NCBI GenBank assembly: GCA_016209535.1
Contig: JACQVW010000030.1
Span: 1-33,966 of the forward strand
Length of the DNA: 33,966 nucleotides
Direction: 5' to 3'
Source: Planctomycetota bacterium
GTDB taxonomy: Bacteria > Planctomycetota > UBA8108 > SXIK01
Shown: in pieces, positions 1 through 33,966 of the stretch
Numbering within the stretch: position 1 is the stretch's first letter
How the letters are laid out: each line of letters starts with the position of its first letter
Program-made: the position numbers and the translations under genes
Notes under the pieces: model-generated
Database searches by the model: none
Seen by the model: only the letters and a program-made list of their open reading frames with translations
What the model was told of the DNA's origin: nothing

Positions 1-569
1 ACCGAGTCGAGGAACCTCGGGAAGTCCTCCCGCGCGCCCTCGTCCGCCCGGAATGCGAGGTCGAGGAGCAGGGCCCGGTCGATGCGGTCGCGGTTGTCCT
101 TGAAGGCCTTGATGAAGTCCGCCACGTCCTGGTGCTTGTCGCCAGGTCGGCGCCACGGCGACACCGCCGCGAGGTACTTGAGGGCCAGGAGGACCTCCAC
201 GGTGGCCACCTTGACGCCTCCCGCGACCACCTTGCGGTCGAGGGCGACCCCGAAGAGCTCGTGGCTCTGGCTCTTGATCACGTCCGCCTCGAGCCGCATG
301 GGATCCGGCGAGAGCGTGCCGTGGAAGTTGACCACCGTCCCCTCGGGGGGACCGAGGGGGGAGGATTCTGTCTCCCGGAGGTCCGGGCAGGCCGCCTTGA
401 GGACCCTCTTCGCCTTGCGGAGGTCCTTCTCCCGCACCACCACGTCCACGTCCAGGGTGGCGCGCGGCCGCTTCAAGTAGTGGTTGACGGCCGCGGCGCC
501 CACGAGGACCCAGTCCACGCCCGCCGCCTCGAGCCCCGCGAAGAACTGCCTCGCCTTGTCAGGTAGCAT
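1..569 (-). CDS. minimal nucleotidyltransferase-fold protein. Partial: the C-terminus runs off the window start. An alternative upstream ATG at 707 is in frame.
   Basis: The minus-strand frame is open from 707 to the window edge with high GC3. Translation reads ...MLPDKARQFFAGLEAAGVDWVLVGAAAVNHYLKRPRATLDVDVVVREKDLRKAKRVL... The 'hhhhGG.Ah..YG..R.T.DhDhhh' pattern is typical of minimal NTases such as AbiEii or type IV TA-like NTases. A GGAAGAAAGG SD lies ~10 nt before the ATG at 569. The track does not list this ORF because it has no stop inside the window. Confidence 0.5.
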   Translation of the reverse strand, partial: MLPDKARQFFAGLEAAGVDWVLVGAAAVNHYLKRPRATLDVDVVVREKDLRKAKRVLKAACPDLRETESSPLGPPEGTVVNFHGTLSPDPMRLEADVIKSQSHELFGVALDRKVVAGGVKVATVEVLLALKYLAAVSPWRRPGDKHQDVADFIKAFKDNRDRIDRALLLDLAFRADEGAREDFPRFLDS

Positions 570-797
570 GCCGGCTTTCACCTTTCTTCCCCCCGCGCGG
601 ATGGCGTGCTGGACCTCGAGGGAGACGAGGCCCGCCTCCACGCCAAAGGGGAGAGGCTGGGAGCACCGGAACGGCCTGCGGCGGAGCATGGCAGTGGCTC
701 CGAGCATAGCACCCTTTTTCCGTTCCTCAAGGTAGCGCGGCACGCCGCGGCCCCGAACAACCTCCGACCGCCGGCGCGGCCCCGGCCAAGAAACCGC

Positions 798-827
798 TTG
801 CCGCTCGTCGGCCGCAGGCGGGATAAT
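798..827 (+). promoter_or_regulatory. candidate sigma70-like promoter, TTGCCG-N18-GATAAT, for the pup-like/pafA-like pair
   Basis: It sits in the divergent intergenic region 708-925. The GATAAT at 822-827 is a rare AT hexamer in ~70% GC DNA. Prediction is by eye only. Confidence 0.25.
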
Positions 828-925
828 GAGGACCTCCGAAGGGAAGGACGCAGCGGCCGCGAGACCGCGAAGAGAATGGGGCGCCGCCCGAGGGACGGGC
901 GGGCCCAGGAACGAAGGAACCGCTC

Positions 926-1126
926 ATGAACTCCGCTCTTGCGAAGAAGGCAGTCCAGGACGCCGGCACCACCGTGGACCTCGAGACCGAGCAGGCCGCG
1001 CCTCGCGAGGCGCGGGATGAACGCGCCGCCGCCCGGGCCGCGCTCCTCGCCAGGATCCTCGAGGATGCGCGCCGCGACGCAGACGGGTACGTCGGCCGTT
1101 ACATGGCCGGCCGCGGAGCCGAGTAG
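926..1126 (+). CDS. small Pup/UBact-like ubiquitin-like modifier candidate, 66 aa, with a C-terminal Glu
   Basis: ATG with an AAGGAA SD 6 nt upstream and GC3 of about 83%. Product is MNSALAKKAVQDAGTTVDLETEQAAPREARDERAAARAALLARILEDARRDADGYVGRYMAGRGAE. It is acidic and helical and ends in Glu. It lies 41 nt upstream of a PafA/Dop homolog and is co-oriented with it. Confidence 0.5.
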   Translation: MNSALAKKAVQDAGTTVDLETEQAAPREARDERAAARAALLARILEDARRDADGYVGRYMAGRGAE

Positions 1127-1167
1127 CCGCCCTCGAAGACCCTCTGGCGCCGAGAGGCCGTGACGCC

Positions 1168-3072
1168 GTGACGCAGGAGCGCCCCGCCATCCTCGGCCTC
1201 GAGACGGAGCACTTGCTCTTCTTCGCGCCGGACCCGTCTCGTGGCCCTCCGGCGGGCCCCGGCGACCCGCGGCCAGGGCTCACAGGTCCGGAGTTCCAGC
1301 TCGCCGAGAGCGTGCTCTTCGATTCCCTCCTCTCGGGCCGGAAGGCCGCCGTCTCGAGCGGCCTCAAGGGCGGCTACTTCCTCGAGAACGGAGGCCTGGC
1401 GCACCTGGAGATCTGCCTCCAGGGCCAGCACGACACGCCCATCCTCGAGATGTGCACGCCCGAATGCCGGGGCCCTCACGACCTCCTCCTCTACGCGCGC
1501 GCCGGCGATGCCATCCTCGAGGAGACGAGCCGGCGCTCGGAGGAGCGCCTCCGCTTCGGCGGGCACGAGGGCCGGATCGCCTTCGGCAAGAGCAACCGGG
1601 ACGCGCGGGGGGTCGGGTTCGGCTGCCACGAGAACTACCTCGTCCACCGGAAGGCGACCCGGACGGAGCAGGCGCTCGTGGCGCTCGCCATGCCCCTGCT
1701 TTTCGCCTGCTACCTCCCGGTCTTCCTGGTCTTCGTCGCCGTCCTCGTCCTGAGCTTCGCCTGGCTGGCCCTCACGAGGCTGCCCGCCCTGGAGGGGCTG
1801 GCCGCGCGCACCGCCCGCTGGCTGGCCGCGCGAGCCCCCTGGGTCCCGCGAGCCTGCCGCGGCGCCTACTTCGTCGCCACGACGGCGGTCCACTACCCGT
1901 TCTTCCAGATCTACTCCCTCCTGATCAAGGCCGCCCTGTTCCGGGTCTACATCCGGAGCCTCACGGCGCACCTCGTGACGCGGCAGGTCCTGACGGGCGC
2001 CGGACGCCTGGACTTCGAGAGGGGAGTCTACGAGCTGTCCCAGCGTGCGGGCCTCACGTCGAGCCTGGCGAGGATCGTCCTGTTCGGCAGGCGGAAGACC
2101 ATCTTCGATCTCAAGTGCCTCCTCTATGACCGCTCGGGCCTCCTCTCCTGCAAGGCCCCCCTGGCCCTCTTCCTCCCGACGAGGCGGCTGTCGATCGTCT
2201 CGGGCGATTCCAACCTCTCCGACGTCCCGAACCTCCTCAAGGTCGGGACCACGCTGCTCTTGATCGAGATGATCGAGGCCGGCGAGTCCTTCGATGACCT
2301 CCGCCTCGCGCGGCCCGTGCGGTCGATGCGCGCCGTCTCGCGCGAGGGGCCGTGGAAGCAGCTCCGCCTGCGCTCGGGGGAGACCCTGACGGCCCTGGAG
2401 GTCCAGCGCGAGCTCCTCCGGAGGGCCCAGACCTTCTTCCGGAGCCGCCCCGAGGGCAGGGTGCGCCACGGGGAGATCCTGCGGCTCTGGGAGGAGTGCC
2501 TGGAGGACCTCGCGGAGCGCCCCCAGGCGCTCGCGGACCGCCTCGACTGGGCCGCGAAGAAGTCCCTGCTGGACCGGCGGGTGCTGGCGACGACCAACTG
2601 GCGCGTCTTCTTCGCCTGGGGGAGGGTCTTCACGCTGGCGGGCCTCCGCGAGGTCGCCCGGGCGCCGGCCTTCGATGCCCTCCTGCGGAGGCTCGGGCCC
2701 TTGCGGCGGCTCCGCGTCCGGAGGGCCTTCGCCGCGGCCGGCCTCGACGCCTCGGAGTACCGCGCGCAGCGGGACCTCCACTTCGAGGCGCGCAAGATCG
2801 ACCTGCGCTACCACGAGCTGGGAGGAGAGTCGGGCTACCAGCGGCTCCTCGAGAAGGAGGGCTTCATCCGGCGGCTCACGGCGGACGAGGACGTGGCCCG
2901 CGCGGTGAAGTCACCTCCCTCGGACACGAGGGCCCGAGTGCGAGGGTACTACATCCAGCGGAGCCAGAGGCCCGACATGCTCCAGGTGAGCTGGAATGAG
3001 ATCGAGCTCATGAGCCCGCCCCGCAACATCCCGACGCCAGACCCCTTCGCGCACCGGCTGCCGGGGGAGTGA
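1168..3072 (+). CDS. PafA/Dop family protein (Pup ligase/deamidase homolog) with a ~100-aa hydrophobic insertion
   Basis: GTG start with a GAGAGG SD. Motifs include ILGLETEH, FLENGGLAHLE, GFGCHENYLV, LVTRQVLTGAGRLD, and a C-terminal ...SPPSDTRARVRGYY. All are characteristic of the glutamine-synthetase-like PafA/Dop fold, recalled from Mtb PafA/Dop. An insertion between HENYLV and LVTRQ contains TM-like stretches. Confidence 0.85.
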   Translation: MTQERPAILGLETEHLLFFAPDPSRGPPAGPGDPRPGLTGPEFQLAESVLFDSLLSGRKAAVSSGLKGGYFLENGGLAHLEICLQGQHDTPILEMCTPECRGPHDLLLYARAGDAILEETSRRSEERLRFGGHEGRIAFGKSNRDARGVGFGCHENYLVHRKATRTEQALVALAMPLLFACYLPVFLVFVAVLVLSFAWLALTRLPALEGLAARTARWLAARAPWVPRACRGAYFVATTAVHYPFFQIYSLLIKAALFRVYIRSLTAHLVTRQVLTGAGRLDFERGVYELSQRAGLTSSLARIVLFGRRKTIFDLKCLLYDRSGLLSCKAPLALFLPTRRLSIVSGDSNLSDVPNLLKVGTTLLLIEMIEAGESFDDLRLARPVRSMRAVSREGPWKQLRLRSGETLTALEVQRELLRRAQTFFRSRPEGRVRHGEILRLWEECLEDLAERPQALADRLDWAAKKSLLDRRVLATTNWRVFFAWGRVFTLAGLREVARAPAFDALLRRLGPLRRLRVRRAFAAAGLDASEYRAQRDLHFEARKIDLRYHELGGESGYQRLLEKEGFIRRLTADEDVARAVKSPPSDTRARVRGYYIQRSQRPDMLQVSWNEIELMSPPRNIPTPDPFAHRLPGE

Positions 3073-3219
3073 CGGCGGGCCGGGCCGGGGATGGCGCGCA
3101 GGCGGGGCCAGGTTCGGGAGAGGATCGGGATTGCACCGGTGGGGCCACCGTCGGTTAGACTGCACGGCTCGTAGGGTGACCTGGGTGTGTACAGGCTGAG
3201 GTTTGGGGAGGAAGTTCGC

Positions 3220-4572
3220 ATGGGAATGGGAAGGTCGGCGGCGTTCCTGCTGGGGCTCTTGGCGGGCTTGGAAGGCGTCGCGGCGGATGTCTACAGGCAG
3301 GAGGTCCTCAAGGACCGCCCGGTCGCGTACTGGCGGCTCGGGGAGGACGATCTCTTGGACGATGTCCGGAACGAGATGGGAGACGCCCTCAACGGGGAGT
3401 TCAAGCCCAACGAGAGAACAGGGCTCCAGCCCGGGTTCCCCGGCGCCATCGCCGGCGACGATGACACGGCGGTCCGGTTCCAGACGATCCCGGGCTTCGC
3501 GTGCCACGACTGCGGGCAGATCCAGGTGCCCCGGGACGGAGCCCTCGACCTCGGCCTGGCGGAGACCGACGCGACGATCACCCTCGAGGCGTGGTTCAAG
3601 CTGCTCCCGGACTCCTGCGACACTCTCCCCCGGCCGACCGCCTTCCCGCGCATCTTCCACTACAACAACGCCGCGCTCGGCCAGTACGCATTCGGCGTCG
3701 TGGGCGACGACAGCGCCGGTTATCCGGACCGGCGTTCGGTCTGGGCCGCGGCGGGGGACGGCGACGGCATCGGCGGCGTGATCAAGGCGGCCCCCACCGA
3801 CACGCTGCGGCCGAACGGCGCCGAAGAGTGGCGTCACTTCGTCGCGACCATCGTGGGAGGCGACATCCGCCTCTTCCTCGACGGGGAGGAGATCACGGAC
3901 GTCGAGGACTCGGACCCGATCTACTGGCAGTTCCCCCAGGCCACGATCGGCGGCAGGATCCAGAGCGACGGCATCAGCTTCGTGCAGGGCTTCCCGGGCC
4001 TCATCGACGAGCTGGCGGTCTACGACCACGTCCTGTCGATAGAGCGGATCCAGGCGCACCACGCCACGGGCGGGCAGCCCACCGCGAGGCCCCTGGCGAC
4101 GCCGTCGCAAGGCGACGCGCCCCTGACCGTGGACTTCGACGGAACCGGCTCGACGACGGCGCCGGGGACGACCATCGTGGGCTACGAGTGGTCCTTCGGC
4201 GACGGGGGGTCAGCCACGGGCTCCAAGGCGACGCACACCTACACGGCCCCAGGCAGGCACGTGGCGACCCTCACGGTCAATAACGACCGGGGTGGAGCCT
4301 CGGGGGCGACGATCGACCTCGGACTGCGCTTCCCCGAGGGAGACGTGGCGCCCTGGGCCGCGGCCGACATCGGGATGCCCGACATGCCAGGCGGCTCGCG
4401 CCTCGACGGCGACCGGTGCCTGGCGCTCCTCGCGGGGTCGAGGGGCCCCGACGCCGCATGGCCCGACGGCTGCCGTTTCGTCTACCAGGAGCGCGCCGGG
4501 AGCTTCGGCGTCACCGCAAGGGTCTCGACGCTGGCGCTGGATCCGGAAGGCTCTCCGGCGCCGCGGCCGTGA
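3220..4572 (+). CDS. secreted LamG-like/PKD/ConA-like jelly-roll protein, N-terminal 450 codons. This is a fragment of a frameshifted gene that continues in another frame to 5225.
   Basis: GGGGAGGAAG SD, then ATG. Signal peptide is MGMGRSAAFLLGLLAGLEGVAA. A LamG-type motif (…GFPGLIDELAVYDHVLSIERIQAHH) is followed by a PKD domain (LTVDFDGTGS…YEWSFGDGGSATG…HTYTAPGRHVATLTVNNDRGG). Then comes the first half of a DUF1349-like ConA-like domain (W..ADIG.P..PG...DGD...L.AGS.G.D.W...D...FVYQERAGSFGVTARVSTL), which stops abruptly at 4572. Confidence 0.8.
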   Translation: MGMGRSAAFLLGLLAGLEGVAADVYRQEVLKDRPVAYWRLGEDDLLDDVRNEMGDALNGEFKPNERTGLQPGFPGAIAGDDDTAVRFQTIPGFACHDCGQIQVPRDGALDLGLAETDATITLEAWFKLLPDSCDTLPRPTAFPRIFHYNNAALGQYAFGVVGDDSAGYPDRRSVWAAAGDGDGIGGVIKAAPTDTLRPNGAEEWRHFVATIVGGDIRLFLDGEEITDVEDSDPIYWQFPQATIGGRIQSDGISFVQGFPGLIDELAVYDHVLSIERIQAHHATGGQPTARPLATPSQGDAPLTVDFDGTGSTTAPGTTIVGYEWSFGDGGSATGSKATHTYTAPGRHVATLTVNNDRGGASGATIDLGLRFPEGDVAPWAAADIGMPDMPGGSRLDGDRCLALLAGSRGPDAAWPDGCRFVYQERAGSFGVTARVSTLALDPEGSPAPRP

Positions 4573-5225
4573 TGGTGCGCTCGAGCTTGGACCCAGGGAG
4601 CGCCCTCGCCGCCGTGGGCTTCGTGAGGTGGCGCGAGGCGACCCAGATCAAGCTCGTGGGCCGGACCAGCGACGGAGCGGGGCTGGTCGTCGACGCGCCG
4701 GTGGCGCTGGACATGGTCTCGCCGGATGCCTTCCTGCGCCTCGAGCGCAAGGGCCGGGACATCGTGGCGTCCGTGTCGGCGGACGGCGTCGCCTTCGTCC
4801 AGGCAGGCCGCGTCGCGCTGTGCGCGCCGCCGGATTCCCTGCTCGCCGGCGTGGCCGTCGCGCCCGCCCGCGCCAGGTGTCTTGGGGACGCGGCGGCGAC
4901 GTTCTGCGATCTGGCCTGGACCGAGCTCGGGCCGCTGCCAGCGCAGCCCTTCCACCGCGGCGACGCCGACGCGAACGGTCTCCTCGAGCTCACCGACGCG
5001 GTCTTCGTCCTGGAGTACTTGTTCCTCGGCAGGTGCGCCTCGCCGTGCCTCGACGCCGCCGACGCCGACGACTCCGGCCGCCTCGACATCACCGACGCCG
5101 TGCGCATCCTCGGGTTCCTCTTCCTCGGCGCCGCCCCGCCCCCGCCCCCCGGCCCGCCCGGGGAAGACTGCGGCCCCGACCCGGGCAGCGTGCACCTGGG
5201 GTGCGAGGCGTACGGAGGGTGCTGA
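4569..5225 (+). CDS. C-terminal fragment of the same frameshifted gene: the second half of the ConA-like jelly roll plus the dockerin-like/tri-Cys C-terminal module. Its open frame reaches upstream to 4416.
   Basis: Frame +2 reads ...AAAVMVRSSLDPGSALAAVGFVRWREATQIKLVGRTSDGAGLVVDAP…DGVAFVQAG. This is the continuation of the 'ITARV…AKAGLMIRESLDP' jelly-roll consensus. It is followed by GDADANGLLELTDAVFVLEYLFLG…DADDSGRLDITDAVRILGFLFLG and the PPPPPGPPGEDCGPDPGSVHLGCEAYGGC tail. Confidence 0.75.
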   Translation: MMVRSSLDPGSALAAVGFVRWREATQIKLVGRTSDGAGLVVDAPVALDMVSPDAFLRLERKGRDIVASVSADGVAFVQAGRVALCAPPDSLLAGVAVAPARARCLGDAAATFCDLAWTELGPLPAQPFHRGDADANGLLELTDAVFVLEYLFLGRCASPCLDAADADDSGRLDITDAVRILGFLFLGAAPPPPPGPPGEDCGPDPGSVHLGCEAYGGC

Positions 5226-5249
5226 CGAGCCAGCGAGCAGAGCAAGCGA

Positions 5250-5444
5250 GGCGTGGTTCAAGAACCGCGATTACGTGGTTCAGAACCACGCCTGTACTCT
5301 TCCCCCTCAAGGAATGTGCTCCCTCCCGCCTTGGTCGGGAGCACCCCCAAGGGGAAGACGGAACATGCTCATTGCTGGAGAGTTACGGCGAAGACCAGCA
5401 TGGCGTGGGTAAACAACGGGTGTTACCCGGTCTTGAACCACGCC
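5250..5444. repeat. structured intergenic block with two 43-nt elements sharing 7-bp termini GGCGTGG…CCACGCC (5250-5292 and 5402-5444) and a central 8-bp-stem hairpin (5316-5344). Candidate ncRNA or repeat element.
   Basis: Read directly from the sequence. Both elements are exactly 43 nt, carry identical inverted termini and end in …TTCAGAACCACGCC and …TCTTGAACCACGCC. They also contain internal GGTTC-N-GAACC palindromes. GC is locally lower than the surroundings. Confidence 0.4.
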
Positions 5445-5569
5445 GCAAGCGAGAGCACACGGCCCTCGGCGCACGGCGGCGCGGCAAGCCCGGCCGCTGG
5501 ACGTTGCGGCGTCCTCGGCGCGTCCGTAGCATGGGGGAGCAAGGCACCAGGCTCGTCGAGGGCTCTCTC

Positions 5570-5776
5570 ATGGCGCAAGTGACCTCCCATCCACTGGACA
5601 GCGATCCGGGCCCGCGCTTCGACCGCTGCGTCGATCGCGCGCACGCCCTCTTGCGAAAGGCGGCCGACCAGTGGGGGCTCGGGGATCCCGAGCAGCCACC
5701 GACCGGAGACGTCCTCGAGGCGATCCTCCGGGTCTTCGAGAAGGAGCGGTTCCTGCGTCGGGGCCGTCGGGCCTGA
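5570..5776 (+). CDS. small hypothetical protein, 68 aa (alternative start 5531), possibly translationally coupled to the downstream TPR gene
   Basis: GC3 is about 85%. The stop at 5774-5776 is immediately followed by GGGAG-N7-ATG of the next gene. Product is MAQVTSHPLDSDPGPRFDRCVDRAHALLRKAADQWGLGDPEQPPTGDVLEAILRVFEKERFLRRGRRA. Confidence 0.45.
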   Translation: MAQVTSHPLDSDPGPRFDRCVDRAHALLRKAADQWGLGDPEQPPTGDVLEAILRVFEKERFLRRGRRA

Positions 5777-5791
5777 GGCGGGAGTCAACCC

Positions 5792-7747
5792 ATGGTCTCG
5801 ATCCGCGTCGCCTGCGTCTTGGGCCTCGCCGCGGCGCAAGCGCCATGGAGCCCGGCGCTCGGCGACGACCGCGCCCTCGAGTTGAAGCTCCTCCTCGCCG
5901 ACGCCGGCCTCGCCTACCGCGGCGGCTCCTACGCCCGCGGGGAGGCCCTCGCCGAGTCAGCCTTGAAGGCCCTGCGCGAGGCGGGGCGAGGCTCGAGCCC
6001 GGAGGCGGCGGAGGCGCTCCACGTCCTCGCGGCCGTCGACAGGCGTCTCGGCCGCCACGAGCAGGCCGAGAAGCGCTGCCAGGAGGCCCTGGCGCTCCGC
6101 GAGAAGTCGCTGGGGGCGGAGCACCCCGACGTCGCGGCCTCGATCGAGCTCCTCGCCTCGATCCGCGAGGACCAGGGAAAGCTCTGCCCCATGGGCATCG
6201 CCCGCCGAGCTCTCGAGATCCGCGAGAAGACCTCGGCCGATCACCCCACCGAGCTTGTGCCGGCCCTCCTCCTCGTCGCTCGCCACGAGCTCGCGTGCAG
6301 CGGGCGCCGCGGGGCCGAGAAGGCCCGCGAGCTCGTCGAGCGCGCCCTCGCGATCCAGAGCGAGGCGAAGGGGGCCGACGGGATCTCCTTCGAAGGGTTC
6401 CACGCGCTCGGCGAGCCCGAGCTCGGCGAGGAGCTCCTCCGCGAGATGGAGGAAGCCGCGACGCTAGCCCTCGAGGTCCTGCGCGAGGCCGCGGGCCCCG
6501 CGCACCCCGGCCGGGGGTTCACCATGGCGCGGCTCGCGATGCTCAAGGGCGTGCGCGGGCGACTCCGCGAGGCTCGCGAGCTTTTCCAGGAATCCATTCG
6601 CCTGCACGCGAGCGGCCTCTCCGACGATGATCTCTGCCGCGCACACGACTTCGCGATCTCCCACTGGGAGGGCATCCGCGAGGAGGGGAAGCGGCTCGAG
6701 ACGGCCCACATGGAGCTGTGCCTCGTCGAGATGGCTCGCCGCGGCGGCAAGGCCATCGAGGACTGCCTGGCGCGCGCCGCGGGCGAACGGCTCGAAGTCC
6801 TGACGGCCCTCCGGCGGGCCCAGGGGAAGCGCGATCCCCTCGAGGTCGTCGTGAAGGGCCCTCTGGACCGCGAGTGCGAGCTGGGCGAGCTGCCCGCCTT
6901 CGAGGTCGCGCTCACGAACGTCGACGATGATAAGCGAGCCTTCGAGTTCACCAGGGGTGGCGACTACCGGAGCGGGCGCCTCGAGCGGTGGCGCTTCGAC
7001 GTCGTCGACGTCGCGGAAAACCCGCTGCCGCCTCTGCCGAGTCCCGACTCGGTCCACGGTGGCTTGATGGGTTTCGGGCGCCTCGAGCCTGGCGAGTCCT
7101 GGGAGACGACGCTGGAGATGTCCAAGTACGTCGACATCGCCTCCCCCGGCGAGCACACCGTTCGCATCCAGTATCACGACCACCTCGAGATCGCGGACCA
7201 GACGCTTGTCGACGACCTCATCTTGTCGTCCTCGAAGCCCCTGCGGCTCGTCGTCAAGCCCCGCGCTGTCGAGGCGACTCGCGCCGAGCTCGACGAGGCC
7301 GCGGCGCAGGTGGCGGGGCTGGATCCTCGGGAGCCCCTGAAGGTCATCGCCGGCCATTACGGGCCCTGGGCCCACGGTTTCATCGCCCCCGACTCGCCTC
7401 AGGGGAAGCTCCTCGCCCTCGGCTGGAAGGCGGTGCCGGCCCTCCTCGATGAGGTCGCGAAGGAGCAGATCGATCCGGCGCGACGGGCCTGGGCCCTCTC
7501 GCTCCTCTTCGCGATCACCGGCCGCAACGACCCGCGCCTCCGGCCCGGCGTCCTCGGTGCGCACTCCTGGCGCGAGGCGGGCTGGTCCCTCTTCGGCTCG
7601 AAGCGTGGCCGTGAGGTCGCGGGCGGCCTCGGCCTGGGCGGAGAGGGCACGGCCAGCGGCGGCGCGCCCGACCCCGCCGCGCAGCGGGAGCTGCTGGAAG
7701 CCTGGCGCGCGTGGAGGGCGCACCTCGCGGTCAAGGTCCGGCCGTAG
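5792..7747 (+). CDS. secreted TPR-repeat protein, 651 aa
   Basis: Signal peptide is MVSIRVACVLGLAAAQA. It has TPR_10/12-like repeats (…AEALHVLAAVDRRLGRHEQAEKRCQEALALREKSLGAEHPDVAASIELLASI…) and a long C-terminal region of unknown fold. Confidence 0.85.
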   Translation: MVSIRVACVLGLAAAQAPWSPALGDDRALELKLLLADAGLAYRGGSYARGEALAESALKALREAGRGSSPEAAEALHVLAAVDRRLGRHEQAEKRCQEALALREKSLGAEHPDVAASIELLASIREDQGKLCPMGIARRALEIREKTSADHPTELVPALLLVARHELACSGRRGAEKARELVERALAIQSEAKGADGISFEGFHALGEPELGEELLREMEEAATLALEVLREAAGPAHPGRGFTMARLAMLKGVRGRLREARELFQESIRLHASGLSDDDLCRAHDFAISHWEGIREEGKRLETAHMELCLVEMARRGGKAIEDCLARAAGERLEVLTALRRAQGKRDPLEVVVKGPLDRECELGELPAFEVALTNVDDDKRAFEFTRGGDYRSGRLERWRFDVVDVAENPLPPLPSPDSVHGGLMGFGRLEPGESWETTLEMSKYVDIASPGEHTVRIQYHDHLEIADQTLVDDLILSSSKPLRLVVKPRAVEATRAELDEAAAQVAGLDPREPLKVIAGHYGPWAHGFIAPDSPQGKLLALGWKAVPALLDEVAKEQIDPARRAWALSLLFAITGRNDPRLRPGVLGAHSWREAGWSLFGSKRGREVAGGLGLGGEGTASGGAPDPAAQRELLEAWRAWRAHLAVKVRP

Positions 7748-7753
7748 GCCGGA

Positions 7754-7798
7754 CTGGATTATGCCGTTGACACATAATGTCGGCGTTGCATAATCCAG
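7754..7798 (+). promoter_or_regulatory. AT-rich promoter TTGACA-N16-CATAAT (7767-7794) embedded in a perfect 10-bp inverted repeat CTGGATTATG…CATAATCCAG (7754-7763 and 7789-7798). This is a candidate operator.
   Basis: It has a near-consensus -35/-10 with 16-nt spacing. The -10 lies inside the right IR arm. A GAGGAG SD at 7803-7808 is followed by a TTG start at 7815. This is a striking AT island in GC-rich DNA. Confidence 0.5.
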
Positions 7799-7814
7799 GG
7801 AAGAGGAGCGCGAC

Positions 7815-9197
7815 TTGAGACTACCTTTCCTTGACCGCCGCCTCGAGCTGGAGGCTCTCCGGCGCGGGATCTCGGCACCGGGTGGAGGCCTTGTGGTCCT
7901 GTACGGCCGGAGGCGCTGCGGGAAGTCGAGGCTCTTGCTCGAGGCGCTCAAGGGGCACCCTACCGCCTACTATGTCGGGGATGAGCGAGAGGGCAGCACG
8001 CAGAGGCGAAGCCTCAGCCGCGCCATATCGAGCCTCATCCCGGGCTTCGACCGGGTGATGTACTCGGACTGGGAGGCGCTCCTCGACCGCTGGGCAAGGG
8101 AGGCCCCGGCGGACGCGATCCTGGCCTTGGACGAGTTCCAGTACATGGCTGCTTGCTCGCCCGAGCTCGCGAGCCTCCTCCAGAAACAGGTGGATGCGCC
8201 ACGGGAGAAGCCCTTCCGCGTGGTCCTCTGCGGCTCGTCGCAGCGCATGATGCACGGCCTTGTCCTCGACGCTTCGGCGCCTCTATACGGAAGGGCGCGG
8301 GAGATCATCAAAATCGGGCCCTTGGCCCCTGGCTGGATCCGTGATGCTTTCCCATCGTGGAGCACACAGCAGCTCCTCCATGCCTACGCCGCCTGGGGAG
8401 GTGTCCCCCGTTACTGGGAGCTCGCCGCGCAGTTCAAGTCCACCGGCGAGGCCCTTCACCGGATGCTTCTCGATCCTCTGGGCGTCCTCCGAGATGAGCC
8501 TTCGAGGCTGCTCCTGGACGACAAGAAAGAGATCGCCCAAGCGTCCTCGATCCTCAGCTTGATCGGTGAGGGCTGCCACAAGCTCTCCGAGATCGCAGGG
8601 AGGCTCGGGAGGCCGGCGACCTCGCTGTCGCGGCCCCTGGCCAGGCTCGCGGACCTAGGCCTCGTCAAGAGGGAAGTCCCCTTCGGGACCTCCGAGAAGG
8701 AGAGCAGGCGCTCCCTCTACAGGATCGCCGATCCCTTCCTCTCCTTCTGGTTCCGGTTCGTGGATCCCAAGCGTGCGTTGATCGAAGCGCGCCAGGAGGG
8801 AGCGCTCGATGAGGATCTCCGGCGCTTCTTCCCGTCGCATCTGGGCGAGGTCTGGGAAGAGCTTTCGCGGGCGAGCGTGTCCCGACTCACGATCGGAAGG
8901 ACGCGGTGGCGGCCGGCTGCACGCTGGTGGGGCCCCGGGCTCGACCGCCAGCCTCTCGAGTTGGACATCGTCGCGCTCTCCGAGGACGGGTCCCGCTACC
9001 TCGCCGGGGAAGCCAAGCTTCAGGTCAGGGCGAGGGAGTGGCCAACCGTTGTCTCGAAGCTCAAGTCGAGGATCGCGCGCTGTCCGGTCCTCGACGGAAA
9101 GCAGGTCGTATCCGCAATCTGGTGCGCGAGCGGGCGGGGCCGCCGGCGCGACGTCCCCACGGTGAGCGTGGCGGACGTGCTCGCGGCGCTGAAGTGA
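7815..9197 (+). CDS. AAA+ ATPase of the Arch_ATPase (PF01637) + DUF234 family
   Basis: TTG start. Walker A is LYGRRRCGKSRLL and Walker B-like is AILALDEFQ. The C-terminal region is DUF234-type (…YRIADPFLSFWFRFV…). It is a paralog of the gene at 22697-24145. Confidence 0.9.
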   Translation: MRLPFLDRRLELEALRRGISAPGGGLVVLYGRRRCGKSRLLLEALKGHPTAYYVGDEREGSTQRRSLSRAISSLIPGFDRVMYSDWEALLDRWAREAPADAILALDEFQYMAACSPELASLLQKQVDAPREKPFRVVLCGSSQRMMHGLVLDASAPLYGRAREIIKIGPLAPGWIRDAFPSWSTQQLLHAYAAWGGVPRYWELAAQFKSTGEALHRMLLDPLGVLRDEPSRLLLDDKKEIAQASSILSLIGEGCHKLSEIAGRLGRPATSLSRPLARLADLGLVKREVPFGTSEKESRRSLYRIADPFLSFWFRFVDPKRALIEARQEGALDEDLRRFFPSHLGEVWEELSRASVSRLTIGRTRWRPAARWWGPGLDRQPLELDIVALSEDGSRYLAGEAKLQVRAREWPTVVSKLKSRIARCPVLDGKQVVSAIWCASGRGRRRDVPTVSVADVLAALK

Positions 9198-9203
9198 TCG
9201 CCA

Positions 9204-9977
9204 CTACCCCGCGCACCCCGCCGCGCCCTCGCACGCCGCGAGCCCGTCCGGCGTCGGGTCCGCGCCGCATTCGCTCGGGCCGGGCGCGGGCGGCTCGGGG
9301 CCTCCCGTGAAGAGCCAGGCGAGGAGCGCGATGCCGTCCGACATGTCGATCGCGCCGTCATCGTTCGCGTCGGCGGCGTCGGGGCAAGTCGGCCCGCGGC
9401 CCGCGGCGAAGAGGAAGATGAAGACGCTCACGGCGTCCGAGATCTCGATCTCGCCGTCCTGGTTCGCGTCGCCGCGCCGGAGCTTCGCCGGCGGCTGGCT
9501 GCTCGGCACGAGTCGCACGTCGGCGCACGAGAAGTAGAGCCTCGGCGACGACGGGATCTCGGTCATGACCTGGATGAGCTGCAGCGTGCACGCGTCGCAA
9601 GGAGCGTCCGGCAGCTTGACCGTCGCCGTGTAGCGCACCGTGCCCTCGCCGGGCGGTGGCTTCTCGTCGGGGATGCCGTCGAGGAGGGGAAAGAAGCCCC
9701 GGTCGCCGCCCATCGAGAAGAGGAGGCGGTAGTAGCCGGGGTGGTCGACGTACTCGTCCCAGACCACCTCGAGGTCCTGGCCCGCCTCGAGGACCAAAGG
9801 CTCGTCCCCGCGAGGCAGCCCCCCGCAGGGCCCCGTCTTCGAGGTGAGGCTCGAGCGCGGGACAGGGAAGAGCAGCACCGCATGGGCCTCGAGGAGGGCC
9901 GGGGCGAGACCGAGGGCCAAGGCGAGGCCGAGGCCGAGGAGCGCGTGGGACGCGAGGGACGCTGGGGGCCGGCGCAT
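9204..9977 (-). CDS. secreted minimal AA10-like LPMO-like (histidine-brace candidate) protein with the dockerin-like/tri-Cys C-terminal module
   Basis: The signal peptide is …LGLAPALLEA|HAVLLFPVPRS, so His would be residue 1 after cleavage. H1-P7-R10 spacing matches AA10 'HGY..xPxSR'. GPCGG…DEP, LEVVWDEYVDHPGYYRLLFS and LYFSCADVRL resemble AA10 core motifs. The C-terminus is GDANQDGEIEISDAVSVFIFLF…DANDDGAIDMSDGIALLAWLF…SECGADPTPDGLAACEGAAGCAG. Confidence 0.75.
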   Translation of the reverse strand: MRRPPASLASHALLGLGLALALGLAPALLEAHAVLLFPVPRSSLTSKTGPCGGLPRGDEPLVLEAGQDLEVVWDEYVDHPGYYRLLFSMGGDRGFFPLLDGIPDEKPPPGEGTVRYTATVKLPDAPCDACTLQLIQVMTEIPSSPRLYFSCADVRLVPSSQPPAKLRRGDANQDGEIEISDAVSVFIFLFAAGRGPTCPDAADANDDGAIDMSDGIALLAWLFTGGPEPPAPGPSECGADPTPDGLAACEGAAGCAG

Positions 9978-9980
9978 GGG

Positions 9981-12900
9981 CTATCGACAGGCCGTCGGAC
10001 AGCCCTGGACCCTCACGCAGCTCGTGCCCCGCGAGGGCACGGGGCCGCCGCGGAAGAGGAAGTTGAGGAGGTAGACCGCGTCCGAGACGTTCACGCTCTC
10101 GTCGCCGTTCAGGTCCAGGATCGTCTTGTTGCCGCCGTCCGTCACCGACGTGCCCTCGCAAGGAAGAGGCTTCGATGCCCCGAGGAAGAGGCGCAAGAGG
10201 AGCGAGAGGCCGTCCGACACGTCCAGCACGCCGTCCTGGTTCGAGTCGCCGGGGAGCTGGAGGCCGCCCGAGTTGGGAGCGCCGTCGTCGGAGCCCGGCG
10301 AGCCGCCCTCGAAGTTGCTCGTGCGCCAGCTTTCCTTCAGACCCCAGCTCGAAAGCTCCGCGCCGGGGTCGACGATGGTCAAGGACATGCCGAGGCCGTC
10401 CGTCTCCGGGTACCAGAGGTCGTCGTAGGCGAAGGCGAGGATCGGCTCCTTGAAGGGGCCCTCGAGGACGATCTCCTCGCCGGCGTTCGAGAGGTTCCCG
10501 TCGTAGGCGCCGGCGACGAGGATCCCCGCTGTCCCGTAGAGGAGCTCGAAGGCGGCCGGGTCCTTCACGAGGACCACGTACCCGCCGGGGGCGAGCGCCG
10601 TCCCGGGCCCGAAGACGAACGAGACCGACCCGCTCAGGCGGAAGCCCTCGAGGTCCAGGGGCTGGGAGCCCACGTTCTGGAGCTCGATGAACTCGAAGTC
10701 CTGGGAGCCGTAGGTGCTGTCGGGCAGCGGGTTCACGGGGTGGTACATGATCTCGCTCACGACGAGGGGCGGCGTCGCGACGACGAACGTCGCGTCCGTG
10801 GGCCCGCTCCAGTTGCTCGTGCTGATCCGGGCCCTGGCGATGACGCGCGTGTTCTCGTCGAGGACGATGGCGCCCGAGTACTGGGCCGCCGTCGGTCCCA
10901 TCGCCCCCCCGGGAGCGCGCGGGTCCCTGCCGTCGAGGGTGTAGAAGATCGTGCCCGCGGGAGCGCTGATCGCGAGGTTGAACCCCGGCGCGATGGGCCC
11001 GCCGTTCCGGGTGAACGACGGGGCGACGGGGTAAAGCCCATCCCACCACACGAGGCGGTCCTGCACCCAGTCCGTCATGAAGTTGAGCTCGTCCTGGTAA
11101 GTCTGGCCGATGTACCAGTTCGGCCACACGCGGGTCCCGAGGGTCCGCCAGCGCTGGAAGTTCCTCTGCTGCGATTCGTCGAGGAGGACCGCGGCCTCAT
11201 CGATGTCGTTGAGGAGGATGCTCGTCTGGAAGGGCCCGCGGCGAAGCACGGTCCACCGGTCGCGGTACTTCTGGACGAACTCGGGGTCCTGGAAAAGGCG
11301 GCCGTACCAGGGATAGTCGCCCGCCGAGAGCTGCGGGTAGTAGAAGCCCGTGGCGATCCAGCCCTGGAGGTAGTCCGCGTTGCCCAGCGAGAGGTTGTAG
11401 TCCCAGATCGGGCCCATGTTGAGCTTGCCGCCGCGGTCCTTGTACATGAACGTGCTCAGGCGGAAGCCGTCGATGTTCTTCGTGACCTCCACCAGGATGT
11501 GGTGATCGATGAAGGAGTCGACGTCGATGTACTTCGCGTAGCCGTTCACGGGGTCCTTGAAGTTGGTCCCGTAGAGCACCGACTCGAACTCATCCAGGTA
11601 CGCCTTGATCCAGGCCCTCTGGGCCGGCGTGATGAATTCCTCCTTGGGGTCCACATAGCCGAGCCTGTGCCCCTGGCTCGTGGTCATGCCGCCGTCGCCG
11701 GGGTCGAGGCGGTCCTTCTTCAAGATGTAGCCGCCCGTGATGTCGGGCTCCGCCGAGTCCGAGGCATCCAGGTTCTTGATGTCGACCCGGTCGTCCCCTC
11801 GCTTGATCTTCTCCATGAAGACGTAGACGCCGATGTAGTCCCCCGAGTCGATGTTGCCGCCTCCCGAGTTCAGGTACATCTCGACGAACTTCGTGTGGGT
11901 GGCCCAGCGGCCGATCCGGTTCGACCAGGTGTAGGAGAGGTGGTTCCGCATGAGGGTCTTGTCGGAGTACGGCCCGTGGAGGATCCAGTCGGAGTCCTCG
12001 GGCATGCCGAGGAAGGAGACGTCCATGTCGCTCCCCAGCGCATCGCGGACCTCGAAGGCGTAGTTGTTCTTGGGAAAGCCCAGGGAGCTCGAGCCCCGCT
12101 TCTTGATCGCCGTGGTCCCCGTGAAGGTCGGGGTCCCGGTCATGGAGGTCCTCCCGGTCGCCCCGGGCTCGAGCATGGCCGAGAAGGAGCTCGTCCAGAC
12201 GGCGTCGTTGATGCCCTGACCGAAGGTCTCGACGACGAGGACCGGCAGGTTCGACGTGAAGGTGCGGACGTTGGTCGCGAGCATGAGGTACGACTGGACC
12301 ACGGTGGGGCTCGGCGCGAAGCCCGCCTCGAAGGCCTTCGCGCGGACCATGGTCGTGCCCGCGATCGAGATCGGCGCGGAGTAGAGCGTGGAAGCCTCGG
12401 TGGGCTCCGAGCCGTTCGTGGTGTAGCGGATCGCGGCGCCCGGCGTCGGCGAGGTGAGGGTCAAGCTGAAGCTCGCCGTGATCATGCCGCTCGATTTCGA
12501 GAACTGGGGGCGGGTCGAGACGCCCGGGTAGCCCGCCAGGTTGCCCAGGCGCGGCGTGGGCTTCGTGAAGAAGTGCCTCGTGCTCCGGTCCAGGGTGCCC
12601 GAGGCCGAGGCGTCGAGCTCGGGGAGGACGAGGAAGTCGGAGCTCGTGGCGTTCGCGTTGAGCCCGTGGACCGCGAGCACGTTCTGCCCGCTCCGGAGGC
12701 GCCCCACCTCGCTCGAGATGTTGACCTCCTCGAAGATCACGGCGAGCGCGTCGTCGTGCTGCGCCGTGGCCGCGGAGCTCCAGGCCGGGGCTGCGGGCGC
12801 GTTCCGCTCGGCGACCTTCGTGCCGTTCAGGTAGGCGATGTACCCGTCGTCGTACTTGGTGTGCAGGAAGAGCCCCGTGTACTGGGAGGGGTCCGTGACG

Positions 12901-13589
12901 CTGAAGGGGACCCGGAGGTACGCCGTGGTCGCCACACCGTCCATCTGCGACCGGACATCGAGCTCGATGAGGCTCGTGTAGTCGGGGTTCCGGTCGTAGC
13001 CGAGGCCCGTCGAGCCCGAGAGCCAGCCCGAGTCGGAGAACGAGACCTGCGTCCAGGTCGTCCCGAGGGACCCGTCCTGCGGCACCAGGGCCTTCGCCGC
13101 GGCGCCCGAGACGACGAGGTTCGTGAGGGTGGCCTCCTGCTTGAGGCCGTAGGACATGTCTTCGATCTGAGGCGGGTACGGCGCGTACTCGTAGACCACG
13201 GTGACCCCATCGGGCTTGACGAGAGCGAGGTACCCGCCCGCCGCGTCGAGCTTGAAGCCCGTGTGGAGCGTCCCCGCCGGGTCTCTGCGGTCCTTGCCCG
13301 AGGCGAAGACCACGATGAAGTTGTCGGCCGGCAGGCTGACCGACGGGAAGCGCCACTTCGTGGGGTTCGCCGCGTCGTCGGTGAGGCACCACCCGCTCAG
13401 GTTCGCGCTCGTCGTCCCGGCGTTGTAGACCTCGATCCAGTCCGAGTCGTCCCCGTCCTCGTCGGTGAGCACTGTCTCGTTCGCCGCCATCAGCTCGGTG
13501 ATCACGAGGTCCTGGGCTCGGGAGCCGGCCGAGAGCCCCAGGAGGAGGCAGAGGGACGCGGCGCCGGTGTGGTGCGTGCTGGACTTCAT
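9981..13589 (-). CDS. secreted CotH-family (atypical kinase-like) protein with N- and C-terminal lamin-tail domains, a chitobiase-C-like Fn3 domain and the dockerin-like/tri-Cys C-terminal module. 1202 aa. An alternative upstream start at 13649 is in frame.
   Basis: Signal peptide is MKSSTHHTGAASLCLLLGLSAGSRAQD. The LTD is ITELMAANE…DWIEVYN…LSGW.L. CotH core motifs are …YAFEVRDALG…WILHGPYSDKTLMRNHLSYTWSN…YIGVYVFMEKIKR…GGYILKKD…DHHILVEVTKNIDGFR…. A second LTD is VVSEIMYHP…FEFIELQN. The stop is 3 nt from the start of the 9204-9977 gene, so they form an operon. Confidence 0.9.
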   Translation of the reverse strand: MKSSTHHTGAASLCLLLGLSAGSRAQDLVITELMAANETVLTDEDGDDSDWIEVYNAGTTSANLSGWCLTDDAANPTKWRFPSVSLPADNFIVVFASGKDRRDPAGTLHTGFKLDAAGGYLALVKPDGVTVVYEYAPYPPQIEDMSYGLKQEATLTNLVVSGAAAKALVPQDGSLGTTWTQVSFSDSGWLSGSTGLGYDRNPDYTSLIELDVRSQMDGVATTAYLRVPFSVTDPSQYTGLFLHTKYDDGYIAYLNGTKVAERNAPAAPAWSSAATAQHDDALAVIFEEVNISSEVGRLRSGQNVLAVHGLNANATSSDFLVLPELDASASGTLDRSTRHFFTKPTPRLGNLAGYPGVSTRPQFSKSSGMITASFSLTLTSPTPGAAIRYTTNGSEPTEASTLYSAPISIAGTTMVRAKAFEAGFAPSPTVVQSYLMLATNVRTFTSNLPVLVVETFGQGINDAVWTSSFSAMLEPGATGRTSMTGTPTFTGTTAIKKRGSSSLGFPKNNYAFEVRDALGSDMDVSFLGMPEDSDWILHGPYSDKTLMRNHLSYTWSNRIGRWATHTKFVEMYLNSGGGNIDSGDYIGVYVFMEKIKRGDDRVDIKNLDASDSAEPDITGGYILKKDRLDPGDGGMTTSQGHRLGYVDPKEEFITPAQRAWIKAYLDEFESVLYGTNFKDPVNGYAKYIDVDSFIDHHILVEVTKNIDGFRLSTFMYKDRGGKLNMGPIWDYNLSLGNADYLQGWIATGFYYPQLSAGDYPWYGRLFQDPEFVQKYRDRWTVLRRGPFQTSILLNDIDEAAVLLDESQQRNFQRWRTLGTRVWPNWYIGQTYQDELNFMTDWVQDRLVWWDGLYPVAPSFTRNGGPIAPGFNLAISAPAGTIFYTLDGRDPRAPGGAMGPTAAQYSGAIVLDENTRVIARARISTSNWSGPTDATFVVATPPLVVSEIMYHPVNPLPDSTYGSQDFEFIELQNVGSQPLDLEGFRLSGSVSFVFGPGTALAPGGYVVLVKDPAAFELLYGTAGILVAGAYDGNLSNAGEEIVLEGPFKEPILAFAYDDLWYPETDGLGMSLTIVDPGAELSSWGLKESWRTSNFEGGSPGSDDGAPNSGGLQLPGDSNQDGVLDVSDGLSLLLRLFLGASKPLPCEGTSVTDGGNKTILDLNGDESVNVSDAVYLLNFLFRGGPVPSRGTSCVRVQGCPTACR

Positions 13590-14009
13590 GCGTAGGTAGT
13601 GCTCTTTTTGTGGTTCGCGGACAGACCCTGCGTCGATGGACGCACCCAATGGTAGCCGCTGGGTTTGCGGGAAGACAACTGGGTTTTCGAGGGGCGGCCG
13701 GCGCGAAGCTCATGGCCGAGTCCCCCCCCGGCGTCGCCGCAGCGAGGCCTACCGCCGTCCTTTGCTGTGACCTCGGCGAAACACGGCCACCGGCCCCCCC
13801 CTTGCGATCGGCGGGTCACAGGATACCGTGTGATGAAGGCCATGGATCCTACGCTCGTACTGATCCGCCCGGCGTCCGCCGGACGGAGTCGCCAGGGGAG
13901 TGAGCACCTTCGTGACGCTCCGCTCGACGGCGCCAGGGGCTGCCGCCAAGCTCCCGAGCGGCCGCAGCGTCAGGACGGTTGCCGGAGGCGTGCACTGGCG
14001 CGGCCCCCC

Positions 14010-15953
14010 TCACGGGTGCTCCTTCCCCTTCCGCAAGGGCTCGACGCGCCAGGCGGCCTCGGGGCCGAAGCGGAGCTTGCGGCCGGAGTGCCCCGCGTGC
14101 TTGTCGCCGTAGAGAGCGCGTACGGTCCAGGTCTGGAGCAGGACGGCGAGGACCGCCGCAGCGCAGCCGGCGCAGGCCGCGCGGGTGATGAGGCGCGCTG
14201 CGCCGCGGGGATCCGGCAGCACCGCGGGAGCCCCATCGCCGGGACGCGGCAGGGCGAGGACGAGCACGGTGACGAGCGCCGCGTTCACGGCGATGACCCC
14301 CTCCGTGAGGAGCCGCCCCTCGCCGAAGCCGGCGAGGGCCCGCTCGAAGTTCCCGGAGACCATCCACCAGAGAAAGAGCACGTAGAGGAGCTGGCCCCGC
14401 CCCAGGGCCGTCTCCGGCGCCACCGCGAGCCGCCGCCGCGAGTGGAGGACGAGGAGGAGCACCGCCGCGGCGGCGATGAGCCCGTAGACGAGGTGGAACC
14501 AGGCCGAAGCCGAGAGGTCCACGCTCGCGAAGAGCGGCGCCCGCATGCGCGCGGGAACGGCGCGGGCCTCGACCCACGTCTCCACGTTCTTCACGAGGTT
14601 CAGGTACGTCACGCCGAGGAGGACGAAGGCCACGGAGAAGCCCTCGTACCACCGTGGCCGCTCGGGCACGGCGCCGGTGAGGCGCGGGAGGCGGGTCGCG
14701 AGGATCGCGAGGGCCACGGCGATCCCGAGGCCGTTCACGAGGCCGTAGCTCTGCTCGAGGAAGCTGTGCCAGTTCGCCGACTGCCAGTGAGCCCAGGCGG
14801 CGACCTCCGCGGGGTCTGCGCCGCGGGCGGGATTGCCCGGAGCCACGAGGACGAGCTTGAGCCACGCCGCGCCCGAGAAGCCCAGCCCCCCGGCGGCGCC
14901 GCTCACGAGGGAGGCGAGGACCACGGGCGCGAAGCCGCTCCGCGCGAGCCAGAGGGTCGCTCCGCCGCAGACGCCGAGGATCCCCGCCCAGTCGTCGCCG
15001 CGGGGCGGCGTCATGCGGGCGCCGAGGAGGACGGGGAGGAGGAGGAAGCCCGCCCACCAGCCGAGCGCCATGTGGAGGAGGAGGGAGGAGCCCGCCCGGA
15101 AGCGTCCCCAGCGAAAGAAGTACGCACCCGCGCCGGCCGCGAGGCCCAGGGCCCAGCCGAGGTGCCGCGACGCGAGGGGCAGGAAGCCGGGCCAGTTCGT
15201 CAGCAGCTCGCCCCGCGCCCACATCGACGGGTCGCCCTCGAGGCGCACGAGCCAGCCCGCGACGGCCGCATCGAGGCCCGCGAGCTCCAGGAGCCACTGG
15301 AGCGCGAAGCCCGCGGCGGCCCCGGCGGCCGCGAGGAGCGCGAGGCGGTCGAGCCTCTCGAAGCGCCGGTCGGCGAGGTCGAAGAGGAGGAGGGCGGCGA
15401 CCGCCGAGAGGGCCGGGATCCAGTCCGCGTCGAACCAGTAGAGGAGGCTCTCGTGGCGCTGCGCGCCCACCGCGGCCCCCTCGAGGCCGCGCTCGACCGC
15501 GGGCAGCGCCAGGTCCACGGCGACCCACGCTCCGAGGACCCAGAGGAGCGGCCGGAAGAGCCCGCGCAGCCGCTCCTCATCCGCCGCGGCCGCGAACGCC
15601 GTGCCCGCCCCGCCGAGGGCCGCCCAGAGGAAACCGATCGCGAAGAGGCAGGCGAAGCCGTAGACCTGCGAGGGCAGGTGCCCCGAGTGGGTGTAGGCGA
15701 TGACCTGGCCGTAGGACATGGACCCGCCGAAGGCCCAGCCCAGCGCGCCGAGGAGGGCGAAGAAGGGCGCGCGGCGGCGCCAGTCCTCGCGCCCCGAGAA
15801 GAGGCACGCCGCGAGCGCCGCGAGCGCGCCGGGCACCATCGCGCCGTACTCGTGGCCGAAGTTGCCCCGGATGCCCCAGCCGATCGAGAGGCTGAGCGCG
15901 ACGGCGAGGAGGGCCGCCGGCCGGAGGAGCGCGGTGGATGGTGGCTTGTCCAT
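14010..15953 (-). CDS. Trp-rich polytopic integral membrane protein of unknown family, ~648 aa with >12 predicted TM segments. An alternative GTG start is at 15971.
   Basis: Hydrophobic segments recur throughout (LLAVALSLSIGWGI, FFALLGALGWAFGG, LLWVLGAWVAVDLAL …). The frame has a coherent, strongly hydrophobic amino-acid composition, unlike the overlapping shadow frames. Confidence 0.75.
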   Translation of the reverse strand: MDKPPSTALLRPAALLAVALSLSIGWGIRGNFGHEYGAMVPGALAALAACLFSGREDWRRRAPFFALLGALGWAFGGSMSYGQVIAYTHSGHLPSQVYGFACLFAIGFLWAALGGAGTAFAAAADEERLRGLFRPLLWVLGAWVAVDLALPAVERGLEGAAVGAQRHESLLYWFDADWIPALSAVAALLLFDLADRRFERLDRLALLAAAGAAAGFALQWLLELAGLDAAVAGWLVRLEGDPSMWARGELLTNWPGFLPLASRHLGWALGLAAGAGAYFFRWGRFRAGSSLLLHMALGWWAGFLLLPVLLGARMTPPRGDDWAGILGVCGGATLWLARSGFAPVVLASLVSGAAGGLGFSGAAWLKLVLVAPGNPARGADPAEVAAWAHWQSANWHSFLEQSYGLVNGLGIAVALAILATRLPRLTGAVPERPRWYEGFSVAFVLLGVTYLNLVKNVETWVEARAVPARMRAPLFASVDLSASAWFHLVYGLIAAAAVLLLVLHSRRRLAVAPETALGRGQLLYVLFLWWMVSGNFERALAGFGEGRLLTEGVIAVNAALVTVLVLALPRPGDGAPAVLPDPRGAARLITRAACAGCAAAVLAVLLQTWTVRALYGDKHAGHSGRKLRFGPEAAWRVEPLRKGKEHP

Positions 15954-16055
15954 GTGCCCGGGTTCGGGCACAGTGTACGCAAGACGGCGAGCCGTGAGAA
16001 TCCTCCACGACGAGAACCTGCCTTACATCGCCGCGCTGGAGCCGGGGGATCGGCC

Positions 16056-17294
16056 GTGAGAGGTGCCACGCCGCCGCGAGCGCTCCTCCTGGCCCTGGCC
16101 CTCGGCACGCCCTTCGCTGCCCGTGCCACCGAGGAGTCCTGGTCCTGCCAGGTCTCGCCGCCCGAGCGCGAAGTCGTGACCGAGCCCGAGAGCGGCGCGC
16201 GGACCGTATTCGTCACCACGAGCGCCGCGGACGACTCGAACCTGTACTTCCACGACCGCTCGTGGATCGCCGACGGATCGCTGCTCGTCTTCTACTCGGA
16301 CCGTGCGGGCCGGCGCGACTTGTTCGGCTACGTCGAGGCGACGGGCGAGATCGTCCGCATCGGACCGCCCGACGACCCCGGCGGCGCGCCGCTCGACGCC
16401 GTGACCTGCTCCCGGCGCGGCAGCATCGTGTACGCCATCCGCGGCCGTGACGTCCTCGCCTTGACCGTGGACCTCGCCGTCCAGACCAGCTCCCCGACGC
16501 GCGCAAGCGTGCGGGCGAGGCAGGTCTGCGCCGTCCCGAAGAACGGCGGGCTGCGCTCGGCGCTGAACGAGAGCTCGGACGGCCGGCTTCTGGCCCTCGG
16601 CCTGACCGACCCCGACAGGCCTGGGACGAACCGGATCGCCGCGATCGAGGTCGAGACGGGCAAGGTCTCGACGGTGACCGAGGTCCAGTTCCCGGTATCG
16701 CACGTCCAGTTCTCCTGGACTCGTCCCGACCTCGTGCTGTTCGCGCGCACCTACCCCGAGGGGGACCGAGTGCCCGAGCGCGCCGAGCCGGGCTCCGAGC
16801 CGCACGCGAGGCTCTGGCTCGCCGACCTCTCGGGGAAGCCCGCCTGGCCCGTCTTCTGGCAGAAGCCCGGAGAGCTCGTCACGCACGAGTGCTGGTGGAC
16901 CGAGGACCGCTTCACCTTCTGCGGCGGCCACAGGCCGCACGAGTCGCACCTCAAGGTCTACGACCTGAAGAGCGGGCGGATCTCCATCCTCGGCGCGGGG
17001 AGCTGGAGGCCCGAGGCCAGCGCGGAGGAGATCACGAAGCGCGCCTGGTGGCACGCGTCGGGGTCGCCCGACGGCCGCTGGGCCGCCGCCGACACCTTCC
17101 ACGGCGACGTCGTGCTCTTCGACGCCGCGACGGCCGAAGAGCGGCCCCTCTCGCGCGGCCACCGCGTCTTCGGCTCGAACGGCGCGCACCCGCACGTCGG
17201 CTGGGCGCCGTCGTCGGACCGCGTGGTCTACGCCTCGAACGTGCGCGGCAACCCCGACGTGGTCGTCACCGGGGTGCCGGCGGGGTGGAGGTGA
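16056..17294 (+). CDS. secreted beta-propeller protein resembling oligogalacturonate lyase (PL22-like)
   Basis: GTG start. Signal peptide is VRGATPPRALLLALALGTPFAARA. LYFHDRSWIADGSLLVFYSDRAGRRDLFGYVEATGEIVRI and a C-terminal HPHVGWAPSSDRVVYASNVRGNPDVVV resemble Ogl 'YF..K.F..DGS.LLF' and 'HPHPSF.PD.K…'. Confidence 0.7.
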   Translation: MRGATPPRALLLALALGTPFAARATEESWSCQVSPPEREVVTEPESGARTVFVTTSAADDSNLYFHDRSWIADGSLLVFYSDRAGRRDLFGYVEATGEIVRIGPPDDPGGAPLDAVTCSRRGSIVYAIRGRDVLALTVDLAVQTSSPTRASVRARQVCAVPKNGGLRSALNESSDGRLLALGLTDPDRPGTNRIAAIEVETGKVSTVTEVQFPVSHVQFSWTRPDLVLFARTYPEGDRVPERAEPGSEPHARLWLADLSGKPAWPVFWQKPGELVTHECWWTEDRFTFCGGHRPHESHLKVYDLKSGRISILGAGSWRPEASAEEITKRAWWHASGSPDGRWAAADTFHGDVVLFDAATAEERPLSRGHRVFGSNGAHPHVGWAPSSDRVVYASNVRGNPDVVVTGVPAGWR

Positions 17295-18411
17295 TGCGCG
17301 GCGCCTCCGCGCGGAAGAGCTCGAGCCACGAGAGAACGATGGCGTCCACGATCGTGCCCGAGCTCCGGCACTCCTCGGGCGTCTTTCCCCAGTAGAAGCC
17401 GATCCAGCCCGCGGCGTGCTCCCGCGAGCGCTCGAGGAACTCGCGGAGCTCGGCGGGGGAGCACTCCAGCGGAAACGTCTCCTCGATGACGACGGGCTTC
17501 CCGACGGCGAAGCCCCGCAGGGTCTCGAGGGCCTCGCCCACCTTCGAGGCCTTGGGGTAGATGTGGACGCTCAGGAAGTCGAGATCCCCCGCGACCTCGC
17601 CCGGCACGAACCCCGACGTGAGGCCGGGCCGATCGAGGCTCCAGTCGACGAGCCCCACCGTGACGAGGCGCCGCGGGTCGTCCCGCCGGACGGCGGCGAT
17701 GAGGCGCCGGATCCAGCGGCGGGCCACCTCGGGCCGCGGCCGGCCCGCAGGGTCGAGGGCGATGAACTGGACGAAGTGGTACCGCTCGGCGAAGGGCGGG
17801 CCCAGCCACTCGCCCGGTCTCCGCGGGCCGCCCGGGACCACGGGCTCGTTCATGAGGTCATAGCAGAATACCGCCGGGCTCGCTGCGCAGGCCGACGCGA
17901 CGACGCTCCAGAACTGCGCCTGGGCACGCCAGCGGCCCTCCTCGTCGAGGCGGTCGTACCACTCGGGGACGTACTCCTTGAGGTAGCAGCCGAGGCCCGT
18001 GAGGTCGAGGTACAGCCCGACGCGCTCCGCAAGACCCAGCAGGCGCCGCAGCCGCTCGAGGGCGCGTGGGTTGGGCCGATCGGGCGACGGGAGGACCTTC
18101 CCGAGCTGGAGGTGGATGCGGACGACGTTCGCGCCGAGGTCCTTCATCTCCCGGAAGTCCTGCTCCACGGCGTCCCACTCGGCCTCCCAGTACTCCTCGA
18201 TAAGCCGGCCATCGCGGTCGTGGTCGTAGTTGAATCCCCACGGCACGAAAGGCCGCCCCGAGGGTGCGAGCACGAACCCGCGGCCGCCGGGAGAGACCTC
18301 GACGCGCTCCATGCGAGGCGGGCCGGCGCAGCCGGCGAGGAGCAGCCCCAGGCCGACGCCGATCCCGATCCCCGCGCCGCCGAAGGTCCGCAGGCCGCCC
18401 TCGCGCTTCAC
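17266..18411 (-). CDS. glycoside hydrolase family 5-like lipoprotein
   Basis: Lipobox is LLLAGCAG. The (beta/alpha)8 GH-A pattern is present. The acid/base candidate is YDLMNEP and the nucleophile candidate is VVIEETF. The 3' end overlaps the convergent gene by 29 nt. Confidence 0.75.
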   Translation of the reverse strand: MKREGGLRTFGGAGIGIGVGLGLLLAGCAGPPRMERVEVSPGGRGFVLAPSGRPFVPWGFNYDHDRDGRLIEEYWEAEWDAVEQDFREMKDLGANVVRIHLQLGKVLPSPDRPNPRALERLRRLLGLAERVGLYLDLTGLGCYLKEYVPEWYDRLDEEGRWRAQAQFWSVVASACAASPAVFCYDLMNEPVVPGGPRRPGEWLGPPFAERYHFVQFIALDPAGRPRPEVARRWIRRLIAAVRRDDPRRLVTVGLVDWSLDRPGLTSGFVPGEVAGDLDFLSVHIYPKASKVGEALETLRGFAVGKPVVIEETFPLECSPAELREFLERSREHAAGWIGFYWGKTPEECRSSGTIVDAIVLSWLELFRAEAPRITSTPPAPR

Positions 18412-18433
18412 GGGACGGGCGCTCCCGCGCGGC

Positions 18434-21400
18434 TCACGGCTTGTATCCCGGCCCGCGCAGCACGCGGCCGGGCCTCTCGCCGGTATACCTGCCGCCCTCG
18501 AAGACGACGGAGCCGTTCACGAGCACGTGCGTGATCCCCTCGGGGGAGAGGTCGGGCTCGGCGAAGGTGGCCGCGTCGCGGACCCTGGCGGGGTCGAAGA
18601 CCACGACGTCCGCCGCCAGACCCTCGGCGATCCTGCCGCGGTCGAAGGCGAAGACATCGTTGGCCGCGACGGCCGTCATCCGGTGCACCGCCTCCTCGAG
18701 CGTGAGGATCCCCAGCTCGCGGACGTAGCGCCGGAGCACGCGGGGGAAGGAGCCGTACGCCCTCGGGTGACTGGCGATGGACGAGCCCGCCGCGGGACCC
18801 ACGTCCGTGTCGAAGCACACGAAGGGCTCCTCCATCGCCTTCAGCACGTTCGCCTCGGACATCGTCTCGGGCATGGCGAAGGCCCCCTTCTCGGCGACGG
18901 CGAAGAAGACTTCCCAGGGGTCCTGGCCGCACGCGGCGGCGATGGCCTTGAGGGTCTTCCCGTTCGAGGCCGCGTAGGCCGGGTGCTCGATCCTGCCCAG
19001 GACGACGCGGCCCCAGTCGCGGCCGGCGTGGGCGAACCAGTTCTCCCAGCCCTCGCCTTCCTCCATCTCGCGGCGCATCTCGGCCCGGGCCGCTGGGTCC
19101 CGCAGGCGGCGCAGCAGCTCCTCGGGGCCCCGCGCCGCGTGCCGCGGGTGGAGGAAGGCCCGGATCCCGAGCCCGTTGTGGACGTACGGATACACGTCGG
19201 CAGCGACGTCCTGACCCGCGGACCGCGCGGCCCGGATGCGGGCGAGGGCGAGGTCCATCTTGGGCCAGTTCCGCTCTCCCGCCGCCTTCAAGTGGAATAT
19301 GTGGACGGGGACGCCGGCAGCCTTCCCGATCCGGAGCGCCTCGTCGATGGCCTCGAGCAGCCGGTCCCCCTCGTTCCGCATGTGGGTGAAGTAGCGGCCG
19401 CCGTGCTCCGCGGCGGCGCGAGCCAGCTCCACCAGCTCCTCCTCCGGCGCGTAGACGGCCGGCGGGTAGATGAGGGCGGTCGAGAGGCCGATCGCGCCGG
19501 CCTCCATGGCCTCGCGCACGAGGTCCTTCATCCGCTGCATCTCCTGCGAGGTGGCCCGGCGGTCCTCGAGGCCAACGGCGATGGACCTCACTTGCGTGTG
19601 CCCCACGGTCTGGACGACGTTCGTGGGGAGCCCGGCCTGGTCCAGGCGCCCGAGGAGCTCGCGCATCGTCCTCCAGCCTGCCTTGCGGCCCGCCTCCTCG
19701 CCGAGGGGCGCATCGGAGTCCCCCTCGCCGGCGTTGATCGTCGTGATGCCCTGCGCGAGGAGGTTCAGGCCCGCGGCGGGGTCCTTGAGGAAGGGCGCCG
19801 CCGTCTGGCCCATCATGTCGATGAACCCTGGGGCCACGGCGAGGCCCGAGGCGTCGATCACGCGTCCGGCCTCGGCACCCGCGAGCCGCCCGATCGCCGC
19901 GATGCGGCCGCCCGCGATGCCCAGATCTGCGCGATACGAAGGCGCGCCGGTCCCGTCGGCTATCCGGCCGCCTCGGATCACGACGTCGAACCGCGGGCGC
20001 GGCACGGCACCGCCGGGGGCCGCGGGCGCTCGCCGCGTGAGCTCCACCCAGTGCGAGAGGGCGAAGTAGCCCTCGGCCTTCGCGACGCAGACCCCCGTCA
20101 TGCGCTCGCCGTCGCGGTCGAGGTGCAGCTCGAGCGCCGGCACGCCGTGGAACCCAGCCTGCGTGCGGAGCGGTGCCTTGATCCAGCCCGTGAACCTCCC
20201 GCGCTCGACCTTCACGTCCTTCAGATCTCCCGCCGCGCGGTCTCCGAGGGCTGCGGAGGCTCCGCCCCCGCTCCTCACCTCGAGCCGGAGGGGCACGTCG
20301 CCGTCGAAGTGCTCGAGCTTCCCCTCCCAGACGCCCGCGTGCCCGTCGGCGGGGGTCGGGTCCGGCGTGCGTTGCGGCGGGTCCAGCCCCCGCTCCTCCT
20401 TCGCCCCGAGGAGGACCTCCGCGAGCCTCCGCGTGACGCCGTGCACGAGCCCGACCCCGTGCGCGTTCGCGAGGACCACCGTCCCGCAGCCCTCGCCGGG
20501 GAAACCCCGCAGCTCCGTGGTGACGCCCGGCATGCCGCCCGTGTGATAGAAGCTCGGCCGGCCGAGGAGGGTCTCGACCGACCACCCGATGCCGGTCCCC
20601 GACCCCGGCCCGCGCGTGCTCGAGAGCCTCTGCATGGCGCGCGCCGACTCCTCCTTGAGGACCCGCACGCCGTCGAGGGCGCCGCCGTGCAAGTGCAGGA
20701 GCGCGAAGCGGGCGAGGTCATTGGCGCTGCTCCAGATGGTCGACGCGCCGGGGTGGTCGAACTCGTACGGCGCGATCCGCAGGAACCTCCCCGCCGCGTC
20801 GGCCCCGTACTGGGCGGTCGCGTCCGCCTCGAGGCCGGGCCGCACGCGGTCCGAGGTCCGGGTCATGCCGATGGGGTCGAAGACCTCCGCCTCGAGGAGC
20901 TCGCGCCAGGGCCTCTTCGAGACCGTCTCGGTGATGTGCCCGAGGAGCCCGTAGGCGAGGTTCGAGTACTCCCACCGCGAGCCCGGCGCCCAGGCCGCGA
21001 AACCGTAGCGGCGGGTGGTCTCGTCCCAGGAGAGCGGCTCGACGCCCGCGTAGTAGAAATTGTAGTGCACGGGGAGCCCCGCCGTGTGGTCCGCCAGGCG
21101 CCGCAAGGTCATGGCCTCCGCGCTCCCCGCCTTCGCGCGGAGCTTCGCGCCCGAGAGGTAGTCGTTGGCGGGACGATCGAGGTCCACGAGACCGCGGTCG
21201 GCGAGCACCATGAGGCCCGTGGCCGTGATGGGCTTTGAGACGGAGGCGAGCAGATAGATTGAGTCCGAGGTGGCCTTGGTCTTCCGCTCGAGGTCGGCGA
21301 GGCCGAACCCCTCGGCCCAGACGACGCGCCCGCCCCTCACGACGGCCACGGCGAGGGATGGCGACTGTCCCTCCGCGATCCCCCGCTCGATCATCTCCCG

Positions 21401-21541
21401 CACCGGAGCGAGCTCGGGGGGCATGGGGACATCGGCGGCGGCGGCCGCCATGCTCATCGCTGCGAGGACGGGGGCGATCGCGAGGACGGGAGCGATCGCG
21501 AGGACCGGGCGAGGACGAACGGGCGGCGGCGAGCTCAACAT
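18434..21541 (-). CDS. secreted fusion protein: class-C beta-lactamase-fold serine hydrolase (N-terminal) + N-acyl-D-amino-acid deacylase-type amidohydrolase (C-terminal). An alternative in-frame start is at 21595.
   Basis: The serine hydrolase part has the S-x-x-K motif in LLASVSKPIT, a YSN motif (WEYSNLAYG) and a HTGG-like motif. After a ~130-aa beta-rich linker comes PRFDVVIRGGRIADGTGAPSYRADLGIAGGRIAAIG…HIFHLKAAG…, which is the D-aminoacylase/amidohydrolase signature. The signal peptide is VLAIAPVLAIAPVLAAMSMAAAAA. Confidence 0.85.
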   Translation of the reverse strand: MLSSPPPVRPRPVLAIAPVLAIAPVLAAMSMAAAAADVPMPPELAPVREMIERGIAEGQSPSLAVAVVRGGRVVWAEGFGLADLERKTKATSDSIYLLASVSKPITATGLMVLADRGLVDLDRPANDYLSGAKLRAKAGSAEAMTLRRLADHTAGLPVHYNFYYAGVEPLSWDETTRRYGFAAWAPGSRWEYSNLAYGLLGHITETVSKRPWRELLEAEVFDPIGMTRTSDRVRPGLEADATAQYGADAAGRFLRIAPYEFDHPGASTIWSSANDLARFALLHLHGGALDGVRVLKEESARAMQRLSSTRGPGSGTGIGWSVETLLGRPSFYHTGGMPGVTTELRGFPGEGCGTVVLANAHGVGLVHGVTRRLAEVLLGAKEERGLDPPQRTPDPTPADGHAGVWEGKLEHFDGDVPLRLEVRSGGGASAALGDRAAGDLKDVKVERGRFTGWIKAPLRTQAGFHGVPALELHLDRDGERMTGVCVAKAEGYFALSHWVELTRRAPAAPGGAVPRPRFDVVIRGGRIADGTGAPSYRADLGIAGGRIAAIGRLAGAEAGRVIDASGLAVAPGFIDMMGQTAAPFLKDPAAGLNLLAQGITTINAGEGDSDAPLGEEAGRKAGWRTMRELLGRLDQAGLPTNVVQTVGHTQVRSIAVGLEDRRATSQEMQRMKDLVREAMEAGAIGLSTALIYPPAVYAPEEELVELARAAAEHGGRYFTHMRNEGDRLLEAIDEALRIGKAAGVPVHIFHLKAAGERNWPKMDLALARIRAARSAGQDVAADVYPYVHNGLGIRAFLHPRHAARGPEELLRRLRDPAARAEMRREMEEGEGWENWFAHAGRDWGRVVLGRIEHPAYAASNGKTLKAIAAACGQDPWEVFFAVAEKGAFAMPETMSEANVLKAMEEPFVCFDTDVGPAAGSSIASHPRAYGSFPRVLRRYVRELGILTLEEAVHRMTAVAANDVFAFDRGRIAEGLAADVVVFDPARVRDAATFAEPDLSPEGITHVLVNGSVVFEGGRYTGERPGRVLRGPGYKP
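21462..21516. repeat. 18-bp tandem direct repeat (~2.5 copies: GCGATCGCGAGGACGGG/A) encoding the VLAIAP x2 duplication inside the signal peptide
   Basis: Read directly from the sequence: ggcgatcgcgaggacggg / agcgatcgcgaggaccgg / gcgaggac. Confidence 0.6.
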
Positions 21542-21613
21542 GCCCCGCCAAGGGTAACCGCCCGGCGCCGCGGGCACCAGATAGCGGGACCACAAACCCC
21601 GCCCGTGGCCTCC

Positions 21614-22234
21614 TCAACGGCGCGCTACCGGCTGGCGCAGGATCGTCTTCAGCCGCTCGGGAGAAACCCGGCGCGGGTCCGAGAGGTAGAACTCGTGATG
21701 CGGGCCAAGGAGCCTCAGGCCCGCCTTCTCCGCAAAGGCACGCATCGCGTCGATGCTCTCGCCCTCCTTCTCGTAGGGCCCCACGTGGAGCATCTGGACG
21801 CAGCGCCCCTCGGCCAGCGATTCGAGCCTCACTCGCTTCACCTCCTCTCCCTTGCCGCGCTTCAGGAGGAGCGCGGCGGCCTTTCGTGTTTCCTCCGCGG
21901 TGACGAAGTCAGGTGTCCGGATGAGGAGCTTCCACCGCCACTGGTCCTTGGGAATCGCCGCGAGGTCGGCCCCCTGCCCAGCGCCCAACCAGAGCCCCTC
22001 CAGCTTGCAGACGGCGTAGTCCTGGAGGCCGGCGAACTTCCGGGTCATCTTGACGGTGAAGGCCATGCCGTAAAGCGCCCCGATGCTCGCCGTGAAGGCC
22101 TCGCCGCCCGGGGCGCCTTGTCCCGAGATCGCCAGGTACGTCGCCTTCCCGGTCTCCACGAGCCGCGGCTCCCTCGACGCCGCGTACTCGTCCTTGTGAA
22201 GCTTGTAGAGGTCGATCTTCTCTTGAGCTTTCAT
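21614..22234 (-). CDS. GyrI-like small-molecule-binding domain. It is probably the C-terminal half of an AraC/Rob-type regulator, separated from its HTH half by a frameshift.
   Basis: MKAQEKIDLYKLHKDEYAA…GEEVKRVRLESLAEGRCVQMLHVGPYEKEGESIDAMRAFAEKAGL…KTILRQPV. This is the GyrI-like/AraC effector-binding fold. Confidence 0.75.
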   Translation of the reverse strand: MKAQEKIDLYKLHKDEYAASREPRLVETGKATYLAISGQGAPGGEAFTASIGALYGMAFTVKMTRKFAGLQDYAVCKLEGLWLGAGQGADLAAIPKDQWRWKLLIRTPDFVTAEETRKAAALLLKRGKGEEVKRVRLESLAEGRCVQMLHVGPYEKEGESIDAMRAFAEKAGLRLLGPHHEFYLSDPRRVSPERLKTILRQPVARR

Positions 22235-22235
22235 G

Positions 22236-22601
22236 GCTTGGGTCCTGTTCAGCGGCGCCGGCCTCTCGGCTCGAGCGGCGCGTAGATGTCGGTGAGGAGG
22301 CTGCCTTGAACGACCGGCTGAAGGCCTCCAGGGTCTCGTAACCCGCGGTGAACGCGATCCGTGTGACCGGCTCCGGGCTGTGCTTGAGCTGCGTGGCGGC
22401 CCGCTCCAGGCGGAGCCGACGGATGTGCGCCTTGACCGACTCGCCCACCATCCCCTTGAAGATGCGGTGGAAGTGGTAGGGCGAAAACCAGGCCATGCTG
22501 GCCAGCTCCTCGAGGCGCAGGCGCTCATCCAGGTGCTCCTGGATGTGCACGAGCACGCGCAGCATGCGCTGCTTGTAGTCCCGAAGCGTGACCTCTCTCA
22601 T
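22236..22601 (-). CDS. AraC-type HTH DNA-binding domain, the N-terminal half. The nominal ORF continues stop-free to 21909 in a frame that overlaps the GyrI-like domain.
   Basis: MREVTLRDYKQRMLRVLVHIQEHLDERLRLEELASMAWFSPYHFHRIFKGMVGESVKAHIRRLRLERAATQLKHSPEPVTRIAFTAGYETLEAFSRSFKAA-SPTSTRRSS. The AraC signature is '…FS..F+..FG.SP..YRR'. Confidence 0.7.
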
Positions 22602-22696
22602 GACGGTGGTGTTACCAGAAACGGCCCCGGCGCGCTTGATCGTTCTTGCGATTCCGTGGACTGGCGGGCGTGTTTCCAGGGAGGCTCCACCGAGCC

Positions 22697-24145
22697 TCAA
22701 GGCGCTGCCCGGAGCAACTCCCTCGCCGGGAGGATCCTCGAGAAGAACCCGGAACGGACGAGCTCCCGGGTCGGCTCGGACCTGGTGATGAGGACCTTCT
22801 GGACGGTCCGGCCCTCGAGCCAGGGGACCCTGCGGACCTTCTCCTGGACCTCTCGCGCCGTCTCGAGCCCGACGGGCGCATCCCGGTACTTCATCTCGCA
22901 AAGCGTCACGACCTTGTCGGCGCGGTCAAAGACCAGATCGACCTGCACGCCCGCCAGCTTGCCCCCGCGGCCATGGCGGAAGTAGGGCCCAGCCTGGTAC
23001 TGGACGCCGGAGAAGCCGAGGAGGGCCGCGATCTCCCTCGCGTGGCCAAGGCAAAGCAGCTCGAACGCTCGCCCGAGCCACGACCGAAAGCCCGGCGAAG
23101 GGGCGATGTGCTCCACGAAGCCTCGGTTGGTGAGCAGACGGCGAGCACGGTGGGGACGCAAGAACGCGAAGTAGAACCGCAGAAACGGGTCGGTGATGAC
23201 GTAGCGGAGGAGCCGGGAGTTGGCCGGCTTGTCGAAAGGGACGTACGAGGTGATGAATCCGGCGGACTCGAGGTTGTACAGGACGCGAGTGAGCTCGCCT
23301 CCTCCCGCGCTGCTCGTGCTGTCGATGATCTCCTGCCGGCTCTGTCCGAAGGGCTTCCCGGCCAGGGCGCTCAAGACCTCGTCGTACTTGCCGGCCGATC
23401 CGAAATGGCTCACGAAGATCCGGTGGTACTCCTCCGCGAAGTAGCCGGTCTCGGTGAACGCCAGCCGATCCATGCCGGCGAGGATCGAGTCCTGGTCCGC
23501 GAGGAGCTTCAGGTACTGTGGGATCCCGCCGACCAGGAGCTGCGCCAGGAGCACCTCTTCCCACCCACGGCCGGCGAGGAGCTTGGCCGCGTCGCTCAGA
23601 TGGAACGGCTTGAGGTGGATGCAGAGGCTCGTCCGCCCATAGAGCGCCCTCGAGCGGATCACCCGCTTCTCCATGAACGACGCTATCGATCCGCAGAGAA
23701 CGAGCGTGACCTCCCCGACTCGGCTCAGCTGCTGCTCCCAGACCATCTTGAGCGCCGCCACGAGCTCGGTACGGTAGTTGGCGGTCCACTGAAACTCGTC
23801 AAGGAGGACCACGATCTCCTTCCCCCTGACAGCCGGGACCAGCTCTCCCAAAGCCTCCGGCCACGTCCGGACGCCGGACTTCCTCCGGGGCTTCAGCCCC
23901 ACCTGGCGCTCGAGCTGCAGGAGGAAGTTGGCGATCTGCTTTCCCTTGGACTGGTTCTCGAGCCCCTCGAACGCGAGCAGGGGCTCCGTGGCGTAAGCCT
24001 CTCGGATGAGCGCCGTCTTCCCCACCCGCCTCCGGCCGTACACCACGGCCACATGCGAACCGGGCCGCTTGTGGAGGTCACGAAGACGGGCGAGCTCCTC
24101 GTCGCGGCCGATGAAACCGTCCCCCGGGCTCCCTGGGTTGCGCAA
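22697..24145 (-). CDS. AAA+ ATPase of the Arch_ATPase + DUF234 family, second paralog
   Basis: TTG start preceded by AGGAGA 7 nt upstream. Walker A is VVYGRRRVGKTALI and Walker B-like is VVLLDEFQW. The C-terminus is DUF234-like (…YVITDPFLRFYFAFL…). Confidence 0.9.
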   Translation of the reverse strand: MRNPGSPGDGFIGRDEELARLRDLHKRPGSHVAVVYGRRRVGKTALIREAYATEPLLAFEGLENQSKGKQIANFLLQLERQVGLKPRRKSGVRTWPEALGELVPAVRGKEIVVLLDEFQWTANYRTELVAALKMVWEQQLSRVGEVTLVLCGSIASFMEKRVIRSRALYGRTSLCIHLKPFHLSDAAKLLAGRGWEEVLLAQLLVGGIPQYLKLLADQDSILAGMDRLAFTETGYFAEEYHRIFVSHFGSAGKYDEVLSALAGKPFGQSRQEIIDSTSSAGGGELTRVLYNLESAGFITSYVPFDKPANSRLLRYVITDPFLRFYFAFLRPHRARRLLTNRGFVEHIAPSPGFRSWLGRAFELLCLGHAREIAALLGFSGVQYQAGPYFRHGRGGKLAGVQVDLVFDRADKVVTLCEMKYRDAPVGLETAREVQEKVRRVPWLEGRTVQKVLITRSEPTRELVRSGFFSRILPARELLRAAP

Positions 24146-24265
24146 GAAAAATCTCCTATGAGCTGGCTCGGCAAGAAGCTTAGGAGGTTTTTCTCGCAGG
24201 ATCCAGAGAAAAATCTCCTATGAACGATACACGGACCAATCTCAGGAGATTTTTCTTGGGGCTCC
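24142..24265. repeat. tandem pair of ~62-bp AT-rich imperfect palindromic hairpin elements (24142-24203 and 24204-24265), each built from inverted copies of the motif AGAAAAATCTCCT(AT)GAG
   Basis: Read directly from the sequence. The arms are GCAAGAAAAATCTCCTATGAGC/GCTTAGGAGGTTTTTCTCGC and CAGAGAAAAATCTCCTATGAAC/CTCAGGAGATTTTTCTTGG. On the opposite strands the motif reads AGGAGATTTTTCTTG, an SD followed by a TTG start. Confidence 0.7.
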
Positions 24266-24381
24266 TCAGGAAGCCGCCCCAGGCCTCGGTCGGCGGCGAT
24301 GGGGCCTCTGGAGCCTCCGGGCCGTCCGACAACATCGGCTGCCCGCAGATCGCGGCGGGGGTCTCGCCGACCTCGGCGTAG
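24256..24381 (+). CDS. candidate small ORF, 41 aa, started by the mirrored SD-TTG copy of the repeat. Low-complexity product; speculative.
   Basis: AGGAGA-N6-TTG. GC3 is about 93% over 41 codons. Product is MGLLRKPPQASVGGDGASGASGPSDNIGCPQIAAGVSPTSA. No gene lies on the opposite strand that could explain the frame bias. Confidence 0.25.
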   Translation: MGLLRKPPQASVGGDGASGASGPSDNIGCPQIAAGVSPTSA

Positions 24382-24551
24382 CTCACCACATTCCTTCCTC
24401 CGGGACCGCCCCCGCGCGGCCTCAGCCCCGCGTCTTCCCGGGCTTGAGCCAGGCGCCCAGCACCGCCCCGATCCCGGTGCCGATCAAGAGCAAGGCCCAC
24501 CAAGGGAGCGTCGGCAGCAGAGGGAACGTTGGTGAAGAGAGCATCTCCGTC

Positions 24552-25631
24552 ATGGTAGTTTCTCCGTCCATGAAACCTCCATCGAAGCCTCGATCGAAAC
24601 CTCCGCGGCGGCGCGTCGATACCCCGCTTGTCTCGAGGACGGCCGGCCGGTTTCACTTCCTCTGCTCCGTGATCCCTCCCTCCTTGGTCGGGATCACCCT
24701 CGCGGGCTGTGCCGGCGGGGCTCAGCCGGGGGAGCCCCTCGAGCGGTCCGGGGACGAGATCTGCGCCGCAGGCCGGCTCTTCCACACGGGCACTCGGGTC
24801 GTCCTCTGGCTCGACCCCGGGGGCTACGACGCCTACAGGCCGCACCGCTGGTTCCAGCCCGGCTTGGCGGGCCCCGCCGAGGCGCCGGACCGCATCGCGC
24901 GTTACGATTCCGTCCGCAAGCGGCTGCCCGAGGACCTCGCCGAGCGCGTGAGGCACCGCGGCTGGACCCTCGAGGATCTCCAGCGGGTCGTGCGCCAAGT
25001 CGTGGTCCACTTCGACGCCTGCGGGACCTCGCGCAGGTGCTTCGAGGTGCTCCACGACGTGCGGGGCCTCTCCTGCCACTTCCTCCTGGACCTCGACGGG
25101 ACGATCTATCAGACGCTGGACCTGAAGGAGCGCGCCTGGCACGCCGCACAGGCCAACGAGGGCTCGGTGGGGATCGAGATCGCCAACATAGGCGCCCACT
25201 CCGACCCCGCGCCGCTCGCGGCCTGGTACGGGGCCGACGAGGAGGGAGTGCGCGTCACGCTGCCCCGCGAGATGGGCGACGGCGGCCTGCCGCCGGGCTT
25301 CGTCGCGCGCCCGCGCCGGCCCGACCCGATCCGGGGGCGCGTCCAGGGGAAGGACCTCGTCCAGTACGACTTCACCGAGGAGCAATACCGGGCCCTCGAG
25401 AAGCTGCTCGTGGCGCTCTGCCGCGTGTTCCCGGAGATCAAGGCCCGAGTGCCGCGGGACCGTCACGGCGGCTTGCTGCGCCAGGCTTTCGGCTCCGAGG
25501 AGGATCTCCAGCGCTTCCAGGGGCTCGTCGCCCACTGGCACGTGACGCGCGAGAAGGTCGACCCGGGCCCCGCCTTCGACTGGGCGCGGGTCCTGGAGGC
25601 GCTGCAGCGGGCGGGCGTGCCGGAGGATTGA
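24552..25631 (+). CDS. N-acetylmuramoyl-L-alanine amidase (Amidase_2/PGRP/AmpD-like) lipoprotein. An alternative ATG at 24570 is in frame.
   Basis: It has a basic n-region then …FHFLCSVIPPSLVGITLAGCAG (lipobox). The amidase_2 core is VVHFDACGT…CHFLLDLDGTIYQTLDLKERAWHAAQANEGSVGIEIANIG. Confidence 0.8.
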   Translation: MVVSPSMKPPSKPRSKPPRRRVDTPLVSRTAGRFHFLCSVIPPSLVGITLAGCAGGAQPGEPLERSGDEICAAGRLFHTGTRVVLWLDPGGYDAYRPHRWFQPGLAGPAEAPDRIARYDSVRKRLPEDLAERVRHRGWTLEDLQRVVRQVVVHFDACGTSRRCFEVLHDVRGLSCHFLLDLDGTIYQTLDLKERAWHAAQANEGSVGIEIANIGAHSDPAPLAAWYGADEEGVRVTLPREMGDGGLPPGFVARPRRPDPIRGRVQGKDLVQYDFTEEQYRALEKLLVALCRVFPEIKARVPRDRHGGLLRQAFGSEEDLQRFQGLVAHWHVTREKVDPGPAFDWARVLEALQRAGVPED

Positions 25632-25791
25632 GCGGCGGTTTGCCTGCCACTTGCCTGAAAGACCCTCCGCCGGGGCGAGACTACGGACGTAAGGGCTTTC
25701 CACGAGCCGGCCGCCCGAGTAGCATCGGCGGCCTCAAGAGTATGCAGGGTGAGTCACGCAAGCTGGCGCTTTCCGGCGCGGGAGGAACCCC

Positions 25792-26397
25792 ATGGAAGAC
25801 TCCTTGAAGGTCGTCTACATGATCTGCGCGACCGCGGGCGGGACGGTCCTCGTGATCCAGACGGTCCTCCTCATGATGGGCGTCGGGGCCGACGCGGACG
25901 CCGATGCCGACGTCGACCCCGGGGACATCCACGACGTCCCCCACGACGCGGGCCACGGCCACGACCACGCCGGCGAGGGCTTCCTCAAGGTCCTCTCCTT
26001 CAAGACCCTCGTGGCCTTCGTCACGTTCTTCGGCCTGAGCGGCCTCGCGAGCCAGAAGAGCGGGCTCGGCGCGGCGCCCACGCTCGTCATCGCGCTTTGC
26101 GCGGGCTCCCTCGCCCTCTACCTCGTGGCCTACCTCATGGCGGCCCTGTCCCGCCTCCAGTCGAAGGGCAACCTGGACCTGAAGAACGCGGTCGGCGAGA
26201 CCGCCAAGGTCTACCTGCGCGTGCCCGGCGAACGCTCGGGTCAGGGCAAGGTGATCGTGGCGGTCCAGGGGCGCAGGGTGGAGTGCAAGGCGGTCACTGC
26301 CGGCCCGGAGATCCCGACGGGCGCCGAGGTGCAGGTCGTCGGGACGAGCACGCCGGACACGCTCGAGGTCCTCGTCGCAGAAAGGAAGGGAGCCTGA
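25792..26397 (+). CDS. NfeD-family membrane protein (short YuaF/YqiJ type) with a C-terminal OB-fold
   Basis: GGAGGAA SD. It has two TM segments and a His/Asp-rich loop (ADADADADVDPGDIHDVPHDAGHGHDHAGEG). The C-terminal beta-barrel is GETAKVYLRVPGERSGQGKVIVAVQGRRVECKAVTAG. It lies 1 nt upstream of the flotillin gene. Confidence 0.85.
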   Translation: MEDSLKVVYMICATAGGTVLVIQTVLLMMGVGADADADADVDPGDIHDVPHDAGHGHDHAGEGFLKVLSFKTLVAFVTFFGLSGLASQKSGLGAAPTLVIALCAGSLALYLVAYLMAALSRLQSKGNLDLKNAVGETAKVYLRVPGERSGQGKVIVAVQGRRVECKAVTAGPEIPTGAEVQVVGTSTPDTLEVLVAERKGA

Positions 26398-26398
26398 C

Positions 26399-28027
26399 AT
26401 GGACGACCTCTATTTACCGGCGATCGTCGTCGCCATCGTGCTCATTCTCTTTGGCTTCTTGATGCTGCTCGCGAAGCGCTACAAGCGCTGCCCGTCGAAC
26501 CGCGTCCTCGTCGTCTACGGGAGGACCCGGGAAGGGCGCGTCGCGAAGACCATCCACGGCGGCGGCACGTTCGTGTGGCCCCTCATCCAAGACTACGACT
26601 TCCTCCACCTGGACCCGATCCAGATCGAGATCGACTTGAAGGGGGCCCTCTCGATGGAGAACATCCGCGTGGACGTGCCCAGCGTGTTCACGGTGGCCAT
26701 CGGCACGGACCCGGAGACCATGCAGAATGCGGCCGTGCGCCTCCTCGGCCTCTCCGCGGACGACATCACGAAGCAGGCCCAGGACATCATCTTCGGCCAG
26801 CTCCGCCAGGTGATCGCCTCGATGAAGATCGAGGACATCAACCGGGACCGCGAGAAGTTCCTCGAGAGCATCCAGAGCTCGCTGGAGCCCGAGCTCGAGA
26901 AGATCGGCCTCGACCTCATCAACGTCAACATCACGGACCTCACGGACGAGTCGGGCTACATCGAGGCCATCGGACGCAAGGCGGCGTCGCAGGCGATCCA
27001 GCAGGCCGAGATCGACGTCGCGGACCAGGTGAAGCGCGGTGCCATCGGCGTCGCCGAGGCCAACAAGGAGAAGGCGATCCAGGTCTCGAACGCCGTCAAG
27101 GTCCAGGAGATCGGGACCAAGGAGGCGGAGAAGGACAAGATGGTCCGGGTCGCCCAGCTCGAGAAGGAGAAGGCGGTCGGCCAGAAGACAGCGGCCTTCC
27201 AGCAGGAGGCGCAGATCAAGGAGGCGGAGCGGCAGATGAGGATCGCCGTCGCCGAGGCCAACGCGAAGGCCGTGGCGGGCGAGAACATCTCGAAGGCCGA
27301 GATCGCCGATACCAACGCGCACTTGCGGGTGAAGGAGGCCGAGGCCTACCAGCGCGGCGAGGCGCGCCACCGGGAGGCCGAGGCGGCCGTGCGCGAGGCG
27401 CAGTACCTCGCGGAGACGCGCGCCGCGCTGGCCATGGCTGCGAAGATCGAGGCCGAGAAGCGCGCCGAGCTCGAGGCCGTGGCGAAGGCCGAGAAGGCGA
27501 AGCAGATCGTCCAGGCCGAGGCCCAGGCCGAGAAGACGCGCATCGAGGCCGAGGGGCAGGCGGCCGCGATCTTCGCGAGGCTCGAGGCCGAGGCTCGCGG
27601 CAATTACGAGATCCTGGCGAAGAAGGCCGAGGGCTTGAGGCGCATCGTCGAGGGCTGCGGGGGCTCCCAGCAGGCCTTCCAGATGCTCATGCTCGAGCAC
27701 CTCGAGCAGCTCGCCCAGACGGCGGCCACGGCGATCTCGAACATCAAGTTCGACAAGGTCGTGGTCTGGGACGGCGGCGCGAACGCGAACGGCGCCCCCG
27801 CCGGCGCGGCGGGCTTCCTGCAGAGCCTCGCCCGGTCGATCCCCCCCATGCTCAACATCATGCGGGACGTGGGCGGCGTCCAGATGCCGGACTTCTTCGG
27901 GAAGCTCGTGGGCGAGACGGACGGAGCGGCGAGCGGCACGGCGGCGGGGCCGGCCCCGCCCGCGCCCTCCGTGCCGGCCGCCTCGGCGGCGACGCAGGCG
28001 GCCAAGCCGAAGGCGGGGGCTTCGTGA
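26399..28027 (+). CDS. flotillin-like SPFH/band-7 protein (FloT/YuaG/YqiK type)
   Basis: It has an N-terminal TM segment and an SPFH domain (…VFTVAIGTDPE…FGQLRQVIASMKIEDINRDREKF…). There is an EA-rich coiled-coil 'flotillin' region and an Ala/Pro-rich tail. Confidence 0.9.
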   Translation: MDDLYLPAIVVAIVLILFGFLMLLAKRYKRCPSNRVLVVYGRTREGRVAKTIHGGGTFVWPLIQDYDFLHLDPIQIEIDLKGALSMENIRVDVPSVFTVAIGTDPETMQNAAVRLLGLSADDITKQAQDIIFGQLRQVIASMKIEDINRDREKFLESIQSSLEPELEKIGLDLINVNITDLTDESGYIEAIGRKAASQAIQQAEIDVADQVKRGAIGVAEANKEKAIQVSNAVKVQEIGTKEAEKDKMVRVAQLEKEKAVGQKTAAFQQEAQIKEAERQMRIAVAEANAKAVAGENISKAEIADTNAHLRVKEAEAYQRGEARHREAEAAVREAQYLAETRAALAMAAKIEAEKRAELEAVAKAEKAKQIVQAEAQAEKTRIEAEGQAAAIFARLEAEARGNYEILAKKAEGLRRIVEGCGGSQQAFQMLMLEHLEQLAQTAATAISNIKFDKVVVWDGGANANGAPAGAAGFLQSLARSIPPMLNIMRDVGGVQMPDFFGKLVGETDGAASGTAAGPAPPAPSVPAASAATQAAKPKAGAS

Positions 28028-28907
28028 GGCGCGATTCCAGCTCCACCCTCAGCCCCAGCCTCGCCTCCACCCCAAGCAGCCGCTTCAGATCGGCGAACCC
28101 CGCCATGCGGCCCGCGAGCGCGCCGGCGCGGCCTTCGCGCAGGAACGCCTCGGCCAGCTCGCGCACGGCGTGGACGGTGACGAGCAGGGTCTCGATGGGC
28201 AGGACCGCGACCTTGTAGCCCATCGCCTCGAGCTCGGCCGCGGGCAGGACGGGCGTCTTTCCCCCGGTGAGCACGTTGGCGAGCTTGGGGCCCGGGACGC
28301 GCCTCGCGACCTCCTCGAGCTCCGAGCGCGAGAGCGGGGCCTCGACGAAGGCCATGTCCGCTCCCGCCCCGCGGCAGCGGTTCGCGCGGTCGATGGCCTC
28401 GCCGAGCCCCAAAGGCTCGCGCGCGTCGGTTCGCGCCACGATGACGAGGTCCGGGTCGCTCCTCGCGCGGGCTGCGGCCTTCACCTTGAGCTCCATCTCG
28501 CGGGCCGGGATCACGCGCTTCCCCTCGAAGTGACCGCAGCGCTTGGGGGACTCCTGGTCCTCGAGGATCACGCCCGATGCGCCTGCCCGCTCCAGCTCCT
28601 CGACGGTGCGCGCGACGTTGTGCAGGTCGCCGTGGCCCGTGTCGCCGTCGGCGATGAGGGGCACCGTGAGCCGCGCGGCCACGCGCCGCGTCGCCTCCGC
28701 CATCTCGCCGAGCCCGAGGTACCCCAGGTCCGGGAGCCCGAAGGCGCTCGCGCTGACCCCGAAGCCGCCGAGGAAGAGGATCTCGAGGCCCGAGCGCTCG
28801 CAGACGAGGGCGGTGAGCGCGTCGTGCGGCGCCATCGCCCGCACGAGCCCGGGCCGCGCGAGGAGCTCGCGAAGCTGGCGGCGGGGGTTTTTCGTGGGGT
28901 CGGGCAT
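27858..28907 (-). CDS. isocitrate lyase/PEP mutase superfamily enzyme (2-methylisocitrate lyase / PrpB-like)
   Basis: MPDPTKNPRRQLRELL…ILFLGGFGVSASAFGLPDLGYL…IADGDTGHG…GVILEDQESPKRCGHFEGK…VARTDA… The KRCGH and DGDTG motifs are present. The last ~55 codons are a low-complexity tail overlapping the convergent flotillin 3' end. Confidence 0.8.
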   Translation of the reverse strand: MPDPTKNPRRQLRELLARPGLVRAMAPHDALTALVCERSGLEILFLGGFGVSASAFGLPDLGYLGLGEMAEATRRVAARLTVPLIADGDTGHGDLHNVARTVEELERAGASGVILEDQESPKRCGHFEGKRVIPAREMELKVKAAARARSDPDLVIVARTDAREPLGLGEAIDRANRCRGAGADMAFVEAPLSRSELEEVARRVPGPKLANVLTGGKTPVLPAAELEAMGYKVAVLPIETLLVTVHAVRELAEAFLREGRAGALAGRMAGFADLKRLLGVEARLGLRVELESRLTKPPPSAWPPASPPRRPARRARAGPAPPPCRSPLRPSRPRASRRSPASGRRPRPA

Positions 28908-28933
28908 GAGGGGCGGCCTATTATGGACGGACC

Positions 28934-29803
28934 ATGAGGCCCCAGAAAGGCAGAAAGGTGGCGCTGACGGCCGCCGCCATCGGCTCTTTGGTCCTGGGCG
29001 GCGCGGCCCTCGCCTCGCGGGACGTTCTGCGCGACGCGTGGTGTGTCGCCTCCGAGCTTTCCTCCCGGGACGAGCAGGTCCGGCGCAAGGCGATCGAGTG
29101 GCTCGGCGAGCGCGGCTCGACGCTCGCCGCGCCATGGCTCCTCGAGATCGGGGGTAGGGGAACCGCAGCCTACGGGGTCCTGGAGACCAGCCTGACGAGC
29201 GAGCCCCCGTCCGAGGAGACCTTGGCCCTCGAGGCCCTCTCGAAGATCCCCCTCGGCGACCCGTGGTACCTCGGGCGGCTGGGGACGGGCAGCCTCGAAG
29301 CGCGCCGCGGCTGCATCCGGCGCCTGGGCCGTTCCCGCTGCGAGCTCGCAGCCCCCCGGCTCCGCGAGATCGCCGCCGCCGAGCCCGCGCTCAGGAACGC
29401 GGCGGCCGTGGCCCTGGCGAAGGTCCTCGCGGCCGTCCGGCCCGTCATCTCCGAGGAGCCGCCGCACCTGCCGACGCGTCACTTCCGCCGGTTCCGCCTC
29501 ACGAACCCGACCCCTTGCGACCTCAAGTACACGAGCGTCGCGGGGACGATGCCTGACTGCGTGCTCCGGCAGAAGGACGACGGCGGCTGGCGCCGTCTCT
29601 TCGAGGACCACCGGCACGCTCCTGGCCGTCACCTGGAGCACGTCCTCGCGCCCGGCGAGTCCGTCTCCTTCGTGGTCTCGGTCCTCCGTCCCAACCAGGC
29701 GGAGCGCCCCCTCCAGGTGGGCGTCCCCGTCGCGGGCGTCACGCTCCCCGGCCCTCCCGAGGCGGGCATCCTGTGGAGCGAGGAGCTCGGACCTTGCCCA
29801 TAG
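28934..29803 (+). CDS. hypothetical exported protein with HEAT/PBS-lyase-like repeats
   Basis: It has an N-terminal hydrophobic segment, KVALTAAAIGSLVLGGAALA. The repeats are RKAIEWLGERGSTLAAPWLLEI and RRGCIRRLGRSRCELAAPRLREIAAAEPALRNAAAVALAKV. GC3 is high. Confidence 0.6.
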   Translation: MRPQKGRKVALTAAAIGSLVLGGAALASRDVLRDAWCVASELSSRDEQVRRKAIEWLGERGSTLAAPWLLEIGGRGTAAYGVLETSLTSEPPSEETLALEALSKIPLGDPWYLGRLGTGSLEARRGCIRRLGRSRCELAAPRLREIAAAEPALRNAAAVALAKVLAAVRPVISEEPPHLPTRHFRRFRLTNPTPCDLKYTSVAGTMPDCVLRQKDDGGWRRLFEDHRHAPGRHLEHVLAPGESVSFVVSVLRPNQAERPLQVGVPVAGVTLPGPPEAGILWSEELGPCP

Positions 29804-29983
29804 CGCGAGCTCCGCTGCAACCTGCCGGCGAGCCCGTCCGATTCGAGGCCGTTGCGCCCCCCACGGATTTCCCCTTGCACGCCATCGTCCGTCTGCATGC
29901 AATAGGCGGCCCGGGAACAAGCTCCCGTACCTGGGCACGAAGCGGCGAGATCCCACCGACCACCCGATAGAGACCCCACCCCC

Positions 29984-30295
29984 ATGCTCAGCCACGACGT
30001 CTACTTCACCCTCAAGGACCGCTCCCCCGAGGCCGCCGCGAGGCTCGTCGCGACCTGCAAGAGATACCTCTCGGGGCATCCGGGCACCCTCTTCTTCGCC
30101 GTGGGCACGCTCGAGCCCGAGCTGGCGCGGCCCGTGAACGACCGCGACTTCGACGTGGCCTTGCACGTCGTCTTCAAGGACCGCGCCTCCCACGACCTCT
30201 ACCAGAAGGATCCACGGCACCACCAGTTCATCGCCGAGGAGAAGGCGAGCTGGGAGCGCGTGCGGGTCTTCGACTCGATCGTGGAGGGGGTGTAG
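29984..30295 (+). CDS. Dabb-family stress-responsive dimeric alpha/beta-barrel protein
   Basis: MLSHDVYFTLKDRSPEAAARLVATCKRYLSGHPGTLFFAVGT…FDVALHVVFKDRASHDLYQKDPRHHQFI. The 103-aa size and motif fit PF07876. Confidence 0.75.
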   Translation: MLSHDVYFTLKDRSPEAAARLVATCKRYLSGHPGTLFFAVGTLEPELARPVNDRDFDVALHVVFKDRASHDLYQKDPRHHQFIAEEKASWERVRVFDSIVEGV

Positions 30296-30340
30296 AGCTC
30301 GAGAGACGCGGCGCGGCGCGCTCCTCGAGGAGGCACCGCT
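30296..30340. terminator. GC-rich imperfect hairpin between convergent genes (CTCGAGAGACGCG…CGCGCTCCTCGAG). Candidate bidirectional terminator.
   Basis: It has about 10/13 complementary positions. There is no clear U tract. Confidence 0.25.
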
Positions 30341-31534
30341 TCACGCGAGGAGGAGCACCTTCGCCCCGAGCCCTTTCGGCGTGCGCGCGGGCTTCAGGCA
30401 TGCCGGCCTGGGACGGAGCGGCCTGCGCGCCGCCGTGGCTCGGTGCCGTCTCCGGTCGAAGATCACGAGGTGGCCGCGGTCGAGGCCCATCCTCTCGAGG
30501 TACATCTCGAGCTGCGCCAGGCCGTCCTTCCGCGGGTCGGGCTTCCCCTGCCTCCAGACCTTGAGCTCCACCGCCTCCCGCTGCCACTTCCGCTCGCCCG
30601 AGGGGAGCTTGTAGGGCCAGCGCACAAGCAAGTCGATCCGCCCGCGGCCGACCCCGTACTCGCGGTCGACGTAGCCGGCGCCGTTCACGATGCCCTGAAT
30701 GTAGGCCTCCTCCACGTGCTCCGCGGTGATGGCCGCAGGCGCCTCGATGCGCATCTTCTCCAGGATCTCGCGCGCCAAGGCGTTCACGAGCCATGGCTGG
30801 CCCTGGGTCAGCTCGAACGCTCGTTCCACGGCCTCCTTGGTGAACGGCTGGCCCGCCTCCAGCTCGTGCCGGCGATACAGCTCGGCCAGGGTCTCAAGGC
30901 TGAAGTCCCCCAGGCGCAGGGAGTCGACTTTGATGTTGAACGGGCTCGAGGTCCCGAGCCGGCTCGGGTCGCCGCCGCTCGCTGCCTTGTAGTCGCGGAC
31001 ATCCCGGAGGCCGCAGAGGATCACGGAGTGGGGGAAGTCCTTCGGCCGGCGCGCGTATCCCGTGCGAAGCTGCCGCAGCACGGACCTGAAGCTCTCGCCC
31101 CTCAAGGCGTCGATCTCATCGAAGATGAGGACGAGAGGGCGAGGGCACTTCCTGGCCCACGCCACGAGAGCCGTCTGGAGCATGGCGAGCTTCGGCGCCT
31201 TCGGCCAGGCCCGCGGAGGCCTGAGAGGTCCGGGGAGCTGGCTCTCCGCCTCGATTCGAAGGGTGGCGAGGACGGCTTCTTGCGCCGCGGCGTAGTCGTC
31301 TCCGGCGGGCTCTCCCGACTCGCACGAGAAGTGCAGCGCCGCGTACTTTCCGCTCGCGGTGAGGGCCTCCGCGAGCGCCATGAGCGTCGTCGTCTTCCCG
31401 GTCTGCCGCGGCGCGTGGACGACGAAGTACATGCCCTGCTCGGCGAGCGTCCTTGCCTCCGGAAGCCGCTCCATGGCGGGGACCATGTAGTGCAGGTCGG
31501 GCCGGCACGGACCCGCCGTGTTGAAGTAGCGCAT
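30341..31534 (-). CDS. AAA_35-type ATPase fused to a C-terminal PD-(D/E)XK nuclease-like domain
   Basis: The N-terminus MRYFNTAGPCRPDLHYMVP is the hallmark of the AAA_35 family. Walker A is APRQTGKTT and Walker B is LVLIFDEID. The C-terminus …GRGRIDLLVRW…REAVELKV is a D…E-x-K nuclease motif. Confidence 0.85.
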   Translation of the reverse strand: MRYFNTAGPCRPDLHYMVPAMERLPEARTLAEQGMYFVVHAPRQTGKTTTLMALAEALTASGKYAALHFSCESGEPAGDDYAAAQEAVLATLRIEAESQLPGPLRPPRAWPKAPKLAMLQTALVAWARKCPRPLVLIFDEIDALRGESFRSVLRQLRTGYARRPKDFPHSVILCGLRDVRDYKAASGGDPSRLGTSSPFNIKVDSLRLGDFSLETLAELYRRHELEAGQPFTKEAVERAFELTQGQPWLVNALAREILEKMRIEAPAAITAEHVEEAYIQGIVNGAGYVDREYGVGRGRIDLLVRWPYKLPSGERKWQREAVELKVWRQGKPDPRKDGLAQLEMYLERMGLDRGHLVIFDRRRHRATAARRPLRPRPACLKPARTPKGLGAKVLLLA

Positions 31535-31646
31535 GGCGACACTCCAATCCTGCGTAGCTCGCGGTTCCAGCGGGCCGGACGGCCCGCCGCACAGTCTGGC
31601 TCAAGCCGCAGCAAAGCTCGCCGCTCGCTCCCGCAAGCCGGCGCGA

Positions 31647-32819
31647 CTACTTGCTCACCGAGAACCGGTGGATCGTGGTCGATCGGTACGTCTTCCCCGG
31701 CCTGAGGATCGTCGAGGGGAAGCTCGGCTGGTTCACCGAGTCGGGGTAGTGCTGCGTCTCGAGGCAGAGGCCGTACCGCTTCTGGTAGACCTTGCCGCCC
31801 TTCCCCTTCACGGTGCCGTCGAGGTAGTTGCCCGTGTAGAGCTGGATCCCGGGCTCCGTCGTCAGAATCTCCATCACGCGCCCCGTCTCGGGCTCCCGCA
31901 CGCGCGCTGCGAGGGCGATGTTCCCCGTCGGGTTGTCCAGGACGTAGTTGTGGTCGTAGCCGCCGGGGTTCCCCGCTCCGGGATCGGCCGCGAGCTGGTC
32001 GATCCTCGCGCCGATGGTCATGGGCGAACGGAAGTCCATGACGGTGCCCGCCACGGGCGCGATCTCGCCCGTCGGGATGCCCGTCGCATCGACGGGCGTG
32101 TAGTTGCCGGCGGCGATCGTGAGCTCGTGGCCCAGGATGTCTCCGCTCCCGGGGCCCTTGAGGTTGAAATACGAGTGGTTCGTGAGATTGACCGGCGTGG
32201 CCTTGTCCGTCGTGGCCTTGTAGTCGATCCGGAGCTCGTTCGAGTCCGTGAGGGTGTAGGTGACCTCGATCGCGAGGTTCCCCGGGTACCCTTCCTCGCC
32301 GTCGGGGCTCAGGTAGCTGAGCTGGACGGCCACGCCATCGGGGCTCCGGACCTCCTTGGCCCTCCAGACGCGCTTGTCGAGGCCCATGTCTCCGCCGTGG
32401 AGGTGGTTCGGGCCGTTGTTCTTCGCGAGCTGGTGCTCTTTCCCGTCGAGGGTGAACTTCCCGCCGGCGATCCGGTTCGCGACGCGGCCCGTCGTGCATC
32501 CGAAGTACGGGTGCCCCTTCAGGTACCCTTCGAGGCCGTCGAACCCAAGCACGACGTCGCCGGCCTTGCCGGACCGGTCCGGGACGTGCAGCTCCGTGAC
32601 GAGCGCCCCGTAGGTCGTGATCTTCGCCACGAGGCCGCTCTTCGTGGTGAGGGTGTACAGGTCCACGGCCTCGCCGGCCGCCGTCTTGCCCCAAGCTTCC
32701 TTCTTCACGGTTCCCATGCCTCCCGATCCCCCTTTCCCTCCCATGAGGCCGCAGCCAGTAACGCCCAGTACCATGGCGCCCGCAGCCCCGAGGGCGCGAG
32801 CTGTTCTTCCGAGGCTCAA
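31647..32819 (-). CDS. aldose 1-epimerase (galactose mutarotase) lipoprotein
   Basis: GGGGA-N7-TTG start. Lipoprotein signal is MSLGRTARALGAAGAMVLGVTGC. Mutarotase motifs include …GFDGLEGY…YFGCTTGRVANRI…HLHGG…NHSYFNL…ETQHYPDS…. Confidence 0.8.
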   Translation of the reverse strand: MSLGRTARALGAAGAMVLGVTGCGLMGGKGGSGGMGTVKKEAWGKTAAGEAVDLYTLTTKSGLVAKITTYGALVTELHVPDRSGKAGDVVLGFDGLEGYLKGHPYFGCTTGRVANRIAGGKFTLDGKEHQLAKNNGPNHLHGGDMGLDKRVWRAKEVRSPDGVAVQLSYLSPDGEEGYPGNLAIEVTYTLTDSNELRIDYKATTDKATPVNLTNHSYFNLKGPGSGDILGHELTIAAGNYTPVDATGIPTGEIAPVAGTVMDFRSPMTIGARIDQLAADPGAGNPGGYDHNYVLDNPTGNIALAARVREPETGRVMEILTTEPGIQLYTGNYLDGTVKGKGGKVYQKRYGLCLETQHYPDSVNQPSFPSTILRPGKTYRSTTIHRFSVSK

Positions 32820-32923
32820 TGGAGATTCCCCCACTCGCGGTCCATCGTTGTCTTGTCCGGTGACGAGGCCGGCATGATAGCAGATCGGGGCGCCGGGGGA
32901 ACCCCCGGGGGATACCCCTCCGC

Positions 32924-33169
32924 TCACCCCGCGACCTGCCGCCAGAGCGCCCACCCATAGACGGCGGCCAGGTAGCCCCACATGCCGGTGAACGCGAAGT
33001 GCACCGCCGTGTTGAGCCGGTGGCCTCGCCAAAGCCTCGCGTCGTAGACGAAGAGCTGGACCGCGAGGCGAGCTCCCCAGAAGAAGGTGAGCCCGGCGAG
33101 GACCAGGCGCGCGAGCGCGGTCCTCTCGAGCAGGGCCTCCGTGCCGAGGAGCGAGATGGAACCCATCAT
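32924..33169 (-). CDS. small integral membrane protein, 81 aa, start overlapping the upstream stop (ATGA)
   Basis: MMGSISLLGTEALLERTALARLVLAGLTFFWGARLAVQLFVYDARLWRGHRLNTAVHFAFTGMWGYLAAVYGWALWRQVAG. It has two hydrophobic helices. The ATG overlaps the TGA of the methyltransferase gene. Confidence 0.5.
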   Translation of the reverse strand: MMGSISLLGTEALLERTALARLVLAGLTFFWGARLAVQLFVYDARLWRGHRLNTAVHFAFTGMWGYLAAVYGWALWRQVAG

Positions 33170-33951
33170 GGCCACGACGAGGGCGATAGGACGAAGACCC
33201 GCACGAAGGCCGTGAACGCGGACTCCTGGCGGATCCGGAAGCCCGCCTCTCGCGCCAGGCGCACCCACTCGCGCCGCGGCAGGAAGTGGAGGAAGCCGGG
33301 GCCGAAGGCGGCGAAGCTCGCGGCGTCCCTCAAGTGCTCGACGAGCACGAGCTCGCCGCCCGGGGCGAGGGTGCGGTGGACCTCCCGGAAGAAGCGGAGC
33401 CGCGCCTCGGGGCTCCGCAGCTCGTGCGCCGCGAAGATCAAGAAGGCCGCGTCGAGCTCCGCGTCGCGGAGGGGCAGCGAGCCGGCGCTCGCTCGCTCCG
33501 CGGGCGCCGCAGGGCCGGCCGAGCGTCGCGCCCGGGCGATCGAGCCTGACCTCATCTCGACGGGGTCGTAGAAGTCGATGGCCTTCCCATGGCTGCCGGG
33601 GAAGAGCCGCTCGAGGTGGCCCGTCGTCTCGTCGAGGCCGGCGTGGAGGTTCGCCCAGGAGCGCGGAGATCGCGAGAGCTTCGCGCGGAGCCAGTCCCAC
33701 TGCCGGAGGCCCGAGCGGTCGTAGACGTGGTGGGCCGCCGCGAGGGACGCGATCGCCCAGCCGGCCGCGCAGGCGGCGGCCAGGGCCAGGAGCGCCCGGA
33801 CCGTCGCGGGAAGGGACGCCGAGAGGGCGAGCGCCAGCCCCGCGGCGCAGGCCAGGGCCCCCAGGGCGTAGAGGGGCCAGTTGTACCGCAGGATCTGGAG
33901 CGCCCCATGGAAGCGCGGGCGAGCGCGAGCGGGGCCGAGCGCGGCGGTCAT
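33166..33951 (-). CDS. membrane-anchored class I SAM-dependent methyltransferase-like protein
   Basis: Two N-terminal TM helices (LYALGALACAAGLALALSASL; LLALAAACAAGWAIASLAAA) are followed by a Rossmann MTase core (…ELDAAFLIFAAHELRSPEARLRFFREVHRTLAPGGELVLVEH). Confidence 0.7.
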   Translation of the reverse strand: MTAALGPARARPRFHGALQILRYNWPLYALGALACAAGLALALSASLPATVRALLALAAACAAGWAIASLAAAHHVYDRSGLRQWDWLRAKLSRSPRSWANLHAGLDETTGHLERLFPGSHGKAIDFYDPVEMRSGSIARARRSAGPAAPAERASAGSLPLRDAELDAAFLIFAAHELRSPEARLRFFREVHRTLAPGGELVLVEHLRDAASFAAFGPGFLHFLPRREWVRLAREAGFRIRQESAFTAFVRVFVLSPSSWP

Positions 33952-33966
33952 GGAGCTTCCTCCGCG

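What the first reader, a model, noticed from the sequence alone, without database searches (positions are those of the whole stretch)
926..3072. Stand-alone Pup/UBact-like small protein with a PafA/Dop-family ligase that carries a membrane-type insertion
A 66-aa acidic, helical ORF ending in ...YVGRYMAGRGAE (C-terminal Glu) sits 41 nt upstream of a 634-aa protein with unmistakable PafA/Dop motifs: GLETEH, GFGCHENYLV, LVTRQVLTGAGRL, …DTRARVRGYY. A small modifier immediately preceding pafA is the arrangement described for Pup in actinobacteria, and for the Pup homolog UBact in Gram-negative phyla. My memory of the UBact C-terminal consensus is uncertain. A C-terminal Glu would make the modifier ligation-competent without a deamidase.

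Two things are unusual. First, the tail is GAE, not the canonical GG[QE]. Second, the ligase has an insertion of about 100 aa exactly between the HENYLV and LVTRQ blocks (nt ~1650-1960). The insertion contains long hydrophobic stretches: ALVALAMPLLFACYLPVFLVFVAVLVLSFAWLALT and YFVATTAVHYPFFQIYSLLIKAALF. Actinobacterial PafA/Dop have only ~20 aa at this position. This suggests a membrane-tethered pupylation-like enzyme. No Mpa/ARC, proteasome subunits or second Dop/PafA paralog are in the window.
Basis: partly seen in the sequence, partly recalled or inferred. Interest (0 to 1): 0.8.

Follow-up and report, generated by a model that had tools for sequence, protein, structure and literature searches.

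The report
Membrane-anchored Pup-like tagging gene pair
A planctomycete carries a small tag protein ending in glutamate next to a Pup-ligase-type enzyme with a built-in membrane anchor; the pair is real and conserved, but this architecture was already predicted from genomes in 2008 and has never been tested experimentally.

Summary
A 66-aa ORF (926-1126) ends in ...GRGAE. It lies 41 nt upstream of a 634-aa Pup_ligase-family protein (1168-3072; Pfam E=1.5e-83).

- **The ligase.** It has a ~95-aa hydrophobic helical insertion (aa 163-257) directly after the HENY strand. The insertion is present in all 34 clade members aligned, so it is not an artefact.
- **The small ORF.** It is a real gene. A homolog ending in C-terminal Glu lies directly upstream of the ligase in 13 of 13 loci. 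An exhaustive profile search finds 86 small proteins (87 tails with one earlier homolog), all matching to their own C-terminus: GAE 69, GGE 16, TGE 1, QGE 1.
- **Relation to Pup and UBact.** The Pfam Pup and UBact models miss it. Profile-profile comparison aligns it in register with Pup, scoring 18.6 against 7.5 ± 1.7 for shuffles.
- **Context.** No proteasome, Mpa or second PafA/Dop gene is in the window or in the sequenced flanks of the 12 related loci.

Iyer, Burroughs and Aravind (2008) already described TM-inserted Pup ligases with an adjacent Pup and no proteasome linkage in Rhodopirellula and Plesiocystis. This is a new member, in a distinct subclade, of a known but untested kind. The subclade differs in its GAE tail, a second insertion and a Glu at the catalytic Asp position. 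Membrane topology and targets remain unknown. Interest is moderate.

The parts
926..1126 (+). Pup-like small modifier gene (66 aa, stop included). Residues 1-26 are variable and modelled at low confidence. The C-terminal half is conserved and ends ...ILEDARRDADGYVGRYMAGRGAE*.
   Evidence: ORF and sequence. Homologs lie directly upstream of the ligase in L001-L009, L046, L050, L051, L054 and L055. NCBI calls it a hypothetical protein. The AF2 model has helices at 27-50 and 52-64 with pLDDT 81-89.
1037..1123 (+). Conserved C-terminal motif of the modifier (aa 38-66): R-x-x-[ILV]-[ILF]-x-x-[IL]-L-x-D-A-x5-Y-V-x-x-[YW]-x-x-G-R-G-A-E. The terminal Glu is the predicted ligation site.
   Evidence: D47, Y55, G64 and E66 are invariant in alignment A5. 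All 86 hits of the exhaustive profile search match through to their own C-terminus, and all tails end in Glu. The motif aligns in register with Pup's ...FVxxFVQKGG[QE].
1127..1167 (+). 41-nt intergenic spacer. The two genes share a strand and are probably co-transcribed (inferred).
   Evidence: Sequence. The same tight tandem arrangement occurs in all related loci, with gaps from 2 nt to about 100 nt.
1168..3072 (+). PafA/Dop-family carboxylate-amine ligase (634 aa) with two clade-specific insertions.
   Evidence: PF03136 E=1.5e-83. About 72 homologs of 615-670 aa at 42-62% identity. AF2 pLDDT 88.9, pTM 0.90. Foldseek top hits are Dop 4b0r and PafA-Pup 4bjr, E about 1e-24.
1168..1653 (+). N-terminal part of the catalytic core (aa 1-162). 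Contains GhExE (G10-E14), E81 at the catalytic-Asp position, E94/P98/E99, and H154-E155-N156-Y157 on the strand that precedes the insertion.
   Evidence: These residues are invariant or nearly so in 34 clade members. Aligned to Dop and PafA.
1654..1938 (+). Insertion 1 (aa 163-257), the putative membrane anchor. AF2 models four helices: 165-202, 206-222, 225-256 and 259-271.
   Evidence: Absent from Dop and PafA. Found at the same site in the Pirellula type, the P0094 type and a Vulcanimicrobiota protein. Helices.
1669..1773 (+). Strongly hydrophobic block (aa 168-202, ALVALAMPLLFACYLPVFLVFVAVLVLSFAWLAL) with two nearly invariant prolines, P176 and P184.
   Evidence: Kyte-Doolittle 19-residue peak of 2.92. 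An equivalent block of 27-46 aa (mean 37, by alignment columns) occurs in all 34 clade members.
1774..1866 (+). Arg-rich segment between the two hydrophobic helices (aa 203-233).
   Evidence: Mean net charge +4.6 (K+R 6.3) across 34 sequences. This conflicts with a periplasmic location under the positive-inside rule.
1867..1935 (+). Second, moderately hydrophobic helix (aa 234-256, YFVATTAVHYPFFQIYSLLIKAA).
   Evidence: Kyte-Doolittle 1.6-2.4 in most clade members, with no acidic residues. Part of AF2 helix 225-256.
2575..2757 (+). Insertion 2 (aa 470-530). A helical insertion in the C-terminal domain (W478..FFAWG...), specific to this subclade.
   Evidence: Absent from Dop and PafA (query 470-530 against Dop 371-373). 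Also absent from the Pirellula and P0094 types; present only in the window clade and P0073. Modelled as helices 478-547 at pLDDT above 90.

Best explanation
This is a two-gene, proteasome-independent, membrane-anchored pupylation-like module.

The 66-aa protein is a divergent Pup homolog whose C-terminus is already Glu, so no deamidase is needed. The adjacent enzyme is a single-copy PafA/Dop-family carboxylate-amine ligase.

By analogy with PafA, the enzyme would bind the modifier's C-terminal helix-kink-helix. It would phosphorylate the side-chain carboxylate of the terminal Glu with ATP, then transfer it to an amine, most likely the epsilon-amino group of lysines. All of this step is inferred.

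The helical insertion that emerges right after the active-site HENY strand holds the enzyme at the cytoplasmic face of the membrane. The targets should therefore be membrane or membrane-proximal proteins (inferred). With no Mpa or proteasome linked, the tag probably regulates function or localisation rather than feeding a proteasome. Hand-off to another protease is also possible.

Shown here: both genes are real, they are coupled, the fold and most of the catalytic residue set are conserved, and the hydrophobic insertion is conserved.

Inferred: ligase activity, membrane insertion and topology, and the identity and fate of targets.
For: - **Enzyme family and fold.** PF03136 E=1.5e-83. The AF2 model has pLDDT 88.9 and matches Dop and PafA-Pup crystal structures at E about 1e-24, target TM-score 0.74-0.86.
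- **Catalytic residues.** GhExE, HENY, R272, D347, R588 and R592 are invariant or nearly so in 34 clade members.
- **Gene coupling.** A small ORF ending in Glu lies directly upstream of the ligase in 13/13 loci reached from the ligase side. The same holds in 2/2 loci reached from the small-protein side.
- **Family signature.** All 86 significant profile hits among 1.84 billion representatives are 43-124 aa and match to their last residue. None ends in Gln.
- **Pup similarity.** Profile-profile score against 11 actinobacterial Pups is 18.6, in register. Column shuffles give 7.5 ± 1.7 with a maximum of 14.1, and 0/300 reach the observed score. The known Pup-UBact pair scores only 10.9 on the same measure.
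- **Modifier structure.** Modelled as a low-confidence N-terminus plus two C-terminal helices, matching the bihelical Pup core described in PMC2588565.
- **Insertion.** Conserved, strongly hydrophobic, and at the same site in several planctomycete clades.
- **Context.** No proteasome, Mpa or second paralog in the window or in the fetched flanks of related loci.
- **Prior prediction.** The same conclusion was reached for Rhodopirellula and Plesiocystis (PMC2588565). A single-copy PafA/Dop paralog in Planctomycetes is reported in PMC7947786.
- **Precedent.** Proteasome-free regulatory pupylation occurs in Corynebacterium (PMC10991733).
Against: - The curated Pup, UBact, PafA and Dop models do not accept these proteins as members.
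- With only the window's own subclade of small ORFs, the Pup similarity is weak: 13.0, reached by 3/150 shuffles.
- The catalytic Asp of PafA/Dop is an invariant Glu here (E81), next to a 7-residue loop insertion. The alpha-loop that discriminates ligase from hydrolase is diverged. Chemistry and nucleophile could therefore differ.
- The penultimate residue is Ala, not Gly.
- Topology is unresolved. The segment between the two hydrophobic helices carries net +4.6, which argues against a simple two-pass hairpin.
- No biochemical data exist for any member in the literature searched.
- Only the window and 4-10 kb flanks of related loci were examined. A proteasome elsewhere in these genomes is not excluded.
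Confidence: 0.7

Rival explanations
1. The enzyme is mainly a Dop-like depupylase or deamidase, or is bifunctional, rather than a dedicated ligase.
For: It is as similar to Dop as to PafA: PDB phmmer 1.6e-38 against 1.3e-36, with Foldseek 4b0r as the top hit. P98 is the Dop-type residue at Hecht position 15. Hecht et al. report that the planctomycete paralogs partly align with the Dop-loop and root the PafA/Dop tree.
Against: None of the 87 modifier tails ends in Gln, so there is nothing to deamidate. Only one family member is linked to the modifier in every locus examined. A hydrolase without a ligase would have no substrate. F71 and L80 are PafA-type residues. The discriminating positions are mixed, as expected for an outgroup.
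Confidence: 0.12
2. The acceptor is not a protein lysine but a membrane or envelope amine, such as a phosphatidylethanolamine or ornithine-lipid headgroup, or a small-molecule amine. The small protein would then become lipid-anchored or otherwise derivatised at the membrane.
For: The anchor emerges within about 10 residues of the active-site HENY strand, placing the catalytic cradle at the membrane surface. The catalytic Asp is replaced by Glu and the alpha-loop is remodelled across all TM-inserted clades. The wider superfamily (GCS2/YbdK, glutamine synthetase) uses small amines.
Against: There is no direct evidence. The closest characterised relatives all act on protein lysines. The modifier keeps the Pup-like binding helices.
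Confidence: 0.06
3. The hydrophobic insertion is not a membrane anchor. It would instead be a buried oligomerisation or regulatory element of a soluble enzyme.
For: The loop between the hydrophobic helices is strongly positive (net +4.6), which violates the positive-inside rule for a two-pass hairpin. AF2 models the block as one 38-residue helix, longer than a bilayer is thick.
Against: Kyte-Doolittle peaks of 2.4-3.4 over 27-55 residues in every member are typical of membrane segments, not soluble interfaces. The sequence is poorly conserved (majority fraction 0.42 against about 0.66 in the core) while hydrophobicity is retained, which is the usual pattern for lipid-facing helices. The charge pattern also fits a monotopic or re-entrant hairpin entering from the cytoplasmic face.
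Confidence: 0.07
4. The small ORF is a chance ORF in a 70% GC genome, and the pairing is coincidental.
For: Many overlapping spurious ORFs occur in this region. No curated family matches the small ORF.
Against: It is conserved in position, orientation, size and C-terminal motif in 15 loci whose GC content ranges from 48 to 72%. All 86 profile hits end exactly at the motif. Several pipelines called the gene independently.
Confidence: 0.01

Closest known systems
TM-inserted Pup ligase plus Pup pairs of Rhodopirellula baltica and Plesiocystis pacifica (Iyer, Burroughs and Aravind 2008, Biol Direct 3:45; computational prediction only)
   Same: A PafA-family enzyme with a transmembrane-type insertion immediately after core strand 4. 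An adjacent small Pup-like gene ends in Glu. There is no linkage to proteasome genes. The predicted role is pupylation of membrane-associated proteins. The cultured relative Pirellula staleyi shows the same layout, with its insertion at the same alignment position.
   Different: The window's ligase is only 25-30% identical to the Pirellula and P0094 types, no closer than to actinobacterial PafA/Dop at 32-34%. It keeps HENY where the Pirellula type has QENY. It has a second ~60-aa helical insertion. Its modifier ends G-R-G-A-E rather than the G-[EQ] signature. No recurrent linked membrane-protein gene was found. I could not retrieve the Rhodopirellula or Plesiocystis sequences themselves.
Actinobacterial Pup-PafA-Dop system (for example PDB 4BJR PafA-Pup, 4B0R Dop)
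   Same: The same fold and ATP-binding and catalytic residue set. The modifier is a small protein with a disordered N-terminus, two C-terminal helices and a terminal Glu. The aromatic-V-x-x-aromatic motif aligns in register.
   Different: There is a single enzyme instead of a PafA plus Dop pair. It has two large insertions. Glu replaces the catalytic Asp, and the alpha-loop is diverged. The tail is one residue longer and ends GAE. The modifier is near-neutral rather than very acidic. Mpa and the proteasome are not linked. NCBIfam equivalog scores are far below cut-off: 225 against 551 for PafA and 199 against 492 for Dop.
UBact loci of Gram-negative phyla (Pfam PF20513; Mpa-Dop-UBact-PrcB-PrcA-PafA)
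   Same: A non-actinobacterial Pup-like modifier next to PafA/Dop-family genes, with a weak in-register profile similarity of 13.2.
   Different: The UBact HMM does not match. The UBact tail is ...RYRQRTG[QE], with a different aromatic spacing. UBact loci carry two soluble paralogs plus Mpa and both proteasome subunits, none of which is present here.
Proteasome-free pupylation in Corynebacterium (regulatory; ferritin)
   Same: A precedent that Pup tagging can work without a 20S proteasome (PMC10991733).
   Different: Corynebacterium keeps soluble PafA, Dop and the Mpa homolog. It has no membrane anchor.

Membership tests
Pup_ligase superfamily (Pfam PF03136; PafA/Dop carboxylate-amine ligases) | Profile HMM match above the curated cut-off | tested here: met
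   281.7 bits against a cut-off of 25, E=1.5e-83
Pup_ligase superfamily (Pfam PF03136; PafA/Dop carboxylate-amine ligases) | GhExE ATP-binding motif and the shared active-site residues (HENY strand, Arg of TRQ, GDSN Asp) | tested here: met
   G10, E12, E14, H154, E155, Y157, R272 and D347 are invariant or nearly so in 34 clade members. The motif definition comes from PMC7947786.
Pup_ligase superfamily (Pfam PF03136; PafA/Dop carboxylate-amine ligases) | Three-dimensional fold of Dop/PafA | tested here: met
   AF2 model pLDDT 88.9. Foldseek: 4b0r E=1.1e-24 with target TM-score 0.82; 4bjr E=1.3e-24 with 0.74.
Pup_ligase superfamily (Pfam PF03136; PafA/Dop carboxylate-amine ligases) | Catalytic Asp (C. 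glutamicum PafA D64, A. cellulolyticus Dop D94) | tested here: not met
   The aligned position is Glu (E81) in 34/34 clade members, and also Glu in the Pirellula and P0094 types. The change is conservative, and it lies next to a 7-residue loop insertion, so the alignment carries some uncertainty.
PafA proper (NCBIfam TIGR03686 equivalog) | Score above the equivalog cut-off | tested here: not met
   224.7 bits against a cut-off of 551.3
Dop proper (NCBIfam TIGR03688 equivalog) | Score above the equivalog cut-off, and presence of the Dop-loop | tested here: not met
   198.7 bits against a cut-off of 492.3. There is no ~40-residue Dop-loop at the position where P0093 and the L052 Dop have one.
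Pup (Pfam PF05639) | Profile HMM match | tested here: not met
   No hit at E<=10 for any of the 13 small ORFs. Profile-profile similarity to Pup is nevertheless above the shuffle controls.
Pup (Pfam PF05639) | C-terminal G-G-[QE] | tested here: not met
   The window tail is G-A-E. Family tails are GAE 69, GGE 16, TGE 1, QGE 1. The terminal Glu itself is invariant.
Pup (Pfam PF05639) | A small (50-90 aa) protein encoded next to a PafA-family gene, with a bihelical C-terminal part | tested here: met
   66 aa, 41 nt upstream of the ligase. Adjacent in 15/15 loci. AF2 helices at 27-50 and 52-64.
Pup (Pfam PF05639) | Covalent attachment to substrate lysines | not testable with these tools
   Requires biochemistry or proteomics.
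UBact (Pfam PF20513) | Profile HMM match and the ...RYRQR[TS]G[EQ] tail | tested here: not met
   No hit. PF20513 does recognise the genuine UBacts of L052 and L053. Tail and aromatic spacing both differ.
UBact (Pfam PF20513) | Locus with Mpa, Dop, PrcB, PrcA and PafA | tested here: not met
   None of these is in the window or in the related loci.
Membrane-anchored Pup ligase plus Pup pairs (Iyer et al. 2008) | Hydrophobic TM-type insertion immediately C-terminal to core strand 4 | tested here: met
   The insertion (aa 163-257) starts 5 residues after HENY. Kyte-Doolittle peak 2.92. It occupies the same site as in the Pirellula staleyi homolog.
Membrane-anchored Pup ligase plus Pup pairs (Iyer et al. 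2008) | Four transmembrane segments | tested here: inconclusive
   AF2 gives four helices. Only one is strongly hydrophobic and one moderately so. The charge pattern is ambiguous. No dedicated TM predictor was available.
Membrane-anchored Pup ligase plus Pup pairs (Iyer et al. 2008) | No genomic linkage to proteasome subunits | tested here: met
   Whole genomes could not be scanned.
Membrane-anchored Pup ligase plus Pup pairs (Iyer et al. 2008) | Linked gene for a membrane protein | tested here: not met
   Downstream genes differ between loci, and no recurrent TM protein was found.

The most novel reading that the evidence does not exclude
The membrane-embedded enzyme does not tag protein lysines. 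Instead it joins the modifier's terminal Glu to an amine-bearing membrane lipid or envelope component. That would be a bacterial counterpart of Atg8 lipidation, built from Pup-type parts. The remodelled active site (Glu for the catalytic Asp, a new alpha-loop, the GAE tail) would reflect the different acceptor.
Probability: 0.05. Interest if true: 0.85.

Novelty: new member of a known kind. Interest (0 to 1): 0.35.

Why it matters
Pupylation is understood almost entirely from actinobacteria, where it feeds the Mpa-proteasome. This module is the minimal form: one tag, one enzyme, a membrane anchor and no linked proteasome. It sits in a lineage that roots the PafA/Dop tree (PMC7947786).

Characterising it would show three things: what Pup-type tagging does without a proteasome, whether one enzyme can both write and erase the tag, and which membrane processes it controls in planctomycetes.

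Two practical points follow. First, the modifier family (86 cluster representatives in the profile search) has no curated model and is annotated only as 'hypothetical protein'. Second, a naturally membrane-anchored PafA-type ligase might be useful for PUP-IT-style proximity labelling at membranes.

The idea itself dates from 2008, so the value lies in better definition and a clear experimental route, not in discovery.

Tried and rejected
1. **Actinomyces 'long PafA'.** tblastn matches of about 2.6 kb looked like a longer PafA homolog. They are Dop-Pup-PafA tandems joined into one match. This lead is closed, though the loci supplied genuine Pup sequences.
2. **Conserved neighbours.** The only recurrent ones (5 of 9 loci) are coproporphyrinogen III oxidase and a Trp/Tyr-tRNA synthetase. 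They lie on the opposite strand and are absent from the window. I treat this as lineage synteny. A heme-pupylation review concerns actinobacteria only.
3. **Linked membrane-protein gene.** The gene reported by Iyer et al. was not found as a recurrent feature.
4. **Ligase or depupylase.** Classification with the Hecht et al. discriminating positions gave mixed, uninformative results.
5. **Family scans of the small ORF.** Pfam, NCBIfam and PADLOC gave no meaningful hits. The ligase also has no PADLOC hit, so a known defence system is unlikely.
6. **Unavailable resources.** The Iyer et al. supplementary alignments are not held as text. The AFDB50 fold library was unavailable. Cluster look-ups returned no organism names. 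I therefore could not place the Rhodopirellula or Plesiocystis proteins in my alignments, and used Pirellula staleyi as the cultured stand-in.


Full report
**Observation**

The window is a 70% GC contig that NCBI holds as a 'Planctomycetes bacterium' MAG. The first runs 926..1126 (+, ATG, 66 aa...YVGRYMAGRGAE*). The second runs 1168..3072 (+, GTG, 634 aa). They are separated by 41 nt. NCBI's own gene calls are identical: P0252 'hypothetical protein' and P0001 'PafA2 family protein'. Third-position GC supports both as coding, at 0.80 and 0.93.

The large protein matches Pfam Pup_ligase PF03136 at E=1.5e-83. It scores far below the NCBIfam equivalog cut-offs for PafA (225 against 551) and for Dop (199 against 492). 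The small protein hits nothing in Pfam, NCBIfam or PADLOC.

**The ligase and its insertions**

A homolog search found about 72 proteins of 615-670 aa at 42-62% identity. Scores then drop sharply to canonical 450-500-aa PafA/Dop. Alignments show two clade-specific insertions.

- Insertion 1 covers aa 163-257. Query residues 162 and 258 align to Dop residues 163 and 166.
- Insertion 2 covers aa 470-530. It corresponds to Dop residues 371-373.

Every one of 34 aligned clade members has a strongly hydrophobic block at insertion 1. The block measures roughly 27-55 aa depending on how it is delimited, with a Kyte-Doolittle peak of 2.4-3.4. Most members also have a weaker second block about 30 residues later. 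The insertion's sequence is poorly conserved (majority fraction 0.42 against about 0.66 in the core), but its hydrophobicity is kept.

AlphaFold2 with this alignment gives a confident model (pLDDT 88.9, pTM 0.90). The insertion forms helices 165-202, 206-222, 225-256 and 259-271. The model's best PDB matches are Dop (4b0r) and the PafA-Pup complex (4bjr), at E about 1e-24 and target TM-score 0.74-0.86. GCS2/YbdK and glutamine synthetases follow. The insertion is therefore neither a frameshift nor an alignment artefact.

**Active site**

GhExE (G10-E14), E94, P98, E99, H154-E155-N156-Y157, R272, D347, R588 and R592 are invariant or nearly so in the clade.

The position of the catalytic Asp of PafA/Dop is an invariant Glu (E81), followed by a 7-residue loop that carries an invariant D89. 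The same Glu occurs in the other insertion-bearing clades.

The positions that Hecht et al. use to tell ligase from hydrolase are mixed. F71 and L80 are PafA-like and P98 is Dop-like. The alpha-loop is diverged, with K310, T311, D314 and K316 invariant. That pattern fits their finding that the single-copy planctomycete paralogs root the PafA/Dop tree.

**The small ORF is a real, coupled gene**

In all nine planctomycete loci recovered with the ligase (L001-L009), a small ORF lies directly upstream and ends ...Y[VP]xx[YFW]xxG[RMS]G[AG]E*. The same arrangement holds in three more distant cases:

- a Phycisphaeraceae locus, ending ...RYLHQARQQQGE*;
- Pirellula staleyi DSM 6068, ending ...ENYLAESIVPFGGE*, 2 nt before the ligase;
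- the P0094 group, ending ...QEYLRDSVACTGE*.

An exhaustive HMMER profile search of 1.84 billion representatives returned 86 proteins at E<=0.001. All are 43-124 aa, and every match runs to the protein's last residue. Counting these plus one earlier homolog gives 87 tails: GAE 69, GGE 16, TGE 1 and QGE 1. None ends in Gln. Two of the new hits, looked up blind, are each followed by an insertion-bearing PafA-like gene.

**Is it Pup or UBact?**

The curated models say no. Neither PF05639 (Pup) nor PF20513 (UBact) hits any of the 13 small ORFs at E<=10. PF20513 does label the genuine UBacts in the canonical Mpa-Dop-UBact-PrcB-PrcA-PafA loci I fetched for comparison.

Profile-profile comparison gives a different picture. 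Against 11 Pups taken from actinobacterial loci, the score is 18.6 (P=0.002) and the alignment is in register: YVxxY matches FVxxFV, and the tail is one residue longer. Column shuffles give 7.5 ± 1.7 with a maximum of 14.1, and 0 of 300 reach the observed score.

Further scores put this in context:

| Comparison | Score | Shuffles reaching it |
|---|---|---|
| All 13 small ORFs vs Pup | 18.6 | 0/150 in this run (0/300) |
| All 13 small ORFs vs UBact | 13.2 | 0/150 |
| Window subclade (10) vs Pup | 13.0 | 3/150 |
| Pup vs UBact (positive control) | 10.9 | not run |

AF2 models the protein as a low-confidence N-terminus plus helices 27-50 and 52-64. That matches the bihelical Pup core described by Iyer et al..

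I conclude that the small protein is a divergent member of the Pup superfamily. It is closer to Pup than to UBact and forms its own family, for which no curated model exists.

**Context**

Pfam annotation of the window's genes found no proteasome, no Mpa-type AAA and no second Pup_ligase. All-against-all comparison of the flanks of ten loci found only one conserved unit, the modifier plus ligase pair. Coproporphyrinogen oxidase and a Trp/Tyr-tRNA synthetase recur in 5 of 9 loci on the opposite strand, but both are absent from the window. No membrane-protein gene recurs downstream.

**Prior knowledge**

[quoted passage not shown] Those ligases are adjacent to a Pup, are not linked to proteasome genes, and probably pupylate membrane-associated proteins (PMC2588565). 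Hecht et al. (2020) used the single-copy planctomycete paralogs as an outgroup (PMC7947786). I found no experimental work on such systems.

The insertion sits at the same alignment position in the window clade, the Pirellula type (including P. staleyi), the P0094 type and a Vulcanimicrobiota protein.

The window's subclade is nonetheless distinct:

- It is only 25-30% identical to those types, no closer than to actinobacterial PafA/Dop (32-34%).
- It retains HENY where the Pirellula type has QENY.
- It has insertion 2.
- It pairs with GRGAE-type tags rather than GGE- or TGE-type tags.

**Mechanism**

The best-supported reading is a minimal, proteasome-independent, membrane-anchored Pup-type conjugation module. 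The tag's terminal Glu is ligation-ready. The enzyme would activate it with ATP and transfer it to amines, most probably lysines of membrane-proximal proteins. The outcome is probably regulatory, as in proteasome-free Corynebacterium. Enzymatic activity, acceptor and fate are all inferred.

Topology is unresolved. The main hydrophobic block is too long for one span and mostly too short for two. It contains two nearly invariant prolines, P176 and P184. The segment that follows it carries net +4.6. This fits a monotopic or re-entrant hairpin entering from the cytoplasmic face at least as well as it fits a two-pass hairpin.

**Verdict**

The finding is a new member, in a distinct and better-defined subclade, of a kind predicted computationally in 2008. 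Interest is moderate at 0.35. The system is experimentally untouched and mechanistically attractive, but a specialist would not be surprised by it.

Noticed in passing
window 7815-9197 (+); also 22697-24145 (-) and 30341-31534 (-): The window holds three paralogous 'archaeal ATPase' (ATPase_2/AAA_22) genes. The first also carries DUF234 and a winged-helix domain, and matches the PADLOC candidate defence system PDC-S27 at E=3.9e-28. None is Mpa-like.
   Followed up: partly
window 3-923 (-): An AbiEii-like nucleotidyltransferase (type IV toxin-antitoxin or abortive-infection toxin) lies divergent from the modifier gene. It is cut off by the window edge (Pfam E=1.6e-5, PADLOC E=2e-4). It is not conserved next to the module in other loci.
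   Followed up: partly
window 14010-15971 (-) and 13665-17294 (+): The 1209-aa plus-strand ORF is mostly the antisense shadow of a 653-aa multi-TM protein on the minus strand. That minus-strand protein has GC3 of 0.95 and no Pfam hit. This explains the strong AT skew at 14-16 kb. Only the last ~400 aa of the plus-strand ORF look genuine, as a PD40 beta-propeller protein.
   Followed up: partly
window 3187-4572 (+) and 4416-5225 (+): A signal-peptide LamG/PKD protein overlaps, by 157 nt in another frame, an ORF with dockerin-like D-x-D-x-N-G repeats. This could be a frameshift in a single secreted protein or two overlapping genes.
   Followed up: no
L001, L005, L006, L008, L009 (about 0.5-3.5 kb upstream of the modifier, minus strand): Coproporphyrinogen III oxidase and a Trp/Tyr-tRNA synthetase recur divergently upstream of the module in 5 of 9 related loci, but not in the window. 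This is probably lineage synteny. A link to heme metabolism is speculative.
   Followed up: partly
L010-L049 (Actinomyces and relatives): The tblastn matches of about 2.6 kb are Dop-Pup-PafA tandems, with Pup (...FVQGFVQKGG[QE]) lying between the two paralogs. They are not one long protein.
   Followed up: yes
alignment A4: P0189, P0192, P0209, P0161, P0150, P0094 and relatives: The Pirellula-type and P0094-type membrane PafA homologs have Gln in place of the His of the otherwise near-universal HENY motif (G-A-Q-E-N-Y-E). The window's clade keeps His.
   Followed up: no
window 9981-13649 (-) and 18434-21595 (-): Two large multidomain genes: a 1222-aa CotH kinase with lamin-tail and Fn3-associated domains, and a 1053-aa beta-lactamase/amidohydrolase fusion. 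They appear unrelated to the finding.
   Followed up: no

Follow-up and report, generated by a model that had tools for sequence, protein, structure and literature searches.

Cys-tailed dockerin-type modules on three secreted proteins of a Planctomycetota contig, and their possible role as an assembly tag

Why do three different secreted proteins encoded on one contig end in similar calcium-binding repeats followed by a cysteine-containing tail? A preliminary description of this DNA had read the repeats as dockerin-like and offered two uses for them: an anchoring or assembly tag, perhaps with a cohesin-like partner, or a sorting signal. The window analyzed here (34 kb) spans one complete contig of a Planctomycetota MAG held at NCBI. 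A dockerin is built from a tandem pair of F-hand Ca2+-binding loops, each with ligands at positions 1, 3, 5, 9, and 12 and followed by a helix.

Three copies of the module in the window

Six dockerin-type Ca loops were located in the window, and in a six-frame motif scan of its whole length they were confined to three ORFs. The scan itself gave five loops: 4962-4997 and 5061-5096 (plus strand) in the LamG-side copy, 9435-9470 and 9336-9371 (minus strand) in the LPMO-like copy, and 10212-10247 (minus strand) in the CotH copy. The second loop of the CotH copy, DLNGDESVNVSD, was located separately at 10080-10115 (minus strand). The other loop sequences are DADANGLLELTD, DADDSGRLDITD, DANQDGEIEISD, DANDDGAIDMSD, and DSNQDGVLDVSD; the ligand positions 1, 3, 5, 9, and 12 are retained in all six. 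An HMM of 117 positions, built from non-window homologues only, was run on the 331 six-frame ORFs of the window. The LPMO-like and LamG-side copies were matched as whole modules (137.5 bits, HMM positions 15-116, and 108.4 bits, positions 23-115, respectively), and the match to the CotH copy (40.6 bits) was restricted to the dockerin core. Beyond these three copies, there was no match at E ≤ 10. The motif scan and the independent HMM bear out a two-repeat Ca-binding module on three proteins, and the linker and Cys-tail sequences given for it earlier were identical on re-reading of the translations. Protein identity among the three copies is about 43%; a recent DNA duplication as their origin was rejected by comparison of the copies. 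In all three ORFs, the last Cys sits 0-2 residues before the stop codon (the proteins end in CEAYGGC, CEGAAGCAG, and GCPTACR), and a hydrophobic or basic stretch after this Cys is absent from all three proteins.

The LPMO-like gene (9204..9977, minus strand; MBI4600588.1, HY721_01370, an exact NCBI match) encodes an SCE4755-family LPMO-like / BIM1-like copper-protein-like secreted protein. The label AA10-like, used before, was refined to SCE4755-family LPMO-like on the basis of 97.4 bits against NCBIfam NF043005 (cutoff 75); the Pfam BIM1-like match (24.1 bits) is sub-threshold. The protein ends in a type-1 Cys-tailed module (9207..9485, minus strand) with Cys codons at 9384 (linker), 9267, 9231, and 9213.

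The neighboring gene (9981..13589, minus strand; MBI4600589.1) encodes a secreted protein with the order LTD - CHB_HEX_C/Fn3_assoc - CotH - LTD (Pfam CotH 189.2 bits, LTD 89.7 bits). Its stop codon is only 3 nt upstream of the start of the LPMO-like gene, so the two genes are probably co-transcribed. The module that ends the CotH protein (9984..10268, minus strand) has a longer linker between its Ca loops and Cys codons at 10158 (linker), 10017, 9999, and 9987. Its tail could not be aligned with the other two and defines a type-2 subtype, which recurs with the tail pattern G..CV.V..CP..C; the alignment of this subtype (A8) has four invariant Cys. The claim that three proteins share the same architecture thus holds for the dockerin core, but the tails are of two subtypes.

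The LamG-side copy (4956..5222, plus strand) is also of type 1 and ends the ORF 4587-5225 (MBI4600584.1), with Cys codons at 5034 and 5046 in the linker and at 5169, 5202, and 5220 in the tail. It had been assigned to the end of a LamG/PKD protein. The module is indeed present, but in a different frame from the LamG_3/PKD secreted protein ORF (3220..4572, plus strand; MBI4600583.1; Pfam PKD_4 63.1 bits, Laminin_G_3 50.3 bits), and the two are separate NCBI proteins. Judged by eye, the N-terminus of the LamG_3/PKD ORF is signal-peptide-like (MGRSAAFLLGLLAGLEGVAA), and no signal peptide was seen in the module ORF itself. At about 4510-4570, the GC3 periodicity switches without a gap from the frame of the LamG_3/PKD ORF to that of the module ORF (frame junction, 4510..4590, plus strand); the junction therefore reflects a single gene with a 1-nt frameshift or else two genes with a TGATG stop/start overlap. 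The TGA (4570-4572) overlaps an ATG (4572-4574), and the NCBI start of the module ORF is a TTG at 4587. A Pfam search of the conceptually repaired fusion found no junction-spanning domain. [quoted passage not shown]

Dockerin fold, cysteines, and tail

With Pfam Dockerin_1 (gathering score 22.9), the LPMO-like copy scored 20.1 bits and the CotH copy 18.6 bits, and the LamG-side copy had no match at E ≤ 0.1. Relatives that share 44-62% identity with the window module scored 25.6-96.6 bits, and at E ≤ 1e-4 the model picked up only 18 of 80 module-bearing ORFs; it is insensitive to the planctomycete Cys-tailed variant. In a phmmer search of the PDB, every match was a dockerin (best E ~1e-3). The structures predicted by AF2 have the three-dimensional fold of a dockerin (pLDDT 94 for type 1, the LPMO-like copy, and 84.3 for type 2, the CotH copy): a helix follows each Ca loop, the tail is ordered (tail blocks 92/89/76), and the N-terminus pairs with the tail as a beta-bridge or strand pair. 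For both types, Foldseek returned dockerins only (probability 1.00, rmsd 1.5-2.0 Å over 58-67 of 95 columns). Sequence matches and structural comparison together support the dockerin-type reading of the repeats.

Type I dockerins, as in Acetivibrio thermocellum Cel48S (PDB 1DAQ/2MTE; PF00404), likewise have a duplicated loop-helix of about 22 residues with D1/N3/D5/D12, and share with the module, as predicted here, a three-helix fold (Foldseek probability 1.00, rmsd 1.5-2 Å). In either case, the domain tends to sit at the C-terminus of secreted enzymes, in many copies per genome, and in lineages that also have cohesin homologues. However, identity is only 21-32%, and the window copies score below the Pfam gathering score. 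Solved dockerins cover about 60 of the 95 module residues and have no counterpart of the ~30-residue tail with its 1-3 Cys; the linker between the repeats of the planctomycete module also contains a near-invariant Cys, unlike that of type I dockerins. The hosts also differ, Planctomycetota versus anaerobic Firmicutes, and the module's cargo is mostly non-CAZyme.

Conservation was calculated over 519 non-identical relative modules. The D at loop position 12 is present in 100% of both loops and the D at position 1 in 98-99%. The linker Cys (C60, 98%) and the residues at positions -1 (R, 99%) and -3 (F, 92%) are similarly conserved. The tail, about 30 residues long with the consensus PPxP-x3-(C)GxDPTxDxLxC-x3-5-(C), retains P94 (97%), G99 (92%), D101 (95%), and C109 (100%). 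Kept across hundreds of sampled relatives and ordered in the AF2 prediction, it is not an incidental extension. The tri-Cys tail, in contrast, is not a conserved unit: the core consists of the linker Cys and one tail Cys, and a second pair is optional (pattern C.C. in 273 modules, CCCC in 221, all others in 25). For joint presence of these optional Cys, the odds ratio is 1133 (p = 4e-125, a statistic that ignores phylogenetic non-independence). Since the linker and LxC Cys are near-invariant and the other two covary, the pattern implies two disulfides that would clasp the tail onto the dockerin core, with pairing deduced from Cys co-variation.

Contacts of positions -3 to -1 with the C-terminus, termed intramolecular clasps, stabilize dockerins and cohesin binding (Slutzki et al. 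2013, PMC3821032). The module resembles the clasped dockerin of Ruminococcus flavefaciens ScaA (PMC3821032) in that positions -3 to -1 meet the C-terminal end in the AF2 model. Each clasp known so far is one non-covalent contact, by stacking or through a salt bridge, whereas the module would use its whole tail and one or two putative disulfides.

Distribution and association with cohesin-like domains

The module unit (~95 aa including the tail) was searched against 1.84 billion cluster representatives and matched 54,182 of them at E ≤ 1e-3 and 28,969 at E ≤ 1e-10. Labelled matches are nearly all from Planctomycetota MAGs. A genome scan gave 346 confirmed module stretches; 67 of the 80 best loci carry a Planctomycet* label. 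There are several matches per genome, and module genes cluster, with up to five or six adjacent. As in cellulosomes, the cargo in the sampled loci is diverse (FG-GAP, PKD, LamG_3, LPMO_10, DHOR, M23, trypsin, and beta-helix), with CAZymes a minority.

The suggestion of an assembly tag with a cohesin-like partner fared differently in the window and in its relatives. A search of all 34 kb of the window for cohesin-like ORFs gave none, with a cutoff as loose as E ≤ 10. In relatives, the module alternates with cohesin homologues inside single proteins (Doc-Coh-Doc), and adjacent cohesin and module genes form arrays. The spacers between modules fall mainly into one homologous cluster (146/183), and spacer profiles match solved cohesins at E = 4e-7 and 2.5e-6. 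A second spacer profile matches a cohesin at E = 0.008 over its full length, and hhalign relates the two spacer types at 97%. Pfam Cohesin scored 37.6 and 31.6 bits in P0084 and P0114. The cohesin-like domain and the module are combined in 20 ORFs from 12 of 81 loci, a sample in which ranking on summed score enriched Doc-Coh-Doc proteins; these are only 20 of the 143 module-bearing ORFs in the sampled loci. None of the papers that we found demonstrates a planctomycete cohesin-dockerin interaction by experiment.

An assembly tag and its alternatives

The reading we hold to be somewhat better than evenly probable is that of a planctomycete-type dockerin, its tail clasped by disulfides, serving as an assembly tag that docks secreted proteins onto cohesin-like domains. 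Two duplicated F-hand loop-helix segments would build the core, and the conserved tail would fold back onto it and pair with the F-x-R-G-D residues that directly precede the first loop. The linker Cys and the LxC Cys would form a disulfide that fixes the tail in place, and in roughly 40% of the family, two window copies among them, a second disulfide would close the tail loop. The outcome would be a covalent intramolecular clasp, fit for an oxidizing extracellular setting. Heterogeneous cargo (CotH kinase-like, LPMO-like copper, and LamG/PKD lectin-like proteins) would then dock in a Ca-dependent manner to cohesin-like partners on scaffolds or adaptors whose genes lie elsewhere in the genome. 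The clasp role of the tail is suggested by the predicted contacts and the Cys pattern, and binding to a cohesin, in this organism a presumed partner, by the alternation in relatives.

A less probable but real contender is a Ca2+-binding domain of dockerin fold that leaves cohesins unbound and might serve as a stabilizing or solubility domain, bind a cell-envelope or glycan ligand, or self-associate. For many dockerin-like modules outside cellulosomes, no partner is known. The cohesin-free window, the lack of a cohesin-like domain in 123 of the 143 module ORFs sampled, the mostly non-CAZyme cargo, and a conserved GxDPTxD tail surface missing from cohesin-binding dockerins all fit this alternative. 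However, cellulosomal enzymes likewise carry dockerins without cohesins, and the module-cohesin alternation and the gene arrays are hard to explain otherwise.

A C-terminal sorting, secretion, or anchoring signal, read and perhaps removed by dedicated machinery, is unlikely. PEP-CTERM, MYXO-CTERM, and LPXTG-type signals close the protein with a signature motif, a hydrophobic helix, and a basic tail, in this order; the T9SS CTD is a strictly C-terminal beta-sandwich recognized by TIGR04183-type models. Like such domains, the module is mostly C-terminal on unrelated, very diverse secreted proteins, with many copies per genome: in 124 of 143 ORFs from the sampled loci it lies at the extreme C-terminus, 0-7 residues before the stop. 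Yet it is N-terminal only in nine ORFs, at both ends in five, and elsewhere in five, and some representatives carry 2-7 full tandem copies. Because of these N-terminal, internal, and tandem placements, the sorting signal is disfavored, and with the Doc-Coh-Doc proteins they favor the assembly tag. A transmembrane or basic tail is lacking, NCBIfam gave no sorting-domain match at E ≤ 1, and the predicted fold is a compact helical dockerin, in agreement with the earlier exclusion of PEP-CTERM, MYXO-CTERM, and the T9SS CTD. No conserved non-module neighbor gene occurred in more than 7 of 81 loci. A chance likeness from D/G/P-rich coding sequence in a window of ~70% GC with Pro-rich stretches has next to no probability, refuted by the scores of the window-free HMM, which matched nothing else in the window, and by position-specific conservation in thousands of homologues.

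Related systems have been proposed or described. A cohesin/dockerin "planctosome" with lamin-tail-domain (LTD) proteins was proposed for freshwater Planctomycetes (Nemodlikiaceae; Andrei et al. 2019, PMC6461901). As far as the consulted part of that source goes, it involves, like the module family, Planctomycetota cohesin/dockerin modules with non-cellulolytic cargo, and, like our locus, LTD proteins (the window CotH protein has two LTDs); it rests on few proteins, and a Cys-stapled tail, two subtypes, and Doc-Coh-Doc arrays are not described there. LTD is on the cohesin-bearing anchor in that part of the proposal and on the dockerin-bearing CotH protein in the window. The planctosome unites this anchor, within one planctomycete genome, with an adaptor and peptidases that carry dockerins. 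Of the parts searched for on our contig, dockerin-bearing proteins and LTD domains are present, and no cohesin or peptidase cargo was found. CotH-dockerin proteins are known cellulosome components (PMC12484212), likewise secreted, in which a dockerin is joined to a CotH kinase-like domain; unlike those cases, the window protein carries a type-2 Cys-tailed module after an LTD, and its context is not that of a cellulosome producer.

As a family, the Cys-tailed modules form a very large variant of the cellulosome docking tag, most of it still without annotation. The stapled tail could mask or reshape the face that binds cohesin, and the CotH copy, as a second subtype, may address a different cohesin.

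Three module copies and their genomic setting

We scanned the window in six frames with a regular expression for dockerin-type calcium loops. These occurred only at the three places named in the preliminary description, so the three-copy observation is real: 4956-5222 on the plus strand, on the LamG side, and 9207-9485 and 9984-10268 on the minus strand, in the LPMO-like and CotH proteins, respectively. The sixth loop, in the CotH copy (10080-10115), is slightly atypical. Linkers, Pro-rich stretches and Cys tails were the same as those first quoted, and in each of the three ORFs the stop codon lies 0-2 residues past the last Cys. We left the window sequences out of an HMM built on 38 metagenomic homologues and ran it on the 331 six-frame ORFs of the window. 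The LPMO-like copy was matched over the whole module (137.5 bits, HMM positions 15-116 of 117), the LamG-side copy over positions 23-115 (108.4 bits), and the CotH copy over the dockerin core only (positions 31-92, 40.6 bits). Chance resemblance between the copies is excluded, since all three score against a model that lacks them and nothing else among the 331 ORFs does at E<=10. The copies are about 43% identical as protein and their DNA differs throughout; therefore, they are not recent duplications.

The window (GC about 70%) is one entire contig of an NCBI MAG with HY721_ locus tags, and its gene content was read from high-GC3 ORFs and Pfam scans. The plus strand carries a PafA2-family Pup-ligase homologue (1168-3072, MBI4600582.1; Pfam Pup_ligase, 281.7 bits), which in this Planctomycetota MAG adjoins genes for secreted proteins; the LamG_3 and PKD protein (3220-4572, MBI4600583.1, annotated as "PKD domain-containing protein"); the module ORF (4587-5225, MBI4600584.1, hypothetical); a TPR protein (5792-7747); and an ATPase_2/DUF234 protein with a winged-helix domain (7815-9197). 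The genes from 21595 down to 9204 all lie on the minus strand: a beta-lactamase and amidohydrolase fusion (18434-21595), a GH5 cellulase-family protein (17266-18411), an ORF without a Pfam match (16023-17195), a polytopic membrane protein of about 650 aa with no Pfam hit (14010-15971), an LTD-CotH-LTD protein (9981-13589), and the LPMO-like protein (9204-9977, MBI4600588.1). This run may be an operon with an extracellular polysaccharide-related function; within it, only the CotH-LTD and LPMO-like genes carry the module. The LPMO-like start lies 3 nt from the CotH stop, and the pair resembles the module-gene clusters of relatives. The LPMO-like protein had been named AA10-like; membership of the SCE4755 family fits better (NCBIfam 97.4 bits against a cutoff of 75), and the Pfam BIM1-like model scored 24.1 bits, below its threshold.

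Unrelated housekeeping genes follow past 21595. The odd AT skew at 14001-16000 (+0.33 on the plus strand, at 75% GC) coincides with the minus-strand membrane-protein gene and is attributed to it; no tandem repeats were found at 13.6-17.4 kb. Three ATPase_2/AAA_16-type ATPase genes occur in the 34 kb (7815-9197, plus; 22697-24145 and 30341-31534, minus), and together with an AbiEii toxin fragment (3-923, minus) they may represent defence or STAND-like content.

The LamG-side copy had been assigned to the LamG/PKD protein. The module is present at 4956-5222, but it is out of frame with the LamG_3/PKD ORF, and NCBI calls two proteins here (3220-4572 and 4587-5225). GC3 periodicity leaves the first frame for the second around 4510-4570 with no intergenic gap, and a TGA (4570-4572) overlaps an ATG (4572-4574). 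Because of this shift, and because the downstream ORF has no signal peptide (judged by eye), a single LamG-PKD-X-dockerin gene with a 1-nt deletion, either real (a pseudogene) or an assembly error, is more likely; a two-gene arrangement at 4510-4590 is possible. Pfam detected no domain across the junction in the conceptually repaired fusion, and a weak DUF1349 match to the downstream ORF (E=0.088) was for that reason discounted as evidence. A phmmer search of the junction region against PDB sequences brought up nothing but a flagellin match judged spurious. The LamG protein, compared by BLAST with the genomic loci fetched from relatives, showed PKD-level similarity only and no orthologue. In one of these loci (L001, JGI 3300002231 contig, 3429-4367; protein P0025), a module ORF runs over the 3' end of a large gene upstream of it (1313 aa) in a different frame, which recalls the window's LamG case. 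Coincidence could explain this, as could a programmed event or a GC-rich stretch ahead of the module in which indels tend to recur. The small "stand-alone" module proteins of the first search were rejected, as many are contig-end fragments and at least one, P0025, overlaps the 1313-aa gene.

Predicted fold, cysteine tail and two subtypes

Pfam Dockerin_1 (threshold 22.9 bits) scored the LPMO-like and CotH copies just under threshold, at 20.1 and 18.6 bits, and did not match the LamG-side copy. In a phmmer search against PDB sequences, all 12 matches at E<=10, the best at E about 9e-4, were dockerins or a Ruminococcus bromii amylase that bears a dockerin; no Cys occurs in the clostridial dockerins among these alignments. 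AlphaFold2 modelled the 95-aa LPMO-like module from a 41-sequence alignment with a pLDDT of 94.0 and a pTM of 0.86. Helices were predicted at residues 17-28, 37-40 and 50-62, the tail was predicted to be ordered (10-residue block pLDDT means of 92, 89 and 76), and a beta-bridge was predicted from residue 4 (position -3) to tail residue 76. The CotH module (pLDDT 84.3) has the same predicted topology, with N-terminal strand 2-4 pairing with tail strand 85-87. Foldseek returned only dockerins for both modules. For the LPMO-like module against the PDB, the probability reached 1.00 with an rmsd of 1.5-2.0 A over 58-67 of 95 columns, and no solved counterpart was found for the last 30 or so residues. 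The two models and their Foldseek matches agree with the dockerin fold first proposed for the repeats.

The first homologue search returned 67 proteins with 38-63% identity to the window module, and in their alignment the tail reads ...PPAPGPxCGxDPTxDxLxCxxxxxC. To measure conservation, 217 proteins and 81 genomic loci supplied 519 full modules, no two identical, which were aligned to the HMM. The two residues marked before the first calcium loop, F(-3) and R(-1), are conserved in 92% and 99% of modules; D12 of both loops in 100%; the linker Cys in 98%; P94, G99, D101, T103 and D105 in 97%, 92%, 95%, 82% and 86%, respectively; and the Cys of "LxC" in 100%. These columns show that the Cys tail is conserved in relatives and not incidental. 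The linker and LxC Cys are the only ones in 273 of the 519 modules, all four are present in 221, and the rest number 25. Presence of the Cys that precedes GxDPT goes together with presence of the terminal Cys (odds ratio 1133, Fisher p=4e-125, in statistics that ignore phylogeny). The simplest reading of these patterns is a near-universal disulfide between the linker and LxC Cys, with an optional second that would join the Cys before GxDPT to the terminal Cys. The "tri-Cys tail" is thus not a unit; it consists of one core Cys and an optional pair. The LPMO-like and LamG-side copies (type 1) are both of the four-Cys kind, and the latter has an additional linker Cys.

The tail of the CotH copy (type 2), TSCVRVQGCPTACR, had been grouped with the other two, but it fails to align with them. 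Tails of its type were found in five other sequences, the representative proteins P0221, P0170 and P0171 and the loci L029 and L007. P0221 is 62% identical, and its module is also preceded by an LTD-like ...SW..S...GSPG segment; in P0170 and P0171 the last module is type 2, and each also has two type-1 modules. In type 2, the F-x-R-G-D of type 1 is replaced by [LIV]-P-G-D, the linker reads LPC and contains a longer insert, the tail is G..CV.V..CP..C, and four Cys are invariant. The joint loss of R(-1) and GxDPTxD in type 2 would fit a contact between the two in type 1. Some type-2 modules (L007, P0170 and P0171 in alignment A8) have an extra Cys pair, in the first calcium loop ("DCN") and in helix 1 ("xCLL"), which suggests a possible third disulfide in this sub-lineage.

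Family distribution, cohesin-like domains and module position

The module profile was searched against 1.84 billion cluster representatives and matched 54,182 at E<=1e-3, 28,969 at E<=1e-10, and 2,023 at E<=1e-30. Across GTDB, with one genome for each species, at least 346 stretches were confirmed, with several matches per genome. Among the best 80 of these loci, 67 carry a label beginning with Planctomycet, and the others are mostly unclassified MAGs. The non-planctomycete labels are Bacillota (L021, L069), Nanoarchaeota (L074), Omnitrophota (L049) and Proteobacteria (L080); some of these contigs are likely mis-binned or mislabelled MAGs. Dockerin-rich proteins have been reported in Omnitrophota, a PVC phylum, and L049 would fit. 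Pfam Dockerin_1 detects 18 of 80 module-bearing ORFs at E<=1e-4; beyond the core, the present Pfam and NCBIfam models give no coverage, and the core itself is covered poorly.

The top-scoring representatives contain 2-7 full modules each, and in many the layout is module, about 150 aa, module, at times followed by another 150 aa and module. Most spacers of at least 100 aa (146 of 183) fall into one homologous cluster with two sub-types, A3 and A4, which are related to each other (hhalign probability 97.2%, E=3.5e-11). The A3 profile matches the solved cohesins 3L8Q (E=4e-7), 3UL4 (E=2.5e-6) and 1OHZ/1ANU/1AOH (E about 2-3e-4); the A4 profile matches the C. acetobutylicum cohesin 6KG8 over its full length (E=0.008). 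Pfam Cohesin scored P0084 at 37.6 bits and P0114 at 31.6 bits, with others near threshold, and a protein search with the A3 profile gave one match from 4392 candidates. In the genomic sample, which is less biased than the top-scoring representatives, a cohesin-like domain and a C-terminal module occur together in 20 ORFs from 12 of the 81 loci, often as adjacent paralogues. Cohesin-like domains, the candidate partners, co-occur with the module in relatives; in the window, not one cohesin-like ORF was detected, even with the cutoff at E<=10. Cohesin is also absent from most module proteins, as would be the case for a calcium-binding or adhesion domain that has no partner; we consider such a domain possible, though less likely than an assembly tag.

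Signal peptides and alternating modules and cohesin-like domains are found in P0143, P0079, P0139, P0075 and about 100 more representatives, and in loci L025 and L035. The patterns are Doc-Coh-Doc and Doc-CohA-Doc-CohB-Doc, with up to 4 modules and the two cohesin sub-types in fixed order. This architecture could polymerise head-to-tail.

Module position was recorded for 143 ORFs with a full module in 81 loci, the best of at least 346. The module is at the C-terminus only in 124, 0-7 residues before the stop; near the N-terminus only, right after the signal peptide, in 9; at both ends in 5; and elsewhere in 5. Cargo is heterogeneous and includes FG-GAP, PKD, LamG_3, di-haem oxidoreductase, LPMO_10, proprotein-convertase P domain, beta-helix, M23, trypsin and GSDH, among others. 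The strong C-terminal bias fits a sorting signal, but that reading is contradicted by the N-terminal, internal and tandem copies, by the lack of a hydrophobic or basic tail and of any NCBIfam sorting-domain match, and by the 81 loci, which share no conserved neighbouring processing gene. More broadly, no conserved non-module neighbour, whether a sortase-like enzyme or a partner, was found in these loci; the neighbour clusters that reached 8 or more of the 81 consisted of cargo or of shadow ORFs antisense to module genes. Adjacent module genes are common, up to 5-6 in a row (L005, L034, L035, L076). Arrays of 3-6 neighbouring genes that each end in the module occur in L005, L028, L034, L035, L055 and L076, and in the first three of these the neighbours are paralogous cohesin-like and module proteins.

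The module as a proposed assembly tag

The direct observations are the sequence features, the predicted fold, the conservation, the co-variation and the co-occurrence with cohesin-like domains, and the best-supported reading is that the module is a dockerin acting as an assembly tag. Both the fold and the general role are those of a known kind, the dockerin. The disulfides would staple the C-terminus covalently into a clasp that locks and stabilises the dockerin fold, and the tag would bind a cohesin, including a putative partner in the window's MAG, with two presumed specificities. The clasp idea parallels the dockerin clasp of Slutzki et al. 2013 (PMC3821032), in which contacts of positions -3 to -1 with the C-terminal end lend stability to both the Ca-bound dockerin and its cohesin binding. 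CotH-dockerin fusions are known cellulosome components (PMC12484212), and PMC6461901 proposes a cohesin/dockerin "planctosome" with LTD proteins for freshwater Planctomycetes. Disulfides make sense in extracellular proteins of organisms from oxic waters.

Tentatively, and with the balance in our judgement somewhat against it, we propose a phylum-wide extracellular assembly system in Planctomycetota that is independent of cellulosomes. At least two orthogonal, disulfide-locked dockerin subtypes would pair with matching cohesin-like domains, and signal-peptide-bearing Doc-Coh-Doc(-Coh-Doc) proteins would form head-to-tail chains or lattices displaying, for example, CotH kinases, LPMO-like copper proteins, peptidases and lectins. 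It would be through the covalent clasp that the dockerin fold is adapted to oxic, low-Ca waters.

Non-cellulosomal dockerins in Planctomycetes have been noted before; we found no description in the literature searched of the Cys-stapled tail, the two subtypes, the family size or the alternating Doc-Coh arrays. The tail offers a simple signature at the sequence level, one largely overlooked by the Pfam and NCBIfam models now in use; with a model made for it, many secreted proteins listed as "hypothetical" would be re-annotated and candidate scaffolds would come to light. Designers of synthetic cellulosomes, who had to introduce disulfides into cohesin-dockerin pairs by engineering, would likewise find a dockerin with natural disulfide locks of interest. 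If the tag docks onto cohesin-like domains, cohesin-dockerin assembly is no specialty of anaerobic cellulose degraders, and on this contig the CotH kinase-like, LPMO-like copper and lectin-like proteins would be linked to a common extracellular complex. Under the same condition, the planctomycete secretome would be organised in large part by such assembly, which would involve tens of thousands of sequence clusters and, in each genome, dozens of genes.

Follow-up and report, generated by a model that had tools for sequence, protein, structure and literature searches.

In our study, the AT-rich island at the 5' end of an ATPase gene was found to contain four half-sites of alternating orientation, and the same four half-sites were conserved at fixed distances from the start codon in 11 orthologous loci. 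The island is probably, if by a modest measure of confidence, a self-contained promoter-operator-RBS cassette; as judged from sequence analysis, it is putatively bound by the winged helix of the ATPase itself, which would thereby repress its own gene. The window, i.e., the whole stretch of DNA that was analysed, is 33,966 bases long.

Organization of the AT-rich island

The gene, the half-sites and the predicted promoter elements of the window are listed below.

22697-24145, minus strand: ATPase gene, 482 aa, with AAA+ (ATPase_2), winged-helix and PD-(D/E)XK (DUF234-like) domains; PADLOC PDC-S27
24239-24258, minus strand: half-site A1, sense CAAGAAAAATCTCCTGAGAT; core at about -104 from the start codon, counterpart at -101 to -105 in 10 orthologous loci
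24204-24224, minus strand: half-site S2, sense TTCATAGGAGATTTTTCTCTG; core at -74, counterpart at -72 to -75 in the orthologues
24177-24196, minus strand: half-site A3, sense CGAGAAAAACCTCCTAAGCT; core at -42, overlapping the predicted promoter spacer and -10
24143-24162, minus strand: half-site S4, sense CTCATAGGAGATTTTTCTTG; includes both the SD AGGAGA (24152-24157) and the start codon TTG (24143-24145); located at -11/-12 in all orthologues
24200-24205, minus strand: predicted -35 hexamer with the sense sequence TGGATC, immediately past S2; the weak member of the set, with 3/6 consensus matches
24177-24182, minus strand: predicted -10 hexamer with the sense sequence TAAGCT, formed by the 3' tail of A3 and separated from the -35 by 17 nt
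24168-24172, minus strand: predicted transcription start, placed about 7 nt past the predicted -10; the 5' UTR would be about 25 nt and contain S4 only

The core AAAAAYCTCCT was found four times in the window, at 24147 (plus), 24182 (minus), 24209 (plus) and 24244 (minus), and shuffles of the whole window (33,966 bases) gave an expected number of 0.00 matches. The core was absent from the rest of the 34 kb outside 24143-24258, in agreement with an 18-mer search. The repeat search of the window showed a direct periodicity of 62 bp (D1, D2), a perfect outer inverted repeat of 15 bp (24143-24157 and 24244-24258; CAAGAAAAATCTCCT and AGGAGATTTTTCTTG) and an inner inverted repeat (24181-24195 and 24206-24220). 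The core and repeat searches thus bore out the architecture of two direct and two inverted copies that an earlier note on this DNA had described. The GC content of 24142-24265 was 0.468, against a window average of 0.706. The lowest-GC stretch of 124 nt in the window starts at 24134 (0.452) and the next lowest was 0.548; the AT island noted earlier in DNA of about 70% GC is therefore the lowest-GC stretch of the window, at 45-47%.

The sole usable start of the ATPase ORF was the TTG at 24145-24143 on the minus strand, preceded by AGGAGA-N6, and the right arm of the first element is accordingly the SD and start codon of the gene, as had been claimed. The half-site S2 resembles an SD as well, yet no gene start follows it. 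The GGAG nucleotides of S2 and the CTC nucleotides of A3 were invariant in alignment A2.

Conservation in orthologous loci and in relatives

The orthologue set comprised 11 distinct loci, with protein identities of 55-77% and GC contents of 0.37-0.68. All four half-sites, with the core ATCTCCTA/TAGGAGAT, were kept in the 11 loci at -101 to -105, -72 to -75, -40 to -42 and -11 to -12 (about -102, -73, -41 and -12), and the spacing was 29-30 from A to S and 31-33 from S to A. The window was annotated as Planctomycetes and one of the orthologous proteins as Pseudomonadales, and the remaining loci carried no classification. The neighbours differed at every orthologous locus (NrdR-RibD, LysR/PD40/MerR, PIN-Phd, a sigma/FecR pair, AraC and AAA_14-DUF4143 among them), and in L027 and L029 the array occupied the entire intergenic gap of about 105 bp. 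Since the neighbours differ everywhere, gene and cassette move as one, which leaves the encoded protein as the sole conserved candidate for a trans-acting factor. The earlier note had taken the element to be regulatory, and we judge it right that the element is not junk; its reading as a whole was supported in part, the observation being confirmed whereas most of the interpretation fails.

More distant relatives, at 23-32% identity, contained other upstream inverted repeats with gaps of 12-30 nt (TTGGCGGAAT, GAGTATAAT, ATGGAGAC and TGCCGAATTTTGACCT). TAGGAGAT was common to the orthologues of at least 55% identity and the relatives at 23-32% differ, so the site sequence varies with the protein clade. 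The upstream inverted repeats of the relatives exceeded at least 95% of dinucleotide shuffles in 28 of 54 loci. The search of plasmids found only relatives below 30% identity, which were used as an outgroup. A paralogue within the window contained an 11-bp inverted repeat bracketing TTGACA-16-CATAAT (11/12 positions matched, 0.0 expected), and the left arm of this repeat lies upstream of any transcript that would start from that promoter.

Predicted promoter inside the array

The alignment of the orthologues suggests a sigma-70-like promoter at one fixed place in the array, with the -35 after the second site and the -10 formed by the tail of the third. The -35 column block contained TTGAAA, TTGAAT, TTGCCT and TTGATA in orthologues, followed by conserved T1 (10/11), A2 (10/11) and T6 (9/11) nucleotides in the -10. 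The sites TTGAAA-17-TATACT in L027, TTGAAA-17-TAAACT in L038 and TTGAAT-17-TATGAT in L041 were each the only promoter site that the scanner reported for the locus, all at -59 to -31. L040 contained TTGCCT-17-TAGACT at the same position and the window TGGATC-17-TAAGCT; the promoter scan of the window locus itself returned nothing. In three or four orthologues (L023, L031, L032 and, weakly, L024) a convincing promoter was lacking at the shared position. To our knowledge, the promoters of planctomycetes are poorly known.

As the predicted -10 lies within the third site, the transcript would start downstream of the arm proposed to pair with the SD. The earlier note had itself named such a start as evidence against its hairpin, and the predicted start would count against the hairpin in this way. 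The short leader so predicted was less structured than its shuffles (z +1.85).

The encoded ATPase

The ATPase contained an AAA+ domain, a winged helix and a PD-(D/E)XK domain, and matched the PADLOC model PDC-S27 with an E-value of 6.3e-98 over 427 of 474 positions. The ATPase_2 domain was found with Pfam; the DUF234 domain, by which the earlier note had named the ATPase, was detected only weakly in this copy (Pfam E 0.11). The AF2 model had a pLDDT of 91, and a canonical winged helix was present at residues 250-318, between the AAA+ and PD-(D/E)XK domains (pLDDT about 90 there). D403, E417 and K419 in the PD-(D/E)XK region were invariant in protein alignment A3. The search of the PDB by sequence gave nothing useful; the best Foldseek matches were 2qen and 2fna, followed by the Orc1/Cdc6 initiators, which are DNA-binding proteins.

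The published architecture of PDC-S27 agrees with the predicted domains (PMC12988326). PDC-S27 and related ATPase_2/DUF234 proteins have thousands of copies in bacteria and archaea and are among the commonest uncharacterised candidate defence genes (PMC12988326). In the one test that was found, four candidates gave E. coli B protection from T4, T5 or T7, and PDC-S27 was not one of them (bioRxiv 10.1101/2024.09.26.614923).

Proposed control of the gene

The 116-bp island would be a self-contained unit that both expresses and controls one horizontally mobile gene, that of the PDC-S27-type ATPase-nuclease. Its four half-sites of about 14-20 bp, each with the core ATCTCCTA or TAGGAGAT and A/T tracts, alternate at intervals of about 30 bp (about three helical turns). 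A sigma-70-type promoter would be embedded among them, with the -35 just past S2 and the -10 as the tail of A3, and S4 would double as the SD, 6 nt before the TTG. A sequence-specific protein would bind the four sites on double-stranded DNA. The most parsimonious choice for this protein is the encoded ATPase, which as an oligomer would use its own winged helix for the purpose; the co-inheritance of array and gene and the presence of the winged helix both point to it. With the -10, the start site and the early leader occupied in this way, a potentially toxic ATPase-nuclease would be expressed at a lower level, i.e., under negative autoregulation.

Three features of an autoregulatory operator were found. 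The repeated conserved sites overlap the predicted promoter, with A3 on the -10 and S4 on the early leader; the encoded protein contains a DNA-binding domain, the winged helix of the AF2 model; and the sequence of the sites varies with the clade of the protein, as described above. Against the proposal, simple dimeric repressors do not usually have half-sites as far as 30 bp from each other. If the proposal holds, the conserved gene-attached array with its 8-bp core is a candidate ligand for the winged helix of a PDC-S27-type protein, and a self-contained autoregulated cassette that sets the expression is a plausible reason why heterologous tests may fail.

RNA folding and covariation

A switch at the level of RNA was considered as the first alternative, and we hold it to be unlikely. 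In this reading the array is a long leader in which pairing of A3 with S4 hides the SD and the TTG; the A1:S2 pairing and the alternative S2:A3 pairing would make it a four-segment attenuator-like switch, or an insulation from read-through translation. The folding of the window sequence is strong, with -76 kcal/mol for 171 nt (z -3.7), and the isolated hairpins fold at -24 and -26 kcal/mol. The claim of tandem hairpins stands to this extent, whereas the minimum-energy fold was nested on either strand, the outer arms pairing together and the inner arms pairing together. S4 was the SD in every orthologue, and four alternating arms permit two mutually exclusive pairings. The A3:S4 stem was strong in the window, L027 and L029 (-24, -16 and -18 kcal/mol, respectively; z -3 to -4), and an insert in L026 with its own long inverted repeat would leave A3 and S4 adjacent in the folded RNA.

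However, no covariation was found among the 11 orthologues: the paired cells were 71.9% against 72.8% in shuffles, and the covariation score was 0.101 against 0.115, with 376 of 500 shuffles scoring at least as high. The deviant A arms of L024 (GCTCGC) and L031 (TTCTTG) had S partners without compensation. The half-site core is the SD/anti-SD itself, however, and being constrained in this way it would show little covariation even if the RBS hairpin were real. The stems were also not conserved: 4-8 of 13 pairs were left in L024, L038 and L041, several orthologues were down to the 6-bp core, and the stability was near that of shuffles in L041 (z -0.3) and L024 (z -0.6). The distances between the arms were constant within 1-2 nt, including the linker from S2 to A3, and a hairpin model needs no such constancy. 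The inverted repeats of the distant relatives and of the paralogue do not touch the SD. The proposal of an RBS-sequestering hairpin, made in the earlier note, is thus not supported, given the lack of covariation, the shrinking stems and a predicted -10 that falls within the arm thought to pair with the SD. As this case shows, an RNA switch can be mimicked by an inverted repeat that has the SD sequence as its basis.

A co-directional ORF of 49 codons lies upstream, and the terminator scan of the window locus found no terminator between it and the array, which favours the long leader. Read-through from this ORF would include the A3:S4 stem, and an effect at the RNA level is then possible. In the window, no start codon of a leader peptide was found at SD distance upstream of A1, and the reading of the orthologous sequences revealed no conserved short ORF; a leader peptide is thus not conserved, and this, together with the promoter predicted inside the array, speaks against a leader-based switch. 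The window, L023, L026 and L029 contain possible mini-ORFs of 8 codons with CTG/GTG starts, which run from a point past S2 to the TAA of A3; they lie upstream of the predicted transcription start. In Rfam, 23900-24700 had no match above noise at E-values up to 10; the highest score, 20.5 bits against a gathering score of 50, was that of the 23S-methyl motif. A bidirectional terminator was rejected on the loops of about 24 nt between the cores, the location at the 5' end of a gene and the T-tracts, which were not conserved in the orthologues.

A possible binding site outside regulation

The array might also be a functional DNA site with no part in regulation, i.e., a set of origin-recognition-like boxes on which the Orc1/Cdc6-like ATPase assembles, serving as a nucleation or self-marking site or as the origin of a cryptic mobile unit. 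We regard this as improbable. Archaeal origins contain inverted repeats that flank AT-rich DNA, and here, too, inverted repeats flank AT-rich DNA just upstream of the gene; the ATPase has the Orc1/Cdc6-like fold with AAA+ and winged helix, and the gene is clearly mobile. A putative initiator of the Arch_ATPase type adjoining predicted origins has been discussed (PMC4009838). Against this reading, no replication or mobility machinery was present nearby, a search downstream of the ATPase gene found neither a second repeat set nor a conserved 3' boundary, and the embedded promoter and the SD are more simply explained by regulation.

A more speculative form, with an equally small chance of being correct, makes the PDC-S27 ATPase-nuclease a loader of the Orc1/Cdc6 type. 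ATP-bound protomers would assemble on the four phased repeats, and the array would go beyond a repressor site: as a nucleation or "home" site, it would store the nuclease as an inactive oligomer, or mark self DNA, and the nuclease would be set free by a trigger, for example phage infection. If so, the cis-element and the effector would be one inseparable mobile defence module.

Mobile repeats and a divergent gene as improbable alternatives

It is hardly credible that the array is a MITE/REP-like insertion, in which a 116-bp element bounded by terminal inverted repeats came to lie upstream of the gene and supplied an RBS by chance. The outer 15-bp inverted repeat is perfect and the AT-rich island is conspicuous in DNA of 70% GC, but the array was present at this one locus only in the 34 kb, and all other copies that were found precede orthologous ATPase genes, where their distance to the start codon is the same although the genomes and contexts are unrelated; the suggestion in the earlier note is not sustained. 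The flanks (GCG|CAAG...CTTG|GGG) showed no target-site duplication on reading. The arm is an integral part of the gene, as the ATPase could not start elsewhere. The pattern scans of genome, metagenome and viral collections gave only unrelated low-GC hairpins or chance matches. The exact hairpin pattern gave 13 matches in genome contigs and 8 in metagenome contigs, all of them unrelated hairpins in low-GC organisms, which were terminator-like structures (A-tract, stem, T-tract) or mirrored SD pairs of divergent genes; the three-arm scan of viral contigs gave 36 matches, about the number estimated by hand for chance, none of them with a fourth arm or near an ATPase (tblastn). Integron attC sites were rejected on finding no GTTRRRY/RYYYAAC core sites when the sequence was read, and hairpin-end and retron readings were dropped with no HUH-transposase or reverse-transcriptase domain among the Pfam-scanned ORFs.

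A bidirectional cassette, in which the inverted copy A1 is the SD and TTG of a real divergent small gene at 24256-24381 (plus), has very little to recommend it. The ORF has 41 codons, a GC3 of 0.93 and the AGGAGA-N6-TTG described before, and a gene caller reported a 53-aa version on the identical Logan contig; however, a search of 5.8 billion proteins found only its own copy, and as an orphan that is not conserved it finds no support as a real gene. The TTG after the mirror arm was missing in L025 and L026, which with the absence of a homologue and the changing neighbours tells against bidirectional translation. A frame on the minus strand has the GC3 signal as well, and the near equality of GC1 and GC2 sets the ORF apart from real genes here.

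Comparison with known systems

The window copy resembles MITEs and REP/BIME elements in that it is a short palindrome, rich in AT, whose terminal inverted repeats are perfect. The array differs from them in that it is not dispersed: its distance to the start codon of one gene family is fixed across phyla, and no target duplication was seen. With the archaeal ORB and mini-ORB sites by orc1/cdc6 genes it shares inverted repeats flanking AT-rich DNA upstream of the gene of a presumed binder with the AAA+/winged-helix fold, whereas it has no ORB sequence similarity and no replication context, the host is bacterial and the protein has a C-terminal PD-(D/E)XK nuclease. The translational attenuators of the ermC/cat type and other SD-sequestering leaders likewise have four mutually complementary segments, of which the fourth is the SD and start, and two alternative pairings; unlike them, the array has no leader peptide, no covariation and no conserved stems, and a promoter is predicted inside it.

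The ATPase has the same protein model and architecture as PDC-S27 of PADLOC, a candidate single-gene phage-defence fusion of ATPase and PD-(D/E)XK. The definition of that family rests on the protein, and no cis element was found described for it.

Autorepression operators that overlap the promoter of the gene for their own winged-helix or HTH protein include the C-boxes of controller (C) proteins in restriction-modification systems and, at the rep promoters of plasmids, the inverted half-iterons. They are likewise alternating half-sites (four in the C-boxes) over a promoter, the gene is likewise mobile and makes a product that is harmful in excess, and the cassette likewise travels with its gene. 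The array is longer, about 115 bp with sites 30 bp apart against about 35 bp for the C-box; in place of a small dedicated repressor, the regulator would be an AAA+ ATPase-nuclease of 482 aa, and the last site is also the SD.

Structure of the array

The AAAAAYCTCCT core was found four times in the window, at 24147 (+), 24182 (−), 24209 (+) and 24244 (−), against 0.00 copies expected from dinucleotide shuffles of the whole 33,966 bases; an 18-mer search agreed with this count. The repeat search showed a direct periodicity of 62 bp. The array stretch was the lowest-GC 124-mer of the window (0.45–0.47 vs. an average of 0.706; next lowest 0.548). The four copies and the AT island that an earlier note had described at 24142–24265 were thereby confirmed. 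Its placement of the SD and TTG of the ATPase gene within the array was also borne out, as AGGAGA-N6-TTG is the only possible start of the ORF (482 aa), which has a Pfam ATPase_2 match from residue 11 onwards.

Features of the array
24143–24157 / 24244–24258: outer inverted repeat, perfect, 15 bp (repeat search)
24181–24195 / 24206–24220: inner inverted repeat (repeat search)
24157–24143, minus strand: AGGAGA-N6-TTG, start of the ATPase ORF

The two tandem hairpins proposed earlier were stable when folded singly (−24.1 and −26.0 kcal/mol, z about −4 to −5), whereas the full fold of either strand was nested, with the outer arms paired together and the inner arms paired together.

Conservation across orthologous loci

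The array was compared among 11 distinct orthologues of 55–77% identity (contigs L023–L027, L029, L031, L032, L038, L040, and L041), with contig GC from 0.37 to 0.68. All 11 contained the four-site array directly upstream of the ATPase gene.

Half-sites of the array (gene sense; core position from the start codon)
A1: A-rich + ATCTCCTAA, −101 to −105
S2: TAGGAGAT + T-rich, −72 to −75
A3: consensus as A1, −40 to −42
S4: consensus as S2, −11 to −12, serving as the SD

The core-to-core spacing was 29–30 bp from an A to the next S and 31–33 bp from an S to the next A, and the sequences between half-sites were unconserved in alignment A2 (upstream regions). In L027 and L029, the array took up the whole gap of ~105 bp behind the upstream gene. 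The gene neighbours differed at every one of the 11 loci and included NrdR-RibD, LysR/PD40/MerR, a PIN-Phd toxin-antitoxin pair, IstB, a sigma factor with FecR, AraC, and AAA_14-DUF4143. Since the same array accompanies the ATPase gene amid differing neighbours, it is a gene-attached conserved cis element and not a dispersed repeat or a local accident; this essentially refutes the MITE- or REP-like insertion considered earlier. The 76%-identical orthologue L026 contained a GC-rich insert of ~185 bp (1286–1470) exactly between A3 and S4, with terminal inverted repeats of ~30 bp (CCTGGCTGAGAGCCTGAGCAATAATCC...), and its start position reads CTG; this copy may be MITE-disrupted.

Predicted promoter inside the array

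A sigma-70-like hexamer pair was found at one fixed position in alignment A2. The predicted −35 directly follows S2, and 17 nt further on the predicted −10 forms the 3′ tail of A3.

Predicted promoter hexamers (−35, −10)
L027: TTGAAA, TATACT
L038: TTGAAA, TAAACT
L041: TTGAAT, TATGAT
L040: TTGCCT, TAGACT
L025: TTGATA, TATGAG (read by eye; this −10 does not end in the T that the hexamer scan requires)
Window, minus strand: TGGATC (24205–24200), TAAGCT (24182–24177)

In the −10 columns, T1 and A2 were each present in 10/11 sequences and T6 in 9/11. An independent promoter scanner reported the same site, between −59 and −31 relative to the start codon, as its sole report in each of L027, L038, and L041. 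The −35 of the window was weak, and no good match was found at the conserved position in L023, L031, and L032. Transcription is predicted to start at about −24, near 24170 (−) in the window, downstream of A3. The implied 25-nt leader was less structured than shuffles (z +1.85). At 1776 in L025, TCG stands in place of TTG after S4, and an in-frame ATG lies 8 nt past the predicted −10; translation in this orthologue might thus use an mRNA with no leader or almost none.

RNA pairing and DNA sites

The two hairpins were imposed on alignment A2 and compared with 500 column-preserving shuffles. Paired cells amounted to 71.9% vs. 72.8% in shuffles, and covariation was not above chance (score 0.101 vs. 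0.115 shuffled; 376/500 shuffles at least as high). The pairing is therefore fully explained by the fit of each arm to the consensus motif. Consistent pairing per locus was limited to the 6-bp core TCTCCT:AGGAGA; the window formed 13/13 and 12/13 pairs per hairpin and most orthologues 7–11. The missing covariation of the core is weak evidence alone, because the core is itself SD/anti-SD sequence; the A/T tracts flanking it, which are free to co-vary, did not do so. The deviant A arms of L024 (GCTCGC) and L031 (TTCTTG) were not compensated in their S partners. The stability of the A3:S4 hairpin as RNA varied widely, with z of −4.1 in the window, −4.35 in L027, −3.1 in L029, −2.15 in L038, −0.6 in L024, and −0.3 in L041. 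Given a start downstream of A3, this hairpin could not form in the predicted transcript. These results speak against the RBS-sequestering hairpin of the earlier note. A contribution of the array to control at the RNA level is unlikely; it would count most for the window copy, with its unusually perfect arms, and for read-through transcripts.

Inverted repeats elsewhere in the ATPase family

The other DUF234 ATPase gene of the window (7815–9197, +) was found to contain a perfect 11-bp inverted repeat upstream, CTGGATTATGC (7754–7764) / GCATAATCCAG (7788–7798), of matching geometry and different sequence from the array. It brackets a near-consensus promoter, TTGACA-16-CATAAT (11/12 positions, 0.0 expected in shuffles), and any transcript begun at this promoter would lie downstream of the left arm of the repeat. 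Wide-gap inverted repeats were also present upstream of plasmid homologues of <30% identity.

Inverted repeats upstream of plasmid homologues
Emticicia (L036): TTGGCGGAAT-N18-ATTCCGCCAA
Butyrivibrio (L037): the Emticicia half-site, three times
Rhodothermus: ATTATACTC / GAGTATAAT, with two copies of GAGTATAAT
Desulfosarcina: TTTTGTGTC-N21-GACACAAAA

The half-site common to Emticicia (Bacteroidota) and Butyrivibrio (Bacillota) occurs in inverted pairs between −94 and −31 relative to the start codon, and its sharing suggests that gene and cis element were transferred together between phyla.

In a set of 54 distinct, distantly related loci taken from viral contigs, the best inverted repeat (gap 10–35 nt, within 180 nt upstream) had a mean of 10.4 matched bases vs. 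7.4 in dinucleotide shuffles, and in 28/54 it exceeded at least 95% of shuffles. The repeat sequences differed by clade. The site sequence thus changes from one protein clade to another with its geometry preserved, a pattern that recognition of the sites by the encoded winged helix would predict.

In unrelated low-GC contigs (L013/L014, L016/L022), the exact pattern AGAAAAACCTCCT...AGGAGGTTTTTCT was observed at the mirrored SD+ATG of divergent genes (catGAGAAAAACCTCCT ... AGGAGGTTTTTCTcatg). This occurrence shows that the 13-mer, taken alone, is a strong RBS of a generic kind whose spacer is rich in U.

The encoded ATPase and its surroundings

In NCBI, the ATPase is listed as protein HY721_01410, from a MAG labelled "Planctomycetes bacterium", and a Logan contig of 4 kb was identical to this locus. 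PADLOC model PDC-S27 matched it with E 6.3e-98; this family, a candidate for phage defence by a single gene, is described as joining an ATPase to a PD-(D/E)XK domain (PMC12988326), and DUF234 is classed as PD-(D/E)XK (PMC3424549). The window contained three ATPase_2/AAA_16-type (ORC/STAND-like) genes within 34 kb, at 7815–9197, 22697–24145, and 30341–31534; PDC-S27 also fitted the first, more weakly (E 3.9e-28), and no PADLOC model matched the third.

Domains in the AlphaFold2 model (42 homologues as input, mean pLDDT 91.2)
Residues about 1–245: AAA+ domain
Residues about 250–318: canonical winged helix, three helices then a beta hairpin
Residues about 340–478: alpha/beta domain with invariant D403, E417, and K419

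Foldseek placed the archaeal ATPases 2qen and 2fna nearest to the model, followed by DNA-binding Orc1/Cdc6 and ORC subunits. An ORC-like assembly site for the ATPase is a quite improbable role for the array.

Features upstream of the ATPase gene
24571–24422, minus strand: 49-codon ORF, hydrophobic membrane-like peptide (MDGETTMTEMLSSPTFPLLPTLPWWALLLIGTGIGAVLGAWLKPGKTRG), GGAGG RBS, same direction as the ATPase gene
24401–24430: GC-rich imperfect palindrome following this ORF
From about 24669: amidase gene, opposite direction
24256–24381, plus strand: divergent ORF
24389–24180, minus strand: 69-codon frame, GTG start, GGAGGA 6 nt upstream

Third-position GC periodicity is strong (0.93) in the GC-rich spacer that precedes the array and fits either of the last two frames. 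The GC3 of 0.93 noted earlier for the divergent 41-codon ORF is real, and its third positions coincide with those of the 69-codon frame, which crosses A1 and S2 before ending at the TAA in A3. GC1 about equals GC2 in both frames, unlike in genuine genes here. The 53/41-codon ORF had no homologue among 5.8 billion proteins except for itself on the identical Logan contig. The plus-strand SD+TTG arises because A1 is an inverted copy of S4, and this TTG was absent from L025 and L026; the idea of a bidirectional cassette is essentially refuted.

We lean towards reading the array as a compact promoter-operator-RBS cassette inherited together with a mobile gene for a PDC-S27 ATPase-nuclease. The four phased half-sites would probably be bound by the ATPase's own winged helix, and this binding would probably repress transcription. 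In the literature searched, no description of a regulatory element of this gene family was found. In kind, the array is an ordinary regulatory element; its unusual features are the 30-bp phasing and the SD that doubles as one half-site.
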